Made by a program: the position numbers and the translations under genes
Assembly (NCBI GenBank): GCA_049322215.1
Contig: JBMORU010000001.1
Location: 755-64,754 of the forward strand
Direction: 5' to 3'
Length of the DNA stretch: 64,000 bases
Origin: Patescibacteria group bacterium
GTDB taxonomy: Bacteria > Patescibacteriota > WWE3 > UBA101185 > UBA10185
Shown: positions 1 through 64,000 of the stretch, piece after piece
Layout of the letters: each line of letters opens with the position of its first letter
Numbering within the stretch: position 1 is the stretch's first letter
Notes under the pieces: model-generated
The model's database searches: none
What the model saw: only the letters and a program-made list of their open reading frames with translations
Told to the model about the DNA's origin: nothing

Positions 1-3000
1 AAAAGCTGCGTCTAGCGAGGGTGCTTCTGCTCTTTTTGGAAAAGAAAGTAATGCTTTTTTAAATGATGGGCTAGGTGGATATTGGAAAATGGACGACAGC
101 AGCGTTGATGCCGAAGGTGAAATCAGTACGGATTCTTCAGGAAATGGCAACTCCGGTACGCTCTATGGAGACAACTCCACCGGAGATAACGGTACTGGGA
201 TGGATTGTACAGTATCCGGTAAATTTGGGACTGGGTGTGATTTTGACGGAACAGATGACGAAGTTGATGTCTCTGATAGCACATCACTGCATCTGCAATA
301 TGGGGGTGAGATCACACTAGCGGCTTGGATTAAAACATCTGACTCTTCAGGAAATATCATTGATAAAAGTGCAGGAAATGGAACCAATCGATACGGGTTA
401 GGACTTAACTCAGGCTTACTTAGAGCGGCTTTTGTAGCAACAGATTATTCAGGAGACAATAACATTACAGCTTATGGCAGTACAAGTGTAAATGATGGGA
501 ATTGGCATCACGTTGCCATTACATACGAATACGCAACACAAGCTGTTAAATTTTATGTTGACGGTAATTATGAAATTGAAGACACAGTAGCCCCAAGCGA
601 ATCTCTTGGGACTTCAATAGATGCTCTTACTATTGGTGAGAGCCTTCAAGGGCAAGTCGATGAAGCTCGTATATATAATAGAGCACTTTCCTCTAGTGAA
701 GTACAAAACCTCTACGCCTGGGCACCGGAACCCGCGGCTTACTACTCATTTGATGAAAACACAGGCACATCAACAATAAATGACAAGTCGGGCAACAGCT
801 ATAACGGTAGCTTCACAAGTATGAACGAATCATTGTGGACAACAGGTAAATATGGTGCGGGTTTAAGTTTTGATGGTTCTATGCGTATCGTTGGAACAGA
901 CCCGATAGTAAACAACTACCCATTTTCAGTTACAGGTTGGGTAAAGTACACCGCTTCAGGCGCAACCACAGTGTTATTCGGTATAGGAAATTCAGCAAGC
1001 ACAACAGGTTACTACGAAATTCAGGGTACAGGAGCTGGAGGTATTAGAGCTCTTTCTAATAACGGTTCTGATAACTACACAGGTTCTAATACAGCGTATA
1101 ACGATGGTCAATGGCACCATGTTGCTATGATATGGGCAAGTGCTACGGATAGAAAATTTTATATTGACGGCACACTGGATGGAACATCCACCTCAAGTGT
1201 GGCGTTTCAATCTTCGGTAAATCGGTGGAAAATAGGAGAACGTGCCAGTAATTCAACATGCTGCCGATGGAACGGATATGCGGATGAAATAAAAGTATAT
1301 AACTACGCGCTTACTCCAGGACAAATCATACGGGATATGAATGCAGGGCATCCGCTTGGGGGCTCACCAGTAGGATCTCAAATTGCATACTGGAGTTTTG
1401 ATGAAATGTACGGAGATACAGCAAACGATAGCGTTGGTGACATTGAAGGAGACTTAGGAAACACCGATACTACCTGTCCTGCAACTGGAGCAGACTGCCC
1501 AGTTTGGACACCTAATGGCAAAATCAATGGCGCATTAGACTTCAATGGTACTGATGACAATGTATATGTAAACACCCCTAACAATTCGGGTCCTTTATTT
1601 TTGGAAGAAAAACTAACCATTTCTGCCTGGATAAAAGCAGATGACTCGGAAATTGCCGGCACACAATTAGCTGTAGCGAAACAAGCGTCGTCATATCAAA
1701 TTCATTATGCACTTGGGATTGTAAATAATACTGCATATTTTCGTATAGGAGATGCAAGCACTAGTGTAACATTAAATGGCACCACAGATATTTCTAGTGG
1801 AGGAAGCACTTGGTATCATTTGGCAGGTACTTGGGATATAGACATCGATGGGGGTGCAGTTAATCTGTATGTAAACGGTAAGGTTGAAGACACAGACTAT
1901 CGCACAACAGAAATAAGTACGTGGCAAGATCTATACATAGGGGGTGCAGATGATGGTACCGTATCAAATTTTAATGGCTTAATTGATGAGGTTAAAATAT
2001 ATGGTACTTCTCTAACAGCAGAACAAATCCTCATCGACATGAATTCTAACGCAGCAGCCGACTTTGGCGCTAAAACAAACGAAGCTGCAAGCTTAGAAGA
2101 CGGCGCCGGAAACGACCCAGTTGGCCGTTGGAACTTTAACGAAAACACAGGCACAAGTGCAAACGACACCACAGGCAGTGGAAACTTAGGTACATTAAGT
2201 GGTGCCACATGGACTACAGGTGCTCCAGGAAAAAGCACAGCCCTAGTGTTTGATGGAAGTGATGATTATGTAGAAATAGGCACAGACAGTAAAGTAGATA
2301 ATAGCGCACAAGGTAGTATAACAGCATGGGTTTATCCACATGACATGACCGCCACAAACAGGGCCATATTTGGATTTGGTGGCGCAGCTACAGGATTTGC
2401 AGGTAGATTAGAGTTTTATACATATAACGGAGGTCTATTTATTTCACAAAATACTAATGGTGCAACACAAAACTGGATACGAACAAATTACAGCCAATTA
2501 ACCACCAACAATTGGCACCATGTTGCAGTAACAAGTGATGGGGCAGCTTGGAAACTTTACATAAACGGAGTAGAACAAACTACTCTATTGGGTGCAGGGT
2601 CAAATAATGGTAATTGGTTTAGTGATACCACCGCTACAGCACCCGTGCACACAACTATTGGCAGAATTTTTCATAACGGGACATGGAAAGAACCTTACTA
2701 CGGAAAAATAGATGAAGTAACCTTATACGATTACGAACTTTCCCCTGCTCAAGTAGCCTACAACTACAATAGAGGAGCTCCCATTGGCTGGTGGCAGTTT
2801 GATGAGTGTCAAGGTGCAGTAGCCTACGATGCAAGTGGTAACAGTAACAATGGTTCAATAACCATCGGAGCTACAGGAGATAACACTTCCACAGGTACTT
2901 GTTCATCGGGCACTAGTACCGAAGCTTGGAATAACGGTACCACAGGTAAATTTAACGGAAGCTTAGACTTTGATGGTACAGATGATGCTGTTAGTTCAAC

Positions 3001-3535
3001 TACTCTATCAGGCGATCTTGATGATTTATCCGAGTTAAGTGTTTGCATGTGGGTATACAACATTGGCTCAGATACAGACTATGGCTACTTTGATAATTTG
3101 AATGGCGGTGGTGGTGGTTTTGTACTCATGCGTGATGAGAGCGGAAGTACAAGTGGTAGAACTGATACCTACAAAGTGTATATCTCTGAAGCAAGTGGGG
3201 GTGACACAGTACATCTAGAAGGAAACAACAGTATTGCTCAAATCAACACATGGACACATATATGTGGTGTTTACAGAGAAAACAATGTGTCCGGTTTACG
3301 GTTGTATGTTAATGGGAAAGAAGATACGTTTAGCCCTGTTAGTACGGTTGGAGTTACTAACATAGACAGCAGTGGTACTACTGCCTACATTGGAAGAAGA
3401 CAGGGGGGAGACTATCATAGCGGACAAATTGACGACGTTCGAATATACAACTATGCCCTATCACAAACACAAATACAAAACATAATAAATAACGCAGCTG
3501 CTGCAAGATTTGGACCAAACACTGGCAGTCCATAA
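1..3535 (+). CDS. Giant secreted surface protein with at least 5 tandem Concanavalin A-like lectin/LamG (Laminin_G_3) repeats. It is 5'-partial: the reading frame is open from nt 2 to the window edge.
   Basis: Repeating module about 200 aa long carrying the motifs WxFDE..G(T/D)xxxDxSGNgN.G, FDGTDDYV, NWHHVA(V/I)T and IDEV(R/K)IYN(Y)AL(S/T). The in-frame translation upstream of the ATG at 89 (KAASSEGASALFGKESNAFLNDGLGGYWKMDD) matches an internal linker motif of the downstream paralog, so the true start is outside the window. Confidence 0.8.
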   Translation, partial: KAASSEGASALFGKESNAFLNDGLGGYWKMDDSSVDAEGEISTDSSGNGNSGTLYGDNSTGDNGTGMDCTVSGKFGTGCDFDGTDDEVDVSDSTSLHLQYGGEITLAAWIKTSDSSGNIIDKSAGNGTNRYGLGLNSGLLRAAFVATDYSGDNNITAYGSTSVNDGNWHHVAITYEYATQAVKFYVDGNYEIEDTVAPSESLGTSIDALTIGESLQGQVDEARIYNRALSSSEVQNLYAWAPEPAAYYSFDENTGTSTINDKSGNSYNGSFTSMNESLWTTGKYGAGLSFDGSMRIVGTDPIVNNYPFSVTGWVKYTASGATTVLFGIGNSASTTGYYEIQGTGAGGIRALSNNGSDNYTGSNTAYNDGQWHHVAMIWASATDRKFYIDGTLDGTSTSSVAFQSSVNRWKIGERASNSTCCRWNGYADEIKVYNYALTPGQIIRDMNAGHPLGGSPVGSQIAYWSFDEMYGDTANDSVGDIEGDLGNTDTTCPATGADCPVWTPNGKINGALDFNGTDDNVYVNTPNNSGPLFLEEKLTISAWIKADDSEIAGTQLAVAKQASSYQIHYALGIVNNTAYFRIGDASTSVTLNGTTDISSGGSTWYHLAGTWDIDIDGGAVNLYVNGKVEDTDYRTTEISTWQDLYIGGADDGTVSNFNGLIDEVKIYGTSLTAEQILIDMNSNAAADFGAKTNEAASLEDGAGNDPVGRWNFNENTGTSANDTTGSGNLGTLSGATWTTGAPGKSTALVFDGSDDYVEIGTDSKVDNSAQGSITAWVYPHDMTATNRAIFGFGGAATGFAGRLEFYTYNGGLFISQNTNGATQNWIRTNYSQLTTNNWHHVAVTSDGAAWKLYINGVEQTTLLGAGSNNGNWFSDTTATAPVHTTIGRIFHNGTWKEPYYGKIDEVTLYDYELSPAQVAYNYNRGAPIGWWQFDECQGAVAYDASGNSNNGSITIGATGDNTSTGTCSSGTSTEAWNNGTTGKFNGSLDFDGTDDAVSSTTLSGDLDDLSELSVCMWVYNIGSDTDYGYFDNLNGGGGGFVLMRDESGSTSGRTDTYKVYISEASGGDTVHLEGNNSIAQINTWTHICGVYRENNVSGLRLYVNGKEDTFSPVSTVGVTNIDSSGTTAYIGRRQGGDYHSGQIDDVRIYNYALSQTQIQNIINNAAAARFGPNTGSP

Positions 3536-3607
3536 AGAATGTATTTGTGTCATTCTTTCGCATATGGATGCATACAACAAATTTAACTAAAATAAACAAG
3601 TATCTCA

Positions 3608-6600
3608 ATGATTAAAAAAACTATCACCAAAATTAAAAAGACACTTAAAGTAAATAAAAAAAGAGTACTTCCTTTTTTTCTTGGTGCCCTGATAATACTA
3701 CTACCTTTAGTTTATTTGACGATTAAAAATCCAAAAGAAGCACAAGCACAGTGGTTTAATGATGGCTGGGCATACAGAATTAAACTTCCTGTTACTAACA
3801 ATACAACCACCGAATCTGATGTATATATATCCTTTACAGGTGCTGATGTATTAGACACCTCTGCAACTGGCAGATTTCAGGCAGACTGTGGTGACATACG
3901 TTTTACAAAAAGAAATGGGCAGTTACTTCCCTACTACATAAATTCTGGATGTGGCACCTCAAGTACAGATATTGATGTATATTTCGAAGAATTTCCTTCT
4001 GGAACACAAGACATTTACATGTATTATGGCAACCCAAGTGTACAAAATGGGTTTGAAGCATCTGCTTTTGCCTCTTCAGTAGACTCTATAGAAATCCAAA
4101 GAAACACGGCAGATGTAAGTGCTAGCAGCGAAACACAAACTGCTCCAACTAACTTTACAGCATTCGGATCTCTTACAAGTGCCTTTGTGCTTAACTTAAA
4201 CAATCGCCGTCAAAATGCGGGATCTACAACCTCTGCCACTAACGAAAGAGTAAATCAACTCTCCGGGCGAATTGAACTTACTGCCACAGATACAATAACT
4301 TTTTCAAGAAGTTTTGGTGACAACGATGATCATAGGTTTTCCTGGGAATCATGGGAATATACAGGTTCTTCAGGAAATAGTGAATTTATTGTTAGATCAA
4401 GAAATACAGTTACTTTAAGTGCAGTTGAGTCAGCCACTGCAACACTTGACACTACACCAACCGATATAAATAACGTAATCCCTTTTATCACTGGAATTGG
4501 TTGCGATTTAAGCGGAACAGCCTCTACTTGTGGTACAGCTGTAGCGTGGATTTCAGGAACTAATACACTAAACGTAGAGCGCGGTGACGGCACCGCTGAA
4601 AATGTAACTGTACAGGTTGTTTCAGTAGAATTCACAGGATCTGACTGGCAAGTAGCACATGGAGACTCAGGGGACGTTTCTGCAGACTCAGGAACAATTA
4701 CCATAGTAGATAATGCAGATGGCACTACTGCAGGCGGTGGAGATATAAGCGACTGGAGTACTGCTGTAATATTTCATCAAACAAAAGGAGACAGTAATGC
4801 AACTAATGTTGCAATTGCCGATACATCAGCAACCTATCGCCCAAACGCTAATACTAATCAAGTGGATTGGGCATTTAATACAGATCATGACTCGGCTGGA
4901 GATAATAGGCATTTTGTGCATGTCTTAAAAAACCCATACATGACGGTAACACGTTTTACTGACACCGGGGCACTTCAAGGAGCCAATAATGTAGACATAA
5001 CTTCTGCTGGAATAACGGATCTATCTACAACGGCTTCAGAAATTTCATGTACTAGCTCGGGAACAGGTACCGCGTTTGGGCGAGGGTGGAAAAATGGGCG
5101 TATAACAAGTACGACAAACTATGAACACTGGACACACCGGTCAGGAAATACAATTGACTGTGCTATTCAAATTATTGATTTGTCTGGAATAGTTGGAAGC
5201 GCAGGCCTTGGAAGTGCCGCGTCCAACTTTACCATGGGCACATCTGGCTCAGAAGAAAAAGGATCTGGCCCTGTTGGGTACTGGAGATTTAACGAAGGTG
5301 CGGACAATACTTGTCCTAATAATGGCAAAGACGCCTGTGATTCAACTTCAAGAAAAAATGATGCAGCCTTTGGTGCTAGTACAGCAGCGCCCACATGGCA
5401 ACTTCAAAATGCTTGTATATTTGGTAAATGTCTTTTATTTGATGGTAGTGATGATGTAGCCACAGTTACAAATACTAACCCAATAGATTTTGATATTGGC
5501 CTTGAGGGTGGGTTTAGTGTAGTTGCTTGGGTGAAAGCCAGCTCAGACGGAGAAAATGACGTAGGTCAAATTTTTCAAAAAGGCACGAATACATATTTGC
5601 GAATTGATTCCGAAGGGAGCGATGGTTTAGCTGATTTGGAATTTAACCTTGATCTTGCAACTACAGATGCCAACGTTAATATAGCAAACGGCATTACTTT
5701 GAACACATGGCATCATGTAACAGTAACCCACGATGGAACAAGTACCATAACTGTTTACATAGACGGGAAAAATTTGGGTTCAAATACAGGATCGGGCACT
5801 ATGGTCTCTGATGCAAATGACTTGCTTATTGGTGGAACAACTACTGCTAATTTTCATGGATTTATTGATGAATTTAAAATTTTTAACTATGAAAGAGCAG
5901 CTAACAAAGTTAAAACCGATGCTATTAGGGGTGCTTCTGCAGACGGCGCATCTGCTGCTTTTGGCAATGAAAACAAAAATTTTCTTAACGAAGGACTTGT
6001 TGGGTATTGGGACATGGATGAAACAACAGGTGGCATAAATGACTCGTCAGGAGGAAGTAATAATCTTGTTAACCACGGAGCTACATCCTTTGTTGCGGGA
6101 AAATTTGGCAATGGTGGTGACTTTGAATCAGGCAGTTCACAATTTTTTACAGAAGGAAGTACCTCAACGCCAGCGTATGTCAATTCTACACAAAGTGATA
6201 TAACAGCCAGTGGAAATAAAAACATACCTATTCCCAGTGGAACAAGCGTGGGAGATCGCCTTATAGTGAATGTTTCAGGAAACGGAGATGGTCTTGGAAG
6301 CTATTTGACACTTAATAGCGTACCTACAGGATGGACACAAATTGGTAGCACTCAAACATATGATGGAGCCAGCTATAGTGTGGGACAAATTGTATTAACA
6401 GGAATTTATGATGGCACAACCCCTACCATGAATGTATCAATACCTAATGATCCCGATGCGAATCTTATAGTAGGAGCATATTCAAATGCAGATAAAGTAG
6501 ACACTTATATTCAAAATATACAAACTACAGCAAGTACTGTTCATACTACCACTGCAATTACACCAAATGTTGGTGGTGGAGCTCTTCTTGTTGCTATGTG

Positions 6601-9600
6601 GTCTGGAGGTGCAAATATTATTACGGGTACTGCTACAGATGGGAGCTTTACAGAAAGACATGATTACGAGTATTGGGGGCATAACTTTTTATCTACATAC
6701 TACCAAAGCACAGCTGCTGCGGTTCAGGCACAAATGACAGATGACACTGGAGAAGAAACCGCATACACAGTGATGTCTATTTATCCTGCAGGTACAGCTT
6801 CGTCTGCTTTAAGTAATTCAGGAAGCACTACCGTTAGCGCATGGATAAAACCAGAATCGACTACAGCAAGTACTCAATATAATATTGCAGGCAAGTGGGA
6901 TAGTGGTAATGAAGGATATTTACTAGCCCAATATGGTGATGAAATTAGGATGTATATAGGATCAGCTTCTAATTACGTACAAACGTCGGCAACTAATCTC
7001 GCTACGGGCACATGGTATCACGTTGTCGGTTCTTATGACGCTTCTACACAAACAGTAGAAATATATGTTGATGGCGCAAAACAAACAAGCACTGTAACGG
7101 GCACAATACCCTCTTCACTAGCTAATACAGGAGGCCTGTTTCATATTGGGGCGGCTAATTCAGCCGGTACAGCAGATAACTTTTACGATGGTGTTATTGA
7201 TGAAGTGCGCGTATATAGTAGATCATTTTCTCTAGGAGAGGTAAAAGATGTATACAACTGGGCACCAGGACCGGTGGCGTATTGGACGTTGGATGAAAAT
7301 ACAGGAACTACTGCATACGATCAAAGCGGTAATGACTTTAAAGGAAATATGCCCGCAGCGCTTACAGCACCATCTTTTAGAAGCTATACGGAAGAGGTAG
7401 GAAGTTTTAATGACTTTATAACTATAAATAAACCAGCAGGAACTGTAGACGACGATATCATGATTGCAATTATTTATAAAGAAAATAGCGGTGATTTAAC
7501 AGTAGTACCATCTGGATGGACGCTACTTGATCGTGAAACCCCTGCCTCCGACCACGATACACATATTTATTGGAAGCGCGCCAGTTCAGAAGGAGCAAGC
7601 TACACATGGGAATGGGTCAGCAGCGACTGGACACTCGGAGTAATAATTTCATATAGCGGTGCTATTATGAGTGGAAGTCCCATAGATACATACTCTGCCA
7701 ACAGCTCTACCACAGGAACAACAATAACAGCAACAAGTGTTACAACAACTGTAGATAATACAACGGTTTTGGCAGTAGCAACACATTGGAGCGCAACTTC
7801 GGGGAGCTGGACTGGACCTTCAGGATACACAGCACGAGCAGATATAAATACTATCCGCCCCGCAGATAAAACTCAAGCGTCGGCAGGCGCAACTGGAGAT
7901 GCAGTTACCACAACCTCTTCTGGAAGTGAATCATGGACTGCGCATTTGATAGCACTTAAACCACCTGCTGCAGGAGCGCCTGCATGGGTACCTGGTAAGT
8001 TTGGGAGTGCCTTAAAATTTGACGGGTCGCAAGACTATATTGATGTTGGAACAGGCCCCTCTCAAACAAACACTGTAAGTTTTTGGGTAAACCCGACTAC
8101 CACAACAGAATATCCAATAGATTTAAATGGGACGGCCTATGTATGGTTTAACGCAGGCACAGTTACCGCCCAAGGATTTACTTCACCAACTATTTATGTA
8201 AACGGAATTGAGTCAAGTTCTATAGCCGCCAACACATGGAGTCATGTTGCTATAACCACTCAAACTGCCCTAAATGCATCAGATATGGATATTGGTCGGA
8301 TTGAAGGTGTTGGTTTCCATGAAGGCATCATAGACGATGTACGCATTTACGATTATGCTCGAACCTCAGGACAAATCATCGAAGACATGAACGGCGGACA
8401 CCCCTTGGGAGGGTCGCCTGTTGGCTCACAAATACATCGTTGGAAATTTGATGAAATGCAGGGAGATACAGCATACGATCCAATTGGAAATAACAATGGA
8501 AACCTCAGAGGAGCTTGCCCTGGAGCCTCAACATGCCCCACCTGGACATCCTCAGGTAAGATTAATGGCGCGCTTAATTTTAATCCAGCAGACGATGAAG
8601 ACGTAGTAATTACCACACCATCTAACATTGATACAACAGGAGATAGCAAAGGAACGATTACCTTTTGGATGCAGCCCGATTGGAACTCCAGCACAACTTC
8701 AACCGAATATATGATTCTGGGATCTTATGATGCAGTAACAACAGGAGATGGTCTTGCTCTTTTCTTTTGTGGGCCTAGCACTGGCTGCTCTACTGCGGGT
8801 GAATTAGTTTTTTATGCAGCTGACAGTGCAGCTAGACAATCAAATGTTTACATAAGTAATAGCAATCTTTCTTGGGCTGCAGACGACTGGGTGCATGTAG
8901 CCTTAGTTTGGGATGACACACTTACAACTGACAGCATGAGAATTTTTATTAACGGTGTAGAACCACCTCACGGCGCAAACACACCAGCGAATCTCGATTT
9001 ATCTGCCTTATCAATACCTTCAACAATGAATATTGGAAATATATTTACAGGCTATACAAACAGTTTTGATGGCTCAATTGATGACTTTAAAGTATATAAT
9101 GATACGCTAACTGAAGATCAAATAAGAATTGATATGAATGCTAATGCTGCAGTTAACTTTAGCGTTGGAAACAACGAAGAAGCAGATATAGTAGACGGCA
9201 CAGGAAACCCACCAATTGGTTGGTGGAAATTAGACGAAAATACGGGTACCACAACAGTTTTCGACTCTTCAGGAAACAACAATAATGGCACTATGCAAGA
9301 CCTCAATGAATCAGATTGGTTTCCAGGAGTGTACGGAAGTGCCTTATATTTTGATGGCATAAATACAGCAGGAAATGAAGATGTGGTAGATATTTATTCA
9401 AGCAACTTTGCGTCACAGTTTAATACATCTGCAGGTACATTGTCAGCATGGGTAAAAATGAAAGATGCCGCTACATGGACCGACGGCAACGAGTACAATG
9501 CAGTTACTATTAGAGCAGATTCAAGTAATTTAGTAGTTATAGATAAAGACAATGTATCAAGCTTATTGCGAGTTTCATACGAGGCAGGCGCTACTGCAGA

Positions 9601-10618
9601 AACAGTAACTTATTCAACCACAACTACAGATTGGATTCACCTAGCTATAACATGGGACACAACAGCTGACGAAGTAAGACACTATTTTAACGGCGTGCTG
9701 CAACAAACAGACACAGGATTAGGTACTTGGGTGGGAGCTTTAAGCTCATCAAACGTAGTAATAGGTGGAAACGATACTTCTGGAAATGAACCTTGGCAAG
9801 GCTGGATTGATGATGTGAAAGTATATGATTATGCAAGAACCCAAGCGCAAATTGTATACGATTACAATCGAGGAGAACCTGCAGGTTGGTGGAAGTTTGA
9901 TGAGTGTCAAGGAACCACAGTGCATGACGCCAGCGGTAATGGGAATGACGGAACAGTAACAATAGGCGCTACAGGAGGAAACACCTCGGCAGGAACTTGT
10001 TCTTCAGGAACCAGTACGGAGGCATGGAATAACGGCACCACAGGTAAACTAAACTCAAGCTTGGATTTTGATGGAACTGATGATTATGTATCTATTGCTA
10101 ATGGCGACACGCAGTTTGACCACGGCACTGGTGATTTTTCTCATATGGCTTGGGTAAAAACCACACAAGATTGTACCGGAAATAAAATCTATGTAAGCCA
10201 AAGACAAGATACAAGACCTAATATTTGGATTGGGTGTACTCAGTCTGGCGGTATTGGCGTAGCCGCAGCAGACACAGATTCCAGTAGTACAGGAGTTTCT
10301 AGTTTTCCTGGAACAATACAAATCAATGACGGTAATTGGCACCATATTGCTCTCACAAAACAAGGACACAGCAGCGCTACAGTAAAATTATATGTCGACG
10401 GCATTTTAGATGCCACTATAACCCCGGCGTTTTCAGGAACATTTGATTTTACAGAGAATAAGTTTTCTATAGGAAGATTTGAATTATCACCTTATTATTA
10501 TGCCGACGCACAAATTGACGATGTTAGAGTTTATAGATACGCACTCTCACCAGATCAAATACTTAAAGTAATGAACGAAGGGTCTGCCCGCTTTGGTCCC
10601 GAAACAGGGCCCCCATAG
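3608..10618 (+). CDS. Giant (2336 aa) secreted protein with a signal peptide/N-terminal anchor, a DUF2341 N-domain and about 9 LamG/ConA-like repeats. Paralog of the upstream gene.
   Basis: The N-terminus MIKK..FFLGALIILLPLVYL..AQAQW is signal-peptide-like. WAYRIKLPVTNNTT...DCGDIRFT...LLPYYI...YMYYGNP matches the DUF2341 pattern. Repeated FDG(S/T)DDY.., NWHHVA/TWHHV and IDE(V/F)(R/K)(V/I)(Y/F)N motifs follow. The C-terminus is near-identical to that of gene 1 (ARFGPETGPP vs ARFGPNTGSP). Confidence 0.8.
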   Translation: MIKKTITKIKKTLKVNKKRVLPFFLGALIILLPLVYLTIKNPKEAQAQWFNDGWAYRIKLPVTNNTTTESDVYISFTGADVLDTSATGRFQADCGDIRFTKRNGQLLPYYINSGCGTSSTDIDVYFEEFPSGTQDIYMYYGNPSVQNGFEASAFASSVDSIEIQRNTADVSASSETQTAPTNFTAFGSLTSAFVLNLNNRRQNAGSTTSATNERVNQLSGRIELTATDTITFSRSFGDNDDHRFSWESWEYTGSSGNSEFIVRSRNTVTLSAVESATATLDTTPTDINNVIPFITGIGCDLSGTASTCGTAVAWISGTNTLNVERGDGTAENVTVQVVSVEFTGSDWQVAHGDSGDVSADSGTITIVDNADGTTAGGGDISDWSTAVIFHQTKGDSNATNVAIADTSATYRPNANTNQVDWAFNTDHDSAGDNRHFVHVLKNPYMTVTRFTDTGALQGANNVDITSAGITDLSTTASEISCTSSGTGTAFGRGWKNGRITSTTNYEHWTHRSGNTIDCAIQIIDLSGIVGSAGLGSAASNFTMGTSGSEEKGSGPVGYWRFNEGADNTCPNNGKDACDSTSRKNDAAFGASTAAPTWQLQNACIFGKCLLFDGSDDVATVTNTNPIDFDIGLEGGFSVVAWVKASSDGENDVGQIFQKGTNTYLRIDSEGSDGLADLEFNLDLATTDANVNIANGITLNTWHHVTVTHDGTSTITVYIDGKNLGSNTGSGTMVSDANDLLIGGTTTANFHGFIDEFKIFNYERAANKVKTDAIRGASADGASAAFGNENKNFLNEGLVGYWDMDETTGGINDSSGGSNNLVNHGATSFVAGKFGNGGDFESGSSQFFTEGSTSTPAYVNSTQSDITASGNKNIPIPSGTSVGDRLIVNVSGNGDGLGSYLTLNSVPTGWTQIGSTQTYDGASYSVGQIVLTGIYDGTTPTMNVSIPNDPDANLIVGAYSNADKVDTYIQNIQTTASTVHTTTAITPNVGGGALLVAMWSGGANIITGTATDGSFTERHDYEYWGHNFLSTYYQSTAAAVQAQMTDDTGEETAYTVMSIYPAGTASSALSNSGSTTVSAWIKPESTTASTQYNIAGKWDSGNEGYLLAQYGDEIRMYIGSASNYVQTSATNLATGTWYHVVGSYDASTQTVEIYVDGAKQTSTVTGTIPSSLANTGGLFHIGAANSAGTADNFYDGVIDEVRVYSRSFSLGEVKDVYNWAPGPVAYWTLDENTGTTAYDQSGNDFKGNMPAALTAPSFRSYTEEVGSFNDFITINKPAGTVDDDIMIAIIYKENSGDLTVVPSGWTLLDRETPASDHDTHIYWKRASSEGASYTWEWVSSDWTLGVIISYSGAIMSGSPIDTYSANSSTTGTTITATSVTTTVDNTTVLAVATHWSATSGSWTGPSGYTARADINTIRPADKTQASAGATGDAVTTTSSGSESWTAHLIALKPPAAGAPAWVPGKFGSALKFDGSQDYIDVGTGPSQTNTVSFWVNPTTTTEYPIDLNGTAYVWFNAGTVTAQGFTSPTIYVNGIESSSIAANTWSHVAITTQTALNASDMDIGRIEGVGFHEGIIDDVRIYDYARTSGQIIEDMNGGHPLGGSPVGSQIHRWKFDEMQGDTAYDPIGNNNGNLRGACPGASTCPTWTSSGKINGALNFNPADDEDVVITTPSNIDTTGDSKGTITFWMQPDWNSSTTSTEYMILGSYDAVTTGDGLALFFCGPSTGCSTAGELVFYAADSAARQSNVYISNSNLSWAADDWVHVALVWDDTLTTDSMRIFINGVEPPHGANTPANLDLSALSIPSTMNIGNIFTGYTNSFDGSIDDFKVYNDTLTEDQIRIDMNANAAVNFSVGNNEEADIVDGTGNPPIGWWKLDENTGTTTVFDSSGNNNNGTMQDLNESDWFPGVYGSALYFDGINTAGNEDVVDIYSSNFASQFNTSAGTLSAWVKMKDAATWTDGNEYNAVTIRADSSNLVVIDKDNVSSLLRVSYEAGATAETVTYSTTTTDWIHLAITWDTTADEVRHYFNGVLQQTDTGLGTWVGALSSSNVVIGGNDTSGNEPWQGWIDDVKVYDYARTQAQIVYDYNRGEPAGWWKFDECQGTTVHDASGNGNDGTVTIGATGGNTSAGTCSSGTSTEAWNNGTTGKLNSSLDFDGTDDYVSIANGDTQFDHGTGDFSHMAWVKTTQDCTGNKIYVSQRQDTRPNIWIGCTQSGGIGVAAADTDSSSTGVSSFPGTIQINDGNWHHIALTKQGHSSATVKLYVDGILDATITPAFSGTFDFTENKFSIGRFELSPYYYADAQIDDVRVYRYALSPDQILKVMNEGSARFGPETGPP

Positions 10619-10694
10619 CCATACTTAGGAATACATTTTCATATTTTACTTGTAGAAATTACATAAATAAGTTTGTATACTCGGGTACGTAGCC

Positions 10695-11483
10695 ATGAGT
10701 AAAAGCATTTTAATATATACTTCATTAATAATTGTAATTGTCACTTCACTTTTTGGCGTTTATGCCTTTACTAATAAAGAATATTCACAAAAACTCACAT
10801 CAAAAATTATGCAAATAAACGACAATAATAAAGAAAAAGATATACCAAATATGATTGCATTAGACACTGAAGAAATGCCAATATATGCTACTGTATCTAT
10901 AATACCCGATTCAATTAATACGGAAAGCGTTTTTGGCAACCTAAACAAAAACTACCAAATACTCATTTTTGAGAAAAATTCCAAAATAGTTGTAGTAAAT
11001 CCAAAAGAAAACAAAATAGTAGACATAATAAATATAAGCTTTGAAAACACTAACGAAGAACAAAGTAAAACCATGCCAGAGGAAACAGCGGACACAAATT
11101 TACAAACTAACGAAGTCGTTAATCTAAGTGATGGGACTACTCAAAATGAAGAACAAACAGAAGCTGAAGAAACATATACAACTTCTATTACCATACTAAA
11201 TGGTACTAATACACCCGGTATGGCAGGAAAACTTAAAAACACCTTAGAAAATGAATTAAATCTCCCTTTAAATATCGAAAATATAGAATTAAACGATGCA
11301 AAAGGAAATTACGATGACACAGTTGTAATAGAAACAAATCCCAACTCAACCAAACAAAACATTGCTGCCGATTTAATAGCGCAATCATTAAATATATCTA
11401 TTGCTTCTGCCCTACCAGAGCTAGAAAACACTCCGGAGACACAGCTAGTCATAATAGTAGGAGAAGACTACGTTCAAAAATAA
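10695..11483 (+). CDS. Membrane-anchored LytR_C (LytR/CpsA/Psr C-terminal) domain protein
   Basis: N-terminal TM helix (LIYTSLIIVIVTSLFGVYAF). The C-terminal region ITILNGTNTPGMAGKLKNTLENELNL...DDTVVIE matches the LytR_C pattern v.VlNGtgv.GlA. Confidence 0.5.
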   Translation: MSKSILIYTSLIIVIVTSLFGVYAFTNKEYSQKLTSKIMQINDNNKEKDIPNMIALDTEEMPIYATVSIIPDSINTESVFGNLNKNYQILIFEKNSKIVVVNPKENKIVDIINISFENTNEEQSKTMPEETADTNLQTNEVVNLSDGTTQNEEQTEAEETYTTSITILNGTNTPGMAGKLKNTLENELNLPLNIENIELNDAKGNYDDTVVIETNPNSTKQNIAADLIAQSLNISIASALPELENTPETQLVIIVGEDYVQK

Positions 11484-11485
11484 TA

Positions 11486-11662
11486 TTGACATTACCCCGG
11501 TGCAAATATAATATGTTTAAGCATTATCCGAAGACAGCAAGTTTCGTTTGCATGAGCGAATTAAATACCTTGCCGAGGAATCTTTTATATTTATTTGCCA
11601 ATTAAGGTTTAATAACTTTAGATTCACTCACGTCTTCGTGAGTATTTTTTTAGGGAAATTTT
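11486..11662 (+). promoter_or_regulatory. rplJ promoter (TTGACA at 11486, -10 TAATAT/TATAAT about 17 nt downstream) plus L10 leader with a terminator-like attenuator hairpin at 11626-11651 (ACTCACG-tctt-CGTGAGT then T7) just upstream of the start codon
   Basis: Near-consensus sigma70 hexamers are read directly. A 7-bp GC-containing stem followed by a run of 7 T lies 12 nt before the rplJ ATG. This is typical of the autoregulated L10 leader. Confidence 0.45.
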
Positions 11663-12187
11663 ATGCCAAATAGTAAAAAAGTTGAACTAGTAGCACAACT
11701 AAAAGAAAAAGTAGCCCGCTCTAAGTCAATTATCTTTACCGAATATCAAGGTTTAAGTGTAAACCAAATAAATGAGCTAAGAGGTAAGGTGGAAGATAGC
11801 GGAGCTGAGATGGTAGTTGCTAAAAACACCTTGCTAAAAATTGCGCTAAAGGACGAAAAAGTAGGAGGTAAAGAATTAGATGAGCACTTAAAAGGCCCCA
11901 CTGCTAGCATTTTTGCTTATGAAGATGCAATTGCCCCTTTAAAAGCACTAGTAGAATTTGCTAAAACAGCAGAACTACCTACTTTAAAAGCAGGATACGT
12001 AGACGGTGTTTATTCAAAGGCAAGTGACTTAGAAGTACTAAGTAATTTACCTAGCCGAGAAGAATTATTGGCTCAAGTTGTGGGTACTATGAAAAGGCCA
12101 ATTAGCGGTTTAGTAACTGCACTAGGTGCAACTCAAAGAAATTTTGTGTATGCACTTTCAGCTATTGCTGAAAAAAAGGAAAATTAA
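11663..12187 (+). CDS. rplJ: 50S ribosomal protein L10
   Basis: The sequence MPNSKKVELVAQLKEKVARSKSIIFTEYQGLSVNQINELR is typical L10. It is followed immediately by rplL. Confidence 0.9.
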   Translation: MPNSKKVELVAQLKEKVARSKSIIFTEYQGLSVNQINELRGKVEDSGAEMVVAKNTLLKIALKDEKVGGKELDEHLKGPTASIFAYEDAIAPLKALVEFAKTAELPTLKAGYVDGVYSKASDLEVLSNLPSREELLAQVVGTMKRPISGLVTALGATQRNFVYALSAIAEKKEN

Positions 12188-12229
12188 GTTAAATTTAGGG
12201 CAATAAATTTGCCTAGGAGGTGTCAAAAA

Positions 12230-12670
12230 ATGGCAGACGATGTAAAAGAAACTACCGAAGATACCAAAGAAGAAATAAAACTTTCTGGCGATGCTAAGAA
12301 AGTAATGGATATGGTAGAAAAAATGACCGTACTAGAACTTAACGACTTAGTTAAAGCTCTAGAAGATAAATTTGGCGTAACCGCAGCAGCCCCTATGATG
12401 ATGGGAGCAATGCCTATGGCAGGTGCCGCAGATGCTGGTGCTGATGTTGAGGAACAAACCGAATTTGACGTTGTACTTGCTGATGCAGGAGCAACAAAAA
12501 TTGCAGTTATTAAAGCTGTAAGAGAACTAAACCAATCTTTAGGTTTAGTAGAAGCTAAAGGCTTAGTAGAATCTGCACCTAAAACTATTTTAGAAGGTGT
12601 GAAAAAAGAAGAAGCTGAAGCTGCTAAAAAGAAACTAGAAGACGCAGGTGCTAAAGTAGAACTTAAGTAA
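12230..12670 (+). CDS. rplL: 50S ribosomal protein L7/L12. The start is placed at the ATG after the AGGAGG RBS rather than the upstream ATG of the ORF track.
   Basis: MADDVKE... with an alanine-rich hinge, then [54 protein letters not shown] lies 8 nt upstream of ATG 12230. Confidence 0.9.
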
Positions 12671-12687
12671 GCTGTCCTGCTTCTAAA

Positions 12688-12720
12688 CAAAAAAGCGACC
12701 CAAACGGGTCGCTTTTTTTA
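12688..12720. terminator. Bidirectional intrinsic terminator between rplL (+) and glgA (-)
   Basis: A-run, then hairpin GCGACCC-aaac-GGGTCGC, then T7. Confidence 0.7.
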
Positions 12721-12740
12721 CATTAAGCGCATTTAATAAA

Positions 12741-14180
12741 TTACTCTTCAAGATCTTCAGCTAAATCTAAAGCACGCTGACGTAATTCTATAACTTCTTT
12801 ATACAAAGCTTTATATTGAATTGCACTTGCATCCCAACTAAAGTCAGCAACCATTGCGTTTTTTACCATTTCAGAGTGTAATTTTTTATCTTTAAAAGCT
12901 TTTAACGAATTTTCTATTGCTTGCTGTAAAGCATTAGCACTATAAACATTAAACAAAAAGCCTGTTTTTCTTTCTGCTACAGTGTCTTTTAAACCACCAG
13001 TGGCATGCACTACAGGTAAAGCACCATACCACATACCTATCATTTGAATTAGTCCACAAGGCTCAAAACGAGAAGGCACTATAATAAAATCGCTAGCTGC
13101 ATATATTTCTTGAGCAAGTTCTACATCAAATATGATATTTATAGACAACTTACCTTTATATTTGGCAATATCTGTTAAGCTACGTAATTTTGCCTCCCAA
13201 ACAGGATCCCCTGTTCCTAAAATTACAAGTTGGGCATTACTATTTATAATGTCAGGAATTGTTTCGTATAAAATATCAAGCCCTTTTTGATTAGGATCTA
13301 ATCTACCTATGTAGCAATACATAGGGTCATCAGTAACATTTAACTTAAACTTCTTTTGCAATAATTCTTTTGCAGAAGCTTTAGCTTCTTTCCAATTATT
13401 TAAATCATAAGAGCGCGGAAACTGCGAATAATCTATACCATTTAAAATACCGTCAAGGCGTCCCCTCCTGCCTTGCAAATACTCCGACAATGGTCCACCT
13501 AAATCATTAAACAATATTTCTTTAGCATATGTAGGAGACACCGTACTTATAAAATCAGCGGCCAGTATACCCTGTTGCATCATATTAATATCACCATCAG
13601 CAATATCAAGGTCAACAATAGGATCAGTGCCAGGCACAATGCCTATTTCTTCTACTAAATCTAAATCACCTAAACCCTGATATGACAAATTATGAATGGT
13701 GAGTACAGTTGCAGGCCGAGTGCTTCCTATTTCTTCTTTTAGTAAATGCGTAATTAATCCTGTATGCCAATCATTGCAGTGAACAACATCGTAAGTGTTA
13801 AACTTAGCCTTTATAAATTCGACAACGGCCACATCAAAAAACGCAAACATTTCAGTTTCTGTCACATTATTTGCAAACGCATTAGAACCACCAGTTGCAA
13901 AGTAATTAGCATTTTTTAACATTATTACATCTACATTAGAATTTGGAAGTTTAGTTTTATAAACATTCACAACGTGATTTTGACCATCAAAGGGCACCTC
14001 TAAATCTACACCTTTATAAACTTTTAAATTTTCTACCTTGGCATTTGGATAAAATGGAACAATAACATCGGCATCTACACCGGCTTTTTCTAACGCTTTA
14101 GGCAGTGAGCCTATTACATCACCTAAACCACCTAGTTTAACTATGGGGGCAACTTCTGAGGCAGCAATTAATACTTTCAT
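12741..14180 (-). CDS. glgA: Glycogen/starch synthase (GT5 family)
   Basis: N-terminal MKVLIAASEVAPIVKLGGLGDVIGSLPKAL is the KxGGL motif of bacterial glycogen synthases. A C-terminal GT-B domain with PSRFEPCGL is present. Confidence 0.8.
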   Translation of the reverse strand: MKVLIAASEVAPIVKLGGLGDVIGSLPKALEKAGVDADVIVPFYPNAKVENLKVYKGVDLEVPFDGQNHVVNVYKTKLPNSNVDVIMLKNANYFATGGSNAFANNVTETEMFAFFDVAVVEFIKAKFNTYDVVHCNDWHTGLITHLLKEEIGSTRPATVLTIHNLSYQGLGDLDLVEEIGIVPGTDPIVDLDIADGDINMMQQGILAADFISTVSPTYAKEILFNDLGGPLSEYLQGRRGRLDGILNGIDYSQFPRSYDLNNWKEAKASAKELLQKKFKLNVTDDPMYCYIGRLDPNQKGLDILYETIPDIINSNAQLVILGTGDPVWEAKLRSLTDIAKYKGKLSINIIFDVELAQEIYAASDFIIVPSRFEPCGLIQMIGMWYGALPVVHATGGLKDTVAERKTGFLFNVYSANALQQAIENSLKAFKDKKLHSEMVKNAMVADFSWDASAIQYKALYKEVIELRQRALDLAEDLEE

Positions 14181-14202
14181 TGTTAAAGATTAACAGATAT
14201 TG

Positions 14203-15756
14203 TTATTTAGAGGAAGGTTGTTTAGAGTTTTCTTTTTTCCACTCTTCAAAGGCCTCTTTAGTTGGAACTCCTGCAAAATACTCTTTTGCAAAAGAGCTAA
14301 GTTCTTCCCATTTGTGTTGTAAAAATGGCTTAACTTCAGGAATATTTCTTGCAGACCATAACTCGTCTACTACATGCAAAACATCATAAATATCTGTTCC
14401 TTGTTTGAGCTTTATTAAAGCATCACGCCATTTAATTGCTTCTTCAAAGTTATTTTTTTCAGCAGCTTTACGCATTTGATCTTCAAATTCTAATACAATT
14501 TGGTTGTACCATTCAGTAGGGGTTCTTTCTTTAAAAGGCTTTTTCATATACGTTGACGAATTAATCAAATGCTTTTCTCTAATGTAACCACTTCGTTGCC
14601 ACTCAAATGCTTGATCTAAAATTTGTCTATAAAAAGATAGGGCTTTTTTGTAAGAATCACTACTCTCAGAATTCAACAATTTAAGAACCTCCTTAAGTGT
14701 AAATGCTCCTTGCTCAAGCATTTCTAAACTCCACCAAGGCTTTACACTTGCCCACCAATACTGATCTGAAGCAATTGCCTTATTTAGCAGCTGCCTGGCT
14801 TTTTTCCAACTATCAAGGGATTTATTTGAGTAATTATTAACCTCGTTAATGACGGAATTTGTTAAATCCCACTGCAATTTATGAATAGGATTCTCAGGGT
14901 CACTCCACAAAATAAAAGATTTAGCATCGGTTGCAGTTTTTTTCTCTTTGTCTAACCAAAAATCTTGCTCTTGATTAGTCCAAGTGCTAGCGCGTAAGTT
15001 TACCTTTTCTACAGGCATTTCCAAAGATAGTAAGTCAGAAACTGTCAAAGACTGAATTTCGCCGTTTGACAACACATCAAAAAACACCTTATCTAATCCT
15101 ACCCTGTGATGACCAAAAGTTTCTGCATCCATTACCACAAACCAGTAAGAATCAGTTTTTTGCAAATCAACTGTTTCTTTTAGTAATTGTTTGGAATTTC
15201 GAACAACTCCTGATAGTAACAAAGAACTTACCCTTTTATTTCTAAACATTATGTACAAATTTGATTCGTTTTCTTGAAAAATCTTATCAGGAATGGGTCT
15301 GTCAGAACCATAGGCAACCTGTGGTGCAGCTAACCACTTATAATTTAGCGATGATATTACTTCTAAAACTTTGCTACTAACAGCCATTTCAGGTGAAAAA
15401 AATCCAACAGGACTAAAAGATGAAAAATGCTTTTTTAGTGTTTTTTCATTCAACTGTATTTGATTTATAATTTCTTCTTTTGGAAGTAATGGCAAAAAAG
15501 CATGATACATAGCACTGCCGGTAAACTCTATTTGATTTCGAGTGTGCAATGTGTTTAAACCTTCAATTACATCACTATAAGAGTTTTCTAAAAGCAAGTC
15601 TACTAAAGCTCCAGAAATATTAACAACTATTTTAGTATTACTATTTTCTAACAAACCACGTACTAAAGGTCTATAACACTCATTAACAATTCTATCCAAA
15701 ATATCTTTTTGTTGATTGTAAGGCTGATAAAAATGTAGTAAAGGTATTAATTTCAT
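14203..15756 (-). CDS. Glycoside hydrolase family 57 protein (GH57 alpha-glucan branching enzyme / 4-alpha-glucanotransferase-like)
   Basis: LHFYQP at the N-terminus is the GH57 region-1 HxHQP motif. VVMDAETFGHH is the catalytic-nucleophile region. Length is 517 aa. Confidence 0.7.
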   Translation of the reverse strand: MKLIPLLHFYQPYNQQKDILDRIVNECYRPLVRGLLENSNTKIVVNISGALVDLLLENSYSDVIEGLNTLHTRNQIEFTGSAMYHAFLPLLPKEEIINQIQLNEKTLKKHFSSFSPVGFFSPEMAVSSKVLEVISSLNYKWLAAPQVAYGSDRPIPDKIFQENESNLYIMFRNKRVSSLLLSGVVRNSKQLLKETVDLQKTDSYWFVVMDAETFGHHRVGLDKVFFDVLSNGEIQSLTVSDLLSLEMPVEKVNLRASTWTNQEQDFWLDKEKKTATDAKSFILWSDPENPIHKLQWDLTNSVINEVNNYSNKSLDSWKKARQLLNKAIASDQYWWASVKPWWSLEMLEQGAFTLKEVLKLLNSESSDSYKKALSFYRQILDQAFEWQRSGYIREKHLINSSTYMKKPFKERTPTEWYNQIVLEFEDQMRKAAEKNNFEEAIKWRDALIKLKQGTDIYDVLHVVDELWSARNIPEVKPFLQHKWEELSSFAKEYFAGVPTKEAFEEWKKENSKQPSSK

Positions 15757-15785
15757 AATTATTCAATATTAGTCTTTTTTTGAGG

Positions 15786-17000
15786 CTATATTTCTTTGCT
15801 AATGATATCACAGCTATCGCTAACTAATTTTTCCAGTTCAGCATCTCCCAAAAGCCGGGCAGTCTCTTTGTACAGCTCTAACCCACGCTCAATCATCCAA
15901 GGCACTTTAACACTTTCAGACGATGCCCACCAAAAAGGATCGCTGTGTAACGCTTGTAGCATTTTTATGTCTAATGTTAGTTTAGAATCATTTATTGCAG
16001 AAAGTATGCTATCTTGCCAAATTGGCTTAGCTTCAAATCCTTCTATTTTTTTATAAGAATCATCTTTGTAAGAAGACATAAGGTTTTTAACTATTTTCCA
16101 TAAATTCTTATGAACTTCATTACCTTTTACATCCCAGCGAGGATAGGCGTTTGCCTCTACCATGTCGGCATCACTTGCCGCCCAACTTGATTCTAAAATA
16201 GAGTCATGCAATTTAACAGGACGCTCACTGTACACATAATCACCAACACTTATTATTTGTACTTTTTTATCTAAAAGCTCCTCTAAAAAAATATCTAGCA
16301 AATAAATGCCCTCTTTATAATGATGTCCAAAAAATTCTCCATCTAAAGCTATAATGCTTGATGAGGTAAAAACATCATGTAAGTTTTTGGTATCTAAATC
16401 ACGCTTAAAAGACAAAACATTACTTAATGTTCTGTTGCGTACTGCCAAAAGCAACTCGGTATCTTTATCTAAATAAACGCCATACCTAGTACCATCTTTC
16501 CCATTAAAAGATGTGGGTATAGCAGATTCATCAAGTAATACCCAAGAATAAGAAAGTTCTTTTAGCTGCTTTAAAACTTTTTTATTAATTGCAAGTTCAG
16601 GAGGAAAAAATCCGTTTAAATCTCTTACAAGTATTGAAGGGTCTCCTTCAAAATCAGTATCCCTACCAAAATAGTAACCCAAGCCATATTCGTTTAAAAT
16701 AATCTCCTTTGTAACTAAAGGTGCTGTTAATTTAGAAAGTAAAGGATGGTAAGCTCCCGAACCTACAAGTTCTAATCTACCTGCTTCTAATAATTCTTTT
16801 ACTTGGCTGATCCATTCGTTATAACCATAAGCATTCAACTGCTGAACTAAACTTAAGGGAATATTAAAAGTGAATTTTACATTTTTTTTTGATTTAAGTA
16901 GCTTTAATAAAGGCGCGTAAGATTCTTCCATTACTTTTCGCACAACAAGTTCATCTTGAGTAATAGGCTGATACAAATGAAATAAGAACGCAATATTCAC
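15786..17000 (-). CDS. Second GH57 family protein (shorter, 404 aa)
   Basis: FLFHLYQP at the N-terminus and ALDGEFFGHH nucleophile region. Paralog of the adjacent GH57 gene. Confidence 0.65.
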   Translation of the reverse strand: MNIAFLFHLYQPITQDELVVRKVMEESYAPLLKLLKSKKNVKFTFNIPLSLVQQLNAYGYNEWISQVKELLEAGRLELVGSGAYHPLLSKLTAPLVTKEIILNEYGLGYYFGRDTDFEGDPSILVRDLNGFFPPELAINKKVLKQLKELSYSWVLLDESAIPTSFNGKDGTRYGVYLDKDTELLLAVRNRTLSNVLSFKRDLDTKNLHDVFTSSSIIALDGEFFGHHYKEGIYLLDIFLEELLDKKVQIISVGDYVYSERPVKLHDSILESSWAASDADMVEANAYPRWDVKGNEVHKNLWKIVKNLMSSYKDDSYKKIEGFEAKPIWQDSILSAINDSKLTLDIKMLQALHSDPFWWASSESVKVPWMIERGLELYKETARLLGDAELEKLVSDSCDIISKEI

Positions 17001-17161
17001 AAAAGGATTATAACGGTCAAAAAAAAATTGTACAACCCAATCCGGGAAAGAACCTATCTTATTCTCCTGCCCACAGAATAAGAGTTTCTTTCCCGAATTG
17101 CATCATACAATTCTTAACGGCAAAATAATAGCAAATTAATATAGGACTGTCAATAAACGAC

Positions 17162-18790
17162 TTAGTAGGAACCTTCTCTGGGGTGCTTTTCGTGTTTCAA
17201 AGAAAATGTTTTTTTATACAAGCGCTCATATTCTCCTGCACTGTATTCCCAGCTAAAGTCCTGGGACATTGCGTTAATTTGAATTTTCTGCCAGACTTCT
17301 TTGTTTCTATAAAGTTCAATTGCCCTAACTATTTGACCAAATAAAGAAAACTCATTGAAGTCAGTAAAAACAAAACCAGTACCTTCTCCAGTAGATACAT
17401 CAAAGTTTTGTACAGTATCAGCCAAACCCCCAACCTTACGAACAAGAGGCAGTGCACCATAACGCATGGCTTCTATTTGAACTATACCGCAAGGCTCAAA
17501 ACGAGATGGGAATAAAATTACATCACTCCCACCAAAAACTAAACGAGGTAGTGTGAAATTAGGATAAGGATGAATACCTACTTTGTCAGGAAATTTACGT
17601 TGAAGACCTCGAAGCATTTCTAATAAACCACCATCTCCGCCACCCACATGCACAAACTGAACTTCAAAATCTTTCATGACGTGTTCTAACGTGCGCGCAA
17701 TTAGGTCTACACCTTTTTGCCACTCTACCCTGCCAACGAAACCAAGCAGAGGAATATCTTTACTGACACGCAAGTCAAATTCTTCTTGTAGCGCTGTTTT
17801 ATTTTCTATACGATCTTCAATAGATTTAGCGGTGAAGTTTTTCTCTAAAAGTGGATCTGTGGCAGGGTTTAACGTTTCATAATTAATACCATTTATAATG
17901 CCAAACAGTTTACTTCTAACTTCTAAAAGAAGTTTATCTAAACCCTGACCAAAATCAGGAGTTAGTATTTCTTTGGAATACGTTTTAGAAACAGCATTAA
18001 CTGCATCTGCATATATTATTCCTCTTTTCATAAAATTTTGTTTATTAATTCTTGGAGAAAAAAAAGATGCTATTGGAGAACGGCCATCATCGTAATCAAG
18101 CTCTGACATGTTCATATGATCCAAATTCATGCCCTGAATAGATAAATTATGAATTGTAAACAAACAAGGAAGTAAACTTAAAGAATCATCTTTACTGTAA
18201 ACAGTCTTCAAATAATTTGGTACGCATCCTGTATGCCAATCATGTGCATGAATTACATCGGGTACAAATACCTTCGGGTCTTTAATAAACTCCAACACCC
18301 CTCTAGATAAAAGAGCCCATCTTGTAGGGTCATCACTATAGCCATACACATTAGCTCTTTTTTCATAATATTCGTGATTTTCTAAAAAATAAGTTGGTAC
18401 AGCGTTTTTGACGCTAAGTTTTACATTGCATATTAGTTCAGGATTTTTTTCATCATCAGTTGGAACAATTAGTCCCTCATGTATTAACTCAAGTTCATGC
18501 TTTTCTTCATCAATAAAGCCAAATTTAGGCATAAAAATACGAACATCATGCCCTCTTTTAATTAAAGCTCTCGACAATGCCTCAATAACCATGGCAATGC
18601 CACCAACAGAAGCATAAGGTGTTGCCTCAGCAGCCACCATTAAAATCTTCAGTTTTTGTTCAGGAGTTTCTTTAGAAGAATCAGTAATTAAATCTTCTAA
18701 TACTTTTTTTATTATGTGCTTGTGTTTATTTTGTACAACCATATATCTAAGCAGCAAAGTAAGTATATAACAAATTGCTTTTTTTCGCAC
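17162..18790 (-). CDS. Second glycogen-synthase-like GT5/GT-B glycosyltransferase
   Basis: KILMVAAEATPYASVGGIAMVIEALSRALIKRGHDVRIFMP has the GlgA-type N-terminal motif. HDWHTG, GGGDGG and PSRFEPCGIVQIEAMRYG are also present. Confidence 0.7.
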   Translation of the reverse strand: MRKKAICYILTLLLRYMVVQNKHKHIIKKVLEDLITDSSKETPEQKLKILMVAAEATPYASVGGIAMVIEALSRALIKRGHDVRIFMPKFGFIDEEKHELELIHEGLIVPTDDEKNPELICNVKLSVKNAVPTYFLENHEYYEKRANVYGYSDDPTRWALLSRGVLEFIKDPKVFVPDVIHAHDWHTGCVPNYLKTVYSKDDSLSLLPCLFTIHNLSIQGMNLDHMNMSELDYDDGRSPIASFFSPRINKQNFMKRGIIYADAVNAVSKTYSKEILTPDFGQGLDKLLLEVRSKLFGIINGINYETLNPATDPLLEKNFTAKSIEDRIENKTALQEEFDLRVSKDIPLLGFVGRVEWQKGVDLIARTLEHVMKDFEVQFVHVGGGDGGLLEMLRGLQRKFPDKVGIHPYPNFTLPRLVFGGSDVILFPSRFEPCGIVQIEAMRYGALPLVRKVGGLADTVQNFDVSTGEGTGFVFTDFNEFSLFGQIVRAIELYRNKEVWQKIQINAMSQDFSWEYSAGEYERLYKKTFSLKHEKHPREGSY

Positions 18791-19481
18791 TATTAGAGCT
18801 AAATGTACACCTACGATTGAAAACTAGAACAAACTGTTGACAAACCACCTAATATTACAAATAATGATTACAGCATAGTGAGTAAATAGATAACTCAGAA
18901 GAACCTCGCAGTTGCATGCCAAATCCGGCATTAAAGGATAAGCGGGCAAACCGCACAAGCAAAGTAAAAACCCGGGTACAGTATTAGTACATTGAAAATT
19001 GAAAAAGAAGTTACGATCTCCTAAATATTTCATATTAAAATTACTTATTAAAAGATAAATAGATATATAAAGATACATTGGGATAAAAAATGAGTAAAAA
19101 CTGCAATAAAGATAAAAAGAGGAAAACTGATAGTTAGATATAAACCAGTTACGTATATATGAAATGTTTATGAAAAAAAAGATTGTTAATATAAATGATG
19201 TTAATAAATCTTTTATACCTAGCATTACTATAAATAGATGCTCTACATATGAAAATTTGATAATTAAAGAGAAATTGATAATAAGTAGAAATTAGATAAA
19301 TAGAAAAGCTAAGTAATGAATTACAAAGTAAAAAAGCGGAGAGATGTTCGTAACGCCCCTCTAGGGCACAGCTTCTACCATTATCATGCATTTACCCTAC
19401 CCCTGTTTAGGATTAAATAGAGATATAGAGCAAATTGAGCTAAAGAAAGATATTAAAATCCTAACCTCTATGCCGCAAGAA

Positions 19482-19510
19482 GCCCCCTGAAGGGGCGTTT
19501 TTTTGTTTTT
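19482..19510 (+). terminator. Orphan plus-strand intrinsic terminator with no annotated plus-strand gene upstream
   Basis: GCCCC-ctgaa-GGGGC followed by TTTTTTTGTTTTT. Confidence 0.6.
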
Positions 19511-19550
19511 ATAAGGTATAATCTTCAAAAATTAACTAGTATAACAAGTA

Positions 19551-19585
19551 AAAAAAAGGCCGCACTAAATGCGGCCTTTAATTTT
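19551..19585 (-). terminator. Intrinsic terminator of the minus-strand HTH gene
   Basis: Hairpin GGCCGCA-ctaaa-TGCGGCC with an A7 run upstream on the plus strand, which is a T-run on the minus strand. Confidence 0.6.
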
Positions 19586-19597
19586 CTCAATAATTGC

Positions 19598-20686
19598 TTA
19601 ACTTGCAATTGATTCAAATTCTTTTGCTAATTCTTCTTCCCCATTGTCCAGCAAATCTTTTTTCAACTGAATATCTGAAACAACATTTAAGCCGTGCATT
19701 TCTTTTTTATTGCTATAAAGTGAAGCACTATCAGAAATTAGCAAGCATAGTTGCGCATTGTTTTGATCAACTTCAGTAAGTTGAAGAGATTTCTCAAAGA
19801 AAGCGCGATCCCCGGAACGTACATATGCATGAAGTAATGAAAATGGTTTTATTGGCTTGTGCAAAGACAATCCGGCATTCATAGTAAACGCATACTCTAC
19901 AGATGCCTTAGAAGCACTTTTGTCTAATTGCTGCGCAATGTCTTTTAAACCACCTACACCACTCTTGTAGTAGTAAACACTTTTGCTAGGATCAGCAGAT
20001 TCTGTAGAATCTTGAGCTAAACCACTAACCTGCTCTGTTGGCATTGCTTGCTCAACTGGAGTGCTAGGCTGCTGCTGTGTTTGTTGAGGCTGTGCAGTTA
20101 CAGTTGCTGCTTCCACAGTTGTATTTTGTTGGCTAACAACTTGACCTTCTTGCTCGACTTTATATTTTTCGGCAGCTGCTCTAAATTTAGCTAACCAATC
20201 AACTTCAGCATCATTATCAGCTGTAGAAGATGTAGACTCTACAGGGGTAGAAACTTCTTCAGAAGGCTGTGGCTGAACGACAGGTGCAACTTCCTCTGTT
20301 ACCCTAGTAGGAATTTCAGTACTTTGCTCAACAGTTTGTGAAACTTGTTGAGACTGTTCACCAGAATCTGCAGATGCAATAGGAGCCTCAGTATCTTTTT
20401 CAGCGACAGGTGCTGAATTTTGTACTTGGGTTGATACTGGCGACGAAGCGCCTACTTCAACTTGCTGAGCAGGTTGAACTTTAGGAGAAGACTCTTTTGT
20501 ATCATTTTTTTCTGGGTATAAAAAGTCTAAAATGTTTTGTTTTGTAAATCTATGTCTGCCAGTTACAGTTTTTACTTCGGCATCAATTTTTCCCTCTTCT
20601 AAATACCTGTAAATGGATCTTAGACTTACGCCGAGTATGTCGGCAACTTCAGTAGATGTATAAAATCTGTCTTCTATTTCTATCAT
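19598..20686 (-). CDS. HTH_17 (MerR-superfamily/excisionase-like helix-turn-helix) DNA-binding protein with a long Q/P/S/E-rich linker and an uncharacterised C-terminal domain
   Basis: N-terminal YTSTEVADILGVSLRSIYRYLEEGKIDAEV is HTH-like. Residues 60-230 are a low-complexity linker. The conserved C-terminal domain is unrecognised. Confidence 0.5.
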   Translation of the reverse strand: MIEIEDRFYTSTEVADILGVSLRSIYRYLEEGKIDAEVKTVTGRHRFTKQNILDFLYPEKNDTKESSPKVQPAQQVEVGASSPVSTQVQNSAPVAEKDTEAPIASADSGEQSQQVSQTVEQSTEIPTRVTEEVAPVVQPQPSEEVSTPVESTSSTADNDAEVDWLAKFRAAAEKYKVEQEGQVVSQQNTTVEAATVTAQPQQTQQQPSTPVEQAMPTEQVSGLAQDSTESADPSKSVYYYKSGVGGLKDIAQQLDKSASKASVEYAFTMNAGLSLHKPIKPFSLLHAYVRSGDRAFFEKSLQLTEVDQNNAQLCLLISDSASLYSNKKEMHGLNVVSDIQLKKDLLDNGEEELAKEFESIAS

Positions 20687-21465
20687 ATAAACATGTTGGC
20701 ATTGATGAAATTGTTTGTCAATAAGTTATGTAAGTTGGTTAAGCTTTTTTATGAAAGAAGAAGAAAAAACAGCTTTCTTAATTACAAGACGAGAGAAAAT
20801 AACAACAGCTCAAAATATGTATTTGAAGGAAACAAGGATAACTCTTGGTAAATAATTGAAGGCATTATTTAATTCAATAGGTAGCTTAGAATCAAAAAAA
20901 ATAATTACGTATTATGTGTCCTATATACTTGTTAACATGTTTTTAAGTGACTAAAATTAGATCAATACTGCACAATCATCTTCTTCCAACTTTTCGAATA
21001 GTCGTAGCAATCACGACGTTTTTCTCATTTAATAACTTATTAGAACGACTTTAGTTCTTATTACATGGCAAAGTTGCTTTTATAAAGTAAGTACATATTT
21101 AAAGCTTTTTTTTGCTTATATAACCTACTAGAAGCGGTTTTAGTATTTAAACCACTTATGCACGTAATGCCAAGAATTGACATACTTGTAAGAATATTAT
21201 TGTGACTTTCCAACTTTAGGGGATTACTCAACATCTTTTTCTTGAAATACGACTTCTAGGCAGTACTTGCGTTACATAAAACACCTGACCAACATTAGTT
21301 ACAATTGCGATAAAAGGGTATTTTTAAAAAGATTTACGGGCAAGTTAGAGATCAAAGACACATATAACCCTAACTTTCAGTATTTGACGATTTAGAGTTT
21401 TCAAACATACATGAATCTTTAGCATATTTTTTACTGAAATAAACTCATTAGACGTAACTTTTCTG

Positions 21466-22572
21466 CTATTTTCGTCTGTTTTGATTTAACTCCGTGAAAA
21501 GTTTGTCGATTTGTAAAGCGGTATTTAACCAACTAAATGAGGCACTACGAGAATAACCCAACTCTATCAAGCTGTCCCTCAATAATGAGTTATTAAACAT
21601 CTCAGTATAAGCAACTTTTAACTCTTTCATACTTAAAGGGCTGACAAAGTAGGCAGCTTTACCTGCAATTTCTGGCATTGAGGATATGTTCGAAGTTATG
21701 ACAGGGGTGCCTATACTCATTGCTTCTAAAATTGGTAGCCCAAACCCTTCATAAGTAGATGCATAAGTAAGACATATAGACCCTGTAATTAAAGCCAACA
21801 ACTCAGCATCGCTAACAGAACCTAAGTATTTTATATTATCTCTATGAGGAGAAGAATTAATGTAATGCATTACTTCGTCAAAGCTGTTGCCTTTTCTTCC
21901 TACCAGAACGAATAAAGAATCTGTGGGTACAGTTTTATTCTTTAATACTTCCTCAAAAGCGATAAGCTGGTTAATTATATTTTTTCGAGTATTAAGCGTA
22001 CCAACATGCAACACATATTCAGAGTTTATATCATACTTATTTAATACATTACCTGTAATTTCTTCCCCTTGTTTTTTAAATAATGAGGTATTAACTCCCT
22101 CATAAATAACACTAATCGGAATATTTTTTGTATTTACCTTGCTTTTTAAATCGCTTTTAACACTTTCTGAAACTACAATTATATGGGAAGACAAACGACA
22201 AGCTGCTGTAGTCCAAAATAAACTCCCCGACATGTCGTGAACTAAGGTGACAAACTTTGTAGAAAGTCTACCTAACAATGGAGCTGTATGCCAAGGGCAA
22301 AACAAAACATCAGGAGAAAACCTAAGTAGCTCTAAAGCTAGCGATCCTTGTGTCCATGAACTGTGTTTTTTTGGAACAAATTTAAACTCAATATTCCCTT
22401 TTTTTCCAATAAGATCATTAATAAAATCGTCACTAAGTAAATTTTTGAAATATAAAATATACTTATTTTCAGTTGAAATATTGCTAAGCTCTTTAACTAA
22501 ATTGTAAAGATAATTTTCTGTACCGGTTCTATTAAATTCTGTTAATCTTGATGCATCTATACCTATACGCAT
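21466..22572 (-). CDS. Glycosyltransferase family 1 (GT4-type)
   Basis: EGFGLPILEAMSIGTPVITSNISSMPEIAG is the GT1 E-x7-E motif. Directly downstream of mreB on the same strand. Confidence 0.75.
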   Translation of the reverse strand: MRIGIDASRLTEFNRTGTENYLYNLVKELSNISTENKYILYFKNLLSDDFINDLIGKKGNIEFKFVPKKHSSWTQGSLALELLRFSPDVLFCPWHTAPLLGRLSTKFVTLVHDMSGSLFWTTAACRLSSHIIVVSESVKSDLKSKVNTKNIPISVIYEGVNTSLFKKQGEEITGNVLNKYDINSEYVLHVGTLNTRKNIINQLIAFEEVLKNKTVPTDSLFVLVGRKGNSFDEVMHYINSSPHRDNIKYLGSVSDAELLALITGSICLTYASTYEGFGLPILEAMSIGTPVITSNISSMPEIAGKAAYFVSPLSMKELKVAYTEMFNNSLLRDSLIELGYSRSASFSWLNTALQIDKLFTELNQNRRK

Positions 22573-22575
22573 ATT

Positions 22576-23595
22576 TTACTTTTTGATAACACTTTTACTG
22601 AAATAATCTAACTTTTCTACTGCTTGACTGACACCTTTAACTACGCAAAGTAATGGGTCATCTGCTAAATGCGCAGGAACCCCTATGTAATGAGTTATAT
22701 ACTTATCTAAATTCTTAAGTAAAGAAGTACCCCCGCTTAAAACAATACCTTTATCCATTATGTCAGAAGCCAACTCAGGGGGTGTACGTTCTAAAACACT
22801 CTTAATAGCGGCCGCTATCTGAGATAAAGGGGCTGCAAGTGCTTGAACTATTTCATTTGATGTAATATTAATAGTTTTTGGCAAACCACTTATAGAATCA
22901 CGCCCCTTAACATCTAAATGTAGTTCTTTTGATAAGGGAAAAGCTGCGCCTATATTTAATTTAACAAATTCGGCAGTATTTTCACCTATTAGTAGGCTGT
23001 ACTTTCTGCGAACATACTGCGAAATAGCATCGTCTAAAGCGTTACCACCAATACGAACACTCCCGGAAACTACCATACCATACAAAGAAACTACAGCAAT
23101 CTCAGTGGTACCACCACCAATATTTACTATCATGTTACCCACTGGTTCATTTATTGGCATTCCTGTACCTATAGCAGCTGCCAAAGGTTCTGGAATCAAA
23201 TAAGCATTTTTTGCACCTGCAGAATATGTTGCATCTAAAACAGCACGAGCTTCTACAGAGGTGGCACCTGCGGGGACAGAAACCATTACATCAGGCTTAA
23301 AAAAACGAGTTCGCCCTATTACTTTGTTAATAAAATAACGTAAAAGGGCTTCAGTTACTAAATAGTCAGCAATAACTCCATTTTTAAGAGGTTTTGTAGC
23401 AGTAATGCTTTCTGGAGTACGCCCTAACATTTCCCTAGCAGCTAAGCCTACTGCAACTACTTTTTCGTCATCTATTGTAACGGCAACTACGGTGGGTTCA
23501 CGTAACACAATACCTTTACCTGAAAGGTAAACCAGAGAGTTAGCAGTACCTAAATCTATAGCAATTTTCTTTGACACCATGCAGAAATTATACAT
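22576..23595 (-). CDS. mreB: Rod-shape determining protein MreB (actin homolog). The true start may be the internal Met at about 23580.
   Basis: IAIDLGTANSLVY, NGVIADY, LIPEPLAAAIGTG and VNIGGGTTEIAVVSLYG. Confidence 0.85.
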   Translation of the reverse strand: MYNFCMVSKKIAIDLGTANSLVYLSGKGIVLREPTVVAVTIDDEKVVAVGLAAREMLGRTPESITATKPLKNGVIADYLVTEALLRYFINKVIGRTRFFKPDVMVSVPAGATSVEARAVLDATYSAGAKNAYLIPEPLAAAIGTGMPINEPVGNMIVNIGGGTTEIAVVSLYGMVVSGSVRIGGNALDDAISQYVRRKYSLLIGENTAEFVKLNIGAAFPLSKELHLDVKGRDSISGLPKTINITSNEIVQALAAPLSQIAAAIKSVLERTPPELASDIMDKGIVLSGGTSLLKNLDKYITHYIGVPAHLADDPLLCVVKGVSQAVEKLDYFSKSVIKK

Positions 23596-23615
23596 TATGA
23601 TAGAATAAATTTGAT

Positions 23616-24767
23616 ATGAAACGCAGTTGGATTCAAACTATACTTACAATAGTAATTTTGCTCGGTATAACCACAGCTTTATACCTTTACACCGCAGGAT
23701 ATAGGGTAAATAGAGAGCAAGATTCTCCTATTGATATAAAAATTACCGGAATGATTGGTGCAAAATCTTTACCTGATGGGGCTAGCGTTTATGTAGATGG
23801 AAATCTAGTTACTGCAACAGACGACACAATAGCAGGACTAACACCAGGTGAATATAATTTAAGAATTGTGAAAAATGGTTTTGTTGAATGGGAAAAAACA
23901 GTTCAAGTTTTTCCAGAGTTAGTTACTGACATTACTGCTATTTTAGTGTCAAAGTCCCCACGGTTAGAACCTCTTACTAACACAGGAGCTACTTCACCAA
24001 CAATGTCACCTTCATTAACAAAACTAGCTTACTTCTCAGAGGATGAGACTTCTCCTGGAATTTGGGTAATACCTTTATCCACTGAAGGTTTAAGCCTTTT
24101 TAGGTCAAATCCGTACATTGTGTTACAAGACACACCATTCAGATTTTACTCAAGAGGAAAAAATATGACATGGTCCCCAGACGAAACAGAACTTTTAGTT
24201 GAAACCGACGGGGGTATTTTCTTTTTAGTAGATTTAACTACCAATACAGCACAAGCTTCAGCAGCACCTGATTTAATATTAGAAGAGTGGCAAAAAGAAA
24301 TTACAAAAAAAAGACAGGATTTTATAGAAGGTTTCGCAATACCTGAAGAATTAGCAAAAATTGCAATTTCCCCTGAAACTGTATGGGCACCCGATGAAAA
24401 GAAATTTTTATATAAAGTAGAAACAGATACCACAATTGAATATAAGGTATATAACATGGAAAAACCTATACCAATTGGCGAAAGAGTAGAAACCACAGTA
24501 CTTGTACTAAACAAAGACCAACCCCAACCCGAGTTAAATTGGTACTCTGATAGTTTTCACTTAGTGATGACAGAACTAGACCCTGAAAACACAACACGAG
24601 GAACAATTAGCCTAATAAGAATTGACGGAACAAACAAAACAGAAGTTTATAACAACACCCTATACAGTAATAATGTAGTAAGCTCCCCAAACGGAGACAA
24701 GCTAATAATTCTCACCTCTTTTAAATCTGGCGACCAAACAGACTTGTATACAGTAAGCATTCGCTAA
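23616..24767 (+). CDS. Membrane-anchored PEGA-domain protein with a C-terminal beta-rich (propeller-like) region
   Basis: N-terminal TM helix. ASVYVDGNLVTATDDTIAGLTPGEYNLRIVKNGFVEWEKTVQV matches the PEGA pattern. Confidence 0.5.
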   Translation: MKRSWIQTILTIVILLGITTALYLYTAGYRVNREQDSPIDIKITGMIGAKSLPDGASVYVDGNLVTATDDTIAGLTPGEYNLRIVKNGFVEWEKTVQVFPELVTDITAILVSKSPRLEPLTNTGATSPTMSPSLTKLAYFSEDETSPGIWVIPLSTEGLSLFRSNPYIVLQDTPFRFYSRGKNMTWSPDETELLVETDGGIFFLVDLTTNTAQASAAPDLILEEWQKEITKKRQDFIEGFAIPEELAKIAISPETVWAPDEKKFLYKVETDTTIEYKVYNMEKPIPIGERVETTVLVLNKDQPQPELNWYSDSFHLVMTELDPENTTRGTISLIRIDGTNKTEVYNNTLYSNNVVSSPNGDKLIILTSFKSGDQTDLYTVSIR

Positions 24768-24816
24768 ACAAATTAATACAGCGATTAAAAATACATAAAA
24801 TAAAAGGAGTACAGAC

Positions 24817-25017
24817 ATGAAAACACCAACTGGTGTGACACGTAAAAGACCCAGAATGGTTGTAGGCACTACACAAGTACAAGTGGTTGAACCAAAAGAA
24901 GCGCAGATTTCTTGCAAAGGTTGTGGTGAAACCTACAAAACAAAAGAGCGAATTGAACAAATTTTTTGCAAGCACTGTGCTACCCGATTAAGCACAAGGT
25001 GGATTACGTACTTGTAA
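24817..25017 (+). CDS. Small zinc-ribbon protein (66 aa)
   Basis: CKGCGET...CKHCATRL pair of CxxC. A good RBS AAGGAG lies 7 nt upstream of the ATG, and a hairpin follows at 25040-25065. Confidence 0.45.
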   Translation: MKTPTGVTRKRPRMVVGTTQVQVVEPKEAQISCKGCGETYKTKERIEQIFCKHCATRLSTRWITYL

Positions 25018-25067
25018 AAAAATTAAATTTAATAGGTAGATAGAAGTTTAAGGCCTCTGTCTATCTA

Positions 25068-25775
25068 TTATTCTTTTCCTTCAACTACTTCAAGTAAAGT
25101 GGCTGTAACAACAAGTCTATTTAAAGTTGTTCCTGGTGGATCACATGTTTGCAAAGTAAGAGTAGGTTCAATTACCGGGCGTGTCAAAGGATAGGTATTC
25201 CAACCTTTAAGAGTTTCCTTATTTACTACTTCATAAATATAGTCATCCCCTTCATAAAAAACATGAACTCTGTCGCCCAAATCCAACTTACGAAGCAAAT
25301 TAAACACTTTGGCATAATGACCCAATTCCCAAAAATTAATTGAAGAATGCGCAAACAAGTAAACGTTACCTGCATCTTCAGAAGGATATGGAGAAGTAAC
25401 TGCATGCGCTACACCCTCTTTAAGAGCTTCAAAGTAAGCCTCCTCATCTACAACTGAAACATCGGCTTTTACAGGAGCATTGACTCCAATTTTTTCTATA
25501 ACAACAGAAAAATCTTTATTTACAGGATCAATAGTGATTGGAGAAGTTGTTAAGAATCTGGCGAAGGGGCTATCTTCAACACCATTTGGATTATTTATTG
25601 AGATGTCTTGATTTTTTGTACTTTTCCAAAAGTACCACACTTCATCATAAATTATAGGCCCATATGCCAAAATAAGAAAAAACAAACCAAGAATAATAAG
25701 AATGTTTGGAACAATTTTGAAAAATTTGACTCTAAAAGTAGTTAAGCTCATATGTATAAATGATACTATGCCCAC
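25068..25775 (-). CDS. Sortase family transpeptidase (membrane-anchored)
   Basis: N-terminal TM helix. LTLQTCDPPG is the TLxTC active-site Cys motif. The downstream NRLVV has the Arg and LFAHSS has the His. Paralogous to the sortase at 48062-48718. Confidence 0.65.
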   Translation of the reverse strand: MGIVSFIHMSLTTFRVKFFKIVPNILIILGLFFLILAYGPIIYDEVWYFWKSTKNQDISINNPNGVEDSPFARFLTTSPITIDPVNKDFSVVIEKIGVNAPVKADVSVVDEEAYFEALKEGVAHAVTSPYPSEDAGNVYLFAHSSINFWELGHYAKVFNLLRKLDLGDRVHVFYEGDDYIYEVVNKETLKGWNTYPLTRPVIEPTLTLQTCDPPGTTLNRLVVTATLLEVVEGKE

Positions 25776-25815
25776 GCTAGACTGTGAAGAAAATCATGCT
25801 ATAAAAGTTTTTTAG

Positions 25816-25890
25816 TGGTACCCTTGGAGGGAATTGAACCCACATCTCACCCTTAGGAGGGGTGTGTTCTATCCGTTGAACTACAAGGGC
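25816..25890 (-). tRNA. tRNA-Arg (anticodon CCU)
   Basis: Hand-folded. Acceptor GCCCTTG/CAAGGGT with G1-U72 wobble. D-arm GTTC/GAAC with A20. Anticodon stem CACCC/GGGTG with loop CUCCUAA. T-arm GTGGG-TTCAATT-CCCTC with one U-U mismatch. Discriminator A and CCA are encoded. Confidence 0.8.
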
Positions 25891-25975
25891 TAAGGTCAAT
25901 ACATTATATAGTACTAAATGTAAAAAAGCATCGATAGTATACTAATTTGTTGTGATATACTTACAAAAGTTTTAT

Positions 25976-26065
25976 GGAGGAGTCGCATAGTGGTCTAGTG
26001 CGGCGGTCTTGAAAACCGCTATACCTGCAAGGGTATCGTGGGTTCGAATCCCACCTCCTCCGCCA
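25976..26065 (+). tRNA. tRNA-Ser (anticodon UGA), type II with a long variable arm
   Basis: Acceptor GGAGGAG/CTCCTCC. Anticodon stem GCGGT/ACCGC with loop CUUGAAA. Long variable arm. T-arm GTGGG-TTCGAAT-CCCAC. Discriminator G and CCA. Confidence 0.85.
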
Positions 26066-26090
26066 GTTGCTTAAATAGCTTTTTCTCATG

Positions 26091-27017
26091 CTATCCATTT
26101 ACAGTTTCAAAATTTGGACTAGTTCCAGAAGCAGTGTTTAACTGAGAAAAATCTCGTTCAATACCTTCTTTTATAGCATTCCCAAACTCGGAATATATTT
26201 GTAATTCTTCCATAGCACCACGACCTGTCATTAGAATATGAGCGCTACGTAACCTTTCTATGTTAATAGGTTTGGTAGGATCACCTCCAAGTTCTTGCGA
26301 TAATTCTCCAACAAATTTTGAAAATGAAAATGTGCCGTCGAGCCCCATTGAACCGGGTCTCTGTTTCATAAGTTGTTGCAATTCCCTTCTGAATGTTAGC
26401 TTTGCTTCCTCTCTATTAATAAATTTTGATCTCGAGAGTTCTTGTACCTGTTTTAACTCTGCCTCATTAGGTACAAAAGGTATTTCATAAGGTTCTGGTT
26501 TTATTCCAAGCACTTCCCTTAATCTTTCTGTAACTGCTTTTTCTCTAGTAAATTCTGAGGAATAGTAATGGGATGCAGTTTGTGCAGTTTTACTAATATG
26601 CTGGTTTAACTTATATTTTAATGTATTTGCACATCCCAAAAAATCAGCGCGGGCCTCAGGTGTAAGTACTGCTTGCCCATCACTAATCATTTCAGGAGTA
26701 GTTTGTTGTGCATCAATCAATACCGGTAATCCCCCCTGCTCTACGGCTTGAGGATCAAATATACCAGCTTCCAATAAGCTAAGCTCTTTATCCAAACAAC
26801 AGGATTTTGAAAACATATTCATATATTCCGCTGAACCAGGGCGACCCTCATTAATTAGATGTTCTGCAATACTTTCTGTAAGTTCCGGAGTTTTTAAGGC
26901 ACTAAACCCCGCCAAAACCTCAGCATCTCTTTTAAAAACCTCAGTTCCAATTTTTATAGCACTTTCAGACTCAAGCAATGCTTTTCCTGCTTCACCTATA
27001 ATTGATTCTATTCCCAT
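26091..27017 (-). CDS. Hypothetical protein (308 aa, no recognisable domain)
   Basis: Long ORF with coding-like composition. No motif was recognised. Confidence 0.45.
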   Translation of the reverse strand: MGIESIIGEAGKALLESESAIKIGTEVFKRDAEVLAGFSALKTPELTESIAEHLINEGRPGSAEYMNMFSKSCCLDKELSLLEAGIFDPQAVEQGGLPVLIDAQQTTPEMISDGQAVLTPEARADFLGCANTLKYKLNQHISKTAQTASHYYSSEFTREKAVTERLREVLGIKPEPYEIPFVPNEAELKQVQELSRSKFINREEAKLTFRRELQQLMKQRPGSMGLDGTFSFSKFVGELSQELGGDPTKPINIERLRSAHILMTGRGAMEELQIYSEFGNAIKEGIERDFSQLNTASGTSPNFETVNG

Positions 27018-27118
27018 ATTCTAAGTATACTAGATAACAATTTTTTTTAATAGCACTCGTATGCTATGGAAATAAATATTTTATAAGAACATCATGAGAT
27101 AGCTACAAATAACCATTT

Positions 27119-28189
27119 TTATTTATCTATTAAAATTTTATGAAGTTGTGTAACTAGAGAAACTACCATGGGAGCTGCTAACAAACTATTTGAATCTGCA
27201 CCTTCGTCATCTTTAAACATCAATGGGCGTTCTTTAATACATACTTTCTCACCTGCTTGCTCGTAATAAAACTCTGGTGTAAGTTCGTAAGGTTCTGCAT
27301 AACCTAAAGCGTCATTAACTGGCACCGCATTTCTTAACAATATTTTTGGTATATTTTGCAAAGTTCCAGCCATACTTATTAAATCACCGTCTGAAGTAAG
27401 TCTGTCCCTTATTGACTCTATACCGGCAGAGTCTCCTTCTTTTCCAACTAAACGGGCTTTTCCATAACCTTCGCAATTGGAATTGTCACATGCTAAATAA
27501 AATACGTTGTCTTCATTTGAATAAAACGCAAACTTTGTAGGTAATGTCCTGATATTTCTTGAAGTATTGCATAGTGGGCATATAACGCGACTTTTCATAC
27601 GCAATTCAATTAAAGATTCAGGGACATCTATCAAAATAAAAAAATCTGGATCATAACGGAAATTTATTAAATCTCTAAAGTAAAGTGAATAAGAAATTTG
27701 ATCAAGCTTTCTGGGCATACCATCAATAAACAATGCTTTCCGCCCTAGTTTTTCTATTTCTCTTTTTATTAACGTTAAAATAAGTTCTGTTGGAATTAAG
27801 GTTGATTGGTTTCTATTTAGCAATGCTGCTATTGCCTCATCAATAGAAATAAATCCTCTGTAGTTCTTTTTCATATAATTTCGTAAGTCATTCATTTCAG
27901 CAGGATTTTCAATTGCAGCATGTACATCGCGCACAATATCTCCAACTGAGATGTGTGCAAAGTGATCAGCACCTACAATTTCTTCAAACATTTTAGAGTA
28001 AGTACCCTTACCTGCACTTTTTTTTGCTAACATAAAACCTACAAAGGTGTTGTTTTCTAAATAGGTTTTAATATCTTCAATTTTAGTACCAAGTTTGGAA
28101 TGAAAGTATAAATGGCGATCGGCGGGATCACTTAAATTATATTCATTTCCATCAGATAAAGATTTTGTGTCAAATATTGGAAATTCCAC
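27119..28189 (-). CDS. Adenylate kinase family protein, unusually long (356 aa), with a zinc-binding LID
   Basis: AKKSAGKGTYS is P-loop-like. LFIDGMPRKLDQ matches the (F)LxDGFPR NMP-binding motif. CPLC...CDNSNCEG is a Zn LID. GKEGDSAGIESIRDRL matches the R..DD...R LID pattern. Confidence 0.5.
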   Translation of the reverse strand: MEFPIFDTKSLSDGNEYNLSDPADRHLYFHSKLGTKIEDIKTYLENNTFVGFMLAKKSAGKGTYSKMFEEIVGADHFAHISVGDIVRDVHAAIENPAEMNDLRNYMKKNYRGFISIDEAIAALLNRNQSTLIPTELILTLIKREIEKLGRKALFIDGMPRKLDQISYSLYFRDLINFRYDPDFFILIDVPESLIELRMKSRVICPLCNTSRNIRTLPTKFAFYSNEDNVFYLACDNSNCEGYGKARLVGKEGDSAGIESIRDRLTSDGDLISMAGTLQNIPKILLRNAVPVNDALGYAEPYELTPEFYYEQAGEKVCIKERPLMFKDDEGADSNSLLAAPMVVSLVTQLHKILIDK

Positions 28190-28210
28190 CGTTATATTTT
28201 AATAAATAAT

Positions 28211-28792
28211 TCAATAAGAGTATAGGTCTTCGTGAGTTCTTCTGTATTTAAGAGTTTCCTCGTTCCCAAACCATAGTTTTATTTCTTCTTTGGCTTCAGC
28301 TACTTCACCTGACGCATGAATAAGATTATAAATGGTTCTTTTTCGTCGATTAGCTCCAATTGCAGAATCTAACGAGTAATCCCCTCTTATAGTTCCAGCG
28401 GCAGCTTTTGATGGCACAGTGTGACCCACTAAGCTTCTTACACGCTCTACTGCATTTAATCCTTCAAAAACTATAGCAAGCACAGGACCTGATGTAAGAA
28501 AATCTACATTCCATTGTTTAACAATACTACCCACCTCTATTGGATCCTCTGTACCCATATTTTCCATTAGGTCTATTCCGTATTTTTCGCAGTCATCAAT
28601 TGTTCTTTCTCCTACTTTTCTTTTCCAGTCATCAGAATCAGGATAATGCTTTTGAGCAAGTGCTTCATCTGCCTGCATTAGTTTAACTGCAACCATTTTC
28701 AAGCCAACTTTTTCAAAACGAGCTAGTATTTCACCAACAATGCCTCTTTGTACAGCATCGGGTTTCATTAAAACTAAGGATTGTTCAATCAT
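28211..28792 (-). CDS. ndk: Nucleoside diphosphate kinase. The start is placed at the internal Met (MIEQSLVLMKPDAV); the ORF track starts 12 codons upstream.
   Basis: ERTLVLIKPDAVQRGIVGEI-like N-terminus and the NLIHASG histidine motif. Confidence 0.8.
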   Translation of the reverse strand: MIEQSLVLMKPDAVQRGIVGEILARFEKVGLKMVAVKLMQADEALAQKHYPDSDDWKRKVGERTIDDCEKYGIDLMENMGTEDPIEVGSIVKQWNVDFLTSGPVLAIVFEGLNAVERVRSLVGHTVPSKAAAGTIRGDYSLDSAIGANRRKRTIYNLIHASGEVAEAKEEIKLWFGNEETLKYRRTHEDLYSY

Positions 28793-28837
28793 AATAAGCA
28801 GGATAGCAAAAAGTATAAAAATAGACAACTGGCTTTG

Positions 28838-29902
28838 TTATAAAATAACTTGCTCAACTGCAAAAGAACCATCTTGATAAATTTTTAAAAGACTAAATCG
28901 GGGCGTTTGCAAATTACGAGCTTTAGTTATGGCACCATTTACATAATGCAATAGCTCTCTTTTTTGTGGATCTGTGGACTCACTATAAAAATGATGTTCT
29001 GCTGCAATTATGGCCTTAACATCCGAATCACGAATTAAAGAAAGTAACTCTTCACGCTGGGAAACTAATTCGTCGGTTACTTCATCTGACGTTACCCCCA
29101 TTACTCTAGTATTAGTAGGATGATACAAAGGCGTTGCTAGCAGTACAAAATCTGCAGACGAAACATCTCGTTCAAAGTTTTTCATAGAAACATTATCAAT
29201 AGGAGTGTAATTGGGACTATTATCTAAAAGAATAAAATTTGTATTCTCTATATTTACTTTATGATAATTTTTACCAAATACGTCAGTGAAATTCCTTTGA
29301 CCAACAGCTTCGTATAGATCACGATCGCCAGGAATAGAATAATAAGGTATAGAGCTTGCATCCATTAATTCCTTAGCAGCTACTAAATCGGAAATTTCAC
29401 CAAAAGAAGTATAATCTCCTATAAATAGCATTGCAGAAACATTTAATGTTTTAGCTTTAGAAATAGCTGCAGACAACTGTTGCCAATCATTTTCAGAATC
29501 TGACATTATGGCCACACTAACTGCTGGTTTTGTGTCATCAGCAGAAACCGTTCTATTAGTGCTAGAGCTGGCAGTATCTTCTGTGATTACGGAATTTGTG
29601 GTTGAAACTGGAGGCAAAAGCGAATCACGCTCGTTTGATTCTTTATTTAAACCTGTATCAGAAACTCTTTGTACAAACTTACCTGCAACTTCACCAACTT
29701 CATCCTCATCTAACCCAACTCTAGACAAGTAAGGACTAGAAAAGCTAGCAATTTTTTTAGGATCCAGGCTAGAGACTTCTTTAACAAAATAGGTTAGACC
29801 TAAAACTAGTGAGGACAATAAAACAATTGCGATCAAAGATCGCACTGTACGTCTAAAAAAATTTACACGCGGAGTGCGCTTGTTTTTTTTTCTTCTAAAC
29901 AC
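28838..29902 (-). CDS. Membrane-anchored calcineurin-like metallophosphoesterase (putative)
   Basis: N-terminal TM helix. Dispersed MPP-like motifs IMSDSEN, FIGDYTS, IPGDRDL and AAEHHF. Low-complexity S/T linker. Confidence 0.4.
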   Translation of the reverse strand: MFRRKKNKRTPRVNFFRRTVRSLIAIVLLSSLVLGLTYFVKEVSSLDPKKIASFSSPYLSRVGLDEDEVGEVAGKFVQRVSDTGLNKESNERDSLLPPVSTTNSVITEDTASSSTNRTVSADDTKPAVSVAIMSDSENDWQQLSAAISKAKTLNVSAMLFIGDYTSFGEISDLVAAKELMDASSIPYYSIPGDRDLYEAVGQRNFTDVFGKNYHKVNIENTNFILLDNSPNYTPIDNVSMKNFERDVSSADFVLLATPLYHPTNTRVMGVTSDEVTDELVSQREELLSLIRDSDVKAIIAAEHHFYSESTDPQKRELLHYVNGAITKARNLQTPRFSLLKIYQDGSFAVEQVIL

Positions 29903-29931
29903 AGGAATATTATAACATCACAGAATAATTC

Positions 29932-31872
29932 TTACATTGCGTTTGGAGCTTTTATTCCCAACAAAAACAACCCATTATGCAATACTTGTTTAACTGAAGA
30001 AGTTAACAAAAGCCTAAAATACTTAACATTATCATCTGTTTCTTTTAACACGGGTAACTCATTATAAAAAGTATTGTAACGCTGTGACAACTCGAATAAA
30101 TAATTGCATAGCAAGTTGGGTGCAAACTCATCTGCAGATCTAATAACTACTTCAGGAAATCTATAAATGTACGATAATATTTCCTTTTCGGACATATGCA
30201 AGTTTTGAGATGTAAATTTGTCTAAGTGATAGTCGAAAAGATTATTGTCCAAATCAAAATCTGATTTTTCCAAAAGTGAGAAACACCGAGCATGCGTATA
30301 TTGAATATAGGGTCCGGAGTAACCCTTTATACTAGTTGCGTTTTCTAAATCAAAAACTAAATCTTGATAAGTATTGTACTTTAACATTTCAAATTTTATA
30401 GCACCGTTTCTAACATCTTTCTTTGATTCAAAATCCCCATAGTTCAAAATTAGAGCATCATCGATAATATTTATAAAGTCATCTATTTTTATACCCCACC
30501 CTTTTCTACCGCTCATACCATACCTTGATTTCCCGTCTGAAGTATCGATACCTAATTGTGACGCAGTCAGTGCCGATAAATAAACAAAGCCATAATTAAT
30601 ATGTGTCATTTTAGATGCAGCAGATTCGTAACCCAGAAATTCTAGCGATTTGCGCACAGTATTTATTGCATATGATTGTCTCCCATCAATAACATTAAAG
30701 ACATACTCAACGCCCTTGAAAGATCTAGCAACATTAATAGGATTACTGTTAGAACTAGTAGAATAAAGTGCCTTTTCTTGGGTTGGAACATCAACTTTGT
30801 GGTAATAAAAATCTTTGTCTAGTAAACCGTATTTCCACATATGATAAGCTATGTCTTTGCCTGTATATGTAGGAACACCGTTAGCACGTACAATAATTTT
30901 GTCTTCTTCTATATCTTCATTACTAGTAGTTTTAGACACATCTGAAAGTTTGACTAACCAACAACCAGCAGATTTGCCTTCTTTAGCATAATAAACCCTC
31001 TCGTTACCTTTTAATATTTCAAATACATCTTCCCAAAACTGTAAATATAAAATATCACGCTCATGTATTAAAATATCATAATCAATGTCTAATTTTGAAA
31101 AAGTATGTAATTGGTCTAGCAATATGCGATCTGCCAAAGATGCTTGATTCTTTGCTATCTGATTATTTTGATCCTCAATCGAAACCATAATATTGGCTAA
31201 TTCCTCTTTTAAATTAGCATTGACTTCTAAATCTTTAGAAATTTTAGAATAAACATCCCAGGCATAATGGTCATATTTTTCATAATTTTCAGGACTTATG
31301 CTAGAAACATGCTTGGTGCCTAACAGTGATGTGGCCACCTGCAACCCAACGTCATTTACATAGTACTGCACTTCAACATCGTAATTTATGAATTCATATA
31401 CACGCTCGATGAATTGCCCTATGCAAGCATTTCGTAAGTGACCAATATGTGCAGCTTTATTTGGATTAACATTAGAATGCTCAAGTGCAATTCTATTCAT
31501 AGCACCCACTCTAGTTGAACCAAACGTAGCCCCTTCAACATTAATTGTATATAAAATATGCTGTAACCAGGCTTGAGATAACTTAAAGTTTATAAATCCA
31601 GGAGCTGCAAAACTAATAGATTCTAAAAGATCATAGTTGGTACCTTCGAAACTAAACTTCATACTTTTATCATTTAGTCCATATGTTAGCTTTTCAGCAA
31701 TTTTAAGAGGAGAATCTTTTAACAAAGGCGCTAATTTAAAACAAACGTTGGTAGAATAATCTCCCCATTCCCCATTTTCAGGATGTTCAATAAAAATATC
31801 AGGCAATTCTATATTAAATGAATTTTTAATAGAAGATTCGAGACTTTTCTTAAGCATAAATACTGGATCCAT
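29932..31872 (-). CDS. argS: Arginyl-tRNA synthetase
   Basis: N-terminal add-1 domain pattern (..GDYSTN..). NPNKAAHIGHLRN is the class I HIGH motif. GMSGRKG is the ArgRS MSxR motif. Confidence 0.7.
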   Translation of the reverse strand: MDPVFMLKKSLESSIKNSFNIELPDIFIEHPENGEWGDYSTNVCFKLAPLLKDSPLKIAEKLTYGLNDKSMKFSFEGTNYDLLESISFAAPGFINFKLSQAWLQHILYTINVEGATFGSTRVGAMNRIALEHSNVNPNKAAHIGHLRNACIGQFIERVYEFINYDVEVQYYVNDVGLQVATSLLGTKHVSSISPENYEKYDHYAWDVYSKISKDLEVNANLKEELANIMVSIEDQNNQIAKNQASLADRILLDQLHTFSKLDIDYDILIHERDILYLQFWEDVFEILKGNERVYYAKEGKSAGCWLVKLSDVSKTTSNEDIEEDKIIVRANGVPTYTGKDIAYHMWKYGLLDKDFYYHKVDVPTQEKALYSTSSNSNPINVARSFKGVEYVFNVIDGRQSYAINTVRKSLEFLGYESAASKMTHINYGFVYLSALTASQLGIDTSDGKSRYGMSGRKGWGIKIDDFINIIDDALILNYGDFESKKDVRNGAIKFEMLKYNTYQDLVFDLENATSIKGYSGPYIQYTHARCFSLLEKSDFDLDNNLFDYHLDKFTSQNLHMSEKEILSYIYRFPEVVIRSADEFAPNLLCNYLFELSQRYNTFYNELPVLKETDDNVKYFRLLLTSSVKQVLHNGLFLLGIKAPNAM

Positions 31873-31920
31873 GGGGTTATGTTAGGTTAATTGTTAAAAC
31901 AACGCAAGGATATTTGGTTT

Positions 31921-32721
31921 CTATAAAGGAAAAACTACATTTCCTAAATAGGTCAAAAAGTACTTGTAGTCATAGCTTCTTAAATAAGTAATCACCTCTT
32001 TATCAGGGTGCCCAAAGGCATTTTCTTTCCCCACAGGAATAACAATATAATCAGGTTTATAAGCTTTAAATATATTAGTATTTAAACTTGCAAGCGAGCC
32101 ATGATGAGGAAACTTATATATAAGCAAGGGTTTTTGAGCCCAAGTGGGAGCAACTTCCCCTACTATATTATCTAAAACAGTGCTAGCCACGTCACCCGTC
32201 ATTAATATTGTAGTATTTGGAGATTCAATAAGCATAACTAGAGATAAACTATTTAAATCTTCAGAAAAATACCCGTTTGGAGGCCATAGTACTTTTATAA
32301 AAATCTCATCTATAGATAAAACATCGCCTCTTTGTAAAATGAATGTTTCGGTGGTTGCAGATGAAATAGCACGCAAATAATCGTCAGCTGCCACATAAAA
32401 ATTAGCAACATAAATGTTTTTAACATTACAATAGTTAACTAAACGACTTAATCCAAAATAATGGTCTTTATGAGGATGTGTGATAAAAACTGAATCTAGA
32501 CGACACTCATTAAACAAAAATAACTCAGATATATAATTAGAAACCTCAAAATTAGGCCCTGCATCTATTAATATTAATTTCCCTTTGCTGGTTTTAATAA
32601 GAGTGGCGTCGCCTTGTCCAACATTCAAAAAACTAACAAAAGGCTTTTTGTTTATTTGAGAGCAGTAAAACAGCAACTGAACAATAAAACCCATCAAAAG
32701 AAGTCCTAGTAATTTACGCAT
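31921..32721 (-). CDS. comEC: ComEC C-terminal metallo-beta-lactamase domain protein, encoded as a separate ORF
   Basis: FLNVGQGDATLI, ITHPHKDH and FPHHGS are MBL-fold motifs of the ComEC/Rec2 C-terminal domain. It overlaps the upstream competence-domain ORF by 8 nt in another frame. Confidence 0.65.
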   Translation of the reverse strand: MRKLLGLLLMGFIVQLLFYCSQINKKPFVSFLNVGQGDATLIKTSKGKLILIDAGPNFEVSNYISELFLFNECRLDSVFITHPHKDHYFGLSRLVNYCNVKNIYVANFYVAADDYLRAISSATTETFILQRGDVLSIDEIFIKVLWPPNGYFSEDLNSLSLVMLIESPNTTILMTGDVASTVLDNIVGEVAPTWAQKPLLIYKFPHHGSLASLNTNIFKAYKPDYIVIPVGKENAFGHPDKEVITYLRSYDYKYFLTYLGNVVFPL

Positions 32722-33745
32722 ATAGCCTATTTATTTTTTTGAATAAAATGATAATACCAAGTAAAGCTAAGTAATAAAGACAAAAAACAGGTTTAGAAAT
32801 GGTGAAGTCTAAATTCATATATGAAAGCCGACTAAAAAACTCATTTATTAAAACAAATGAGTTTACAGGTATAAATAGCAAACTACTAAACAATACTGCT
32901 AAGGCATTACTAACCCTGATAGAAACAAGAAATAAAATTCCAAGCAAAGTTGCAATCGAAATTGACCAAAGAGAAAAAAAATTTACTAAAGGACTTATTA
33001 TGCTAATTCTACCAAAAGTAATAGATATAAGTGGCCATACAAGTAACTGTGCGGCTATAGAACTTACTAAGTCCTCTCTCAACCACGACAAAGGAATGAA
33101 ATTAATTTTTGGCAGTGATTTTCCTATAGGGTCGGTAAGTAAGAATAGACCTAGTGTAGATAAAAAGCTTAATTGAAAACTTAAGCTGAACAAACTGCTA
33201 GGAGAATGAATCAACATTAGTAAAGCCACAATAAGCAATGAGTACAAACTTCCAACTGACCTCCCATATACCTTACCTGTTAAGGCAAATACTATCATTA
33301 GCCACGCACGCACTACGGGTGCCTCAAACCCAACTAGCCAAACATAAAGAATTAGTATGACATTTATAAAAAGGAAATTCCTTGGTAAATATATAGACCC
33401 AAATATGCTTAATAAAAGTTGCACCAATAACTGCACGTTGTAGCCAGATACCACAGCAACATGTATTGTTCCGTTTTCTATTAGCTGTTCTTTAAAAATT
33501 GGTACATTGTAAAAAAAGTCTGACCCTACAAGTAAACCAACTATTAATTCACTTTCAGGGCTTGGAAAGTAGTTTTTAATTTCATCGTAAATTTCGCTCT
33601 TAATAGAGTCTTGCTTAAAAATGGTATCTGTCTCAAGCTCAACAGACTTACATGAAAATTCATGAAAAATGGTCGGACAAAAAGTAAGCAATCTAAATAT
33701 AAGAATAATCATTAATGGAAGTATTACTTTTAAAACTCTACTCAA
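32714..33745 (-). CDS. comEC: ComEC/Rec2 competence-domain polytopic membrane protein (N-terminal part of a split ComEC)
   Basis: Polytopic membrane protein of 343 aa immediately between comEA and the MBL-domain ORF. This matches the canonical comEA-comEC arrangement. Confidence 0.5.
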   Translation of the reverse strand: MSRVLKVILPLMIILIFRLLTFCPTIFHEFSCKSVELETDTIFKQDSIKSEIYDEIKNYFPSPESELIVGLLVGSDFFYNVPIFKEQLIENGTIHVAVVSGYNVQLLVQLLLSIFGSIYLPRNFLFINVILILYVWLVGFEAPVVRAWLMIVFALTGKVYGRSVGSLYSLLIVALLMLIHSPSSLFSLSFQLSFLSTLGLFLLTDPIGKSLPKINFIPLSWLREDLVSSIAAQLLVWPLISITFGRISIISPLVNFFSLWSISIATLLGILFLVSIRVSNALAVLFSSLLFIPVNSFVLINEFFSRLSYMNLDFTISKPVFCLYYLALLGIIILFKKINRLYA

Positions 33746-34364
33746 AGCTAACTTCCTTGCTTATAGAATGTGCAGTATTTGAGGGCAAACCACTTCTTTC
33801 CAGAAAGTCATCTACAGAACCATAAGGTCGATTTTGTATAATTAAAGCTGCGTATTTTGGGCCTATACCCTTAAGTTCATCTAACTCAGCGGCAGAAGCA
33901 GTATTTATTGAAATTCTTGAATTCTGAGATACCTCACTAGTCCCTTCAAAAATGGACTCAGGCATAGAGTCTGAAATATTTACAGTGGCTTCAGTTAGCC
34001 AACTATCACTTAGCAGTGGAATATATACCTTACTACCAGAGGTAACTTTAGAAGCAAGAGACAAGTTTTTTTCTATCCAGGATAAGTCAGCATCAGGACT
34101 AAAACCCCCTGCAGTGCTAATTAGGTCAGACAATATAGTATTAGAAGGAACCCAATAAACGCTTGGTAAATTTATTCCACCTGATATATCAACAGGTATT
34201 AAATCTACAGAGGCTGTGGAATTTAAATTGGTATCAATTTCACTTGTGTTAGGATTTATTTTTTCGGTATATGATTCATTTCTTTTTTCTACAGCAAAGT
34301 AAATAAATAAAACGACGACTATACAAAACAACACACTACTAATAAGACTGAAAACTTTTAGCAT
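33738..34364 (-). CDS. comEA: ComEA competence protein (helix-hairpin-helix DNA-binding), membrane anchored
   Basis: INTASAAELDELKGIGPKYAALIIQNRPYGSVDDFLERSGL is the C-terminal HhH motif. N-terminal TM helix. Confidence 0.7.
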   Translation of the reverse strand: MLKVFSLISSVLFCIVVVLFIYFAVEKRNESYTEKINPNTSEIDTNLNSTASVDLIPVDISGGINLPSVYWVPSNTILSDLISTAGGFSPDADLSWIEKNLSLASKVTSGSKVYIPLLSDSWLTEATVNISDSMPESIFEGTSEVSQNSRISINTASAAELDELKGIGPKYAALIIQNRPYGSVDDFLERSGLPSNTAHSISKEVSFE

Positions 34365-34592
34365 TATTACAATTTACACATATTTAGTTGTACTAAAATG
34401 CTTATTATTCTATTTAAATTAGAGAATAATTACCGCACAAATATGTGCGGGGAATTTACCACTTATGTATTAATAACAAAATATCATTATTTTTCCCCGC
34501 AAAAATACCGCATTGTTATGCTGAATAAATGCGACACATTGCTACAAAACATTGAGCACTTATTTATAAAAACTTTTAATTGTTATGGAATA

Positions 34593-34931
34593 TTAGTTAG
34601 ATTCTTCTAAAGCTTCCTGCATAATCTCTTTAAAGGCATCATTCTTATTTAAGTCACGAAGCAATGAAACAATTTTGGTCTTATTTAGAGTATAAAAAAC
34701 TTCTCTTCCCTTTTTGTCACTTCTTAAAAACCCCAAAGAGGCTAAAACACGCAAATGATGAGAAGCTAGATTTTCCTCTACATTAAGATTTTCAGCAACA
34801 TCGCCTACATTTTTCCTACCGTCACTCAGCATGCTTAAAATCTTAAGTCTGTTTTTGTCTGATAGCGCTTTAGAAAGCTTTATTATATTAACCATTGTGT
34901 GTAATATACAATGAACATTAGAATATTTCAA
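34593..34931 (-). CDS. ArsR/SmtB family transcriptional regulator
   Basis: LSDKNRLKILSMLSDGRKNVGDVAENLNVEENLASHHLRVLASLGFL is a winged-HTH ArsR signature. Confidence 0.7.
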   Translation of the reverse strand: MKYSNVHCILHTMVNIIKLSKALSDKNRLKILSMLSDGRKNVGDVAENLNVEENLASHHLRVLASLGFLRSDKKGREVFYTLNKTKIVSLLRDLNKNDAFKEIMQEALEESN

Positions 34932-34941
34932 ACAATAAACA

Positions 34942-36543
34942 TTAGAATGTTTTTGCCCTAAACTGCCAAGCTTCTAATATGTGTTTGTCTACAATTGTTT
35001 TTGAATCCTCTAAATCAGCAATAGTTTGACCCAACTTAATTAATTTAAAATAAATACGCATTGAGAATTGATACTTCTTTTTTAATTCATTTAAAACATC
35101 ATAAGCCTCAGAAGAAACACTTAATAGGTCAGTAATCAAATTAAAAGGAAGCTTAGCGTTAGTAGAAAATGAATAGTTTTTATAACGATCCTTTTGCTTA
35201 TAGCGGGCATTGCTAATTTTATTTAGCAGTTCTTGAAAATTTACAGCAGACGGAAGCCTCTTAGTACTTAAATCTACTGGAGTTAAGTGCACTAACATAT
35301 CAAATCTATCTAAAATTGGTCCGGAAATTTTCTTAGTGTACCTAGTACGCTCAGAAACACTACATTTGCAGTCTATGCTTGGATGTGTTGAATACCCACA
35401 GGGACAAGGATTCATGGCAGCAACAAGCAGAAAGTTACAAGGAAAAACAGATGTTCCGCTAGCGCGGGCAAGGCGTACTGTTCCAGACTCTATAGGTTCT
35501 CTTAGAGATTCTATTACACTTCTAGAAAATTCTGGGAGCTCATCGAGAAATAAAACACCATTATGTGCTTTAGTAACTTCACCCGGCTTAAGCGCAGCTC
35601 CACCCCCTATTATACTGATATGAGAACTTGTATGATGTGGTGATCTAAAAAGCTCTTTAGAATTAAAAATAGGCCTTGTATTTTGTAGCGAAGAAATTTT
35701 CATTACTTCAAGCTTTTCTTCACTAGATAGTGGAGGTAACAGATCCAGTAGGGATTTAGCTAATAAAGTTTTTCCTACCCCCGGAGAACCGTACAGTAAA
35801 AGATTGTGATTACCTGCAGCTGCAATATGTAGAGCATGTTTAGCCTTATATTGCCCTATAATGCTAGTATATGCGGAAGCGGTAAAATTTAACGGAACTT
35901 TTTTGTCTGTTACATCAAACTCTGTGGGTTTAGTCGACAATCCAATACACTTGGATAATTTATAAGTGCCCTGCAAATGCGCATGTAGAGCAGTCAAAGA
36001 TTCTACTATATATACTTCACTAAATATATTAAAAAACTCTTGATATAGTTGCGCATTTTTTGGTAACAACAACCCAGTCGCATGCTGGTTTTTTGCAAAT
36101 TCAAAGAAAATAGGAATACCCTTTATATGACGTACAGTTCCATCTAGTGAAAGTTCTCCAAGTACTAATATTTCTTTGGGAAATTCTACTTTTAGTAAAC
36201 AACATATGATCCCCAGAGCAATTGGTAAATCGTAATAGGAACCGTTTTTTGGTACATCTGCTGGAGCCAAATTAATAGTAATTCTAGCTGGCGGAAAATT
36301 GATTCCAGAATTAAGCAAAGCAGTTCTAATGCGTTGTTTGCTTTCTGCAATTGCCTTATTAGGTAAACCTACAATATCAAAAGTTGGAAAACCTCTACTA
36401 GCAACATCTACTTCTACAGTAATAGGAATCGCACTTAATCCCACCAAGGCCGCAGAAGAAACTTTAACTAGCATAAAAAACCCCAGAAGACTCAAATACA
36501 ACACCTGCGACACATAAACTTGTTGTTTCAATAGATAAAACAC
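34942..36543 (-). CDS. comM: YifB/ComM family Mg-chelatase-like AAA+ ATPase. The real start is probably an internal Met near 36474; the ORF start overlaps dprA.
   Basis: ALVGLSAIPITVEVDVASRGFPTFDIVGLPNKAIAESKQRIRTAL is the Lon-like N-domain. GSPGVGKTLLAKSL is Walker A. Confidence 0.8.
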   Translation of the reverse strand: MFYLLKQQVYVSQVLYLSLLGFFMLVKVSSAALVGLSAIPITVEVDVASRGFPTFDIVGLPNKAIAESKQRIRTALLNSGINFPPARITINLAPADVPKNGSYYDLPIALGIICCLLKVEFPKEILVLGELSLDGTVRHIKGIPIFFEFAKNQHATGLLLPKNAQLYQEFFNIFSEVYIVESLTALHAHLQGTYKLSKCIGLSTKPTEFDVTDKKVPLNFTASAYTSIIGQYKAKHALHIAAAGNHNLLLYGSPGVGKTLLAKSLLDLLPPLSSEEKLEVMKISSLQNTRPIFNSKELFRSPHHTSSHISIIGGGAALKPGEVTKAHNGVLFLDELPEFSRSVIESLREPIESGTVRLARASGTSVFPCNFLLVAAMNPCPCGYSTHPSIDCKCSVSERTRYTKKISGPILDRFDMLVHLTPVDLSTKRLPSAVNFQELLNKISNARYKQKDRYKNYSFSTNAKLPFNLITDLLSVSSEAYDVLNELKKKYQFSMRIYFKLIKLGQTIADLEDSKTIVDKHILEAWQFRAKTF

Positions 36544-37318
36544 TAGGAGATAAGTTAGTTGCTTCTAGTAAAGTATCAAAATGCATTGGGTTATCTTTTA
36601 ATGCATTTAGTATTAATTTTTGATCCTTACTGAAATTATTTATCAAATTTTTGTGCGTTTCGGAAACCTTTATGTTTAGTAAAGCGAGCATATCTTTTCC
36701 TGTAGTTATAGGTAATGCGCCAGACTTTAGTAAAAAATTATTCCCACTATAACTAACATTAAAAACATCGCCAGGTATAGTCATTAGAATACGACTTAAA
36801 TTTTTACAATACTTGGCTGTAATTAATGATCCACTGTTTTTTCGCGCTTCTACAACTAAAACTCCCAAAGATAATCCGGCTACAATGCGGTTTCTTTTTG
36901 GAAACGACCATTTTCGTGGAGCTATATTGCCTGGGTGCTCAGATAAAACTAAAGACTCAGATTCTATAATTTTGTTATACAACTCAAAGTTTTCAGAAGG
37001 AACTATATAGTCAATACCTCCTGGTAGTACTGCAATAGTTTTCAAATTGTACTCTAAAGCTAATTTGTGCGCTTCAGTATCAATACCGCGCATAAACCCA
37101 GATACAATTGTCACATTTGTACCCACTAGGTCTTTGAATATCACATTTAATAATACTTTCCCATATGCGGTAACTTCTCTACTACCAACTACTGCAATAC
37201 ATTCATTGAACAAATCGTTGTTCCAAAATCCTTTGTAATACAGATTTTTAGGGGGATTACGTAAGCTTTTTAGTTGTTTGGGATAATCTACTGTATCTAG
37301 CAAAACACAATTTGACAT
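36464..37318 (-). CDS. dprA: DNA processing protein DprA (Smf)
   Basis: IAVVGSREVTAYGK...VSGFMRGIDTEAHKLAL...AVLPGGIDYIVP...IVAGLSLGVLVVEARKNSGSLITAKY. Confidence 0.8.
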   Translation of the reverse strand: MSNCVLLDTVDYPKQLKSLRNPPKNLYYKGFWNNDLFNECIAVVGSREVTAYGKVLLNVIFKDLVGTNVTIVSGFMRGIDTEAHKLALEYNLKTIAVLPGGIDYIVPSENFELYNKIIESESLVLSEHPGNIAPRKWSFPKRNRIVAGLSLGVLVVEARKNSGSLITAKYCKNLSRILMTIPGDVFNVSYSGNNFLLKSGALPITTGKDMLALLNIKVSETHKNLINNFSKDQKLILNALKDNPMHFDTLLEATNLSPSVLSIETTSLCVAGVVFESSGVFYAS

Positions 37319-37412
37319 ATTGAAAGACTATTCGAGGTTCAAGTTTCATACAAATACATTATTTCTAGTTAAAATAGATTGTTCATATGTAAATTTAAGA
37401 TATAATCACCGT

Positions 37413-38072
37413 ATGGATAAATTAATATCGGTAGATGCAATTATAAAGCACGCAAAAAAAGAAGGTATAGACTTTGGTAAAGGCAATCCTTATAACAGGT
37501 TGAGATATTATACAAAAATAGGTTGGTTACCCCACATGGTACGCAAAAAAAGCAAAGATGGCAGCACTAAAGGACACTACCCAACTTGGGTAGTTGAACG
37601 ACTACTCTTAATAGAAGACTTTAAAAAGCAAGGATTAAACAACGACCAAATAACTGAAAAACTCAAAACTAAAACTAAAGTTCAGACTTTGTTTAATGTA
37701 TTTGCTACACCCGAAATGAAAAATAGGCTTTTTATTTATCTATTAATAATAGGATTTGTATTTTTAATTGCGGCAGAGTTGGAAATAATAAATATAGGAA
37801 CATCTAAAAGAAATATAATTAATGTTAACGAAATTAGCACAACACAAATAATTGACTCGGGATCCGCCTACATACCTTTTGAAAAAAATGAGGTGTTCAT
37901 TCCAAACACAAAAGTGCAAATAACCTCAAAAATACATGTGACATTCAATGATGATTATTCACCTGCATCAAGATACTGGATAAAGGATGTAAAACCAGGA
38001 CAAGGCTTTATAGTAACTTTAGATACAGCAACAAGTAGAGATGCTGGCTTTAATTGGTGGATTTCTAATTAA
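37413..38072 (+). CDS. MerR-family-like HTH regulator fused to a membrane/extracytoplasmic region. The start is placed at the internal Met (MDKLIS); the ORF-track start is 37320.
   Basis: RLRYYTKIGWLPHMVRKKSKDGSTKGHYPTWVVERLLLIEDFKKQGLNNDQI matches the MerR lRyYe.iGLl.P....g.R.Y motif. A TM helix LFIYLLIIGFVFLIAA is present. TATAAT lies 7 nt upstream of the ATG, so the mRNA may be leaderless. Confidence 0.45.
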   Translation: MDKLISVDAIIKHAKKEGIDFGKGNPYNRLRYYTKIGWLPHMVRKKSKDGSTKGHYPTWVVERLLLIEDFKKQGLNNDQITEKLKTKTKVQTLFNVFATPEMKNRLFIYLLIIGFVFLIAAELEIINIGTSKRNIINVNEISTTQIIDSGSAYIPFEKNEVFIPNTKVQITSKIHVTFNDDYSPASRYWIKDVKPGQGFIVTLDTATSRDAGFNWWISN

Positions 38073-38223
38073 AACCTATCAAAACAGCGTATTCTCCATC
38101 TTCTCCCGTTAAGGGAATATACATTATTGACATTAAATACGTAAACCCTTTATGCTTTTAGTAGTTCAAATTTTCACCTGCCTGGGATAATTTAATCCTG
38201 TGGTTGGTTATTAGGGGTAATGT

Positions 38224-40575
38224 ATGGAATCAACCAAGATACAACAAAATAGAGAGACATTCATAGAAATGCTTTTAAATGTATTGCCTACAATACTTGC
38301 ATTTCTTGTGCCAATATTCTTTCTACCATTAACTTCAGAGTTTTTTGAGTTTAATAAATTAATGTTAATAACAGTATCAACAATTTTTATGCTTTTTGTA
38401 TGGGCATTAAAAATGTTATTTAACAAAAAAGTATATATGGCAAAATCAAGTATAGATTTGCCCTTAATGTTACTTACTGTAGTGTTTATACTGGCTACAG
38501 TTTTTTCTATAGATAAAACATCAAGTATTTATGGAAAGTACGGCAGATGGTTTCCTAGTGTTTCCGGTATTATCACACTGGTGTCATTTTATTATGTAGT
38601 TGCATCTAATACCGTAAGTGAAAAAATAATAAAAAATACAGTGTTTGCCTTTATATTTGGTGCAACTATCGCCTCAATTGTTGCTCTACTAAGATATTTT
38701 GGAGTTACATTAGGAAGTGCCGCCTTTTTACAGGCGCCTAATTTTACCCTAACTGGATCTGCCACAAGCACAGTAATACTTGCAGCCTTAGGTGCAGTTT
38801 TATCTGTAGTATTCTTGACTTACGAAAAATCAATAGCAGTTAAAATTCTTCTTGTTCAAACAGCTGCTGTTAACTTTATGGCAGTAGCTTTACTTAACTT
38901 ATTACCCGGCTGGGCAGTGCTAAGCGCTGGTTTATTAGGCTTTTTAATATTTGTTCCTATAAACAAAGCATTAGAAAATAAACAACATTTAACTGCACTG
39001 TTAGGCGTTGGCGTTGCCTTGGTTTTGGCATTACTTTTACCCACTTCAAGAGATTTAGTTGTAAATAATAATTATCCAAAGGAAATAACGTTAGGTGCAA
39101 GAGAATCATGGGTTGTAGCATTATCAACAGTTAGAGACTTCCCTGTGTTAGGATCTGGCCCTTCTACATTTTACTTGAATTTCCCTAGATACAGACCATT
39201 AACGTTAAATACAACAGAATTATGGAATATCAGATTCGATAAACCATTTAACGAAGTATTTGGGATAATGGCTTCTATAGGAATTTTAGGGTTATTAGCT
39301 ACAGCATTCTTTGTTTACAAAACCATTAAATTCTTACTTAATCACAGAGAATTTGAAGACGAAACAGGAACAACAGCAGCATTGAATATAGGAATAATGG
39401 CATTACTAGTTTCGTACGTATTCACCTATGCAACAGTAGTATCTACATTTACACTCTTCCTGTTTTTGGCCATGGCGGTAGCTAAATCAGCTGTTAATGC
39501 TAAATCAAAACATGCTGAAATAGTATTGTTAAGTTTAAGCGCTTCCAGTTTTTCAAGTATGTCAATAATTGGAAGTTTTCAAGACGGAAACAAAAGGGAA
39601 AGCTTACAATACGTTATAGCCTTACCTATGCTATTAGCCTTACTCGCAGGGGGATACTTATCATTTAAGGTATACGCAAGTGAGTACTACACACGTAAAG
39701 CTATTAAATCTTTACAAGCTAATAATGGAACCGCAACATACGATTTCCAAAGCAAAGCTATTAAATATAACCCAAGAAGAGATGTGTATAGAAATGCATA
39801 TGTTCAAACAAACATAGCCCTAGCCAATACATTGGCAGCAAACGAAAACTTGTCAGATAGCGACAAAGCTACAATTCAACAATTAATAGCTCAAGCTATA
39901 CAAGAGACAAGAACTTCAACAGAGGTACTAAACCCACTAAACGTTGGTGCTTGGGAATCAAGAGGTCAAGTTTATAGAGCCTTGATCGGAGTTGCTCAAG
40001 AATCAGATACCTGGGCAATAAGATCATACAGCACGGCAGTGCAGCTAGATCCAACAAACCCAAGGCTAAGAGTTGACCTGGGCGGGATATATTACCTAAA
40101 AGGTGATTACTTATCTGCAGCAAACCTATTCAGAGAAGCAACTAGACTAAAACCTGATTATGCGAATGGCTACTATAACCTAGCTAATGCCTTAAAGCAG
40201 CTTAATGCCCCTCAGGATGCGCTTAAGCAACTTGAGATAGCTCAAAGACTTGTAGAAGCAGGAAGCCCTGATGCTGAAAGAATAGCCGCTGAAATAGAAG
40301 CGTTAAAAGCTAATCCAACAGTTGCTGGAGTAACTACTCAAACTGGCCCAACAGTAGAAGAACTTGCACAACAAGGTTTACCCGAAGAACAAAAAGAAGA
40401 AACCGCACCGCAGGAACCTTTATCTATACCCAGAGAAAATAATTTATTAGAGGCGCAAGACCTTCAAACAAACACTGAAAATAACAGTACTGAGACCGAA
40501 ACAAAATCAGAGGGCACACAGCCTAACGAACAAGAAAACCAACCAATTGAAGTAGTAAACAACGAAAATCAATAA
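38224..40575 (+). CDS. O-antigen ligase-like (Wzy_C) polytopic membrane protein with C-terminal TPR repeats
   Basis: About 12 TM helices with the periplasmic-loop motif RDFPVLGSGPSTF typical of O-antigen ligases. The C-terminal 300 aa carry TPR-like repeats (..YYNLANALKQLNAPQDALKQLEIAQRL..). Confidence 0.55.
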   Translation: MESTKIQQNRETFIEMLLNVLPTILAFLVPIFFLPLTSEFFEFNKLMLITVSTIFMLFVWALKMLFNKKVYMAKSSIDLPLMLLTVVFILATVFSIDKTSSIYGKYGRWFPSVSGIITLVSFYYVVASNTVSEKIIKNTVFAFIFGATIASIVALLRYFGVTLGSAAFLQAPNFTLTGSATSTVILAALGAVLSVVFLTYEKSIAVKILLVQTAAVNFMAVALLNLLPGWAVLSAGLLGFLIFVPINKALENKQHLTALLGVGVALVLALLLPTSRDLVVNNNYPKEITLGARESWVVALSTVRDFPVLGSGPSTFYLNFPRYRPLTLNTTELWNIRFDKPFNEVFGIMASIGILGLLATAFFVYKTIKFLLNHREFEDETGTTAALNIGIMALLVSYVFTYATVVSTFTLFLFLAMAVAKSAVNAKSKHAEIVLLSLSASSFSSMSIIGSFQDGNKRESLQYVIALPMLLALLAGGYLSFKVYASEYYTRKAIKSLQANNGTATYDFQSKAIKYNPRRDVYRNAYVQTNIALANTLAANENLSDSDKATIQQLIAQAIQETRTSTEVLNPLNVGAWESRGQVYRALIGVAQESDTWAIRSYSTAVQLDPTNPRLRVDLGGIYYLKGDYLSAANLFREATRLKPDYANGYYNLANALKQLNAPQDALKQLEIAQRLVEAGSPDAERIAAEIEALKANPTVAGVTTQTGPTVEELAQQGLPEEQKEETAPQEPLSIPRENNLLEAQDLQTNTENNSTETETKSEGTQPNEQENQPIEVVNNENQ

Positions 40576-40593
40576 CAATAACGTAAAACTAAA

Positions 40594-40632
40594 ACCCCCA
40601 AGCATAAAACAAGTTTGGGGGTTTTTTGTTGC
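40594..40632 (+). terminator. Intrinsic terminator
   Basis: CCCCCAA-gcataaaacaag-TTTGGGGG followed by TTTTTTG. Confidence 0.65.
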
Positions 40633-40709
40633 CTCACAAATTTTTAATAAAAAGCCCCCGACTGAAAATATAAATAATCAACCGAGAGCCTATAAAATAA
40701 AAGCGCCTC

Positions 40710-40853
40710 TTAGCTTTTGGTATTGAGTGCTATAACTAACGGGCACTTAGTGCATCCCTTAGCGCAAGTGGGCAATTTCTTTTTTTTCTCTTCTTTCTTT
40801 TCCCCTTTTTCCTCTACAAGGGTACCGTTTGTCATACTTACCTTTGAACTCAT
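40710..40853 (-). CDS. Small (47 aa) Lys/Glu-rich peptide with a C-terminal Cys cluster, possibly a metal-binding miniprotein or RiPP-like precursor
   Basis: MSSKVSMTNGTLVEEKGEKKEEKKKKLPTCAKGCTKCPLVIALNTKS. RBS AAGGAG lies 7 nt upstream of the ATG. It is shorter than the ORF-track M1 start. Confidence 0.35.
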   Translation of the reverse strand: MSSKVSMTNGTLVEEKGEKKEEKKKKLPTCAKGCTKCPLVIALNTKS

Positions 40854-40986
40854 AGCTATCTCCTTTTTTGTGTAGAAAGTAAAATAATTATATAGACGAA
40901 TGTCTATGTGTAAAGGTTTTAAAAATAAAAAAAGCCAACCTTTGAAATCACAATGTATGAATTCAAAAGTTGGCAATAAGTGGTTA

Positions 40987-41247
40987 CTAACGAAGGAGTT
41001 CAATGTCTTCAGCACCAACTTTGGCACCGTAGGCAATTGCTTCCTTCAACGCATACTCAGAAGTTATGGGCTTGTTAGATACTACATCTACCCACCCATC
41101 GTCACCTTTTGTTGCTGTAAAATGCTTTTTTTGCTCAGGATTGAAGGTTACAGTAATACTTGGCCAGCCTTTTTCCCGAGAAAAACAGTCAACGAAGGCA
41201 GCGTCAGTTGAAACTTCAAAGCTTTGTTGCCCAATAAAATATTTCAT
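40987..41247 (-). CDS. Hypothetical protein (86 aa)
   Basis: Strong RBS AAGAGGA 5 nt upstream of the ATG. The third gene of a three-gene minus-strand operon. Confidence 0.5.
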   Translation of the reverse strand: MKYFIGQQSFEVSTDAAFVDCFSREKGWPSITVTFNPEQKKHFTATKGDDGWVDVVSNKPITSEYALKEAIAYGAKVGAEDIELLR

Positions 41248-41256
41248 TTGATCCTC

Positions 41257-41412
41257 TTTACTTTGGTTTTTTTGTTAAATCGCCACCGCAGTTGGGACAA
41301 AATTTCTTCTTTTTGGGAACGTTGAACAGCCTTCTGCAATGAGGACAACGCTTAGCACCCTTACGTACAATGGGTACAGGTCTAATTGGAGCGCCGGGTA
41401 TTTCAAGTGGCA
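41257..41412 (-). CDS. Zinc-ribbon miniprotein (51 aa), not in the ORF track because it is under 60 aa
   Basis: Own translation: MPLEIPGAPIRPVPIVRKGAKRCPHCRRLFNVPKKKKFCPNCGGDLTKKPK with CPHC...CPNC. GAGAGG lies 5 nt upstream of the ATG. Start and stop are coupled to the upstream gene (TAAaaATG). GC-rich. Confidence 0.4.
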
Positions 41413-41414
41413 TT

Positions 41415-41891
41415 TTAACCTCTCAAGTTTTTGATCCAGGCCATCAGGGCTTGGGGAGCGCTTGTTAAAGGTAATCTGTACAGGAAAATTCCCGCAGGTT
41501 CCTCGTAGCGCTCAAAAACCATATTGTACAAAGGCATACCGTTTTTACCCCACCTAGCTACCCAGTCGGGACTGTTGAATTCGGTCTCAAGCCAAAGTCG
41601 ATGTGTAGGGTACCGTCGCGTTTCGGTTAGAAAAATGTGTACCTTATCCGCTTGGGTCATAATTTTGACTTTTGCAGGACGGCCAAAAACAGCATGAAAA
41701 GAACCTTGCTGCTTGTCAACCCAGGCAATTGTGGCAGAACGACCATCTATTACTAACAAATGGCGGTTCTTAGCTACATGAAGGATAGGATATCCCGAAG
41801 GGGATCTTTCATCTGCCAATACCGCACCGCGTGTCCCTGCAAGCAAAGGCAAGGCAACCGTTTCGGCTACAGTTTTTGCAAGTCTGCTCAT
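41415..41891 (-). CDS. Hypothetical protein (158 aa), GC-rich (about 55%) relative to the neighbourhood
   Basis: Long ORF with strongly different base composition from flanking genes. No domain recognised. Confidence 0.5.
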   Translation of the reverse strand: MSRLAKTVAETVALPLLAGTRGAVLADERSPSGYPILHVAKNRHLLVIDGRSATIAWVDKQQGSFHAVFGRPAKVKIMTQADKVHIFLTETRRYPTHRLWLETEFNSPDWVARWGKNGMPLYNMVFERYEEPAGIFLYRLPLTSAPQALMAWIKNLRG

Positions 41892-42211
41892 TTTTATCTC
41901 CTTATTTATTGATTTAGGGCTATATTTAAACCCATTCTTTAGTGATATTTATGACAAATTATACATGAAATTGCATATTAAAGCAACCTATAGTGTTAGA
42001 ACCCACCACTGTTTTTAATAATAAGTAGAAAACAAACACACAAATAAGAATTTTGTTGAAGAACTTAAAAAACTCTAAATGAATATAAGAAAATATAAAA
42101 CCTTGGTGAACCGCAATGTGGAATATTTTTATCTTAAGTTCATATTGGCAACAATTGTAGACAACCCTGATGCTATAGGGTATACTACAATCATATTCTG
42201 GAGGTAAAAAA

Positions 42212-42559
42212 ATGAAAGATGACAAAGGCTGGAACAAATATGGACCAAAAACCTTTAACGGGATAGAGGTACGTATGGCGCTTTTAAACGAAATTTGTGG
42301 GTTTGTTATTATAGAGGTATCCCAAAACAGAGACCCTAAAATAACTGATTTTGAAGGATCAATGAGAGAAGCAGTAACCGAGATGGAACTGGAAGCTTTA
42401 ATTGATGCTTTTAAAACCTTCGCAAAGCACTGGTTGTCATTTGAAGCGCCTAGACCAAAGATTGTTGGAAACTTCAAGAAACTTTTTGAACCTTTGGCAC
42501 TGCTTGATTTTGAGAACTTGCCTGCACAAATTAAAGCTTTTGACTTTTCAACACTGTAA
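42212..42559 (+). CDS. Hypothetical protein (115 aa)
   Basis: RBS GGAGGT 8 nt upstream of the ATG. Coding-like composition. Confidence 0.5.
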   Translation: MKDDKGWNKYGPKTFNGIEVRMALLNEICGFVIIEVSQNRDPKITDFEGSMREAVTEMELEALIDAFKTFAKHWLSFEAPRPKIVGNFKKLFEPLALLDFENLPAQIKAFDFSTL

Positions 42560-42766
42560 TATTTATACCTGTAAAGTTTTCTTTAAAAACCTAGGAGAAC
42601 TTTGCAGGTATTTTTTTTTAATTGGAAGGAAGTATAGAAAAACCTCAAACTTTGAGGGCAATTCATCACTATAAGTTAGGCTATACATTAATGCAATGTC
42701 ACATATCCTAGCAAAACTAGAAATCCCTTTAGTGCATAAATACTAAGCATATGAGATCATTGCACT

Positions 42767-43018
42767 GTGTATTACAAAGTAAAAATTAAAACTATGAAGT
42801 ATATAGTGCTTACCTACTGTGTTTTGACGAAAAATATAGCGGGAGCTATGAAAATGTATGAGAAACTTTTCAATAAATACCTATCTAAAGTAGACACACC
42901 TGAAGCATTTGATATATGGAAGGATATACAAGAAACAAACCTCGGAAAAACTTTTAATAATAGGTTAGGAAACCAGAATGCCAGTGAGAATTTTGTAGAA
43001 AAACTTAAAAAACTATAA
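42767..43018 (+). CDS. Hypothetical small protein (start uncertain)
   Basis: ORF only. Possibly starts at the internal Met (MKMYEKL). Confidence 0.3.
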   Translation: MYYKVKIKTMKYIVLTYCVLTKNIAGAMKMYEKLFNKYLSKVDTPEAFDIWKDIQETNLGKTFNNRLGNQNASENFVEKLKKL

Positions 43019-43020
43019 CT

Positions 43021-43320
43021 TTACAGTTTTATTGACTCCAAGTCCCCAGATTCCAAATGGAACAAAATATCACACAGTGGATATACAGAGGTTTTTAGCA
43101 TGTGGTGAATTGGCTCGGCTTCAAAAATGTTACCAATTTCATAGGCAACCATATCAGGCAACTCCCCCGCGTACCACTCCTTATAAACATTCGTAAGAAA
43201 CGTATCGGTCTTGGAAACGTTTTCAGCAGACAAGTTGGTAAGATCAAGATTGCTCTTCTTAATATAATTAAGGGCATCTTCAGAAAACTTTTCTATTTGT
43301 GCATCGGTAAATAAATTCAT
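43021..43320 (-). CDS. Hypothetical protein (99 aa)
   Basis: ORF with coding-like composition adjacent to the tRNA-Ala 3' end. Confidence 0.4.
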   Translation of the reverse strand: MNLFTDAQIEKFSEDALNYIKKSNLDLTNLSAENVSKTDTFLTNVYKEWYAGELPDMVAYEIGNIFEAEPIHHMLKTSVYPLCDILFHLESGDLESIKL

Positions 43321-43389
43321 AGTAATTCAATAATATACTACTAAATAAGTAAAAAGAAATGTTAAAAACTCTAAGGAAATGTAAGAAAA

Positions 43390-43465
43390 CATGAGGTCAT
43401 GGTGGACCGTACCGGGTTCGAACCGGTGACCTCTACTATGCCATAGTAGCGCTCTACCAACTGAG
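43390..43465 (-). tRNA. tRNA-Ala (anticodon GGC)
   Basis: Acceptor GGGCCGT/ACGGTCC with the diagnostic G3-U70 pair. D-arm GCTC-AGTTGGTA-GAGC. Anticodon stem CTACT/AGTAG with loop AUGGCAU. T-arm ACCGG-TTCGAAC-CCGGT. Discriminator A and CCA are encoded. Confidence 0.85.
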
Positions 43466-43538
43466 CTAACGGCCCTCACCTTAATTTAACTTTGCGCTAC
43501 GACTGCCTACGGCAGTCTAATGCGCTCTACCAACTGAG
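43466..43538 (-). pseudogene. tRNA-Ala 5'-half pseudo-copy: acceptor 5' strand plus complete D-arm (27 nt identical to the functional gene), followed by an unrelated 7-bp hairpin instead of anticodon and T arms
   Basis: GGGCCGTTAGCTCAGTTGGTAGAGCGC is repeated exactly at 43512-43538. Downstream there is no TpsiC loop and no 3' acceptor strand. It contains the hairpin GACTGCC-gta-GGCAGTC. Confidence 0.5.
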
Positions 43539-43561
43539 CTAACGGCCCACAAGTAAAAACA

Positions 43562-44722
43562 CTAAGATCCTGGAGCCTCATCACCTTTATACATATCTTC
43601 TACCTCGTCACTAAAAACCATGCGTTTATTAGGTAGGTTTTCAATGGTATACATTTTAACAGGTTTCTCTGCTTCAAAGGTAACTACTTCAGGTAAAGTA
43701 TCAATTATTGATAAAACTTCTTCTTCAAGTTTTTCTAAACCAACTCCAGCCACTGCGGAAATGCCAAATACCGTAACACCTAGTTTTTCAAACTCTTTCC
43801 CTATTTGTTCAAAACTTTCATTAATTTCGGTAATATCTATTTTATTAATTACAACTATTTCCTTCTTTTTTTGCAAATCTGCATCATAATCTCCAAGTTC
43901 TTTTCTTATTATTCTGTAAGATTCTAATGCATTCATCACTAAGTCTTTTTCACTGATAGCTAACGGATCAATCATATGTATCAGCATTCGAGTTCGTTCT
44001 ATATGGCGTAAGAAATCATCCCCTAAACCTTTTCCTTCAGAAGCCCCTTCAATTAAACCAGGAATATCAGCGACAATTACTGACTTACCGCTTTTAAGCT
44101 TCCACAAGCCTAAGTTTGGATGAATAGTTGTAAACGGATAACTGGCAGTTTTCGCATTAGAGGATGTTAAATGGTTTACTAATGTACTCTTTCCAGCATT
44201 AGGCATTCCAACTAAACCAATATCAGCAATTAGTTTTATTTCAAGTCTAATTGTCTTTCTTTGTCCTTCTTTGCCTTTTGTAAATTGTGTGGGAGTTCTA
44301 TTTGTAGAACTTTTAAAACGCTCATTTCCTTTACCACCACGCCCACCTTCGGCAATGAGTAAAGTTTGCTCATGCATAACTAAATCGCCAACTAATACTT
44401 CTTCACCGTTTTCACGTACTTCATAAATTAAAGTGCCCACAGGAAGTTTAATTATTAAGTCATCACCTGACTTTCCATGACGTTTCTTTTTTCCGCCTTC
44501 TCCACCTTCTTCAGCTTTATATTTAGGCTTTGCTCTAAAATCCATTAACGTGGCCATGTTATGGTCAGCTACAAAATAAACATTGCCCCCGTTACCCCCG
44601 TCACCTCCATCGGGGCCACCACGAGGTATGTATTTTTCTCTACGAAAAGACACTTTGCCATCACCACCCTTACCGGCAGTTACTTCTATTATAGCTGTAT
44701 CAATTAGCTTATTTTGTTTCAT
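43562..44722 (-). CDS. obg: GTPase Obg/CgtA
   Basis: Gly-rich Obg fold TAGKGGDGKVSFRREKYIPRGGPDGGDGGNGGNVYF. G1 motif GMPNAGKST. Confidence 0.85.
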   Translation of the reverse strand: MKQNKLIDTAIIEVTAGKGGDGKVSFRREKYIPRGGPDGGDGGNGGNVYFVADHNMATLMDFRAKPKYKAEEGGEGGKKKRHGKSGDDLIIKLPVGTLIYEVRENGEEVLVGDLVMHEQTLLIAEGGRGGKGNERFKSSTNRTPTQFTKGKEGQRKTIRLEIKLIADIGLVGMPNAGKSTLVNHLTSSNAKTASYPFTTIHPNLGLWKLKSGKSVIVADIPGLIEGASEGKGLGDDFLRHIERTRMLIHMIDPLAISEKDLVMNALESYRIIRKELGDYDADLQKKKEIVVINKIDITEINESFEQIGKEFEKLGVTVFGISAVAGVGLEKLEEEVLSIIDTLPEVVTFEAEKPVKMYTIENLPNKRMVFSDEVEDMYKGDEAPGS

Positions 44723-44737
44723 AAATGGATTTTAGCA

Positions 44738-45934
44738 TTAATTTGTATAATTTAATGGATTCTGAGCTACACCATTATACTTAATTATATAGTGAACGTG
44801 AGGACCAGTAGAACGCCCGGTATTACCCATTAAGCCTAAAACAGACCCTCTACCTACTTCTTGACCATAACCAACATCAACACGGCTCATATGCCCATAC
44901 ACTGTGCTATAACCGTTTCCATGATCTACTTCTACATGAAGCCCCAACCCCCAAGGATCCCAACCAGATCTTGTAACAACACCACCTGTACAAGAATAAA
45001 TAGGAGGCATACCTTGACCCCAAGGAACAGCAATATCCACCCCATTGTGATACCAAGAAAAATACTGAGTAATAATTCTTGTAGTTGTTGGCCATACACA
45101 ACCAAATGATCCACTTGGAGGCGTAAACGAAGGCGCTGTAAATTGTGCAGGAATTGTTGGTACTATAACCGGCTGCGGAACCTTAGCATCTGGAATAACT
45201 AATTCGGTACCTAACGCAAGACTAGATGTATCTATAATATAGTTAAAGTCAGCAATAGCTTGCTCGGCAACAGAGTATTTTTTAGCAATTGACGCTAAGG
45301 AATCACCTTTTTCAACCGTGTGTATTAATCCCGAAACAGGAGGAATAGTTAATTCCTGCCCTACTTTTAGTATAGTGTTATCAGATAAACCATTAACATA
45401 CTCTAAAGCCGCTACCGATATTTTATATCGATTACCAATAGAAGATAAGGTATCACCTGCCGCTACAGTATATGTAAAAGGTTGATTACGTTTTCTACTT
45501 TCTGGTACTACGGTAGTAGCCATGTTTGATGGAGGAATTATATCTGATACTGTAGACAAATAGTCGGGATTGATTTCTTGACTAACAACAAACTTAGAAC
45601 TGTTAAAAACTTCTCCAAACATAAAAACAATAAGTGCCACCACCATTACAATAAAGTTTGCAATTGGTCTGCCCAATCTTCCTCTCGACCAAATAAGCTT
45701 TCGTACTAAATATCTTTTTGCTTCTCTAGAATACTTGTTACTTAAGTAAACTGAATTTCCAAACAAGTAAAAAACCCCTCGTGTGCGTTTAGCAATGTAA
45801 CTTGCAAAGGCATTAAAAAAACGGGCTACTAAGTGCAAAAAATATGGAATTTTATCAGGTCTTTTCGGTTTCAACCCTTCAAAGGTTAGCTTAACGGTAC
45901 GTTGCGAAATAGACCGTCTAATTATTCGAATCAT
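44738..45934 (-). CDS. LysM-domain M23 family metallopeptidase (cell-wall endopeptidase), membrane anchored
   Basis: Two LysM repeats (YTVAAGDTLSSIGNRY.., HTVEKGDSLASIAKKY..). The M23 motifs HNGVDIA and GNTGRSTGPHVHY are present. Confidence 0.8.
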   Translation of the reverse strand: MIRIIRRSISQRTVKLTFEGLKPKRPDKIPYFLHLVARFFNAFASYIAKRTRGVFYLFGNSVYLSNKYSREAKRYLVRKLIWSRGRLGRPIANFIVMVVALIVFMFGEVFNSSKFVVSQEINPDYLSTVSDIIPPSNMATTVVPESRKRNQPFTYTVAAGDTLSSIGNRYKISVAALEYVNGLSDNTILKVGQELTIPPVSGLIHTVEKGDSLASIAKKYSVAEQAIADFNYIIDTSSLALGTELVIPDAKVPQPVIVPTIPAQFTAPSFTPPSGSFGCVWPTTTRIITQYFSWYHNGVDIAVPWGQGMPPIYSCTGGVVTRSGWDPWGLGLHVEVDHGNGYSTVYGHMSRVDVGYGQEVGRGSVLGLMGNTGRSTGPHVHYIIKYNGVAQNPLNYTN

Positions 45935-46033
45935 AATAACACTGAGAGATGTGCAATGAATATTTTAACAGTTTATACAAGCATCCACAACTTAAACAAA
46001 CGTTATTACTGTAGGGTAAAGTTAAAGCGAAGA

Positions 46034-46573
46034 CTAGTTAAGGTCGCAGCGAACTTTTTCTTCAAAAGTAGCTAAAGCAGGTTTTCGATACTTAAGCAAA
46101 TAAATTCCGTAAGAAATTAAAGATAAAGAAACTATATATAAAACTATTTGGCTAGAGCCCGTGTCAGGTACAGGAGTTGTACTTTCAGATGTTTCTTCCG
46201 TAACAGTTGTAGTTTCTGTAGTATCAGGTAAAGATTGACCTGTATGCAGTGTAAAAGCAATAGTTTCGCCACCTGAAGATAAAAAGCTTACTGAGTGATC
46301 ACCTGTTTCTAATGTAGAGGCGTATGCCCATATACCAGAGCTGTCTGCTGAAGTAGTAGAAGACTCACCATTTATAGTAACTGTTATTGTAGATCCAGGG
46401 TCTGCTATTCCTGTGAATAATGGATTTATTCCGGTATACCACCAATCGGTGTAATTCGCTCCATTTGTATTTAAAGATCCAATAGTTAAAAGCTCAAAAT
46501 CGGCAGCAAAAACCGGAAAGGCAGTACTTAATAAAAACAATATAACAATCAGTGTAGCGCAAATTCTCTTCAT
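46034..46573 (-). CDS. Secreted S/T-rich surface protein with a C-terminal sortase sorting signal variant (VPDTG, hydrophobic helix, KYRK, then a 15-aa tail)
   Basis: N-terminal signal peptide ending at AFPVFA. The C-terminus reads TPVPDTGSSQIVLYIVSLSLISYGIYLLKYRK. Confidence 0.5.
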   Translation of the reverse strand: MKRICATLIVILFLLSTAFPVFAADFELLTIGSLNTNGANYTDWWYTGINPLFTGIADPGSTITVTINGESSTTSADSSGIWAYASTLETGDHSVSFLSSGGETIAFTLHTGQSLPDTTETTTVTEETSESTTPVPDTGSSQIVLYIVSLSLISYGIYLLKYRKPALATFEEKVRCDLN

Positions 46574-46619
46574 ACTTACATAAGTCTAGTAACTTAAAAT
46601 CACGGTGTCAATTAGTATT

Positions 46620-47882
46620 TTAACTAGCTTGATGTAAAGTTTGTAAGAATTCGGCGTTTGTCTTAGTTTTTCTTAATCTTTGAACAACTAAATCAGTACT
46701 TTCTCTATCGTCTAACAAGTCGATCATGCGACGTAGTTTGTACACACTTTCTAATTGAACCTCGCTGTATAATTTTTCTTCATGTCTAGTACCACTAGCT
46801 TTAATATTAATTGCGGGATATATACGACGCTCCGCTAATCCTCTGTCTAAACGCAACTCCATATTTCCAGTTCCTTTAAACTCTTCAAAAATCACATCAT
46901 CCATTCTAGAACCTGTTTCAACCAAAGCTGTAGCAATAATAGTTAAACTGCCTCCTTCTTCAAAGTTACGTGCAGCACCAAAAAAATGCTTTGGCGGATA
47001 TAAAGCAGAAGGATCAAAACCACCGGTTAAGGTTCTACCTGAAGGAGGAACTACCATATTGTATGCACGGGCTAATCTTGTTAAAGAGTCCATTAAAATA
47101 ACAACATCCCTTCCGCTTTCAGCTAATCTTTTTGCTCTTTCAAGTGTTATTTCTGCTATGCGTGTTTGCTGTTCTGCAGATTCGTCAAAGTTACTGGCAT
47201 AAACTTCTCCCTGTACGTTTCTTTTCATATCGGTAACCTCTTCAGGACGTTCCCCAATTAATGCCACCATTAACGCTACGTCTGGGTAATTATTTGTTAT
47301 ACCATTAGCTATATCTTTTAATAGCCAGGTTTTACCTGCTTTTGGAGGAGCTACTATCATAGCACGTTGCCCTTTACCTATTGGGGCAACTAAATCTATA
47401 AGGCGTGTAGAAAGAATATTTGACTTAGTTTCAAGCTTCATCCATACATTTGGGAATATTGGAGTTAATCTTGAAAATAAAGGCCTCTTTTTTGCCTCTT
47501 CAAGAGGCATACCATCAACTTCAACAACTTTTAGCATAGATAAATAGCGTTCGCCTTCTTTTGGAGGACGCGCAACACCTTTTACATGGTCGCCCATACG
47601 TAAACCGCAACTTTTAATTTGAGATTGACTCACATACACATCTTTAGGAAGGTCTTCCTCTACTTTCTCTTCTTGTCTTAAAACACCATAATCAGGCAAT
47701 ATTTCTAAAACACCCATTACTTCAACGGTATCCCCCTCAAAACGGTTACCTCCATTATTAGAGCCATTTCTCGTTGTAGAAGAACGGGTCGAAACAACAC
47801 GTTTTACGGCAGAAGATCTACCGTTACTAGAATTATTCGAATTTCTGGAATTATCTGAATTTGTCTTTGTAGTTCTTGGCAT
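46620..47882 (-). CDS. rho: Transcription termination factor Rho with an N-terminal Asn/Ser-rich insertion
   Basis: RNA-binding N-domain. Walker A GQRAMIVAPPKAGKT. The C-terminal RecA-like domain carries Rho Q/R loops. Confidence 0.85.
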   Translation of the reverse strand: MPRTTKTNSDNSRNSNNSSNGRSSAVKRVVSTRSSTTRNGSNNGGNRFEGDTVEVMGVLEILPDYGVLRQEEKVEEDLPKDVYVSQSQIKSCGLRMGDHVKGVARPPKEGERYLSMLKVVEVDGMPLEEAKKRPLFSRLTPIFPNVWMKLETKSNILSTRLIDLVAPIGKGQRAMIVAPPKAGKTWLLKDIANGITNNYPDVALMVALIGERPEEVTDMKRNVQGEVYASNFDESAEQQTRIAEITLERAKRLAESGRDVVILMDSLTRLARAYNMVVPPSGRTLTGGFDPSALYPPKHFFGAARNFEEGGSLTIIATALVETGSRMDDVIFEEFKGTGNMELRLDRGLAERRIYPAINIKASGTRHEEKLYSEVQLESVYKLRRMIDLLDDRESTDLVVQRLRKTKTNAEFLQTLHQAS

Positions 47883-48061
47883 AACTAACCTCTCATAAAA
47901 AAATAAACATCTTCTATTGTGGAAACATTCTTGGATATCTAGCTAATGCTTGATAGTTGGCGCAAACGCCAAAAGTTTCTACTAAACTAATTTCACGCTG
48001 AAGACGGGAGATAGCCACTGCCCCGAGCTACCTCCCAACTTCAACGAGAAATCTACAGCAC

Positions 48062-48718
48062 TTAATTGGTAAGCAGACCTTTCACGACAAGGCGTTTATT
48101 ATACCCTTGCCCTGGAAGCCAAACCCCACCGCAAGTTATTAAAGTCACAGTAGGTGCTTCAGTAGTTTCAAAGATTTCTAATCTGTTAGGATCCTGGATG
48201 TCAACATAAAATGAATCGGTTATTTTATAAGTGTATTCTCTACCGTATTCATCAACTACCGATACTGTATCATCTACTTTTATATTTTTCAATTGCCAAA
48301 ATGCAGCAGGACTTCCTGTGTTTGTATCATAATGTGCAGCAATAATTAAATTACCATTTTGCCCTGGCATAGCACCATCTTCATACCAACCGGCATCTCC
48401 CCAATTAGCGGGCACACCTAAAGCACCATCTTCTTCTACATTTATATGTACAATATTTAAACTTAAGTCAAAGGTATTTAAATAAAGCTTTTTTGGCTCT
48501 GAATACAAACCCATTCTAAAAGAATCAAAAGGAGACTCTGGTTGAGAAGTAGCTGACTCTAAATTTTTATCTATATTTTCCGTAGGCGAAGCTCCCTCAG
48601 ATATTCTATTAGAAGGTAAAAGATTAATAATACTTAAGCGGTTAGCATACAAAAAGTAACCCAATAGGGGCAAAATTACTCCAATTATTAAAATTTGTAG
48701 AAGTTTTCTTTTAGACAT
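48062..48718 (-). CDS. Sortase family transpeptidase
   Basis: N-terminal TM helix. IIAAHYD has the His. VTLITCGG is the TLxTC Cys motif. KRLVV has the Arg. It lies immediately downstream of the LPDTG-protein gene. Confidence 0.7.
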   Translation of the reverse strand: MSKRKLLQILIIGVILPLLGYFLYANRLSIINLLPSNRISEGASPTENIDKNLESATSQPESPFDSFRMGLYSEPKKLYLNTFDLSLNIVHINVEEDGALGVPANWGDAGWYEDGAMPGQNGNLIIAAHYDTNTGSPAAFWQLKNIKVDDTVSVVDEYGREYTYKITDSFYVDIQDPNRLEIFETTEAPTVTLITCGGVWLPGQGYNKRLVVKGLLTN

Positions 48719-48860
48719 ATTGAAAGTATACCTTTTTAAAGAGAAGGACTAGCTTTCGCTAGTCCAGTCTCAAAAGGTTTGCTTCCTTAGAGGAAGAATA
48801 GATGGGCCGCGTAAGTTGAACGAACCCAACCCATCTATTCTGCCTCCAAGGGCTAGTTAT
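48719..48860 (-). promoter_or_regulatory. Structured intercistronic region between the LPDTG-substrate gene and the sortase gene, with three consecutive stem-loops
   Basis: The stem-loops are GAATAGATGGG-(23 nt)-CCCATCTATTC, CTTCC-tctaa-GGAAG and GACTAGC-ttt-CGCTAGTC. It may be an attenuator or terminator-readthrough element tuning sortase relative to substrate. Confidence 0.3.
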
Positions 48861-49526
48861 TTATTTACTTTTTCTTTTTAAAGCTGTTCCACCTGTAAGC
48901 ATGCTTACACCTAATAAGGTTAAAGCTACAGTAGAACTAGCACCAGTGTCAGGCAATTCAGAAATACCTAATACATCACCTTCACTGCCTTCAAAACATA
49001 CGGTAGCTGTGTCAGAAGCTTCTTCGTTGTCATCGTATTCAACTACAGCCTCATTAACTACACAAATGTATTTATCGTCTTCTACATAATCCTCATCGAT
49101 TTTTACCTTTATTTTGAACTCTTTTTCATCACCAGGCTCAAAATCATCCCAATCTTCTGTTAAATCACCAGATATTAATTTTAAACCATCAGGTAAGTAG
49201 TCATGCATGCGCATATTATCAAAAGATACATCGTCTACACCACCGTCATCGGTTTCATTTTTTACGGTTATTATAAATACGATTTCTTCATCTATATCTT
49301 CATATTTAACAATAAGCTTATCTTTATCGGTGTTATCGTCTTCAAAACGAACTTTCTTTTCTATATCAAAAGACTTATTGATAATGCAAGGTTCACCACC
49401 ACCATATGACTGATCTTCACAGTCAGCTGCATGTGCAGTGTTAGGCACCAAAAGTACTACGCTAAAAATAGCAAGTATAATGCCCAAAAGTATTAAATTT
49501 ATTTTAAATAATTTTGTAGTATTCAT
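48861..49526 (-). CDS. LPXTG-anchored acidic surface protein (LPDTG sorting signal) with a DUF11/CARDB-like domain. The start is placed at the internal Met (MNTTKLF.., signal peptide).
   Basis: The C-terminus reads ISELPDTGASSTVALTLLGVSMLTGGTALKRKSK, the canonical LPXTG + hydrophobic + basic tail. A signal peptide with AHA cleavage site is present. The protein is very D/E-rich. Confidence 0.7.
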   Translation of the reverse strand: MNTTKLFKINLILLGIILAIFSVVLLVPNTAHAADCEDQSYGGGEPCIINKSFDIEKKVRFEDDNTDKDKLIVKYEDIDEEIVFIITVKNETDDGGVDDVSFDNMRMHDYLPDGLKLISGDLTEDWDDFEPGDEKEFKIKVKIDEDYVEDDKYICVVNEAVVEYDDNEEASDTATVCFEGSEGDVLGISELPDTGASSTVALTLLGVSMLTGGTALKRKSK

Positions 49527-49593
49527 AGTTTTTTTATTTTTTAGGCAAGAAAATTTAACAGAATATCTGCTAGTAAATGGGTAACTTTGAAAA

Positions 49594-49622
49594 ATATTAA
49601 CCCAGTTTTGCAAGTTTGTCAA
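49594..49622 (-). promoter_or_regulatory. Sigma70-like promoter for the LPDTG-protein/sortase operon
   Basis: On the minus strand: TTGACA-17 nt-TAATAT, about 65 nt upstream of the MNTTK start. Confidence 0.45.
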
Positions 49623-49705
49623 GGCTATAGGGTTGACAAATTTATAAAGCATACATAAAACATACCATTATTTATGAAGAAAGCAAAGTAGGGGTTTTTG
49701 CTAAT

Positions 49706-49735
49706 TTGACGGCAATGACTACCCCATAGTATAAT
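49706..49735 (+). promoter_or_regulatory. Sigma70-like promoter for the secreted-protein gene at 49793
   Basis: TTGACG-18 nt-TATAAT. RBS AAGGAG lies 8 nt before the ATG. Confidence 0.45.
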
Positions 49736-49792
49736 TAGGGTGTTACAATATGTAACTGTGCGTTGAAAACTAAATAATAAGGAGAATGATAA

Positions 49793-51241
49793 ATGAAAAC
49801 GCAAAAGAAAGGTTTATTGGCTTTGTTAGCCACGATCGCGGCGCCTTTAATGCTGATTGGTGCTTTTTTGACCTTAGGCAGTGAAGCAAACGCGCAAGTT
49901 CAGGCCTCAGCAGCTCTGGTTATCCCCCTTTCTACTGACGCCCCGGTAGCAGATGCAAATCCTGTCACCGGAACCGGCGAACAGTGTTGGGACGATGCCC
50001 CACGGATTGTTGATGGAAAACTGTACGATATCTGCGTTGGCTGGAACTACGCCTCTGGTGGAGCATTGAGTACGCACACCATTTGGGCCCCACAATGGCA
50101 AACGGATGCTTTCACAAGAACAATGTGGGGAGGAAATGTTGAAATGGTTGTACAATACAACGACGGCTATACATGCAGCGGACAGTCAGCGAAAGTTGAA
50201 ACTGGGCTAACTCATGCAGTTGTAGCTGTAGGCACTGGCGGCGGTAATATTGGATTTGGACCTGGCGAAGGAGCAGTTTGCGAGCACGAGGTGACGGACT
50301 TTAACACGTACGTTTTTCTTCTCACAAACGTGATTTCTGGCACCGAATTCCAAGTTCTTTCTGACGGCTTCCCTGTGTATGAGGAAACGCTACATGGTGG
50401 TTTGGCCTTTACAGTTACTGCTTCAATTCCCACCTACGCGGAATGGTCTTTGATTCAAACAAACTTGACCCCTCCTGGAGGTGAAGCTGTTCAATCTAGC
50501 CAAGGGTATACATATAATCCCAATCCATCAGAACCTCCTGTGGTACCCGAACTGAATGTCTCTTTGATCACGCCGGTGTTACTCACACAACCTATCACTG
50601 ACACAAGCACGACAGTTGCAGACAACAACGACATTTGCTACAGCGCGCCCGCGGTAGGCTACCTAAGCAACGCATCTCTTCCTGAATGTGTACGGTTCGA
50701 AACTTCGGCACCTACCTCTACGATCGAACTGTTCTACACACCGGAAATGGTAGAGACCAACGGAGATCAAACACTGTGGACCTTTGACCCGGCCAATATG
50801 GATCTCATTGTTACTTACGCTGATGGCACCCAGATGATCTGCGATAGTATCTACATCGTGCCTGGCCCCATGAAAATCGAAGTTATCGGCCAAGGCAGTA
50901 TCGGTCAAGGTGGTGGTGTTTCTGATTCGTGCAACTACGTGCCCGCCTTCCCCATGAAGAAATTCGGCATCAACGTAGCAAACGTCTCGGAACCCACATC
51001 TGTTGTGATGGCCTATGGAGAAAGCAATCCAGAAATCCTGACAAGCCAAACCATCACTACCGATACAGAAATCGTCGTAGAAGTTCCAACCTACCAATGG
51101 ACGTACGTGAGCACCTGGACCTGCGACGCAAACACGGCGCTTATCGGTGGCTTATGTGCACCTTCGCAAGCAGAAGTATCCGGCTGGATGTACTTGCCCC
51201 CGCAACTTACATTCATGCCTGTCGTGTTCAACAACCAGTAA
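49793..51241 (+). CDS. Secreted hypothetical protein (482 aa), GC-rich (about 50%)
   Basis: Signal peptide MKTQKKGLLALLATIAAPLMLIGAFLTLGSEANA. No sorting signal. Composition is distinct from its neighbours. Confidence 0.5.
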   Translation: MKTQKKGLLALLATIAAPLMLIGAFLTLGSEANAQVQASAALVIPLSTDAPVADANPVTGTGEQCWDDAPRIVDGKLYDICVGWNYASGGALSTHTIWAPQWQTDAFTRTMWGGNVEMVVQYNDGYTCSGQSAKVETGLTHAVVAVGTGGGNIGFGPGEGAVCEHEVTDFNTYVFLLTNVISGTEFQVLSDGFPVYEETLHGGLAFTVTASIPTYAEWSLIQTNLTPPGGEAVQSSQGYTYNPNPSEPPVVPELNVSLITPVLLTQPITDTSTTVADNNDICYSAPAVGYLSNASLPECVRFETSAPTSTIELFYTPEMVETNGDQTLWTFDPANMDLIVTYADGTQMICDSIYIVPGPMKIEVIGQGSIGQGGGVSDSCNYVPAFPMKKFGINVANVSEPTSVVMAYGESNPEILTSQTITTDTEIVVEVPTYQWTYVSTWTCDANTALIGGLCAPSQAEVSGWMYLPPQLTFMPVVFNNQ

Positions 51242-51381
51242 ACCAACCTTAAACGCACACAGCTATGCCTCATAAAGTATAGCTAGATATCAAGGGCGAG
51301 CATTAGTGATTGTAAACTTAAAAATTTACTCTCATTAATGACTCGCCTTTCTTTTTTCCCTCAATTCTCTATAATTTTCAC

Positions 51382-52581
51382 ATGCAAGACAAAGAGTTAA
51401 AAGTACTATTAACAATACCTTTCTTTTACCCACATAGAGGTGGCAGTCAAAAATACGCAGAAGAAGTTTTAGCACCAATGGTAGAAAAACATAAAAATGT
51501 AAAAGTTGACGTACTTTGTTACAACACAGATCATGTTTCTGAAAAAGAAGAATACCGAGGTTTTACTGTTTATAGAGTTCCTTGTTGGAACATAATTCCC
51601 GCACGTTTCGCTTTAGCTAAACCATTGGCATTAAATAAAAAATTAAAAGAACTTTCGCATGAAAAATACGACTATGTAATTACACATATAAGATTTTTTG
51701 ATCCTACATGGTGGGCATGGCGTTATGCTAAGAAAATAGGCGCTAAAAGTATATTTACCGGCCATGTACCCTCGCATCCTGCACATCAAAGTAAAATTGT
51801 TGAATTTGTGGCGAAAACGGTAGATTTAACTATTGCAACCTTATCTTTGAAAAAGTATGACTATTTGGTCTTTGTAAATAAGGCTTCTCAAAAGTTTTTT
51901 AAAGAAAAGCTAGGAGTAAAAAAAGAGTCCTTTCTTGTATATATAGGTGTTAATACTAAAGAATTTAAACATGCGAACATAGATAGTGAACGAAAAATTC
52001 CTACAACAAATAAAATACTGAATAAAGATGACATTCTGGTGCTATTTTTAGGTAGAGTTATTTGGACCAAAGGCCCGCAGTTTGTTATTGAGTCTGCTAA
52101 AGAACTAGTTAAATCAGGTTATAGCAATGTTTACTTTGTAATAGCTGGCCCAGGAGAATTAGAAAACGAACTTAAACAAAAAATAAAAGAATACGGATTA
52201 GAAGAAAAAGTGTTTATGACAGGGTCTTTAGAGTACGACAAAGTAAAACATTTATACTCTATAAGTGACATTTTTGTTAATCCCTCACATCATAACGAAG
52301 GGCTCCCTAACACATTGCTTGAAGCAGGAAGTTCAGAACTGTTAGTTATAGCTTCAGATAATGGTGGTACAACAGAGTTAGTAATAAATAATGAAACCGG
52401 AATAGTTATTCCACAAAAAGATCAGCAAGCACTAACCAATGCCTTAACATGGGCACTAAATAACCCACAAGAAGCAAAAAAACTCGCACAAAATATAAGA
52501 CAAAAAACTGTTAACGAGTTTGACTGGGATGCTCTATCAGAGCAATTTTATAATTTACTTGTAAATGACTTTAATAATTAA
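51382..52581 (+). CDS. Glycosyltransferase family 1 (GT4-type)
   Basis: EGLPNTLLEAGSSELLVIASDNGGTTELV is the E-x7-E motif. N-terminal GT-B domain. Confidence 0.75.
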   Translation: MQDKELKVLLTIPFFYPHRGGSQKYAEEVLAPMVEKHKNVKVDVLCYNTDHVSEKEEYRGFTVYRVPCWNIIPARFALAKPLALNKKLKELSHEKYDYVITHIRFFDPTWWAWRYAKKIGAKSIFTGHVPSHPAHQSKIVEFVAKTVDLTIATLSLKKYDYLVFVNKASQKFFKEKLGVKKESFLVYIGVNTKEFKHANIDSERKIPTTNKILNKDDILVLFLGRVIWTKGPQFVIESAKELVKSGYSNVYFVIAGPGELENELKQKIKEYGLEEKVFMTGSLEYDKVKHLYSISDIFVNPSHHNEGLPNTLLEAGSSELLVIASDNGGTTELVINNETGIVIPQKDQQALTNALTWALNNPQEAKKLAQNIRQKTVNEFDWDALSEQFYNLLVNDFNN

Positions 52582-52679
52582 ATTGAGATTAGATTGCAGG
52601 CCTGCAAAATTCTTTAATTTGTTACACTGTTAGCTCAATTTATTTATTTTTTAACGTTGTGATAGTTTATTATTTCTAG

Positions 52680-53462
52680 TTACTTACCTCCTTGTACTGC
52701 GTGTTGCGGTTTTCGTAAGCTAGATTGATTTGGCTTAGAAACCTCTCCTCGCAAAAAATTTAATATTTTACAATCATCAGTAAATCTTCTTTTTAATATA
52801 TATAAAAAGTGACTCGTACCCGTTTTCCATATTTGTTGTTTACTTGGTTCTTTATCACGTACAGCGTGATCTATTGGGAATTGTCCAAATTTAACATTTT
52901 TGTTTACCATTGCAGCTATCTTAATCTCTGGCGATAAATTCCAGTCACCCATTTTTAAATTTAGTAAAGGTACTGCTTCTTTTTTCACGCCCCACATACC
53001 AGACAAACTGTCTTTTATATATCGTCCATACAAGAAAAGTATCTCAATATTTAAAATGTAAATTCCTAAACGGCGCACGGGCTTTATAGCCTCCGGGGTT
53101 TTTAAGGGTAATCGGTGCCCTACAACAAAATCAAAGTCATTATTTAGCATATATTCAAACATGTCTTTAATTTGATATGCAGGATAAGTGTCATCACCGT
53201 CCATCGCAAATATGTAATCACCTGTAGCATTCGCAAAACCAGTGATATGTGCATAGCCATACCCGATGCCATTTAACTTACGGTTTTCTGTTACAACTTT
53301 TGCACCGGCATTTTTAGCCACTTCTGCTGTATTATCGCTAGAACCGTTATCTACAACAATAATTTCATCTACATAGTCGGGAACGTGACTAATTGTAGTA
53401 GCTATGCCTTTCTCCTCATTTTTACACGGTATTATTAAACTAATTCTCTTGTCTTTTATCAT
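52680..53462 (-). CDS. Glycosyltransferase family 2 (polyprenyl-phosphate sugar synthase/DPM1-like)
   Basis: ISLIIPCKNEE..VDEIIVVDNGSSDNT...FAMDGDDTYP carries the DxD and GT2 signature motifs. Confidence 0.8.
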   Translation of the reverse strand: MIKDKRISLIIPCKNEEKGIATTISHVPDYVDEIIVVDNGSSDNTAEVAKNAGAKVVTENRKLNGIGYGYAHITGFANATGDYIFAMDGDDTYPAYQIKDMFEYMLNNDFDFVVGHRLPLKTPEAIKPVRRLGIYILNIEILFLYGRYIKDSLSGMWGVKKEAVPLLNLKMGDWNLSPEIKIAAMVNKNVKFGQFPIDHAVRDKEPSKQQIWKTGTSHFLYILKRRFTDDCKILNFLRGEVSKPNQSSLRKPQHAVQGGK

Positions 53463-53576
53463 TCTAGTTTAATGCTCCTCCAAGCATAAATTAATAGTTT
53501 ATTACTATGAGTTATATATAACCAAAAACTATGAGTTATGTCAACACTTATTTTGAGAAAGTTTTTTCTATTATAT

Positions 53577-54170
53577 TCATTTGTTGAGATGAGAGCCTTT
53601 TAAGCGGAAATTTCTTTTTATGAAGTTATAAATTACTGAGTTACTCATTAGTGGCCATTTAATAAATTCCAAAAAAGCTAGTTTAAAGTATGTGGCAATA
53701 CTTATATAAGGACGATCCTCTACTGATATAAAGCTAATATTTATATTTTCTAACCTTTTAAGCTCTTTTGCTTTATTAAAAGCAATTTTAGCTCTACGCA
53801 TTTGAAGGGTGGAAGTTATTACAATTAGTTCATTTGGGAGCTTTTCATTGGCTATAAAATTAAAAGTGTAAAAAGCGTTGGTAATTAAGTCGTCTGAAAA
53901 GTTTTCTACTATTATAGAATCTTCGGGAACATCCAAGCTTTGTGCTAAAGACTTCATTGCCAGAGATTCACTAAACCCGTAATTGTTTAAGTAAAAACTG
54001 CTGTTCCCTGAGAAAATTATTTTTTCTACGGCATTTGCTTTGTATAGTTCTACAGATTTTTTAACACGATTTTGCGACAATATAGGTAAACTGCCGTCAT
54101 TAAGTATGCCATAGCCCAGTACCACTGCATATTTAGTTTTTACTTTATTTTGCTTCGAAGACATAGACAC
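53577..54170 (-). CDS. DUF218 (YdcF/ElyC/SanA-like) domain protein
   Basis: AVVLGYGILNDGSLPILSQNRVKKSVELYK..IIFSGNS...SESLAMKSLA...IIVENFSDDLITNA...LIVITSTLQMRRAKIAF matches the DUF218 pattern. Confidence 0.6.
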   Translation of the reverse strand: MSMSSKQNKVKTKYAVVLGYGILNDGSLPILSQNRVKKSVELYKANAVEKIIFSGNSSFYLNNYGFSESLAMKSLAQSLDVPEDSIIVENFSDDLITNAFYTFNFIANEKLPNELIVITSTLQMRRAKIAFNKAKELKRLENINISFISVEDRPYISIATYFKLAFLEFIKWPLMSNSVIYNFIKRNFRLKGSHLNK

Positions 54171-54273
54171 ACGGACTTTATTATAACAAGAAAAAAACCC
54201 TTACATTAATTTCTGTAGTAGAAACTAACGTAAGGGTTTATGCCCAAAACAACAAACTGGCTAGACTTTTAAG

Positions 54274-54714
54274 TTAGGGGCGCTCGGGATCCGGTATTTT
54301 AAAGAGCAAAACAGCAAAAGGGCCGATTTCTTCATGGGAAACTATAAAACGATACCCTCGTGGGAACTCGCCTTGGGTTTCATAAGAGAAAACAACCTCA
54401 TCACCCTCCACACCATGAAAAATCAACGTAATCACAGCATCCTCTACACGTAACGTATACTCGTTATCGTTCATTGGGGCTTCTGCGGTAAACTCCCTCT
54501 TGTCAGTGGCCTGGATCGACTCAATTCTACTGTTTAACTCAGCCGGCGAAGCTTGCTGCAAAGTAAATTCGGTGCCTTCATGCGTGGCCTCAACATAAAC
54601 TTCAGGGGTTGTTTCGGTGGGTAAACACGCTGCCAGCAGACCCAACAGCACAATGCTTAGCAAAAAAACTATTCGTCTCATTTCTTTTTCCTTTTTATTT
54701 GGATTTGTGACCAA
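54274..54714 (-). CDS. Small lipoprotein (lipobox LLAAC), GC-rich
   Basis: MRRIVFLLSIVLLGLLAACLP is a signal peptide plus lipobox. GC is about 47% against an AT-rich flank. Confidence 0.5.
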   Translation of the reverse strand: MVTNPNKKEKEMRRIVFLLSIVLLGLLAACLPTETTPEVYVEATHEGTEFTLQQASPAELNSRIESIQATDKREFTAEAPMNDNEYTLRVEDAVITLIFHGVEGDEVVFSYETQGEFPRGYRFIVSHEEIGPFAVLLFKIPDPERP

Positions 54715-54783
54715 TATAATCTACTTACAGGATCTTATTATAACAGTACAAAAGCCTCTTATCAATACTATAGGTTTGCAAGT

Positions 54784-55701
54784 GTGTTGCCAAGCATTAA
54801 GCAATTATTTGAGATATACTTAAATAGTATTATGAAAAGAAAAGAACTAAATCAGTTACTTCCACAAATAATAGGCTTAGTAGTAGTTATTGCCACAGTA
54901 TTAATATCGATAGGTGGAAAAGAAATTCCAATTGGAACTAATGTAGCAAAAAAAGTAGGTAGATATAGTGTTAAAACCTATAAATACGGTGTATTTTTAA
55001 ATCAAACCCCATCTAGAGTTTTTTATAATTTTTCTCCATACGATGCGTATTATATAAATGATGACAACGACCAAATAAGATTACTATTTTGGGAGAATCT
55101 TATTGTCAGTAGCGAATTAAGTCAACCCATTGGATCGTTCAAATCACGACTCATTGCATTACTAAGCATATTTAATCAAATTCAACCTAAAGCTACATTT
55201 TTAACACAAGATGGGCCTTTAGTATTGGAAACTGCTGTAAACAACCATATGTTAAATGTTAAGCTCGCACAAAGCCCATACGAAGGCTGGGGACATCACA
55301 CTGTATTAACTATGTCATTTGATGACAACGATTACATTTTTACCCAGCAAGGTAACCTTTTAACCGAGAAAGATTCTGAAGAAGTAAAGGAGTTTGAAAA
55401 GTTTTTTAACTATAGTCTAAATCCACTAAACACAGAAATAGAAGAATTTAGTGAAAACCTAGAAGAAACAGAAATGGTAAAAAAAACACCAACTCCTGAA
55501 GATTTGAAAGTTAAAGAAGCTATATACATTGTGAATCCAAAAACAGAAGGTGTTTTAAGGATTAAACAGGAATTCAATCAAGACGCCGTTATTGAGGTTA
55601 ATTTAGAAAAAGAACTGATAGAATTTGTACAACCCAGCTGGAAAAAAGCAGAGGCAACTATAGAACTATTTGATTCGTTAGAGGAGGCACTTAATAAATG
55701 A
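54784..55701 (+). CDS. Hypothetical membrane-anchored protein. Its stop overlaps the next gene's start (ATGA), so the two are translationally coupled.
   Basis: TM helix near the N-terminus (LLPQIIGLVVVIATVLISIGG). Coding-like composition. Confidence 0.45.
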   Translation: MLPSIKQLFEIYLNSIMKRKELNQLLPQIIGLVVVIATVLISIGGKEIPIGTNVAKKVGRYSVKTYKYGVFLNQTPSRVFYNFSPYDAYYINDDNDQIRLLFWENLIVSSELSQPIGSFKSRLIALLSIFNQIQPKATFLTQDGPLVLETAVNNHMLNVKLAQSPYEGWGHHTVLTMSFDDNDYIFTQQGNLLTEKDSEEVKEFEKFFNYSLNPLNTEIEEFSENLEETEMVKKTPTPEDLKVKEAIYIVNPKTEGVLRIKQEFNQDAVIEVNLEKELIEFVQPSWKKAEATIELFDSLEEALNK

Positions 55702-57665
55702 GCTACACTCAATACTTAATACCAATGGTTGCCGCTTCAATGTTTTATATTAGTCCAATTCTAATAGGGCGGGCTTTTATAATTTTAAAAAAGCTAGCGT
55801 ACAAAAGTAGAACATTAATTGAACTCGAAAGCGATGATAACGTTGCCTTTGCCATTACCGAACTAGTAATGAGTTTTGTGTACGGCGCCATAATAACGTT
55901 TGGCTTGGCATTTTTAACTTTTTCAGAAAAATTTAGCAGTCTTTTGAACAAAACATTTGCTCAGGGCTTCAGAAATGCAATGATCACGGCACTTACAGTT
56001 TCGACAGTAATTGTTTTAACAAACACAATTTTTAATTTACTTAAAAAACCTCAAATAAAACTAGCTAAACTCGCAGTGCCAATTTATATAATTGCACTGT
56101 CCTTAGGAGCATACGCAATTTGGCGATGGGATGCAGGCTTAAACACAACCTTAAATTGGGATTTATACGAACACCAAACCATAGTTAACGAAATGCAAAA
56201 GGGCAACTTTGATATAACACCGTTAAACCTTAGCGACACCTTTCAGTTTAATAGTTACTCAACCTTATTTCACGTTTTAATATTTCAGGCACAGTTGCTT
56301 GTTAAAAGCGATATATTAGGATTTTGGTGGTTTGTTGAATACTTTCACTTGCTAGGAACTATTGCCGTCTCATACGTTGTAGGATATGCCCTAACACGAA
56401 ACAAATGGATAGGTATAACAAGTGCGCTATTTGGAGCATTTATTTTTGAGTCATTCATTGCTTATACTTCTTTATTTTTAATTCCGCAAAACTTGGCAGC
56501 AACTGTTATAGCCGCATTTTTAGCTAGAACAGTGATTAGAAACCAAAGAGGAGATACAACGCACGAAATAAGTACAGGGATAGTAATAATATACTTACTT
56601 TTAAATCATTTAATAATTGGGGCAGCCGGCGTAGCTGTGGTGCTTTTTGCAAACTCTTACCTAAATATTTTCAAAAAAACAAAAAGAATACCTTTGCAAC
56701 AAATTTTGGTGTTGTTAGCCGCTTTAGTTGTGGTACTAAGTCCTTTAGTAACAAGCAAAATAGAAACATACGATGATCTAAATAGAGGAGAAGCAGAACA
56801 TTTTAATTTATCTATAGAAAGAAAACTTGGCCTAGTAACCGAATTCTACGGATTCACTTTTTTCATTTTACTCCCTCTAGGATTAATGTATGTAATAAAT
56901 CGTAAAAGAACTGATTTGTATTTACTTTTGCTAATTACACTTGGAACTTTAGGTGTTGTAGGAGCTACACTGCCTTATACGCTAAAGTTTTACACTACAG
57001 GCAGGTATCTTGTGCATGCGGTAATGGCAATCGGGTTCTGGGACATTGTGAAGCGTTTCAACGTTTTCTTTAAAAGCTTAAGCTTTTTGCTACTAACAGC
57101 TGCGCTATTAATTATCTACACCTTAAATATTAGCGGCTTCAAACAAACACCTGTATATAAAACAACATCTACACACGTAACAGATTACGAAATAGAAGCT
57201 GCAAAATTTATAAAAGATAACTATTATGGACAAAACGTGTGGATAGTAAGTGAGCCAGCAACAATGTACATTTTAGAAGGGCTTTCTGGAGTAAATTCCC
57301 CAGGCGGAGTATTTACTGAAATATCAAATAGAGAAGTACTATCTCAAATATATTTCACACGTGATTCAGTTGAAATGGCAAAGCAAATTTACAATATTGA
57401 TGATTTGTTGCTAAAAGAAAAACCCGACAAAATTTTATTTACAGTAAGCGGAAGGTTTTCACGCTGGCAAGGTTTTAAGGACAAATATAAGTTTGGGATT
57501 TTTTGGAACGTTTGGACACCAGAGGATTTAACATTGGTAGATTACGATTTTATTAACTTTATGGAAGAATACGCTAAGTTTAAGCTAGTTTTTAAAAATA
57601 ATGGTCTTGCTATATTTGAGGTTCCTAATCCTGAAAGAGTTGAGGGGTTTTCGAATGCACGCTGA
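55698..57665 (+). CDS. Polytopic membrane protein (655 aa) with a C-terminal soluble domain. Possibly a GT-C-type glycosyltransferase, given the neighbouring GT1/GT2 genes (inference).
   Basis: About 12 predicted TM helices and then roughly a 220-aa hydrophilic C-domain. No specific motif recognised. Confidence 0.45.
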   Translation: MSYTQYLIPMVAASMFYISPILIGRAFIILKKLAYKSRTLIELESDDNVAFAITELVMSFVYGAIITFGLAFLTFSEKFSSLLNKTFAQGFRNAMITALTVSTVIVLTNTIFNLLKKPQIKLAKLAVPIYIIALSLGAYAIWRWDAGLNTTLNWDLYEHQTIVNEMQKGNFDITPLNLSDTFQFNSYSTLFHVLIFQAQLLVKSDILGFWWFVEYFHLLGTIAVSYVVGYALTRNKWIGITSALFGAFIFESFIAYTSLFLIPQNLAATVIAAFLARTVIRNQRGDTTHEISTGIVIIYLLLNHLIIGAAGVAVVLFANSYLNIFKKTKRIPLQQILVLLAALVVVLSPLVTSKIETYDDLNRGEAEHFNLSIERKLGLVTEFYGFTFFILLPLGLMYVINRKRTDLYLLLLITLGTLGVVGATLPYTLKFYTTGRYLVHAVMAIGFWDIVKRFNVFFKSLSFLLLTAALLIIYTLNISGFKQTPVYKTTSTHVTDYEIEAAKFIKDNYYGQNVWIVSEPATMYILEGLSGVNSPGGVFTEISNREVLSQIYFTRDSVEMAKQIYNIDDLLLKEKPDKILFTVSGRFSRWQGFKDKYKFGIFWNVWTPEDLTLVDYDFINFMEEYAKFKLVFKNNGLAIFEVPNPERVEGFSNAR

Positions 57666-57827
57666 ATGACACTCTTTTCGCGCTTGAATGTTCTATAACT
57701 TAAGCCTGTGACTTTCTCAACAGTAAAAAAAATGGCGTAGAAAATACAATGCAGGTTTTATCCTTTATTGTACTTACTACGCCATGTGTCGCGTTAGTTA
57801 GTAGAACTAGCTAACTTTTGGTTTTGA

Positions 57828-58898
57828 TTAATCGTCCGTGCTAACAGTTGCATCAATGTGAGTAGGATCCAACGTAATGCCGCGCTCTTCGCAATAGGTT
57901 ACAGCGAATTCAGGATCCAAGTTGGCCGGAATACCTTTGTCTTCAATGCGTTCGCAATATTCCACCCGAAGCTGTTCAGCCCACAACATCTCAGCTTGTT
58001 CATAGAAGGCTTGTGTGCTGGGGCGACATACAGGAATTTTGGTTCCTTGATCGTTGATATCACCCCACGGTCCAATCGTGAACTTGGCAGCGGTCTGTCC
58101 AGGGCTGTTGTGAAAACCCAGTTTGATATCGATGCCGGGCAAAAGTTCAACACTACCACAGTTGGTTTGCATTGGCTCACCCGGATACTGAACGTTAATC
58201 CAGCTACCAGCGACTGCCCATGCAGACAAACCATCATTTGAAGGTAAGCCCATACCTTGCGGATCACCCTCAAAGTATAGTTGCTGCAAATAGGTAGAAT
58301 GTGTCACCTCTTGCTCCAAATCGCCATTGAAGTAGTCAAAACGACCATAGTGCAGTGTAACCGTGTAAGAGGCGCCACCACTCACTTCAAACTGGTAACA
58401 GTCCGTGAACAATACACCGGGTGCCGCATCAGGAGCATTACCCTCAACTACATGCGGGGTACCCCACTGACAGACAACATTTTCGGTGCTTTCCCAAATT
58501 TCGGGTTCTTCAAACGTGGCATCCATACCGGCAACCAAACCAGGTACAGCACGACCATATTGAAGAGCAGCATCGAATTCTTCTTGCCTAAAGGTACCTT
58601 CCACAGGGACTTCAACTTCGACCTCTACCGGAACTTCAACGATCCGCGTGGCTTCAACTTCAACCTCAATGCGTTCTACAATGGTTGTAGCAGTCGCAGC
58701 AGGCATAGCTTCGGCCTCGGCGGTTTCAGCTTCCGGACGGTTGTTCAAAGCGTTCTGAACAGATTCCCCATCAATCGTCGCAATGGCCGTAGGCTCACCG
58801 AGATCCAGGGGGACTTCAGTGTTTTCCTCGCCACAAGCAACAACAAACAGAGCGAAAACCAATACCAATACAAGTAAGATCCAATTCTTTTTAGACAT
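57828..58898 (-). CDS. Lipoprotein (lipobox FVVAC), GC-rich, acidic
   Basis: MSKKNWILLVLVLVFALFVVACGEEN. A repetitive VEVEVPVEVEVEV segment. GC is about 50%. Confidence 0.55.
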   Translation of the reverse strand: MSKKNWILLVLVLVFALFVVACGEENTEVPLDLGEPTAIATIDGESVQNALNNRPEAETAEAEAMPAATATTIVERIEVEVEATRIVEVPVEVEVEVPVEGTFRQEEFDAALQYGRAVPGLVAGMDATFEEPEIWESTENVVCQWGTPHVVEGNAPDAAPGVLFTDCYQFEVSGGASYTVTLHYGRFDYFNGDLEQEVTHSTYLQQLYFEGDPQGMGLPSNDGLSAWAVAGSWINVQYPGEPMQTNCGSVELLPGIDIKLGFHNSPGQTAAKFTIGPWGDINDQGTKIPVCRPSTQAFYEQAEMLWAEQLRVEYCERIEDKGIPANLDPEFAVTYCEERGITLDPTHIDATVSTDD

Positions 58899-59202
58899 GT
58901 CTATTCTCCTTATTAAGATTTTGTGGATCTGGCTTACAAAAAAGCAAAAATTTGACTATTTTGTGCCTTGAAAAGGTACTAAATTTAATACCCTTACAAG
59001 GCTCAAAATATTTAGTTCATAATGAATTCTGCATATATTATACCCTATAGTTAGAGTTGCGACAATAACATTTAAGTTAAATACAGAGTGTAAGGTGAGT
59101 GTATGGGGATTTCAATTTTGATTTGTGATCAATTTTGAATTTACACACTCACTAAACTAATTACAAGTTGCGTTTCGTTGTAATTAGGGCTCCCACTAAA
59201 AC

Positions 59203-59739
59203 CTATTCGTAAATGCTTACAAACTTATAGGTTTCTTCGCAATCGCCGCCGGGGTCATAGGTGAAAGTCGAGCCATACTGCGCATCGGCTGGAATTTCGA
59301 AGGTAACAAGACCACAGGCTTGGTTGGGCACTGTAGCTTGATCTCCGGGTTTCCATCCATGAACAGCAGCGGTATCTTCTTTGGCTGCGACGTCTGGGGC
59401 TGGGTAAGCGGTTTCGGTCGGTTCTTCGTTTGCGCCCAGGTCAAGGTCAACAGAAGATTCGTCGTTGCCAATGGCGGTAACGAATTCTTGCTGCATAACC
59501 CAGTTGTATGCCCTTTGGCCATAAAGCAAACTGACCGCACCGCAGATACACAGAACTAGGATCAAGGGAATGATCCACAACAAGCGACGTGAGTTTCCAT
59601 TCGAACCGGAAGCAGCAACTTGATTGAAATCATGGCCGCAATTGGGGCAAGTAGCTTCGGTGTCCTGTACCATGTTGTGGCAGTCAGGGCACTCTTTCTC
59701 GTTAAGGTTGGGAAGATTTACATTTGGTACTTGATTCAT
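59203..59739 (-). CDS. Zinc-ribbon / single-TM / extracytoplasmic-domain membrane protein
   Basis: N-terminal CPDCHN...CPNCGHDF zinc ribbon, then the TM helix LLWIIPLILVLCICGAVSLLY, then a 110-aa C-domain. It lies 40 nt downstream of the tubulin-like gene on the same strand. Confidence 0.55.
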   Translation of the reverse strand: MNQVPNVNLPNLNEKECPDCHNMVQDTEATCPNCGHDFNQVAASGSNGNSRRLLWIIPLILVLCICGAVSLLYGQRAYNWVMQQEFVTAIGNDESSVDLDLGANEEPTETAYPAPDVAAKEDTAAVHGWKPGDQATVPNQACGLVTFEIPADAQYGSTFTYDPGGDCEETYKFVSIYE

Positions 59740-59778
59740 CGTTATTCTCCTTATCTAATAGTTTTTTTGACATTGTTC

Positions 59779-61422
59779 CTACTTCAAAAGAGTCGTTCGG
59801 CGGGCACGAGCCTTACGCAACGCTTGCTTTTTTTCGAGTTGACGCATTTCATCATAGGTTAAGGCGTTGAAACCAGGCTCTTCAATGGGATATCCCGCAG
59901 GTCCTGTAATTACATTGCCTTCCTCATCCCTCAGCAAACTCATATGCTCGTAAATTAAAGTGGACGGACCAAAGGGACGCTCATCACTATGGTGAGGAAC
60001 ACCGTCAGGAACAGTGGTCGGGACAAAGGCACGGCGTGCATTTATGAAAGCCACACCGTTTTGGACGGCATGCAATCTCTCCATTCGCACAGCATCAAGC
60101 AGCTCAGGGCCTTCTTCAGGAAGAAGATAGGGGCCACTTGCACGACTCTGCAAACGCAAATTCTGTACAATACCATCAATTTCGCGCAAAATTCCAGCAA
60201 CCAAGCCCGGAATGTGCGTCCAATTGGTAACACCTCCCTCATCAATTGGTTTATCCAAACCCTGTTCGTTGTAAATACGACGTAGTTGGGTTTCGGCATA
60301 ACCACTTGCAAAGAAGGCTTTCATGCGTGCTAGATCGCCAACTGTGCGCGCCTGAGAAGCAGAAACTTTCAACGAAGCCACGAAGCCAGAGGACTTACGG
60401 AATCCGTTTTTCTGTAGTTCCCAAACATCATCATATAGAGCCCAATCAAAGGAATCCCCATTGTTGATGATGGCAGAAGCAATACGCTTGATGTCCAGAA
60501 CAGTAAGCTCATCAGAAATGAGCATTACGTTGGGGGCCATCCGGTCTGCAACCCTATTGTTAAGATGCGCCATAATGTCCGGCAGCATCATCAACAGAGC
60601 CATAATACCGTAGGTACCCAAACGACTGGAAACAAAAATCGAATCTTCTTCGGTTTCCCACATGTGGCGAGAGCGATCCCAGGCATCTTGCGCTTTAGGA
60701 TTTAACACACCGTCGTGACGACGAATCATGTTATCGTAAGCACGCCATCCCAAAAACACTTTTGGAATGCCGGCAAATCCATTAAGGCCACGCTCTTTTG
60801 CGATACTTTCTGCAATGGCCAAGGCAAGTTTGTAAATACCTGCTCCTGTGCCACCCGCAGTGCCGATAAAGGCTACGGGAAGAATGTTCTTCACAATGCC
60901 CGAGCCTACCATAGCATCGGCAAACTCAAACATATAGTCTTCCAGGGCATCCTGCGTGAGATACATGATGTACTTACCTACAAGAGGCAGCGCACCAGCA
61001 CCCCAACGAACCGATCTGTTGCCAAACTCAGGATGTTGCACCAACTCTGCAAATTCAGCTCGCTCTTGTTCGTTGTCAAACGCTTCAAGAGGCACGCCGT
61101 GTTGAGCAACAGCTTCTTGCAAGGTCAGGTCCATATGCTCACCAAGGCGAACGATACCCCAATTTTGAGCTTGGGGGTTAGTTTTTTGGTCTTCAAAATC
61201 CCCAGCCTTGAAGTGGGTGTCAACTTTGATGACTTTGATAAGCGTTCGAAGATCAGGGTATTTTTGGAACAGACGCACAAATTCGTGGCCTAAACCGCCA
61301 ACACCGCCCAATAAGAATACAACGATAAGATCAACGTCTTTGATCTCCTCATGGGCGAAGAAATCCTTCAGAATAGGATCTTTACCCAGACGAGAGCGAA
61401 CATATTCCATGATTTTAGACAT
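59779..61422 (-). CDS. Divergent tubulin/FtsZ-superfamily GTPase (TubZ/FtsZ-like, not canonical FtsZ), 547 aa
   Basis: T1-like Gly loop LIVVFLLGGVGGLG. IGTAGGTGAGI matches the tubulin/FtsZ signature [SAG]GGTG[SA]G. An acidic ISDELTVLD segment sits at the expected T7 spacing. The long C-terminal extension ends in a basic tail (RKARARRTTLLK). Confidence 0.5.
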   Translation of the reverse strand: MSKIMEYVRSRLGKDPILKDFFAHEEIKDVDLIVVFLLGGVGGLGHEFVRLFQKYPDLRTLIKVIKVDTHFKAGDFEDQKTNPQAQNWGIVRLGEHMDLTLQEAVAQHGVPLEAFDNEQERAEFAELVQHPEFGNRSVRWGAGALPLVGKYIMYLTQDALEDYMFEFADAMVGSGIVKNILPVAFIGTAGGTGAGIYKLALAIAESIAKERGLNGFAGIPKVFLGWRAYDNMIRRHDGVLNPKAQDAWDRSRHMWETEEDSIFVSSRLGTYGIMALLMMLPDIMAHLNNRVADRMAPNVMLISDELTVLDIKRIASAIINNGDSFDWALYDDVWELQKNGFRKSSGFVASLKVSASQARTVGDLARMKAFFASGYAETQLRRIYNEQGLDKPIDEGGVTNWTHIPGLVAGILREIDGIVQNLRLQSRASGPYLLPEEGPELLDAVRMERLHAVQNGVAFINARRAFVPTTVPDGVPHHSDERPFGPSTLIYEHMSLLRDEEGNVITGPAGYPIEEPGFNALTYDEMRQLEKKQALRKARARRTTLLK

Positions 61423-61869
61423 TTGTAAAAACCTCCGTGTTTTTGTTTTTTTGTTTTCTAGAAAAAGTTGTGATCACAACCCAGATAACCCATAAAAGGG
61501 GTTCAACACATAAAGTGCACTTCATGTATTGCTGAGTAACCAAAGTATCTAAACTAAAGCAAAAAAAAGGGAAGTAGAATTGTCATACAAATCCCCTAAC
61601 TTCCTTAATTTTTTTTATATTACGCATTAAATTACGACTTCTATCAGGTACTCTAGTTGCTCAGCAACACACAAAAACTAATCCGGGAAAAATTAAACAC
61701 AAAGATTTTAAGTTTTGATCAATAAATTGATCATCCCCATACACATTGCCTACGAAAATTTAAAATTTTCATAAGCACCTTACACTCTGCATTTTATAAA
61801 ATTTTCAAAGTTCTTTGTGATAACAAAAAATTGACCGTAACAAACAAGTCAGGTCAATGTGTGACAAAG

Positions 61870-61895
61870 ACAAAAAACGACCCACAAGAGGGTCA
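61870..61895 (-). terminator. Orphan minus-strand intrinsic terminator in an ORF-free region
   Basis: On the minus strand: GACCC-tcttgt-GGGTC + GTTTTTTG. It is preceded about 30-60 nt upstream on the minus strand by a TTGACA-17 nt-TACACT promoter-like pair (61937-61965). Confidence 0.4.
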
Positions 61896-62243
61896 GTAGT
61901 CTTCCCTTCTCGCATAAGTTTTTGTCTTGCGACAGTGTACCAAGAAACCCCATTAATGTCAACCTATAGCATCTGAGTTTTGAGCAGCCAGCTAAATAAG
62001 CAAAGACGCGTCCTACAGCATAACGAATTAATGGCGTTTAAAGCAATAATGCATATGATATTATTTTCTTTTTGTTGCTTATTTTACGAGAAATTTTCAG
62101 CAATACACCAACATGCATAGCTTGTTAAAATTTTTAAAGTTAGCTAATCTGTATTTGTTAAGCCTGCTTCTCCTGTCCAGAAGCAAATTGGCCTTAATTC
62201 TAAAAAACGTCTTCTGCGGTTGTCGCATATACGTCGCTCCCTC

Positions 62244-62272
62244 GCGGGGGGCGTTTTTTTTCATTTACCAAT
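62244..62272 (+). terminator. Plus-strand intrinsic terminator with no annotated plus-strand gene upstream
   Basis: CGCTCCC-tcgcg-GGGGGCG (one mismatch) followed by T8. Confidence 0.5.
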
Positions 62273-63253
62273 TTATTCAAGCATAGTGGCAAAAATCATT
62301 TTACCTGCAGAAGTTTGTATTACTTTATCTACCTTTGCGTTAACTTCTTCCCCCACTGAAAACTTCGCACCTTCTATAACTACCATGGTTCCATCGCTCA
62401 TATAACCCACACCTTGCTTTTTTTCTTTTCCTTCTTGCACAACTTTAAGCTCAAGCTCCTCTCCGGGAATCACAGGAGTTTTAACTGCATTAGCTAAATC
62501 GTTTATGTTTAAGGTTTTAACACCTCCAGCTTCTGCTACCTTGTTTAAATTAAAGTCCAAGGTCATAAGTAAAGCTTTATATCTTTTGCTAAATATAACT
62601 AACCCCTTATCTACACCCTCTTTAAAGGTTCTTTCAGATTTCACAGCTTTATATATTTCAATTTTGGTTTCTTTTTTTAGGGCGTTTAATATATCTAAGC
62701 CGCGACGCCCTTTTTGACGCTTTAACTTGTCATCATTATCAGAAATTAGATGCAACTCATCTATAACTGCTTGCGGAACTATTAGTAAATTATTTAAAAA
62801 CCCAGTTTTGACTATATCGAGTATGCGCCCGTCAATTAAAACAGATGTATCAAGCACGATACCACCTGTATATAAGTCTTTAGTCTTTCTTTCCTGAACT
62901 TTTTTTTGCTTTTTTGCACGTGTCCTACGTGCATCTGACATACGTTTACTTTGTTGATCCCAAAAATCATAAACAATATTAGTAACAGTCTTAGTTATTG
63001 AACTTTCAAGCCAATTTCTAGCATGAGTAAACAGTATGGGTACGGTATGAAACCCAAATATAGCAGCAGAAAAAGATATTAATGTTTCTGCCAAAAAAGG
63101 TATACCAAATAAGGGTGTTTCCTGAAAAAATGCTGTATTTGAAAAGTTAAAGCCTGCAATAAAAAATAAGGCGCCTAATGTTATGCGCCCTAATGCAGGA
63201 GCTATTTTTGCTAAATAAGGAGATATCTCCTTCTTCTGATTCTTGTTAGCCAT
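62273..63253 (-). CDS. yacL: PIN and TRAM domain membrane protein (YacL family)
   Basis: N-terminal TM helices. PIN domain GIVLDTSVLIDGRILDIVKTGFL..VPQAVIDEL. C-terminal TRAM-like EELELKVVQEGKEKKQGVGYMSDGTMVVIEGAKFSVGEEVNAKV. Adjacent to radA as in Firmicutes. Confidence 0.7.
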   Translation of the reverse strand: MANKNQKKEISPYLAKIAPALGRITLGALFFIAGFNFSNTAFFQETPLFGIPFLAETLISFSAAIFGFHTVPILFTHARNWLESSITKTVTNIVYDFWDQQSKRMSDARRTRAKKQKKVQERKTKDLYTGGIVLDTSVLIDGRILDIVKTGFLNNLLIVPQAVIDELHLISDNDDKLKRQKGRRGLDILNALKKETKIEIYKAVKSERTFKEGVDKGLVIFSKRYKALLMTLDFNLNKVAEAGGVKTLNINDLANAVKTPVIPGEELELKVVQEGKEKKQGVGYMSDGTMVVIEGAKFSVGEEVNAKVDKVIQTSAGKMIFATMLE

Positions 63254-63284
63254 AAAAGCCTTTATGCATGGTACTTAGTTTAGA

Positions 63285-64000
63285 TCAAAGAATTTGATCA
63301 AGAGCCTTCTTTAAAGTTTTGACACTCTTTGGGCTAATTATATCACCGTATCCTAACTTTTTTGCTTCTTTAATTCGCTTCTCTTCATGTGGAATTTGCC
63401 TTATTTCGCCTGATAAACCACATTCACCAAATGCAGCAATTGTTGCTTTAATAGGTTTATCTTTTATAGCTGACGCTATAGCTAAACAAACGGCTAAATC
63501 TCCGGCATACTCCTCTACTTTGAAACCCCCTGCAACATTTATATAAACATCATGGTTAGATAAATTTATCCCAGCTCGTTTTTCTAAAATAGCAATTAAA
63601 AGCTGTAAACGGTTTACATTGAACCCATTTGCAGTTCGTTTTGGGTATCCAAACGATGATCGCGCGGTTAAGGCCTGTATTTCAAATATTATAGGGCGTT
63701 GTCCCTCCATTAAAACCGTTAAACATGATCCAGATGTTGTACTCAAACGCTGACTTAAAAACATTTTGGAAGGGTTTTTTACTTCTTCCATACCTTGTTG
63801 AGTCATTTCAAAAACTCCAACTTCTGAAATAGGCCCAAATCTATTTTTTGTGGTTTTCAATATTCTGTACATATGCTGATTGTCACCTTCAAGATATAAC
63901 ACAGTATCTACTAGATGCTCTAAAACTTTAGGGCCTGCTACAGCACCTTCTTTTGTCACATGTCCAACTAATATTGTTGGTATAGAAGACTTTTTTGCCG
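63285..64000 (-). CDS. radA: DNA repair protein RadA/Sms, C-terminal part. The gene continues beyond the window end. The ORF-track start is a GTG inside the gene.
   Basis: The frame is open to nt 64000 and reads ..LVGHVTKEGAVAGPKVLEHLVDTVLYLEGD...RILKTTKNRFGPISEVGVFEM, which is the RadA RecA-like domain end (KNRFG) and Lon-like C-domain. Confidence 0.8.
   Translation of the reverse strand, partial: AKKSSIPTILVGHVTKEGAVAGPKVLEHLVDTVLYLEGDNQHMYRILKTTKNRFGPISEVGVFEMTQQGMEEVKNPSKMFLSQRLSTTSGSCLTVLMEGQRPIIFEIQALTARSSFGYPKRTANGFNVNRLQLLIAILEKRAGINLSNHDVYINVAGGFKVEEYAGDLAVCLAIASAIKDKPIKATIAAFGECGLSGEIRQIPHEEKRIKEAKKLGYGDIISPKSVKTLKKALDQIL

Follow-up and report, generated by a model that had tools for sequence, protein, structure and literature searches.

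The conserved intercistronic EAR element (eps-associated RNA) of Bacillales exopolysaccharide operons promotes processive antitermination. RNase III sites of the T7 R1.1 type contain internal loops that direct cleavage, and recognition by this nuclease is only weakly sequence-specific. Autoregulation of rho by attenuation is established in Escherichia coli and Bacillus subtilis. To our knowledge almost no cis-regulatory RNAs have been described in the Patescibacteria (CPR), which have tiny genomes and few recognisable regulators. We show here that a 64-kb window of Patescibacteria DNA (the whole stretch analysed) contains a gene cluster in the order strong promoter, LPxTG Ig-like surface protein, motif A, class-F-like sortase, motif B, rho, M23/LysM peptidase and obg, and that motifs A and B are RNA hairpins of the sense strand within this cluster, which is conserved in WWE3-type Patescibacteria. 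A and B are two strongly conserved hairpins that flank the sortase and are common to a whole branch of ultra-small Patescibacteria. Synteny of the cluster is retained in about 50 related loci. The Rho transcription termination factor (46620..47882, minus strand; TIGR00767, 558 bits) carries an S/N/R-rich N-terminal extension of about 50 aa, and the downstream part of the cluster (43562..45934, minus strand) comprises genes for the M23/LysM peptidase (44738-45934) and the Obg GTPase (43562-44722).

The protein-coding side of the locus, namely the surface protein, the sortase with its LPXTG substrate, rho and a second sortase, is ordinary. The acidic surface protein (48861..49526, minus strand; 221 aa) probably starts at the ATG at 49526, which provides a signal peptide, rather than at 49652. 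The signal peptide is followed by one Ig-like beta-sandwich (DUF11-like) and then by LPDTG, a transmembrane (TM) segment and KRKSK; all the elements of a sorting signal (LPxTG, hydrophobic segment and basic C-terminal tail) are present. An LPXTG sorting signal is recognised by both Pfam Gram_pos_anchor (PF00746; E = 6.8e-6, 26.4 bits, cut-off 20) and TIGR01167 (25.0 bits, cut-off 15.9), and ELPxTG is retained in about 50 orthologs. The preliminary description of a DUF11-like LPDTG-anchored protein therefore stands with respect to the anchor, but the DUF11 model scores 19.9 bits, which is below its cut-off. An AF2 model (pLDDT 84.7, strands at 53-178) finds only generic Ig-like folds among its structure matches. 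The near-consensus sigma-70-like promoter proposed for this gene (TTGACA-17-TAATAT; 49594..49622, minus strand) is present with 10/12 matches, 67 nt before the substrate ATG, though the region is not enriched in matches of this quality relative to shuffled sequences. However, promoters with at least 10/12 matches occur in 23/75 homologous loci, 46-99 nt ahead of the substrate ATG. Related loci also have a conserved TTYC-CTGCC-AAA box (motif C) upstream of the substrate gene, in which CTGCC is observed in 54/75 loci against 2.1 expected; the variant in the window, TTTCTTGCCTAA, lies in the 5'-UTR at 49541..49552 (minus strand) and is the sole exact motif C match there.

The sortase encoded next (48062..48718, minus strand; 218 aa) has an N-terminal TM segment together with H129, TLITC196 and R209, a triad that is invariant across 27 homologs. 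Its match to Pfam Sortase (PF04203; E = 1.2e-22, 80.4 bits, cut-off 26.6) corroborates the TLITC sortase named in the preliminary description. Among all the class models, that for class F (NF033748) gives the best score, 92.6 bits, which is nevertheless below its cut-off of 166; class E is next with 38.9 bits. The identical protein is labelled 'class F sortase' by NCBI, and the solved structure closest by sequence is 4d70 (E = 1.9e-12). Adjacency of the substrate and sortase genes in about 50 related genome loci bears out the suggestion that they form a dedicated pair. The second sortase reported previously is likewise genuine: it is encoded at an unlinked site (25068..25775, minus strand), matches PF04203 (E = 4.6e-16, 59.2 bits, cut-off 26.6) without falling clearly into any class, and its FAHS, TLQTC and NRLVV segments can be read directly from the translation.

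Only two ORFs in the 64-kb window end in a sorting-signal-like tail, that of the LPDTG protein and that of a secreted Ig-like protein encoded at 46034..46573 (minus strand), with a promoter-like site at 46583-46611. As originally noted, the latter ends in VPDTG, a TM segment, KYRK and a 15-aa extension, which forms a conserved cytoplasmic tail. Neither TIGR01167 nor PF00746 matches this protein, in which Val takes the place of Leu. The gene is a lineage-specific insertion without a counterpart in related loci, and the protein has only two homologs, one of which lacks the motif (its Pro-Asp is missing), while the cytoplasmic tail is retained in all three proteins. A role as second sortase substrate thus finds no backing, and because of the same observations the proposed specialisation of two sortases for different substrates is unsupported.

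The 142-nt spacer between the substrate and sortase genes (48719-48860) is a real, selected RNA structure. As anticipated it folds stably (MFE -69 kcal/mol, z = -9.63, 0/200 shuffles fold as well). Rather than the three perfect stem-loops initially perceived, it forms one long imperfect hairpin and one hairpin with a GNRA loop; the third stem, CTTCC..GGAAG, shares sequence with the long hairpin's 3' arm and is therefore an alternative pairing. The long hairpin, motif A (48787..48849, minus strand; 63 nt), is interrupted by a G-G mismatch and by tandem U-U in an internal loop; it includes a U-G wobble that is conserved, and its apical loop is variable. Its 27 pairs are 96.1% paired in homologous loci and 19 of them show compensatory changes, a strong covariation; none of 500 shuffles matches this, slid controls pair at 41-51% and RNAalifold independently recovers the same helix. 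The internal-loop sequence is invariant across genomes in which the flanking proteins are about 40% identical.

Motif B (47996..48046, minus strand) is a conserved 51-nt hairpin whose loop, GGGGCAGUG, is invariant and whose stem is GGGAGG/UCUCCC; it is situated 15 nt past the sortase stop and 113 nt ahead of the rho ATG. Compensatory changes affect 14 of its 19 pairs, and pairing is retained at 95.8%. This element in the sortase-rho spacer had escaped the preliminary description, every listed feature of which is otherwise present in the sequence. A search of Rfam 15 with A and B gave no match at gathering score; at E values up to 10 it returned only chance matches to miRNA-precursor hairpins with 21-24 bits, against gathering scores of 59-80. 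Neither motif was found in the literature searched.

Both motifs are inverted repeats of considerable length and rank with the strongest in the window, so they could be viewed as palindromes acting at the DNA level, whether in the role of an operator, as a site of recombination or as a repeat of the REP or MITE type. However, the covariance models strongly favour one strand, with scores about 2-fold higher in the sense direction (66.2 bits sense versus 32.4 antisense for A in the window, 77.1 versus 33.9 for B). The conserved G-U wobbles, U33-G57 (51/55) and G24-U45 (70/78), would be A-C mismatches on the opposite strand, and therefore indicate sense-strand RNA. The unpaired loop sequences are also invariant and asymmetric, and the copy number is one in the window, in each locus and in each contig, with contigs as long as 697 kb. 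This explanation is disfavoured and we regard it as extremely improbable. A dispersed repeat of the REP/MITE kind was rejected, since each contig, including those of 162-697 kb, has one copy that is always in the same gene context.

Motif A is present as a single copy in 55/59 Patescibacteria (WWE3-type) genome loci, and the 64-kb window has one copy each of A and B; no copy occurs in 6 Chloroflexota sortase loci. A context-blind metagenome scan with motif A gave 59 matches, one per contig, in contigs of up to 697 kb. A substrate homolog is located upstream in 55/59 of these, the other four contigs beginning too near the motif, and a sortase is located downstream in 48, with none detected in 5 roomy contigs and 6 contigs ending too soon. 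Both motifs persist in loci that have no sortase, and A persists in loci that have no upstream substrate gene. It follows that A cannot simply set the sortase-to-substrate ratio, as had been proposed for the spacer.

The two hairpins bracket the sortase cistron. The distance from the substrate stop to A can be as small as 5 nt. Between A and the sortase ATG there are 2-15 nt in 40% of loci and up to 126 nt in others; no Shine-Dalgarno sequence was seen by eye in the short gaps. From the sortase stop to motif B the median distance is 10.5 nt, and B lies 10-179 nt from the rho ATG across loci. In many loci the hairpins occupy the whole intergenic gap, and there they must belong to a polycistronic mRNA. 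Direct occlusion of a start codon cannot be the general mechanism, as the distances from A to the ATG and from B to rho vary widely. The same spacing bears on whether A and B are independent small RNA genes that lie in the spacers by chance, a notion encouraged by a -10-like hexamer seen by eye just upstream of A in some loci and by a T-run behind A in 36% of loci. In many loci only 5-9 nt separate the substrate stop from A and 2-10 nt separate A from the sortase ATG, with B 16-26 nt from the rho ATG, so that neither a promoter nor a terminator would fit, and the -10-like boxes would place the transcription start within the conserved lower stem. Independent genes are accordingly very unlikely.

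In the window, motif A is directly followed by an intrinsic-terminator-like hairpin, GGACTAGC-GAAA-GCTAGTCC and then TTCTCTTT (48738..48765, minus strand), which resembles known intrinsic terminators in its GC stem, GNRA loop and T-run. This hairpin is lineage-specific, a terminator-like site following motif A in only 8/78 loci. Motif A itself differs from such terminators in that GGAAGCAAACC comes next rather than a T-run. At least 5 T in the 8 downstream bases are found for 36% of A copies (28/78) and 27% of B copies, compared with 18.5% of random positions. Motif A was consequently rejected as a plain intrinsic terminator, given that a T-run follows only 28/78 copies and is absent from the window copy. 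Of the earlier proposal that the spacer is a partial terminator or attenuator, the terminator-like hairpin keeps an attenuator role plausible in this genome, but the conserved element itself does not qualify as a plain terminator. Between motif A and the sortase ATG of the window, no promoter-like site was detected.

Our main reading, to which we assign a probability of roughly 0.45, is that A and B are cis-acting mRNA elements of the substrate-sortase-rho operon that are recognised by a conserved factor and tune downstream expression. Co-transcription, the RNA ends and any regulatory effect of A and B are what we infer here. The motifs may uncouple the low-demand downstream cistrons, sortase and rho, from heavy transcription of the surface-protein gene. 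Ribosome entry or read-through would be limited by a highly stable helix beside a sortase start with no evident Shine-Dalgarno sequence, and in this genome the canonical terminator-like hairpin could reinforce the limit on downstream output. The invariant internal loops of A (G-G, UU/UU and U-G) and the loop of B suggest docking sites, and each motif might thereby also be bound by a putative conserved factor acting in trans, for instance a protein or nuclease, that sets the output.

It is possible, though rather unlikely, that the motifs instead serve as processing or stability sites, at which RNase III or another endonuclease cuts A and B as double-stranded targets within the polycistronic transcript to give separate substrate, sortase and rho mRNAs, whose hairpin-protected ends would confer differing half-life and abundance. 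The helices extend over some two or more helical turns (27 bp in A and 19-21 bp in B), lengths compatible with the helix of at least about 20 bp expected of an RNase III site. The close flanking of the sortase ORF also fits cleavage, A lying some 10 nt ahead of the ATG in 40% of loci and B following the stop at a median of 10.5 nt, and such a function would tolerate variable distances and would still be useful between substrate and rho once the sortase was lost. However, the weak specificity of RNase III does not explain why nucleotides of the internal loops and of the loop are invariant throughout a clade of phylum level.

The association with rho raises a further alternative, in which A and B form a Rho-linked autoregulatory attenuator that gates access of Rho to pyrimidine-rich stretches of the transcript, the level of Rho feeding back on read-through into sortase and rho. 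Attenuation in rho autoregulation is discussed in PMC11599450. Both motifs travel with rho even in loci without sortase or substrate, B stays near rho where an extra gene follows the sortase (L008), and the 3' arm of A and its alternatively paired upstream segment are C/U-rich. Against this, classical rut sites are quite the reverse of stable hairpins, the spacers between B and rho are A/U-rich rather than C-rich, and in one locus (L058) motif B is not followed by rho. On balance we consider an attenuator of this type improbable.

Sequence upstream of motif A can pair with its 5' arm more strongly than permuted sequence does (native -11.2 versus -8.5 +/- 0.27 kcal/mol), reaching -14 kcal/mol or lower in 30/78 loci (about 40%), whereas control pairing of the 3' arm with downstream sequence gave no such signal. 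Association of the alternative pairing with a short distance from A to the ATG is a trend only (Spearman 0.23, p = 0.06). Under our main reading this pairing might provide a two-state switch. It could alternatively point to a ligand- or protein-sensing switch, with the conserved apical half of A as sensor and the variable lower stem and upstream anti-arm as expression platform. The 5' arm of this variable lower stem co-varies with the upstream sequence in about 40% of loci, with no signal for the control arm, and the unpaired nucleotides of A are invariant; but A consists of one irregular helix that offers neither a junction nor an obvious pocket, about 60% of loci, the window among them, lack the alternative pairing, and the downstream genes (sortase and rho) point to no ligand. 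A sensing switch is therefore more doubtful still.

Extending the main reading of factor-recognised mRNA elements, A, B and possibly the CUGCC box could be the RNA parts of an as yet undescribed, lineage-wide regulatory circuit that is read by a conserved trans-factor, possibly Rho, and that couples synthesis of the surface protein and sortase to the level of Rho. We put this forward as a speculative and rather unlikely extension, but if true the RNAs would form a class of operator that is new and responds to a protein or ligand, and would not be passive hairpins. The core sequences of A and B are invariant where the adjacent proteins are about 40% identical, indicating that the RNAs are conserved better than their neighbouring proteins, and selection of this strength implies an important function. 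They belong to an operon that combines genes for the main surface protein anchored by sortase, for that sortase and for Rho, an essential termination factor. Both motifs are candidates for new Rfam families, and their covariance models, defined helices and invariant loops provide testable handles on expression control, mRNA processing and Rho regulation in an uncultivated lineage.

Among known systems, EAR is likewise a structured, conserved RNA between cistrons of a cell-surface operon that is cis-acting and orientation-specific and has terminators nearby. In contrast to EAR, with which they share no sequence or structure match (Rfam returned no hit), A and B are single hairpins, and terminators are not consistently found downstream of A in most loci. 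The intercistronic hairpins cleaved by RNase III (T7 R1.1-type, rpsO-pnp and the rnc leader) are similarly long irregular helices with internal loops and a flexible position relative to the ORFs, but show little primary-sequence conservation across phyla, whereas A and B have invariant unpaired nucleotides. As in the rho leaders of E. coli and B. subtilis (PMC11599450), motif B places a potential regulatory RNA region directly upstream of rho, 10-179 nt before its ATG; the known leaders are unstructured C-rich rut regions, while motif B is a conserved hairpin for which no homology to them was found. The protein pair most closely resembles class F sortases with an adjacent dedicated LPXTG substrate (NF033748; PF04203, PF00746), sharing the Sortase domain, the His/Cys/Arg triad, TLxTC, the N-terminal membrane anchor and a neighbouring substrate with LPxTG, TM segment and basic tail. 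It differs from these systems in belonging to a Patescibacteria MAG, in its class F score below cut-off and in its setting, a conserved cluster that also contains rho, obg and the gene for an M23 peptidase.

The spacers on either side of the sortase gene each contain a hairpin that has been selected as an RNA structure of the sense strand, and both hairpins are more strongly conserved than the flanking proteins. The genes concerned lie in a minus-strand cluster spanning 43.5-49.7 kb, within a Patescibacteria (CPR) MAG with a GC content of ~35%, and encode in order the LPDTG protein (48861-49526, in an ORF open to 49652), the sortase (48062-48718), Rho (46620-47882), the VPDTG protein (46034-46573), an M23/LysM peptidase (44738-45934) and Obg (43562-44722). 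The substrate-sortase spacer (142 nt) contains motif A, a 63-nt hairpin (48787-48849, minus strand), and the sortase-rho spacer (179 nt) contains motif B, of 51 nt (47996-48046, minus strand). The conserved order in related loci is substrate - A - sortase - B - rho - M23/LysM - obg.

All features listed in the preliminary description can be recognised in the sequence. The near-consensus promoter, TTGACA-17-TAATAT, is present at 49622-49594 (minus strand), and its position indicates that ATG 49526 is the true start of the substrate (MNTTK..., a signal peptide). In related loci substrate promoters score at least 10/12 in 23 of 75 cases, 8 of them perfect. The substrate matches LPXTG anchor models, in agreement with its proposed anchoring, and matches DUF11 weakly. 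Its orthologs, which directly precede the sortase gene in ~50 of the 59 WWE3-type Patescibacteria loci, are ~200 aa long, carry PF01345/PF24346 and retain the C-terminal signal (...SDTATVCYG..ELPxTG, a TM segment and KK). In an AlphaFold model of the substrate (pLDDT 84.7) a signal peptide is followed by a single beta-sandwich and a TM helix at the C-terminus, and a fold search with this model returned only generic Ig-like sandwiches. A 374-aa paralog, P0112, is encoded outside the window on the same 1.11-Mb contig; it shares 60% identity with the LPDTG protein over the Ig-like domain and ends in ELPETG, a TM segment and KRRK, so that the genome encodes at least two canonical sortase substrates.

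The TLITC protein is a genuine sortase, with a Sortase domain and an H129/C196/R209 triad that is invariant among homologs. Class F provides its best class model, although the score (92.6 bits) falls below the curated cut-off of 166. The same protein, at 100% identity, is recorded by NCBI on the 1.11-Mb contig as "MAG: class F sortase [Patescibacteria group bacterium]", and it also occurs on a 69.6-kb Logan contig. The second sortase (25068-25775) is likewise real, but has no clear class according to the class models and no close solved relative; a tRNA gene is located directly upstream of it. When the whole 64-kb window was scanned for sorting signals, only the LPDTG and VPDTG ORFs were found to possess tails resembling them. 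The suggestion that two sortases and two motif variants reflect substrate specialisation is unsupported, since nothing ties either variant to either sortase.

The status of the VPDTG protein as a variant sortase substrate is not supported either. The motif and tail are present, but anchor HMMs do not match the protein, and only two homologs were found among 5.8 billion proteins, one retaining VPDTG and the other lacking Pro-Asp. A cytoplasmic "..ATFE.." tail after the TM segment is conserved in all three sequences, and the protein could be no more than a membrane protein anchored at its C-terminus. Its gene, placed after rho and before the M23 peptidase gene, has its own promoter-like sequence, TTGACA-17-TAGACT (46583-46611, minus strand). 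A further ORF (49793-51241, plus strand), between a GT4 gene and the substrate gene, encodes 482 aa with a signal-peptide-like N-terminus. Neither this ORF nor the VPDTG gene has a counterpart in any related locus, which indicates insertions specific to this lineage. The 49793-51241 ORF is probably a recent horizontal insertion, given this absence, its GC content of ~50% in a 35% GC genome and the lack of any match in Pfam/NCBIfam searches.

The substrate-sortase spacer had been described as highly structured, and its predicted fold bears this out (-69 kcal/mol, z = -9.63). Comparison with 65 loci of sortase relatives from species-representative genomes (59 Patescibacteria and 6 Chloroflexota) revealed very low folding energies in the related spacers, nearly all of which hold one common hairpin, motif A, with the consensus ...TTGGG-(variable)-AGAATGGTTG-G-GT-TT-GG(loop)CC-TT-AC-G-CGACCATTCT-(variable)-CCTAA. 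The helix defined by aligning 55 distinct copies contains 27 pairs and is 96.1% paired; compensatory double changes occur at 19 of these pairs, a number matched by none of 500 shuffles. Sliding the partners by 1-3 columns drops pairing to 41-51%, and an independent RNAalifold prediction recovers this helix, with compensatory changes at 21 of its 28 pairs. Little or no variation is seen at the unpaired G-G and UU/UU positions. A U-G wobble is kept in 51 of the 55 copies and G-U pairs are common in the lower stem, which implies a structure confined to the sense strand and hence an RNA; the alternative that the paired arms represent a DNA palindrome is disfavoured. With the covariance model the window copy reaches 66.2 bits on the sense strand, against 32.4 on the antisense. 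Elsewhere in the window, long inverted repeats or hairpins at 57720-57795 and 58949-59016 give weak matches to this model (19-20 bits); they lack the conserved nucleotides of motif A and are probably generic hairpins or terminators.

Motif B occupies the sortase-rho spacer of the same loci, with the consensus ..TGAAG-TT-GGGAGGTAGC-tC-GGGGCAGUG-GCTATCTCCC-at-CTTCAG... Its 19 pairs are 95.8% paired in 78 distinct copies, with compensatory changes at 14 pairs, a G-U wobble kept in 70 of the 78 and an invariant loop; the window copy scores 77.1 bits sense and 33.9 antisense. A leader peptide starting from a GTG inside the motif was considered and rejected, because inspection by eye showed that the frame reaches a stop (CTTTAG) within a few codons in many loci, leaving no conserved ORF. 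A search of the window for the complement of the loop, CACTGCCCC, gave no further exact match, and matches with one mismatch occur at chance level. A small GC hairpin, TTGGCGTTTGCGCCAA, lacking a T-run, lies between motif B and the start of rho (47957-47972, minus strand).

Among the 59 Patescibacteria loci, covariance models detected a single strong motif A in 55 and a single strong motif B in 54, with every copy on the same strand as the genes; neither motif was detected in the six Chloroflexota sortase loci. A context-blind metagenome scan with only the apical sequence of motif A yielded 59 contigs, including contigs of 162-697 kb, with one match each. A substrate ortholog is located upstream in 55 of these, the other four contigs starting too near the motif, and a sortase downstream in 48, with 6 contigs ending too soon. 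Both motifs are thus single-copy, which argues against a dispersed repeat, and they are specific to the substrate-sortase-rho operon. In the remaining 5 contigs, which have room for the gene, no sortase was detected downstream of motif A, and both motifs are retained between the substrate gene and rho. These sortase-less loci (L070/L111, L087, L094 and L102) keep the order substrate - A - B - rho, so the spacer cannot simply set the sortase-to-substrate ratio, as had been proposed, and a reading as a sortase leader alone is rejected. In L102 small ORFs appear by eye to lie between A and B. Conversely, loci L032 and L038 have the arrangement A-sortase-B-rho with no upstream substrate gene, which weakens the reading of motif A as solely a substrate 3'-UTR element. 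In L008 extra sequence parts the sortase from rho and motif B stays beside rho. Locus L050 encodes two tandem sortase homologs (1838-3032), with a weaker motif A (41 bits) before the second and motif B after it. Motif B of L028 is weak and truncated. L058 is rearranged, with unknown ORFs rather than rho downstream of motif B, and by eye its substrate-sortase spacer looks to contain a reverse-strand tRNA gene (3690-3760) in place of motif A.

Motif A lies a median of 47 nt (range 5-376) after the substrate stop and 2-126 nt before the sortase ATG (at most 15 nt in 40% of them), and no Shine-Dalgarno sequence was seen by eye between motif and ATG in related loci. Motif B follows the sortase stop by a median of 10.5 nt (within 15 nt in two-thirds of loci, sometimes overlapping the stop) and precedes the rho ATG by 10-179 nt (median 72). 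The hairpins fill the whole intergenic gap in several loci, and in L006 motif A is flanked by just 6 and 9 nt; there is no space for promoters in such gaps, which places A and B inside a polycistronic mRNA and not, as a disfavoured alternative would have it, in a stand-alone sRNA.

It had been suggested that the spacer acts as an attenuator. In the window this idea fits: the remainder of the spacer contains a GNRA-loop hairpin followed by TTCTCTTT (48738-48765, minus strand) that conforms to the intrinsic-terminator pattern, and no promoter is detectable before the sortase. Across the family, however, the conserved element is no simple terminator, as T-runs are only modestly enriched (36% after A and 27% after B versus a background of 18.5%) and just 8 of 78 loci have a terminator-like site after motif A; nor is the element's role tied to the sortase alone. 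A Rho-linked attenuator may also be considered, as may a switch using alternative pairing. The 30 nt upstream of motif A can pair with the variable 5' lower arm in ~40% of loci, and native pairing is stronger than that of permuted partners (-11.2 versus -8.5 +/- 0.27 kcal/mol), which suggests that this segment and the lower stem co-vary and that an alternative fold is available; a symmetric control gave no signal, and the window copy lacks this pairing. An association of the alternative fold with copies of motif A that abut the start codon was no more than a non-significant trend (p ~0.06-0.08).

A third conserved element, TTYC-CTGCC-AAA, is found upstream of the substrate gene (49541-49552, minus strand, in the window). 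Within the 130 nt preceding the substrate ATG, CTGCC occurs in 54 of 75 related loci versus 2.1 expected, at either 13-32 or 60-90 nt from the ATG and sometimes doubled 10-16 nt apart; it is absent from L070, L087 and L094. The complementarity of the box to GGCAG in the loop of motif B extends to only 5 bp, and as both partners are invariant no covariation can be expected between them; the box was rejected as the loop's target.

From sequence comparison, we infer that A and B could be cis-acting elements of the operon mRNA that set the expression of the cistrons that follow a very strongly promoted surface-protein gene. Their invariant unpaired nucleotides point to probable recognition by a conserved trans-factor. 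The motifs might alternatively represent RNase III-type processing or stabilisation sites.

Among known RNAs, Rfam models identify in the window a ribosomal protein L10 leader (RF00557, 54 bits; 11510-11659, plus strand) and tRNA genes at 25819-25890 (minus), 25976-26062 (plus) and 43403-43475 (minus). Motifs A and B match no Rfam 15 family at the gathering score, nor at E-values up to 10, and no description of them was found in a partial survey of published work on sortase-associated RNA motifs in CPR/WWE3 and on rho leaders; given this incomplete coverage, they are regarded as undescribed only provisionally. The protein components of the locus, the sortase and its substrate, are ordinary.

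Follow-up and report, generated by a model that had tools for sequence, protein, structure and literature searches.

This study describes a two-gene unit in a Patescibacterium that encodes a very diverged, 547-aa GTPase of the tubulin/FtsZ superfamily and, directly downstream, a 178-aa zinc-ribbon protein with a single transmembrane (TM) helix. Three relatives of the GTPase were found among 1.84e9 representatives, and with the protein from the window (the whole 64,000-nt stretch of DNA analysed here) four sequences are known. They constitute a tiny, extremely sparse and previously undescribed branch of the superfamily in the CPR/Patescibacteria, where cell biology is almost unknown. The interpretation we prefer, and to which we would give an even chance, is that the GTPase self-associates, is tethered to the membrane by the zinc-ribbon protein, and is encoded with it in a variable chromosomal slot, where the pair is bracketed by an RNA clamp. 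The compact architecture and the one-gene membrane partner make the family unusually tractable.

The three open reading frames proposed by an earlier, sequence-only reading of this DNA (547, 178 and 356 aa) are all present at their coordinates. The first two make up the unit:

59779..61422, minus strand: gene for the 547-aa diverged tubulin/FtsZ-superfamily GTPase (open reading frame, motifs, Pfam, models, fold searches, hhalign)
Loops of the 547-aa protein: T1, G39-G40; T3, G141-A144; T4, G187-G195
59203..59739, minus strand: gene for the 178-aa bitopic partner (open reading frame, Pfam, TM and relative comparison)

A diverged tubulin/FtsZ-superfamily GTPase

The GTPase domain of the 547-aa protein comprises residues ~30-290 and carries GGVGG at residue 39, GAGA at 141 and AGGTGAG at 189, so that T1 and T4 lie about 150 aa apart and not ~170 aa, as had been estimated. 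The T4 signature [SAG]GGTG[SAT]G is satisfied by AGGTGAG (residues 189-195), occurs once among the 31,990 six-frame ORF residues of the window, and has a chance expectation of 4.7e-5 per protein at the composition of the 547-aa protein. An alignment of all four family members shows T1 (GG), T3 (GAGA(NP)xxG) and T4 (GxxGGTGxG) to be invariant: G39 and G40 come after the strand at 32-39, in the order expected of T1, and G141-A-G-A144 and G149 are unchanged at T3, with the FtsZ-like form GAGANP in three of the four. These three loops are kept, in order, by relatives that are only 25-28% identical, and the superfamily signature that had been recognized in T1 and T4 is borne out as a family-wide feature. 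An H7-like helix spans 270-287 and is followed by invariant N288, N289 and N298 at the place expected of T7. The segment ISDELTVLD occupies residues 302-310, where all four members retain an acidic residue at 305. The T7 motif of FtsZ and tubulin is NxDxxD/E, and the spacing from N298 to the acidic residue at 305 is unlike it. The C-terminal half (~250 aa) is family-specific and ends in a conserved charged helix (523-546), total lengths in the family being 534-570 aa. The 547-aa protein also has a basic C-terminal tail.

Profile comparisons gave a graded picture. Against Pfam Tubulin_2 (PF13809) the 547-aa protein scored 12.8 bits (E 0.07; cutoff 27 bits), so that on its own it stayed below threshold in the profile search that had been proposed as a check, but the family member P0003 exceeded the gathering threshold of 27 with 31.6 bits. 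P0002 reached 17 bits (E 3.7e-3) and P0004 had no Tubulin_2 match in Pfam. All these matches fell between T1 and T4 or between T3 and T4, and covered only positions ~11-210 of the 356 in the profile. P0003 also matched Tubulin (PF00091) with E 1.8e-3, and the family profile aligned with E. coli FtsZ in hhalign across T3-T4-S5 (probability 83%, E 8.7e-6). A PDB sequence search with the 547-aa protein gave no significant match, and its sub-threshold profile list consisted mostly of FtsZ, aligned over T3-T4. When predicted models were used for fold searches, the GTPase domain was superposable on FtsZ/tubulin and the top 44 Foldseek matches in the PDB were all FtsZ or CetZ, the structural outcome that had been anticipated. 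PADLOC, PHROGs and NCBIfam returned nothing for the GTPase, and so lend no support to a known defence system or a phage origin. The 547-aa protein is a true, very diverged tubulin/FtsZ-superfamily GTPase that has kept the T1, T3 and T4 loops and the Rossmann-like fold of the GTPase domain. Judged by its sequence profile, the family is nearest to Tubulin_2, also called FtsZ-like 1 (FtsZl1).

We infer that the 547-aa protein polymerises. A possible, if rather unlikely, alternative is that it has the tubulin/FtsZ fold and forms no cytomotive filaments, acting as a nucleotide-dependent switch or scaffold, or assembling through non-canonical interfaces, with the zinc-ribbon protein as its effector or receptor. 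Profiles and fold searches recognise the GTPase domain only, and in Tubulin_2, the nearest profile, the T6-H7 part and the C-terminal domain cannot be aligned to FtsZ (PMC2875224; PMC9871819). The models, which were built from a four-sequence alignment, have pLDDT <50 in the T7 region (~40), in the middle domain and at residues ~420-520, and the tubulin-type activation domain and catalytic T7 loop are for this reason still putative. Against the alternative, the H7-like helix is followed by the invariant NN, N298 and the conserved acidic 305 in the place of T7, the Foldseek alignments span 270-310 columns of FtsZ, and the order of secondary-structure elements after H7 fits H8-S7-H9-S8-H10 in both models. 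The case touches a wider question, also raised by FtsZ-like 1, of how the tubulin fold diverges with filament formation kept or lost.

The zinc-ribbon membrane partner

The partner gene begins 39 nt 3' of the GTPase gene and has its own GGAG ribosome-binding site. Its product carries a zinc ribbon of the form CPxC...CPxCG (CPDC...CPNCG; C17, C20, C31 and C34) that is predicted to be cytoplasmic and is its only cytoplasmic part; Pfam zinc-ribbon matches were sub-threshold. One strong TM segment, preceded by RR, follows at 53-71 (Kyte-Doolittle 2.75), and then an acidic ectodomain of ~105 aa, the two Cys of which are also found in the orthologue from the related locus L002. Genes for a CxxC...CxxC protein with a TM helix start 2-39 nt downstream of the GTPase gene in the window, L001 and L002 (2-12 nt in the latter two), and for P0002, too, a gene follows after 9 nt, known by position only. 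The zinc-ribbon/TM gene is a conserved, tightly linked partner in every relative with readable DNA, in agreement with both its original description from the window and the co-occurrence that had been suggested as a test.

The partner may tether the GTPase to the membrane. The 547-aa protein would bind GTP and self-associate at the inner face of the membrane, where the zinc ribbon of the partner would keep it, as ZipA or CdpC do for FtsZ, and the small, Cys-containing ectodomain would link the GTPase assembly to the envelope. The gene pair belongs to the flexible gene pool and lies outside the core division machinery. FtsZ and its anchors follow the same logic, that of a soluble tubulin-fold GTPase with a membrane-attached adaptor. 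ZipA has its TM helix at the N terminus and binds FtsZ through a cytoplasmic domain, and differs from the partner described here, whose cytoplasmic part is a zinc ribbon and which has an ectodomain beyond its TM helix. In Haloferax, the zinc-ribbon protein CdpC directly binds and anchors FtsZ1; it has two zinc ribbons, an amphipathic helix at its N terminus that binds the membrane, and a long linker (bioRxiv 10.64898/2026.07.16.738847). The partner has a single zinc ribbon, along with a true TM helix and an ectodomain, and would resemble CdpC in function only, but the parallel with archaea raises the question of whether zinc ribbons are a recurrent tether for such GTPases. Charge complementarity between the tail of the GTPase and the zinc-ribbon segment was considered by inspection and was dropped because the pattern was inconsistent across three pairs.

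A variable slot with GC-rich genes

The surroundings of the pair, and the features that mark them, are as follows:

62166..62184, minus strand: invariant backbone hairpin (GCTTCT-GGACAGG-AGAAGC), at the upstream edge of the variable slot
62235-62253: bidirectional terminator of yacL, adjoining the invariant hairpin
59037-59065: promoter-like site of the lipoprotein gene
57828..58898, minus strand: GC-rich lipoprotein gene, 356 aa, with signal peptide and lipobox (FVVAC), outside the clamp
57732-57785: terminator of the lipoprotein gene (hairpin and U-run)

The GTPase, partner and lipoprotein genes have a GC content of 0.48-0.50 (GC3 0.44-0.49), compared with 0.32-0.38 (GC3 0.21-0.29) for backbone genes. 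The GC-rich island of the sequence-only reading is in this sense real for its three genes, but not for the intergenic spacers, which are not GC-rich. High expression as the cause of the high GC was refuted by the genes for ribosomal protein L10, Obg and Rho, which have GC3 values of 0.21-0.24. The further idea that the island had been acquired horizontally proved too simple. L002 has the same gene order and GC anomaly, with the module at the same site and 27% protein identity (yacL flank 62%, cargo 27-32%), and many relatives carry other GC-rich genes there, for membrane or secreted proteins. The GTPase gene is missing at this site in 40 related genomes, and in L043 two rve transposases lie in the slot region, along with a gene for an AbiEii toxin. 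What had been read as a GC-rich island is, in WWE3-type Patescibacteria, a slot with variable contents downstream of radA-yacL. The invariant hairpin was considered as a second recombination site and rejected, since a search of the window that tolerated 3 mismatches gave no further copy, and it matched no Rfam family.

The lipoprotein gene, which had been taken for a third member of the module, is present and GC-rich but is not a conserved component of it: a 304-nt AT-rich spacer separates it from the gene pair, and it has a promoter-like site and a terminator of its own.

Complementary segments around the gene pair

The gene pair lies between two complementary segments, a bracket that is absent from the sequence-only reading. 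They are listed here with the other candidate transcript signals:

61934..61962, minus strand: promoter-like site (TTGACA, 17 nt, TACACT, TG extension), a consensus match only, ~140 nt upstream of box A
61870..61895, minus strand: short hairpin and U-run, between the promoter-like site and box A
61715..61794, minus strand: 5' half of the predicted clamp (inverted repeat, shuffle test, co-folding, consensus structure, covariation)
Parts of the 5' half: box A, 61777-61794; local hairpin, 61748-61776; box B, 61733-61744; further pairing segments, 61715-61730
59079..59132, minus strand: 3' half of the predicted clamp (same lines of evidence), between the zinc-ribbon gene and the promoter-like site of the lipoprotein gene
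Parts of the 3' half: C', 59112-59132; box B', 59099-59110; box A', 59079-59096

Inverted repeats of 17-21 nt surround a gene pair in four genomes (window, L002, L004 and L043), which represent two pairs of relatives. In L062 and L071 the contigs break off, which leaves just the left arm. The bracket is not general to GC-rich islets, being confined to these four. Within the same bracket, L004 and L043 hold an unrelated pair consisting of a large protein and a small membrane protein; the 599-aa cargo protein of L004 was considered as a very diverged relative of the GTPase and rejected (hhalign probability 0.2%, no Pfam match). Each of the four genomes has a TTGACA-17-TAnnAT site ~100-140 nt ahead of box A. 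The hairpin and U-run at 61870..61895 could possibly be a leader terminator or attenuator, and L004 has a similar element at 7067-7090.

In three genomes the inverted repeat was compared with 300 dinucleotide shuffles each, and it outscored every one of them. Co-folding of the halves gave 32-44 intermolecular base pairs at -72 to -82 kcal/mol, compared with about -38 to -48 for shuffles, and compensatory double changes were present in 14 of 37 pairs, a level reached by none of 500 shuffles, with the segments compared having been picked from the co-folds themselves. This conserved, covarying 5'/3' complementarity would most likely form an mRNA clamp or processing stalk made of two long-range helices and a local hairpin, which may separate the message for the GTPase and its partner from the downstream lipoprotein gene. 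Bacterial rRNA operons provide a parallel: long-range processing stalks flank their rRNAs and are substrates of RNase III. In both cases complementary segments lie kilobases apart on the sense transcript, and a helix of 18-21 bp together with further helices is predicted here; the difference is that the predicted helices enclose a protein-coding bicistron.

An alternative explanation, which we regard as unlikely, is that the repeats act on DNA, either as ends of an old mobile cargo cassette or as recombination sites of an invertible, phase-variable segment of 2.7 kb. Inverted repeats that bracket the pair in four genomes, with unrelated cargo in the same bracket, would suit this, as would the complementarity of helices A and B taken alone, the concerted evolution of the arms within each genome, and the plasticity of a zone that in L043 includes the toxin gene and transposases. 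On the other hand, no recombinase or transposase adjoins the module in the window, L002 or L004, and the cassette has one orientation in all four genomes. The spacing of boxes A and B differs between left and right, as would be expected more of an internal loop in RNA than of the core sites of a recombinase. Of the six imperfect positions of helix A, five are G.U and none A.C when the sense strand is read; predicted folding favours the sense over the antisense strand by 10-25 kcal/mol in each of the four genomes, and the local hairpin between the helices covaries as well.

A covarying bracket that holds alternative cargo, together with persistently GC-rich accessory genes in an AT-rich genome, suggests that these reduced genomes arrange and express their flexible genes in a way yet to be explored. 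We would go further only with much doubt, to the suggestion that the pair is a self-contained, membrane-anchored tubulin/FtsZ-type filament machine of episymbiotic WWE3, and one of several interchangeable cassettes, each with a large cytoplasmic and a small membrane protein, in a clamp-closed expression slot. If true, this would be an unrecognised platform of cassette exchange and mRNA processing for envelope-associated machinery.

Distribution and relationship to known families

All four family proteins are singleton clusters, and the host is a WWE3-type Patescibacterium in both cases with visible backbone sequence. Pattern scans of GTDB species genomes, JGI metagenomes and IMG/VR found no family relatives, nor did tblastn against 50,697 phage and 72,556 plasmid records. 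A word-indexed homology search, with the single sequence or with the 4-sequence profile, matched only the 547-aa protein itself, and an exact-sequence contig look-up with this protein gave no match. The relatives of the 547-aa protein are Logan-only and evidently invisible to word-indexed search.

The sequence-only reading had likened the protein to TubZ, PhuZ and FtsZ-like families, and of these the FtsZ-like resemblance stood, with Tubulin_2 nearest, while that to TubZ and PhuZ did not. A DNA-positioning or segregation system of the TubZ/PhuZ type, left behind by a plasmid or phage, is very improbable. It would account for the foreign-looking composition (the GC3 contrast given above), and TubZ uses a basic C-terminal tail, such as the 547-aa protein has. 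Searches of the phage and plasmid records, IMG/VR and PHROGs were, however, all blank for relatives, and the vicinity holds no TubR-like DNA-binding gene, no centromere-like repeat array and no replication or phage structural gene. In two genomes the module sits at a syntenic chromosomal site, and the conserved partner is a membrane protein. That the motifs are coincidental in an unrelated Rossmann-like enzyme, or else belong to a housekeeping FtsZ, is scarcely credible: the sub-threshold Pfam score of the 547-aa protein taken alone has to be set against the three invariant, ordered loops, the low chance expectation of T4, the score of P0003 and the FtsZ-dominated PDB list, and a division FtsZ, already discounted in the sequence-only reading, against the apparent lack of FtsZ_C, the lack of dcw neighbours, the 40 related genomes without the gene at this site and the existence of only four sequences.

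No branch of the superfamily is clearly closest to the 547-aa protein when TubZ/PhuZ and CetZ/tubulins are compared. It is unlike TubZ/PhuZ in its lack of plasmid or phage context, TubR and centromere, and unlike CetZ and tubulins in having a bacterial host and not an archaeal or eukaryotic one; the C-terminal half is unrelated to any of these as far as visible. With FtsZ it shares the fold of the GTPase domain and the T1, T3 and T4 motifs. It differs in its T1-T4 spacing of 150 aa, in having no Pfam match to FtsZ_C, or to PF00091 at threshold, and in its gene context of radA, yacL, glycosyltransferases and membrane proteins. A tblastn search with E. coli FtsZ reached the 547-aa gene with E 8.2 only.

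Makarova and Koonin (2010), who described FtsZl1, noted that filament formation of the canonical kind may be absent from this group, whose members are ~1000 aa long and combine an extended central coiled coil with an alpha-helical domain at the C terminus (PMC2875224). Their operons include genes for vWA-domain proteins, a diverged P-loop GTPase, and kinases or OmpA-family proteins, and a membrane-associated role has been proposed (PMC2875224; PMC9871819). The new family is likewise very diverged, sparse and accessory, apparently without FtsZ_C and Tubulin_C. Unlike FtsZl1, its members are 534-570 aa long, and both models of the 547-aa protein contain no long coiled coil, only isolated helices of ~25 residues and a middle part of mixed alpha/beta structure. 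The neighbours of the GTPase gene, the zinc-ribbon/TM protein and the lipoprotein, gave no match to vWA, kinase or OmpA, and the zinc-ribbon single-pass membrane protein is the sole conserved neighbour. FtsZ-like 2 is proteobacterial and has all of T1-T7, a mixed alpha/beta C-terminal region of ~300 aa and no conserved neighbours (PMC2875224); by this description, a Patescibacteria host and a conserved partner gene speak against placing the new family in that group.

The 547-aa tubulin/FtsZ-like protein of the window (the GTPase) belongs to a new and very rare family within the tubulin/FtsZ superfamily and is encoded beside a conserved, zinc-ribbon, single-pass membrane partner. The gene pair resides in a variable, GC-rich slot and is surrounded by a covarying bracket. 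We infer that the GTPase would self-assemble at the membrane in a GTP-dependent way, with the zinc ribbon of the partner tethering the assembly, and that the bracket would have a role at the RNA level; envelope organisation, host contact and defence are candidate purposes of such an assembly.

Genes and base composition

The three ORFs claimed by an earlier, sequence-only reading were all found, at the following positions:

59779–61422, minus strand: GTPase gene, 547-aa ORF
59203–59739, minus strand: gene for the zinc-ribbon/TM partner, 178-aa ORF, 39 nt downstream of the GTPase gene and with its own GGAG site
57828–58898, minus strand: lipoprotein gene, 356-aa ORF

The lipoprotein gene had been described as following the pair, and it does, but it is set apart by a 304-nt AT-rich spacer and has a promoter-like site and a terminator of its own. 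The GC content of about 50% attributed to the three genes, against an AT-rich backbone, agrees with the measured values (GC 0.48–0.50; GC3 0.44–0.49, compared with 0.21–0.29 in backbone genes). An effect of expression is ruled out, since the genes for L10, Obg and Rho have a GC3 of 0.21–0.24.

The AT-rich genome is sprinkled with GC-rich accessory genes. Those for a 482-aa secreted protein (49793–51241, plus strand), a 146-aa lipoprotein (54274–54714, minus strand) and a 158-aa cytoplasmic-looking protein (41415–41891, minus strand) have the same foreign composition (GC 0.45–0.50, GC3 0.43–0.49), and no Pfam family was found in the first two. Two giant ORFs fill the first 10.6 kb (1148 aa at 89–3535 and 2336 aa at 3608–10618, both plus strand); their GC is raised (0.42–0.43) but their GC3 is only 0.28–0.32, so amino-acid composition accounts for the rise.

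A new family of the tubulin/FtsZ superfamily

The GTPase carries the motifs GGVGG (residue 39), GAGA (141) and AGGTGAG (189), and the spacing between loops T1 and T4, previously put at about 170 aa, measures about 150 aa. By chance, a protein with this composition would contain the T4 signature, [SAG]GGTG[SAT]G, 4.7e-5 times; the whole window, with 31,990 residues in six-frame ORFs, has it exactly once. Used alone as query, the GTPase matched only Tubulin_2 in Pfam (E 0.07, 12.8 bits, cutoff 27), with no match in NCBIfam, PHROGs, PADLOC or a PDB sequence search. Phmmer, run exhaustively against 1.84 billion cluster representatives, gave just three relatives, P0002, P0003 and P0004 (E 1.8e-40 to 1e-23, identity 27–28%), and each family protein is a singleton among about 15 billion proteins.

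Mean identity to the GTPase in a four-way alignment is only about 25%, and all four members keep G39-G40 of T1, G141-A-G-A144 and G149 of T3, and G187 and G190-G-T-G193-x-G195 of T4; in three of them T3 reads GAGANP, as in FtsZ. P0003 exceeds the Tubulin_2 threshold of Pfam itself (31.6 bits) and matches Tubulin (PF00091) at E 1.8e-3. The family profile aligned with E. coli FtsZ over T3-T4-S5 (hhalign probability 83%, E 8.7e-6), and FtsZ chains aligned over this same region dominate the sub-threshold PDB profile list. An AlphaFold2 model from the four-sequence alignment is confident over residues ~30–225 (pLDDT 75–89) and poor beyond, and its top 44 Foldseek matches in the PDB are all FtsZ or CetZ (E 1.7e-4 to 3.7e-3). 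Conserved loops, profiles and fold matches together rule out a coincidental T4 motif: the GTPase is a real member of the superfamily, as had been proposed.

The superposable part, ~180–233 residues only, is the GTPase domain. Behind an H7-like helix (270–287), three asparagines, N288, N289 and N298, are invariant, and position 305 keeps an acidic residue, which lies in the ISDELT of the segment proposed as T7-like. Asparagine and acid are not spaced as in the NxDxxD/E motif of FtsZ and tubulin, and the stretch was modelled at pLDDT ~40. GTP binding thus has good support from the sequence; polymerisation by way of a T7 loop and activation domain of the canonical kind is what we infer. Residues ~420–520, outside the modelled part, include a dozen invariant positions, and a conserved charged helix (523–546) ends the protein.

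In structure, the model comparisons single out no branch of the superfamily as closest, and by sequence profile the nearest family is Tubulin_2 (PF13809), which is the FtsZ-like 1 (FtsZl1) group of Makarova and Koonin (PMC9871819; PMC2875224). FtsZl1 proteins run to ~1000 aa and contain a long coiled coil, and their operons include vWA proteins, a P-loop GTPase, kinases or OmpA-family proteins (PMC2875224). The present family differs in each respect, being 534–570 aa long, with a long coiled coil in neither model and a zinc-ribbon/TM protein as the neighboring gene product, and lacks the defining FtsZl1 architecture. The likeness to TubZ/PhuZ seen by the sequence-only reading found no support: phage, plasmid and IMG/VR collections yielded no relatives, and neither an adaptor gene nor centromere-like repeats lie near the gene. 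Its exclusion of the housekeeping division FtsZ was sound, given the lack of an FtsZ_C domain and of a dcw context, and the absence of the gene from the yacL site in 40 related genomes (0/40). We file the proteins as a new small family, closest to Tubulin_2, of which no description was found in the searchable literature.

The zinc-ribbon partner and the lipoprotein

The partner has a CPDC...CPNCG pair, with sub-threshold zinc-ribbon Pfam matches, and one strong hydrophobic segment (53–71) with RR just before it, which fits a cytoplasmic zinc ribbon and a C-terminal ectodomain outside. At L001, the locus of P0003, the next gene begins 12 nt past the stop codon and encodes CPTCG...CVSCG and then the start of a TM helix; at L002, the locus of P0004, the gap is 2 nt and the product is a 138-aa protein that combines CVNC...CTNCG with a TM helix and a small ectodomain. 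An alignment of the window and L002 partners covers the zinc ribbon, the TM helix and an ectodomain motif in which both have the same two cysteines. Co-occurrence, proposed from the window alone, is thus seen at three of three readable loci (the window, L001 and L002); for P0002, judged by position only, the next gene begins 9 nt downstream. The spacing of 2–39 nt suggests coupled expression of the pair. In Haloferax, the zinc-ribbon protein CdpC binds FtsZ1 directly and is a membrane anchor (bioRxiv 10.64898/2026.07.16.738847), a precedent that makes the zinc ribbon plausible as a membrane tether for the GTPase; both proteins have a zinc ribbon but their architectures differ, and the likeness is analogy rather than established homology.

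The lipoprotein, earlier counted with the other two genes, is not part of the conserved module: the L002 version has a homologue (E 8e-17) at L020, in a genome without the GTPase, and the window and L002 lipoproteins are alike only in the signal and linker region.

A variable slot downstream of yacL

The slot is flanked by a yacL-like PIN/TRAM gene with 45–58% identical relatives in WWE3-type Patescibacteria MAGs. L002 and the window have the order yacL, spacer, GTPase, zinc-ribbon gene and lipoprotein gene in common; the GC contrast at L002 is 0.50–0.55 against 0.33–0.39, and identity between the two is 27–32% for the cargo proteins and 62% for the yacL C-terminus. The GTPase was found at none of 40 GTDB loci and none of 30 further loci retrieved via a lineage-specific hairpin tag, and many of these have, in the same position, GC-rich genes of other kinds, which encode single-pass membrane or secreted proteins. 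The slot at L043 has an AbiEii toxin gene and two rve-family transposase genes at its flanks (L043 3760–4593, 10287–11964). The region downstream of radA-yacL is a plasticity zone. The horizontally acquired island once proposed is too simple a picture, since other GC-rich genes occupy the site and L002 keeps the gene order at so low a cargo identity; the island is a variable slot that draws on a flexible pool of GC-richer genes, and no single recent insertion. The hairpin is as follows:

62166–62184, minus strand: invariant hairpin GCTTCT-GGACAGG-AGAAGC (7 bp), also at L002 447–462, L004 5402–5417, L043 4676 and 26 other loci

It lies downstream of yacL, adjoins a bidirectional terminator (62235–62253), and is followed after ~70 nt by a conserved AACAAGCGATG block. 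Its 16-mer matches exactly at 13 of 42 loci, and the 20-mer occurs in 30 JGI metagenome contigs; it has no Rfam match, and no covariation because it never varies.

The bracket around the gene pair

A 19-nt inverted repeat (61776–61794/59079–59097, 18/19 complementary) encloses exactly the GTPase and zinc-ribbon genes, and its L002 equivalent is 21 nt. At L004 and L043 the repeat encloses genes for an unrelated large protein (599 and 582 aa, respectively) and a TM protein (135 and 115 aa):

L004 7682–9984 and L043 6001–8139: alternative cargo, a 582–599-aa protein with a basic C-terminal tail and a 115–135-aa membrane protein

The large protein is unannotated; only three relatives were found (P0005–P0007), and neither a Pfam domain nor any relation to the GTPase could be detected.

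The repeat exceeds 300/300 dinucleotide shuffles in the window, L002 and L004. Co-folding of the 5' and 3' flanks gives a bipartite element of the same design in these three and L043, with helix A (18–21 bp), helix B (10–12 bp) and, between them, a local 5' hairpin whose sequence differs among genomes. In total the co-folds form 32–44 intermolecular pairs; their energies of −72 to −82 kcal/mol compare with about −38 to −48 (sd ~3) when the partner is shuffled. In all four genomes the sense strand folds more stably than the antisense, by 10–25 kcal/mol, and of the six imperfect positions of helix A, five are G.U pairs in the sense strand. All three helices also come out of RNAalifold, with compensatory double changes in 14 of 37 pairs (shuffled mean 4.4, 0/500 shuffles reaching 14, slid controls at most 6), in an analysis of four genomes forming two related pairs and of segments taken from the co-folds themselves. 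A TTGACA-17-TAnnAT site lies ~100–140 nt upstream of box A, the 5' arm of helix A, in all four. We read this as a putative mRNA 5'/3' clamp or processing stalk delimiting the bicistron. Inverted repeats acting at the DNA level, as an old cassette or invertible segment, would also fit the complementarity of helices A and B, but the window, L002 and L004 have no recombinase next to the module, all four genomes carry it in one orientation, and boxes A and B are spaced differently at one end than at the other.

Several smaller features accompany the putative clamp. A short hairpin with a U-run (window 61870–61895, minus strand; L004 7067–7090) lies 30–40 nt after the conserved promoter-like site and before box A, and looks like a leader terminator, an attenuator or a ~50-nt small RNA. 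Directly upstream of box A in L004 (~7115–7142) is a tandem direct repeat of two copies of AACAGAGATGAAT, and box A there begins ...ATGCAGAG; the repeated CAGAG motifs may be protein-binding sites. The L002-type left arm, TAGAGAGCAAGGT, occurs ~340 nt after the hairpin tag at L062 3512 and L071 386, where the contigs stop short of any cargo gene and what can be read shows no GTPase-family match. An exact 11-nt inverted repeat, TGTGCGGGAAC, borderline against shuffles when taken alone, flanks GC-rich islets of ~800 bp in L020 (near 4703) and L042 (near 2764) and may be a second type of bracket.
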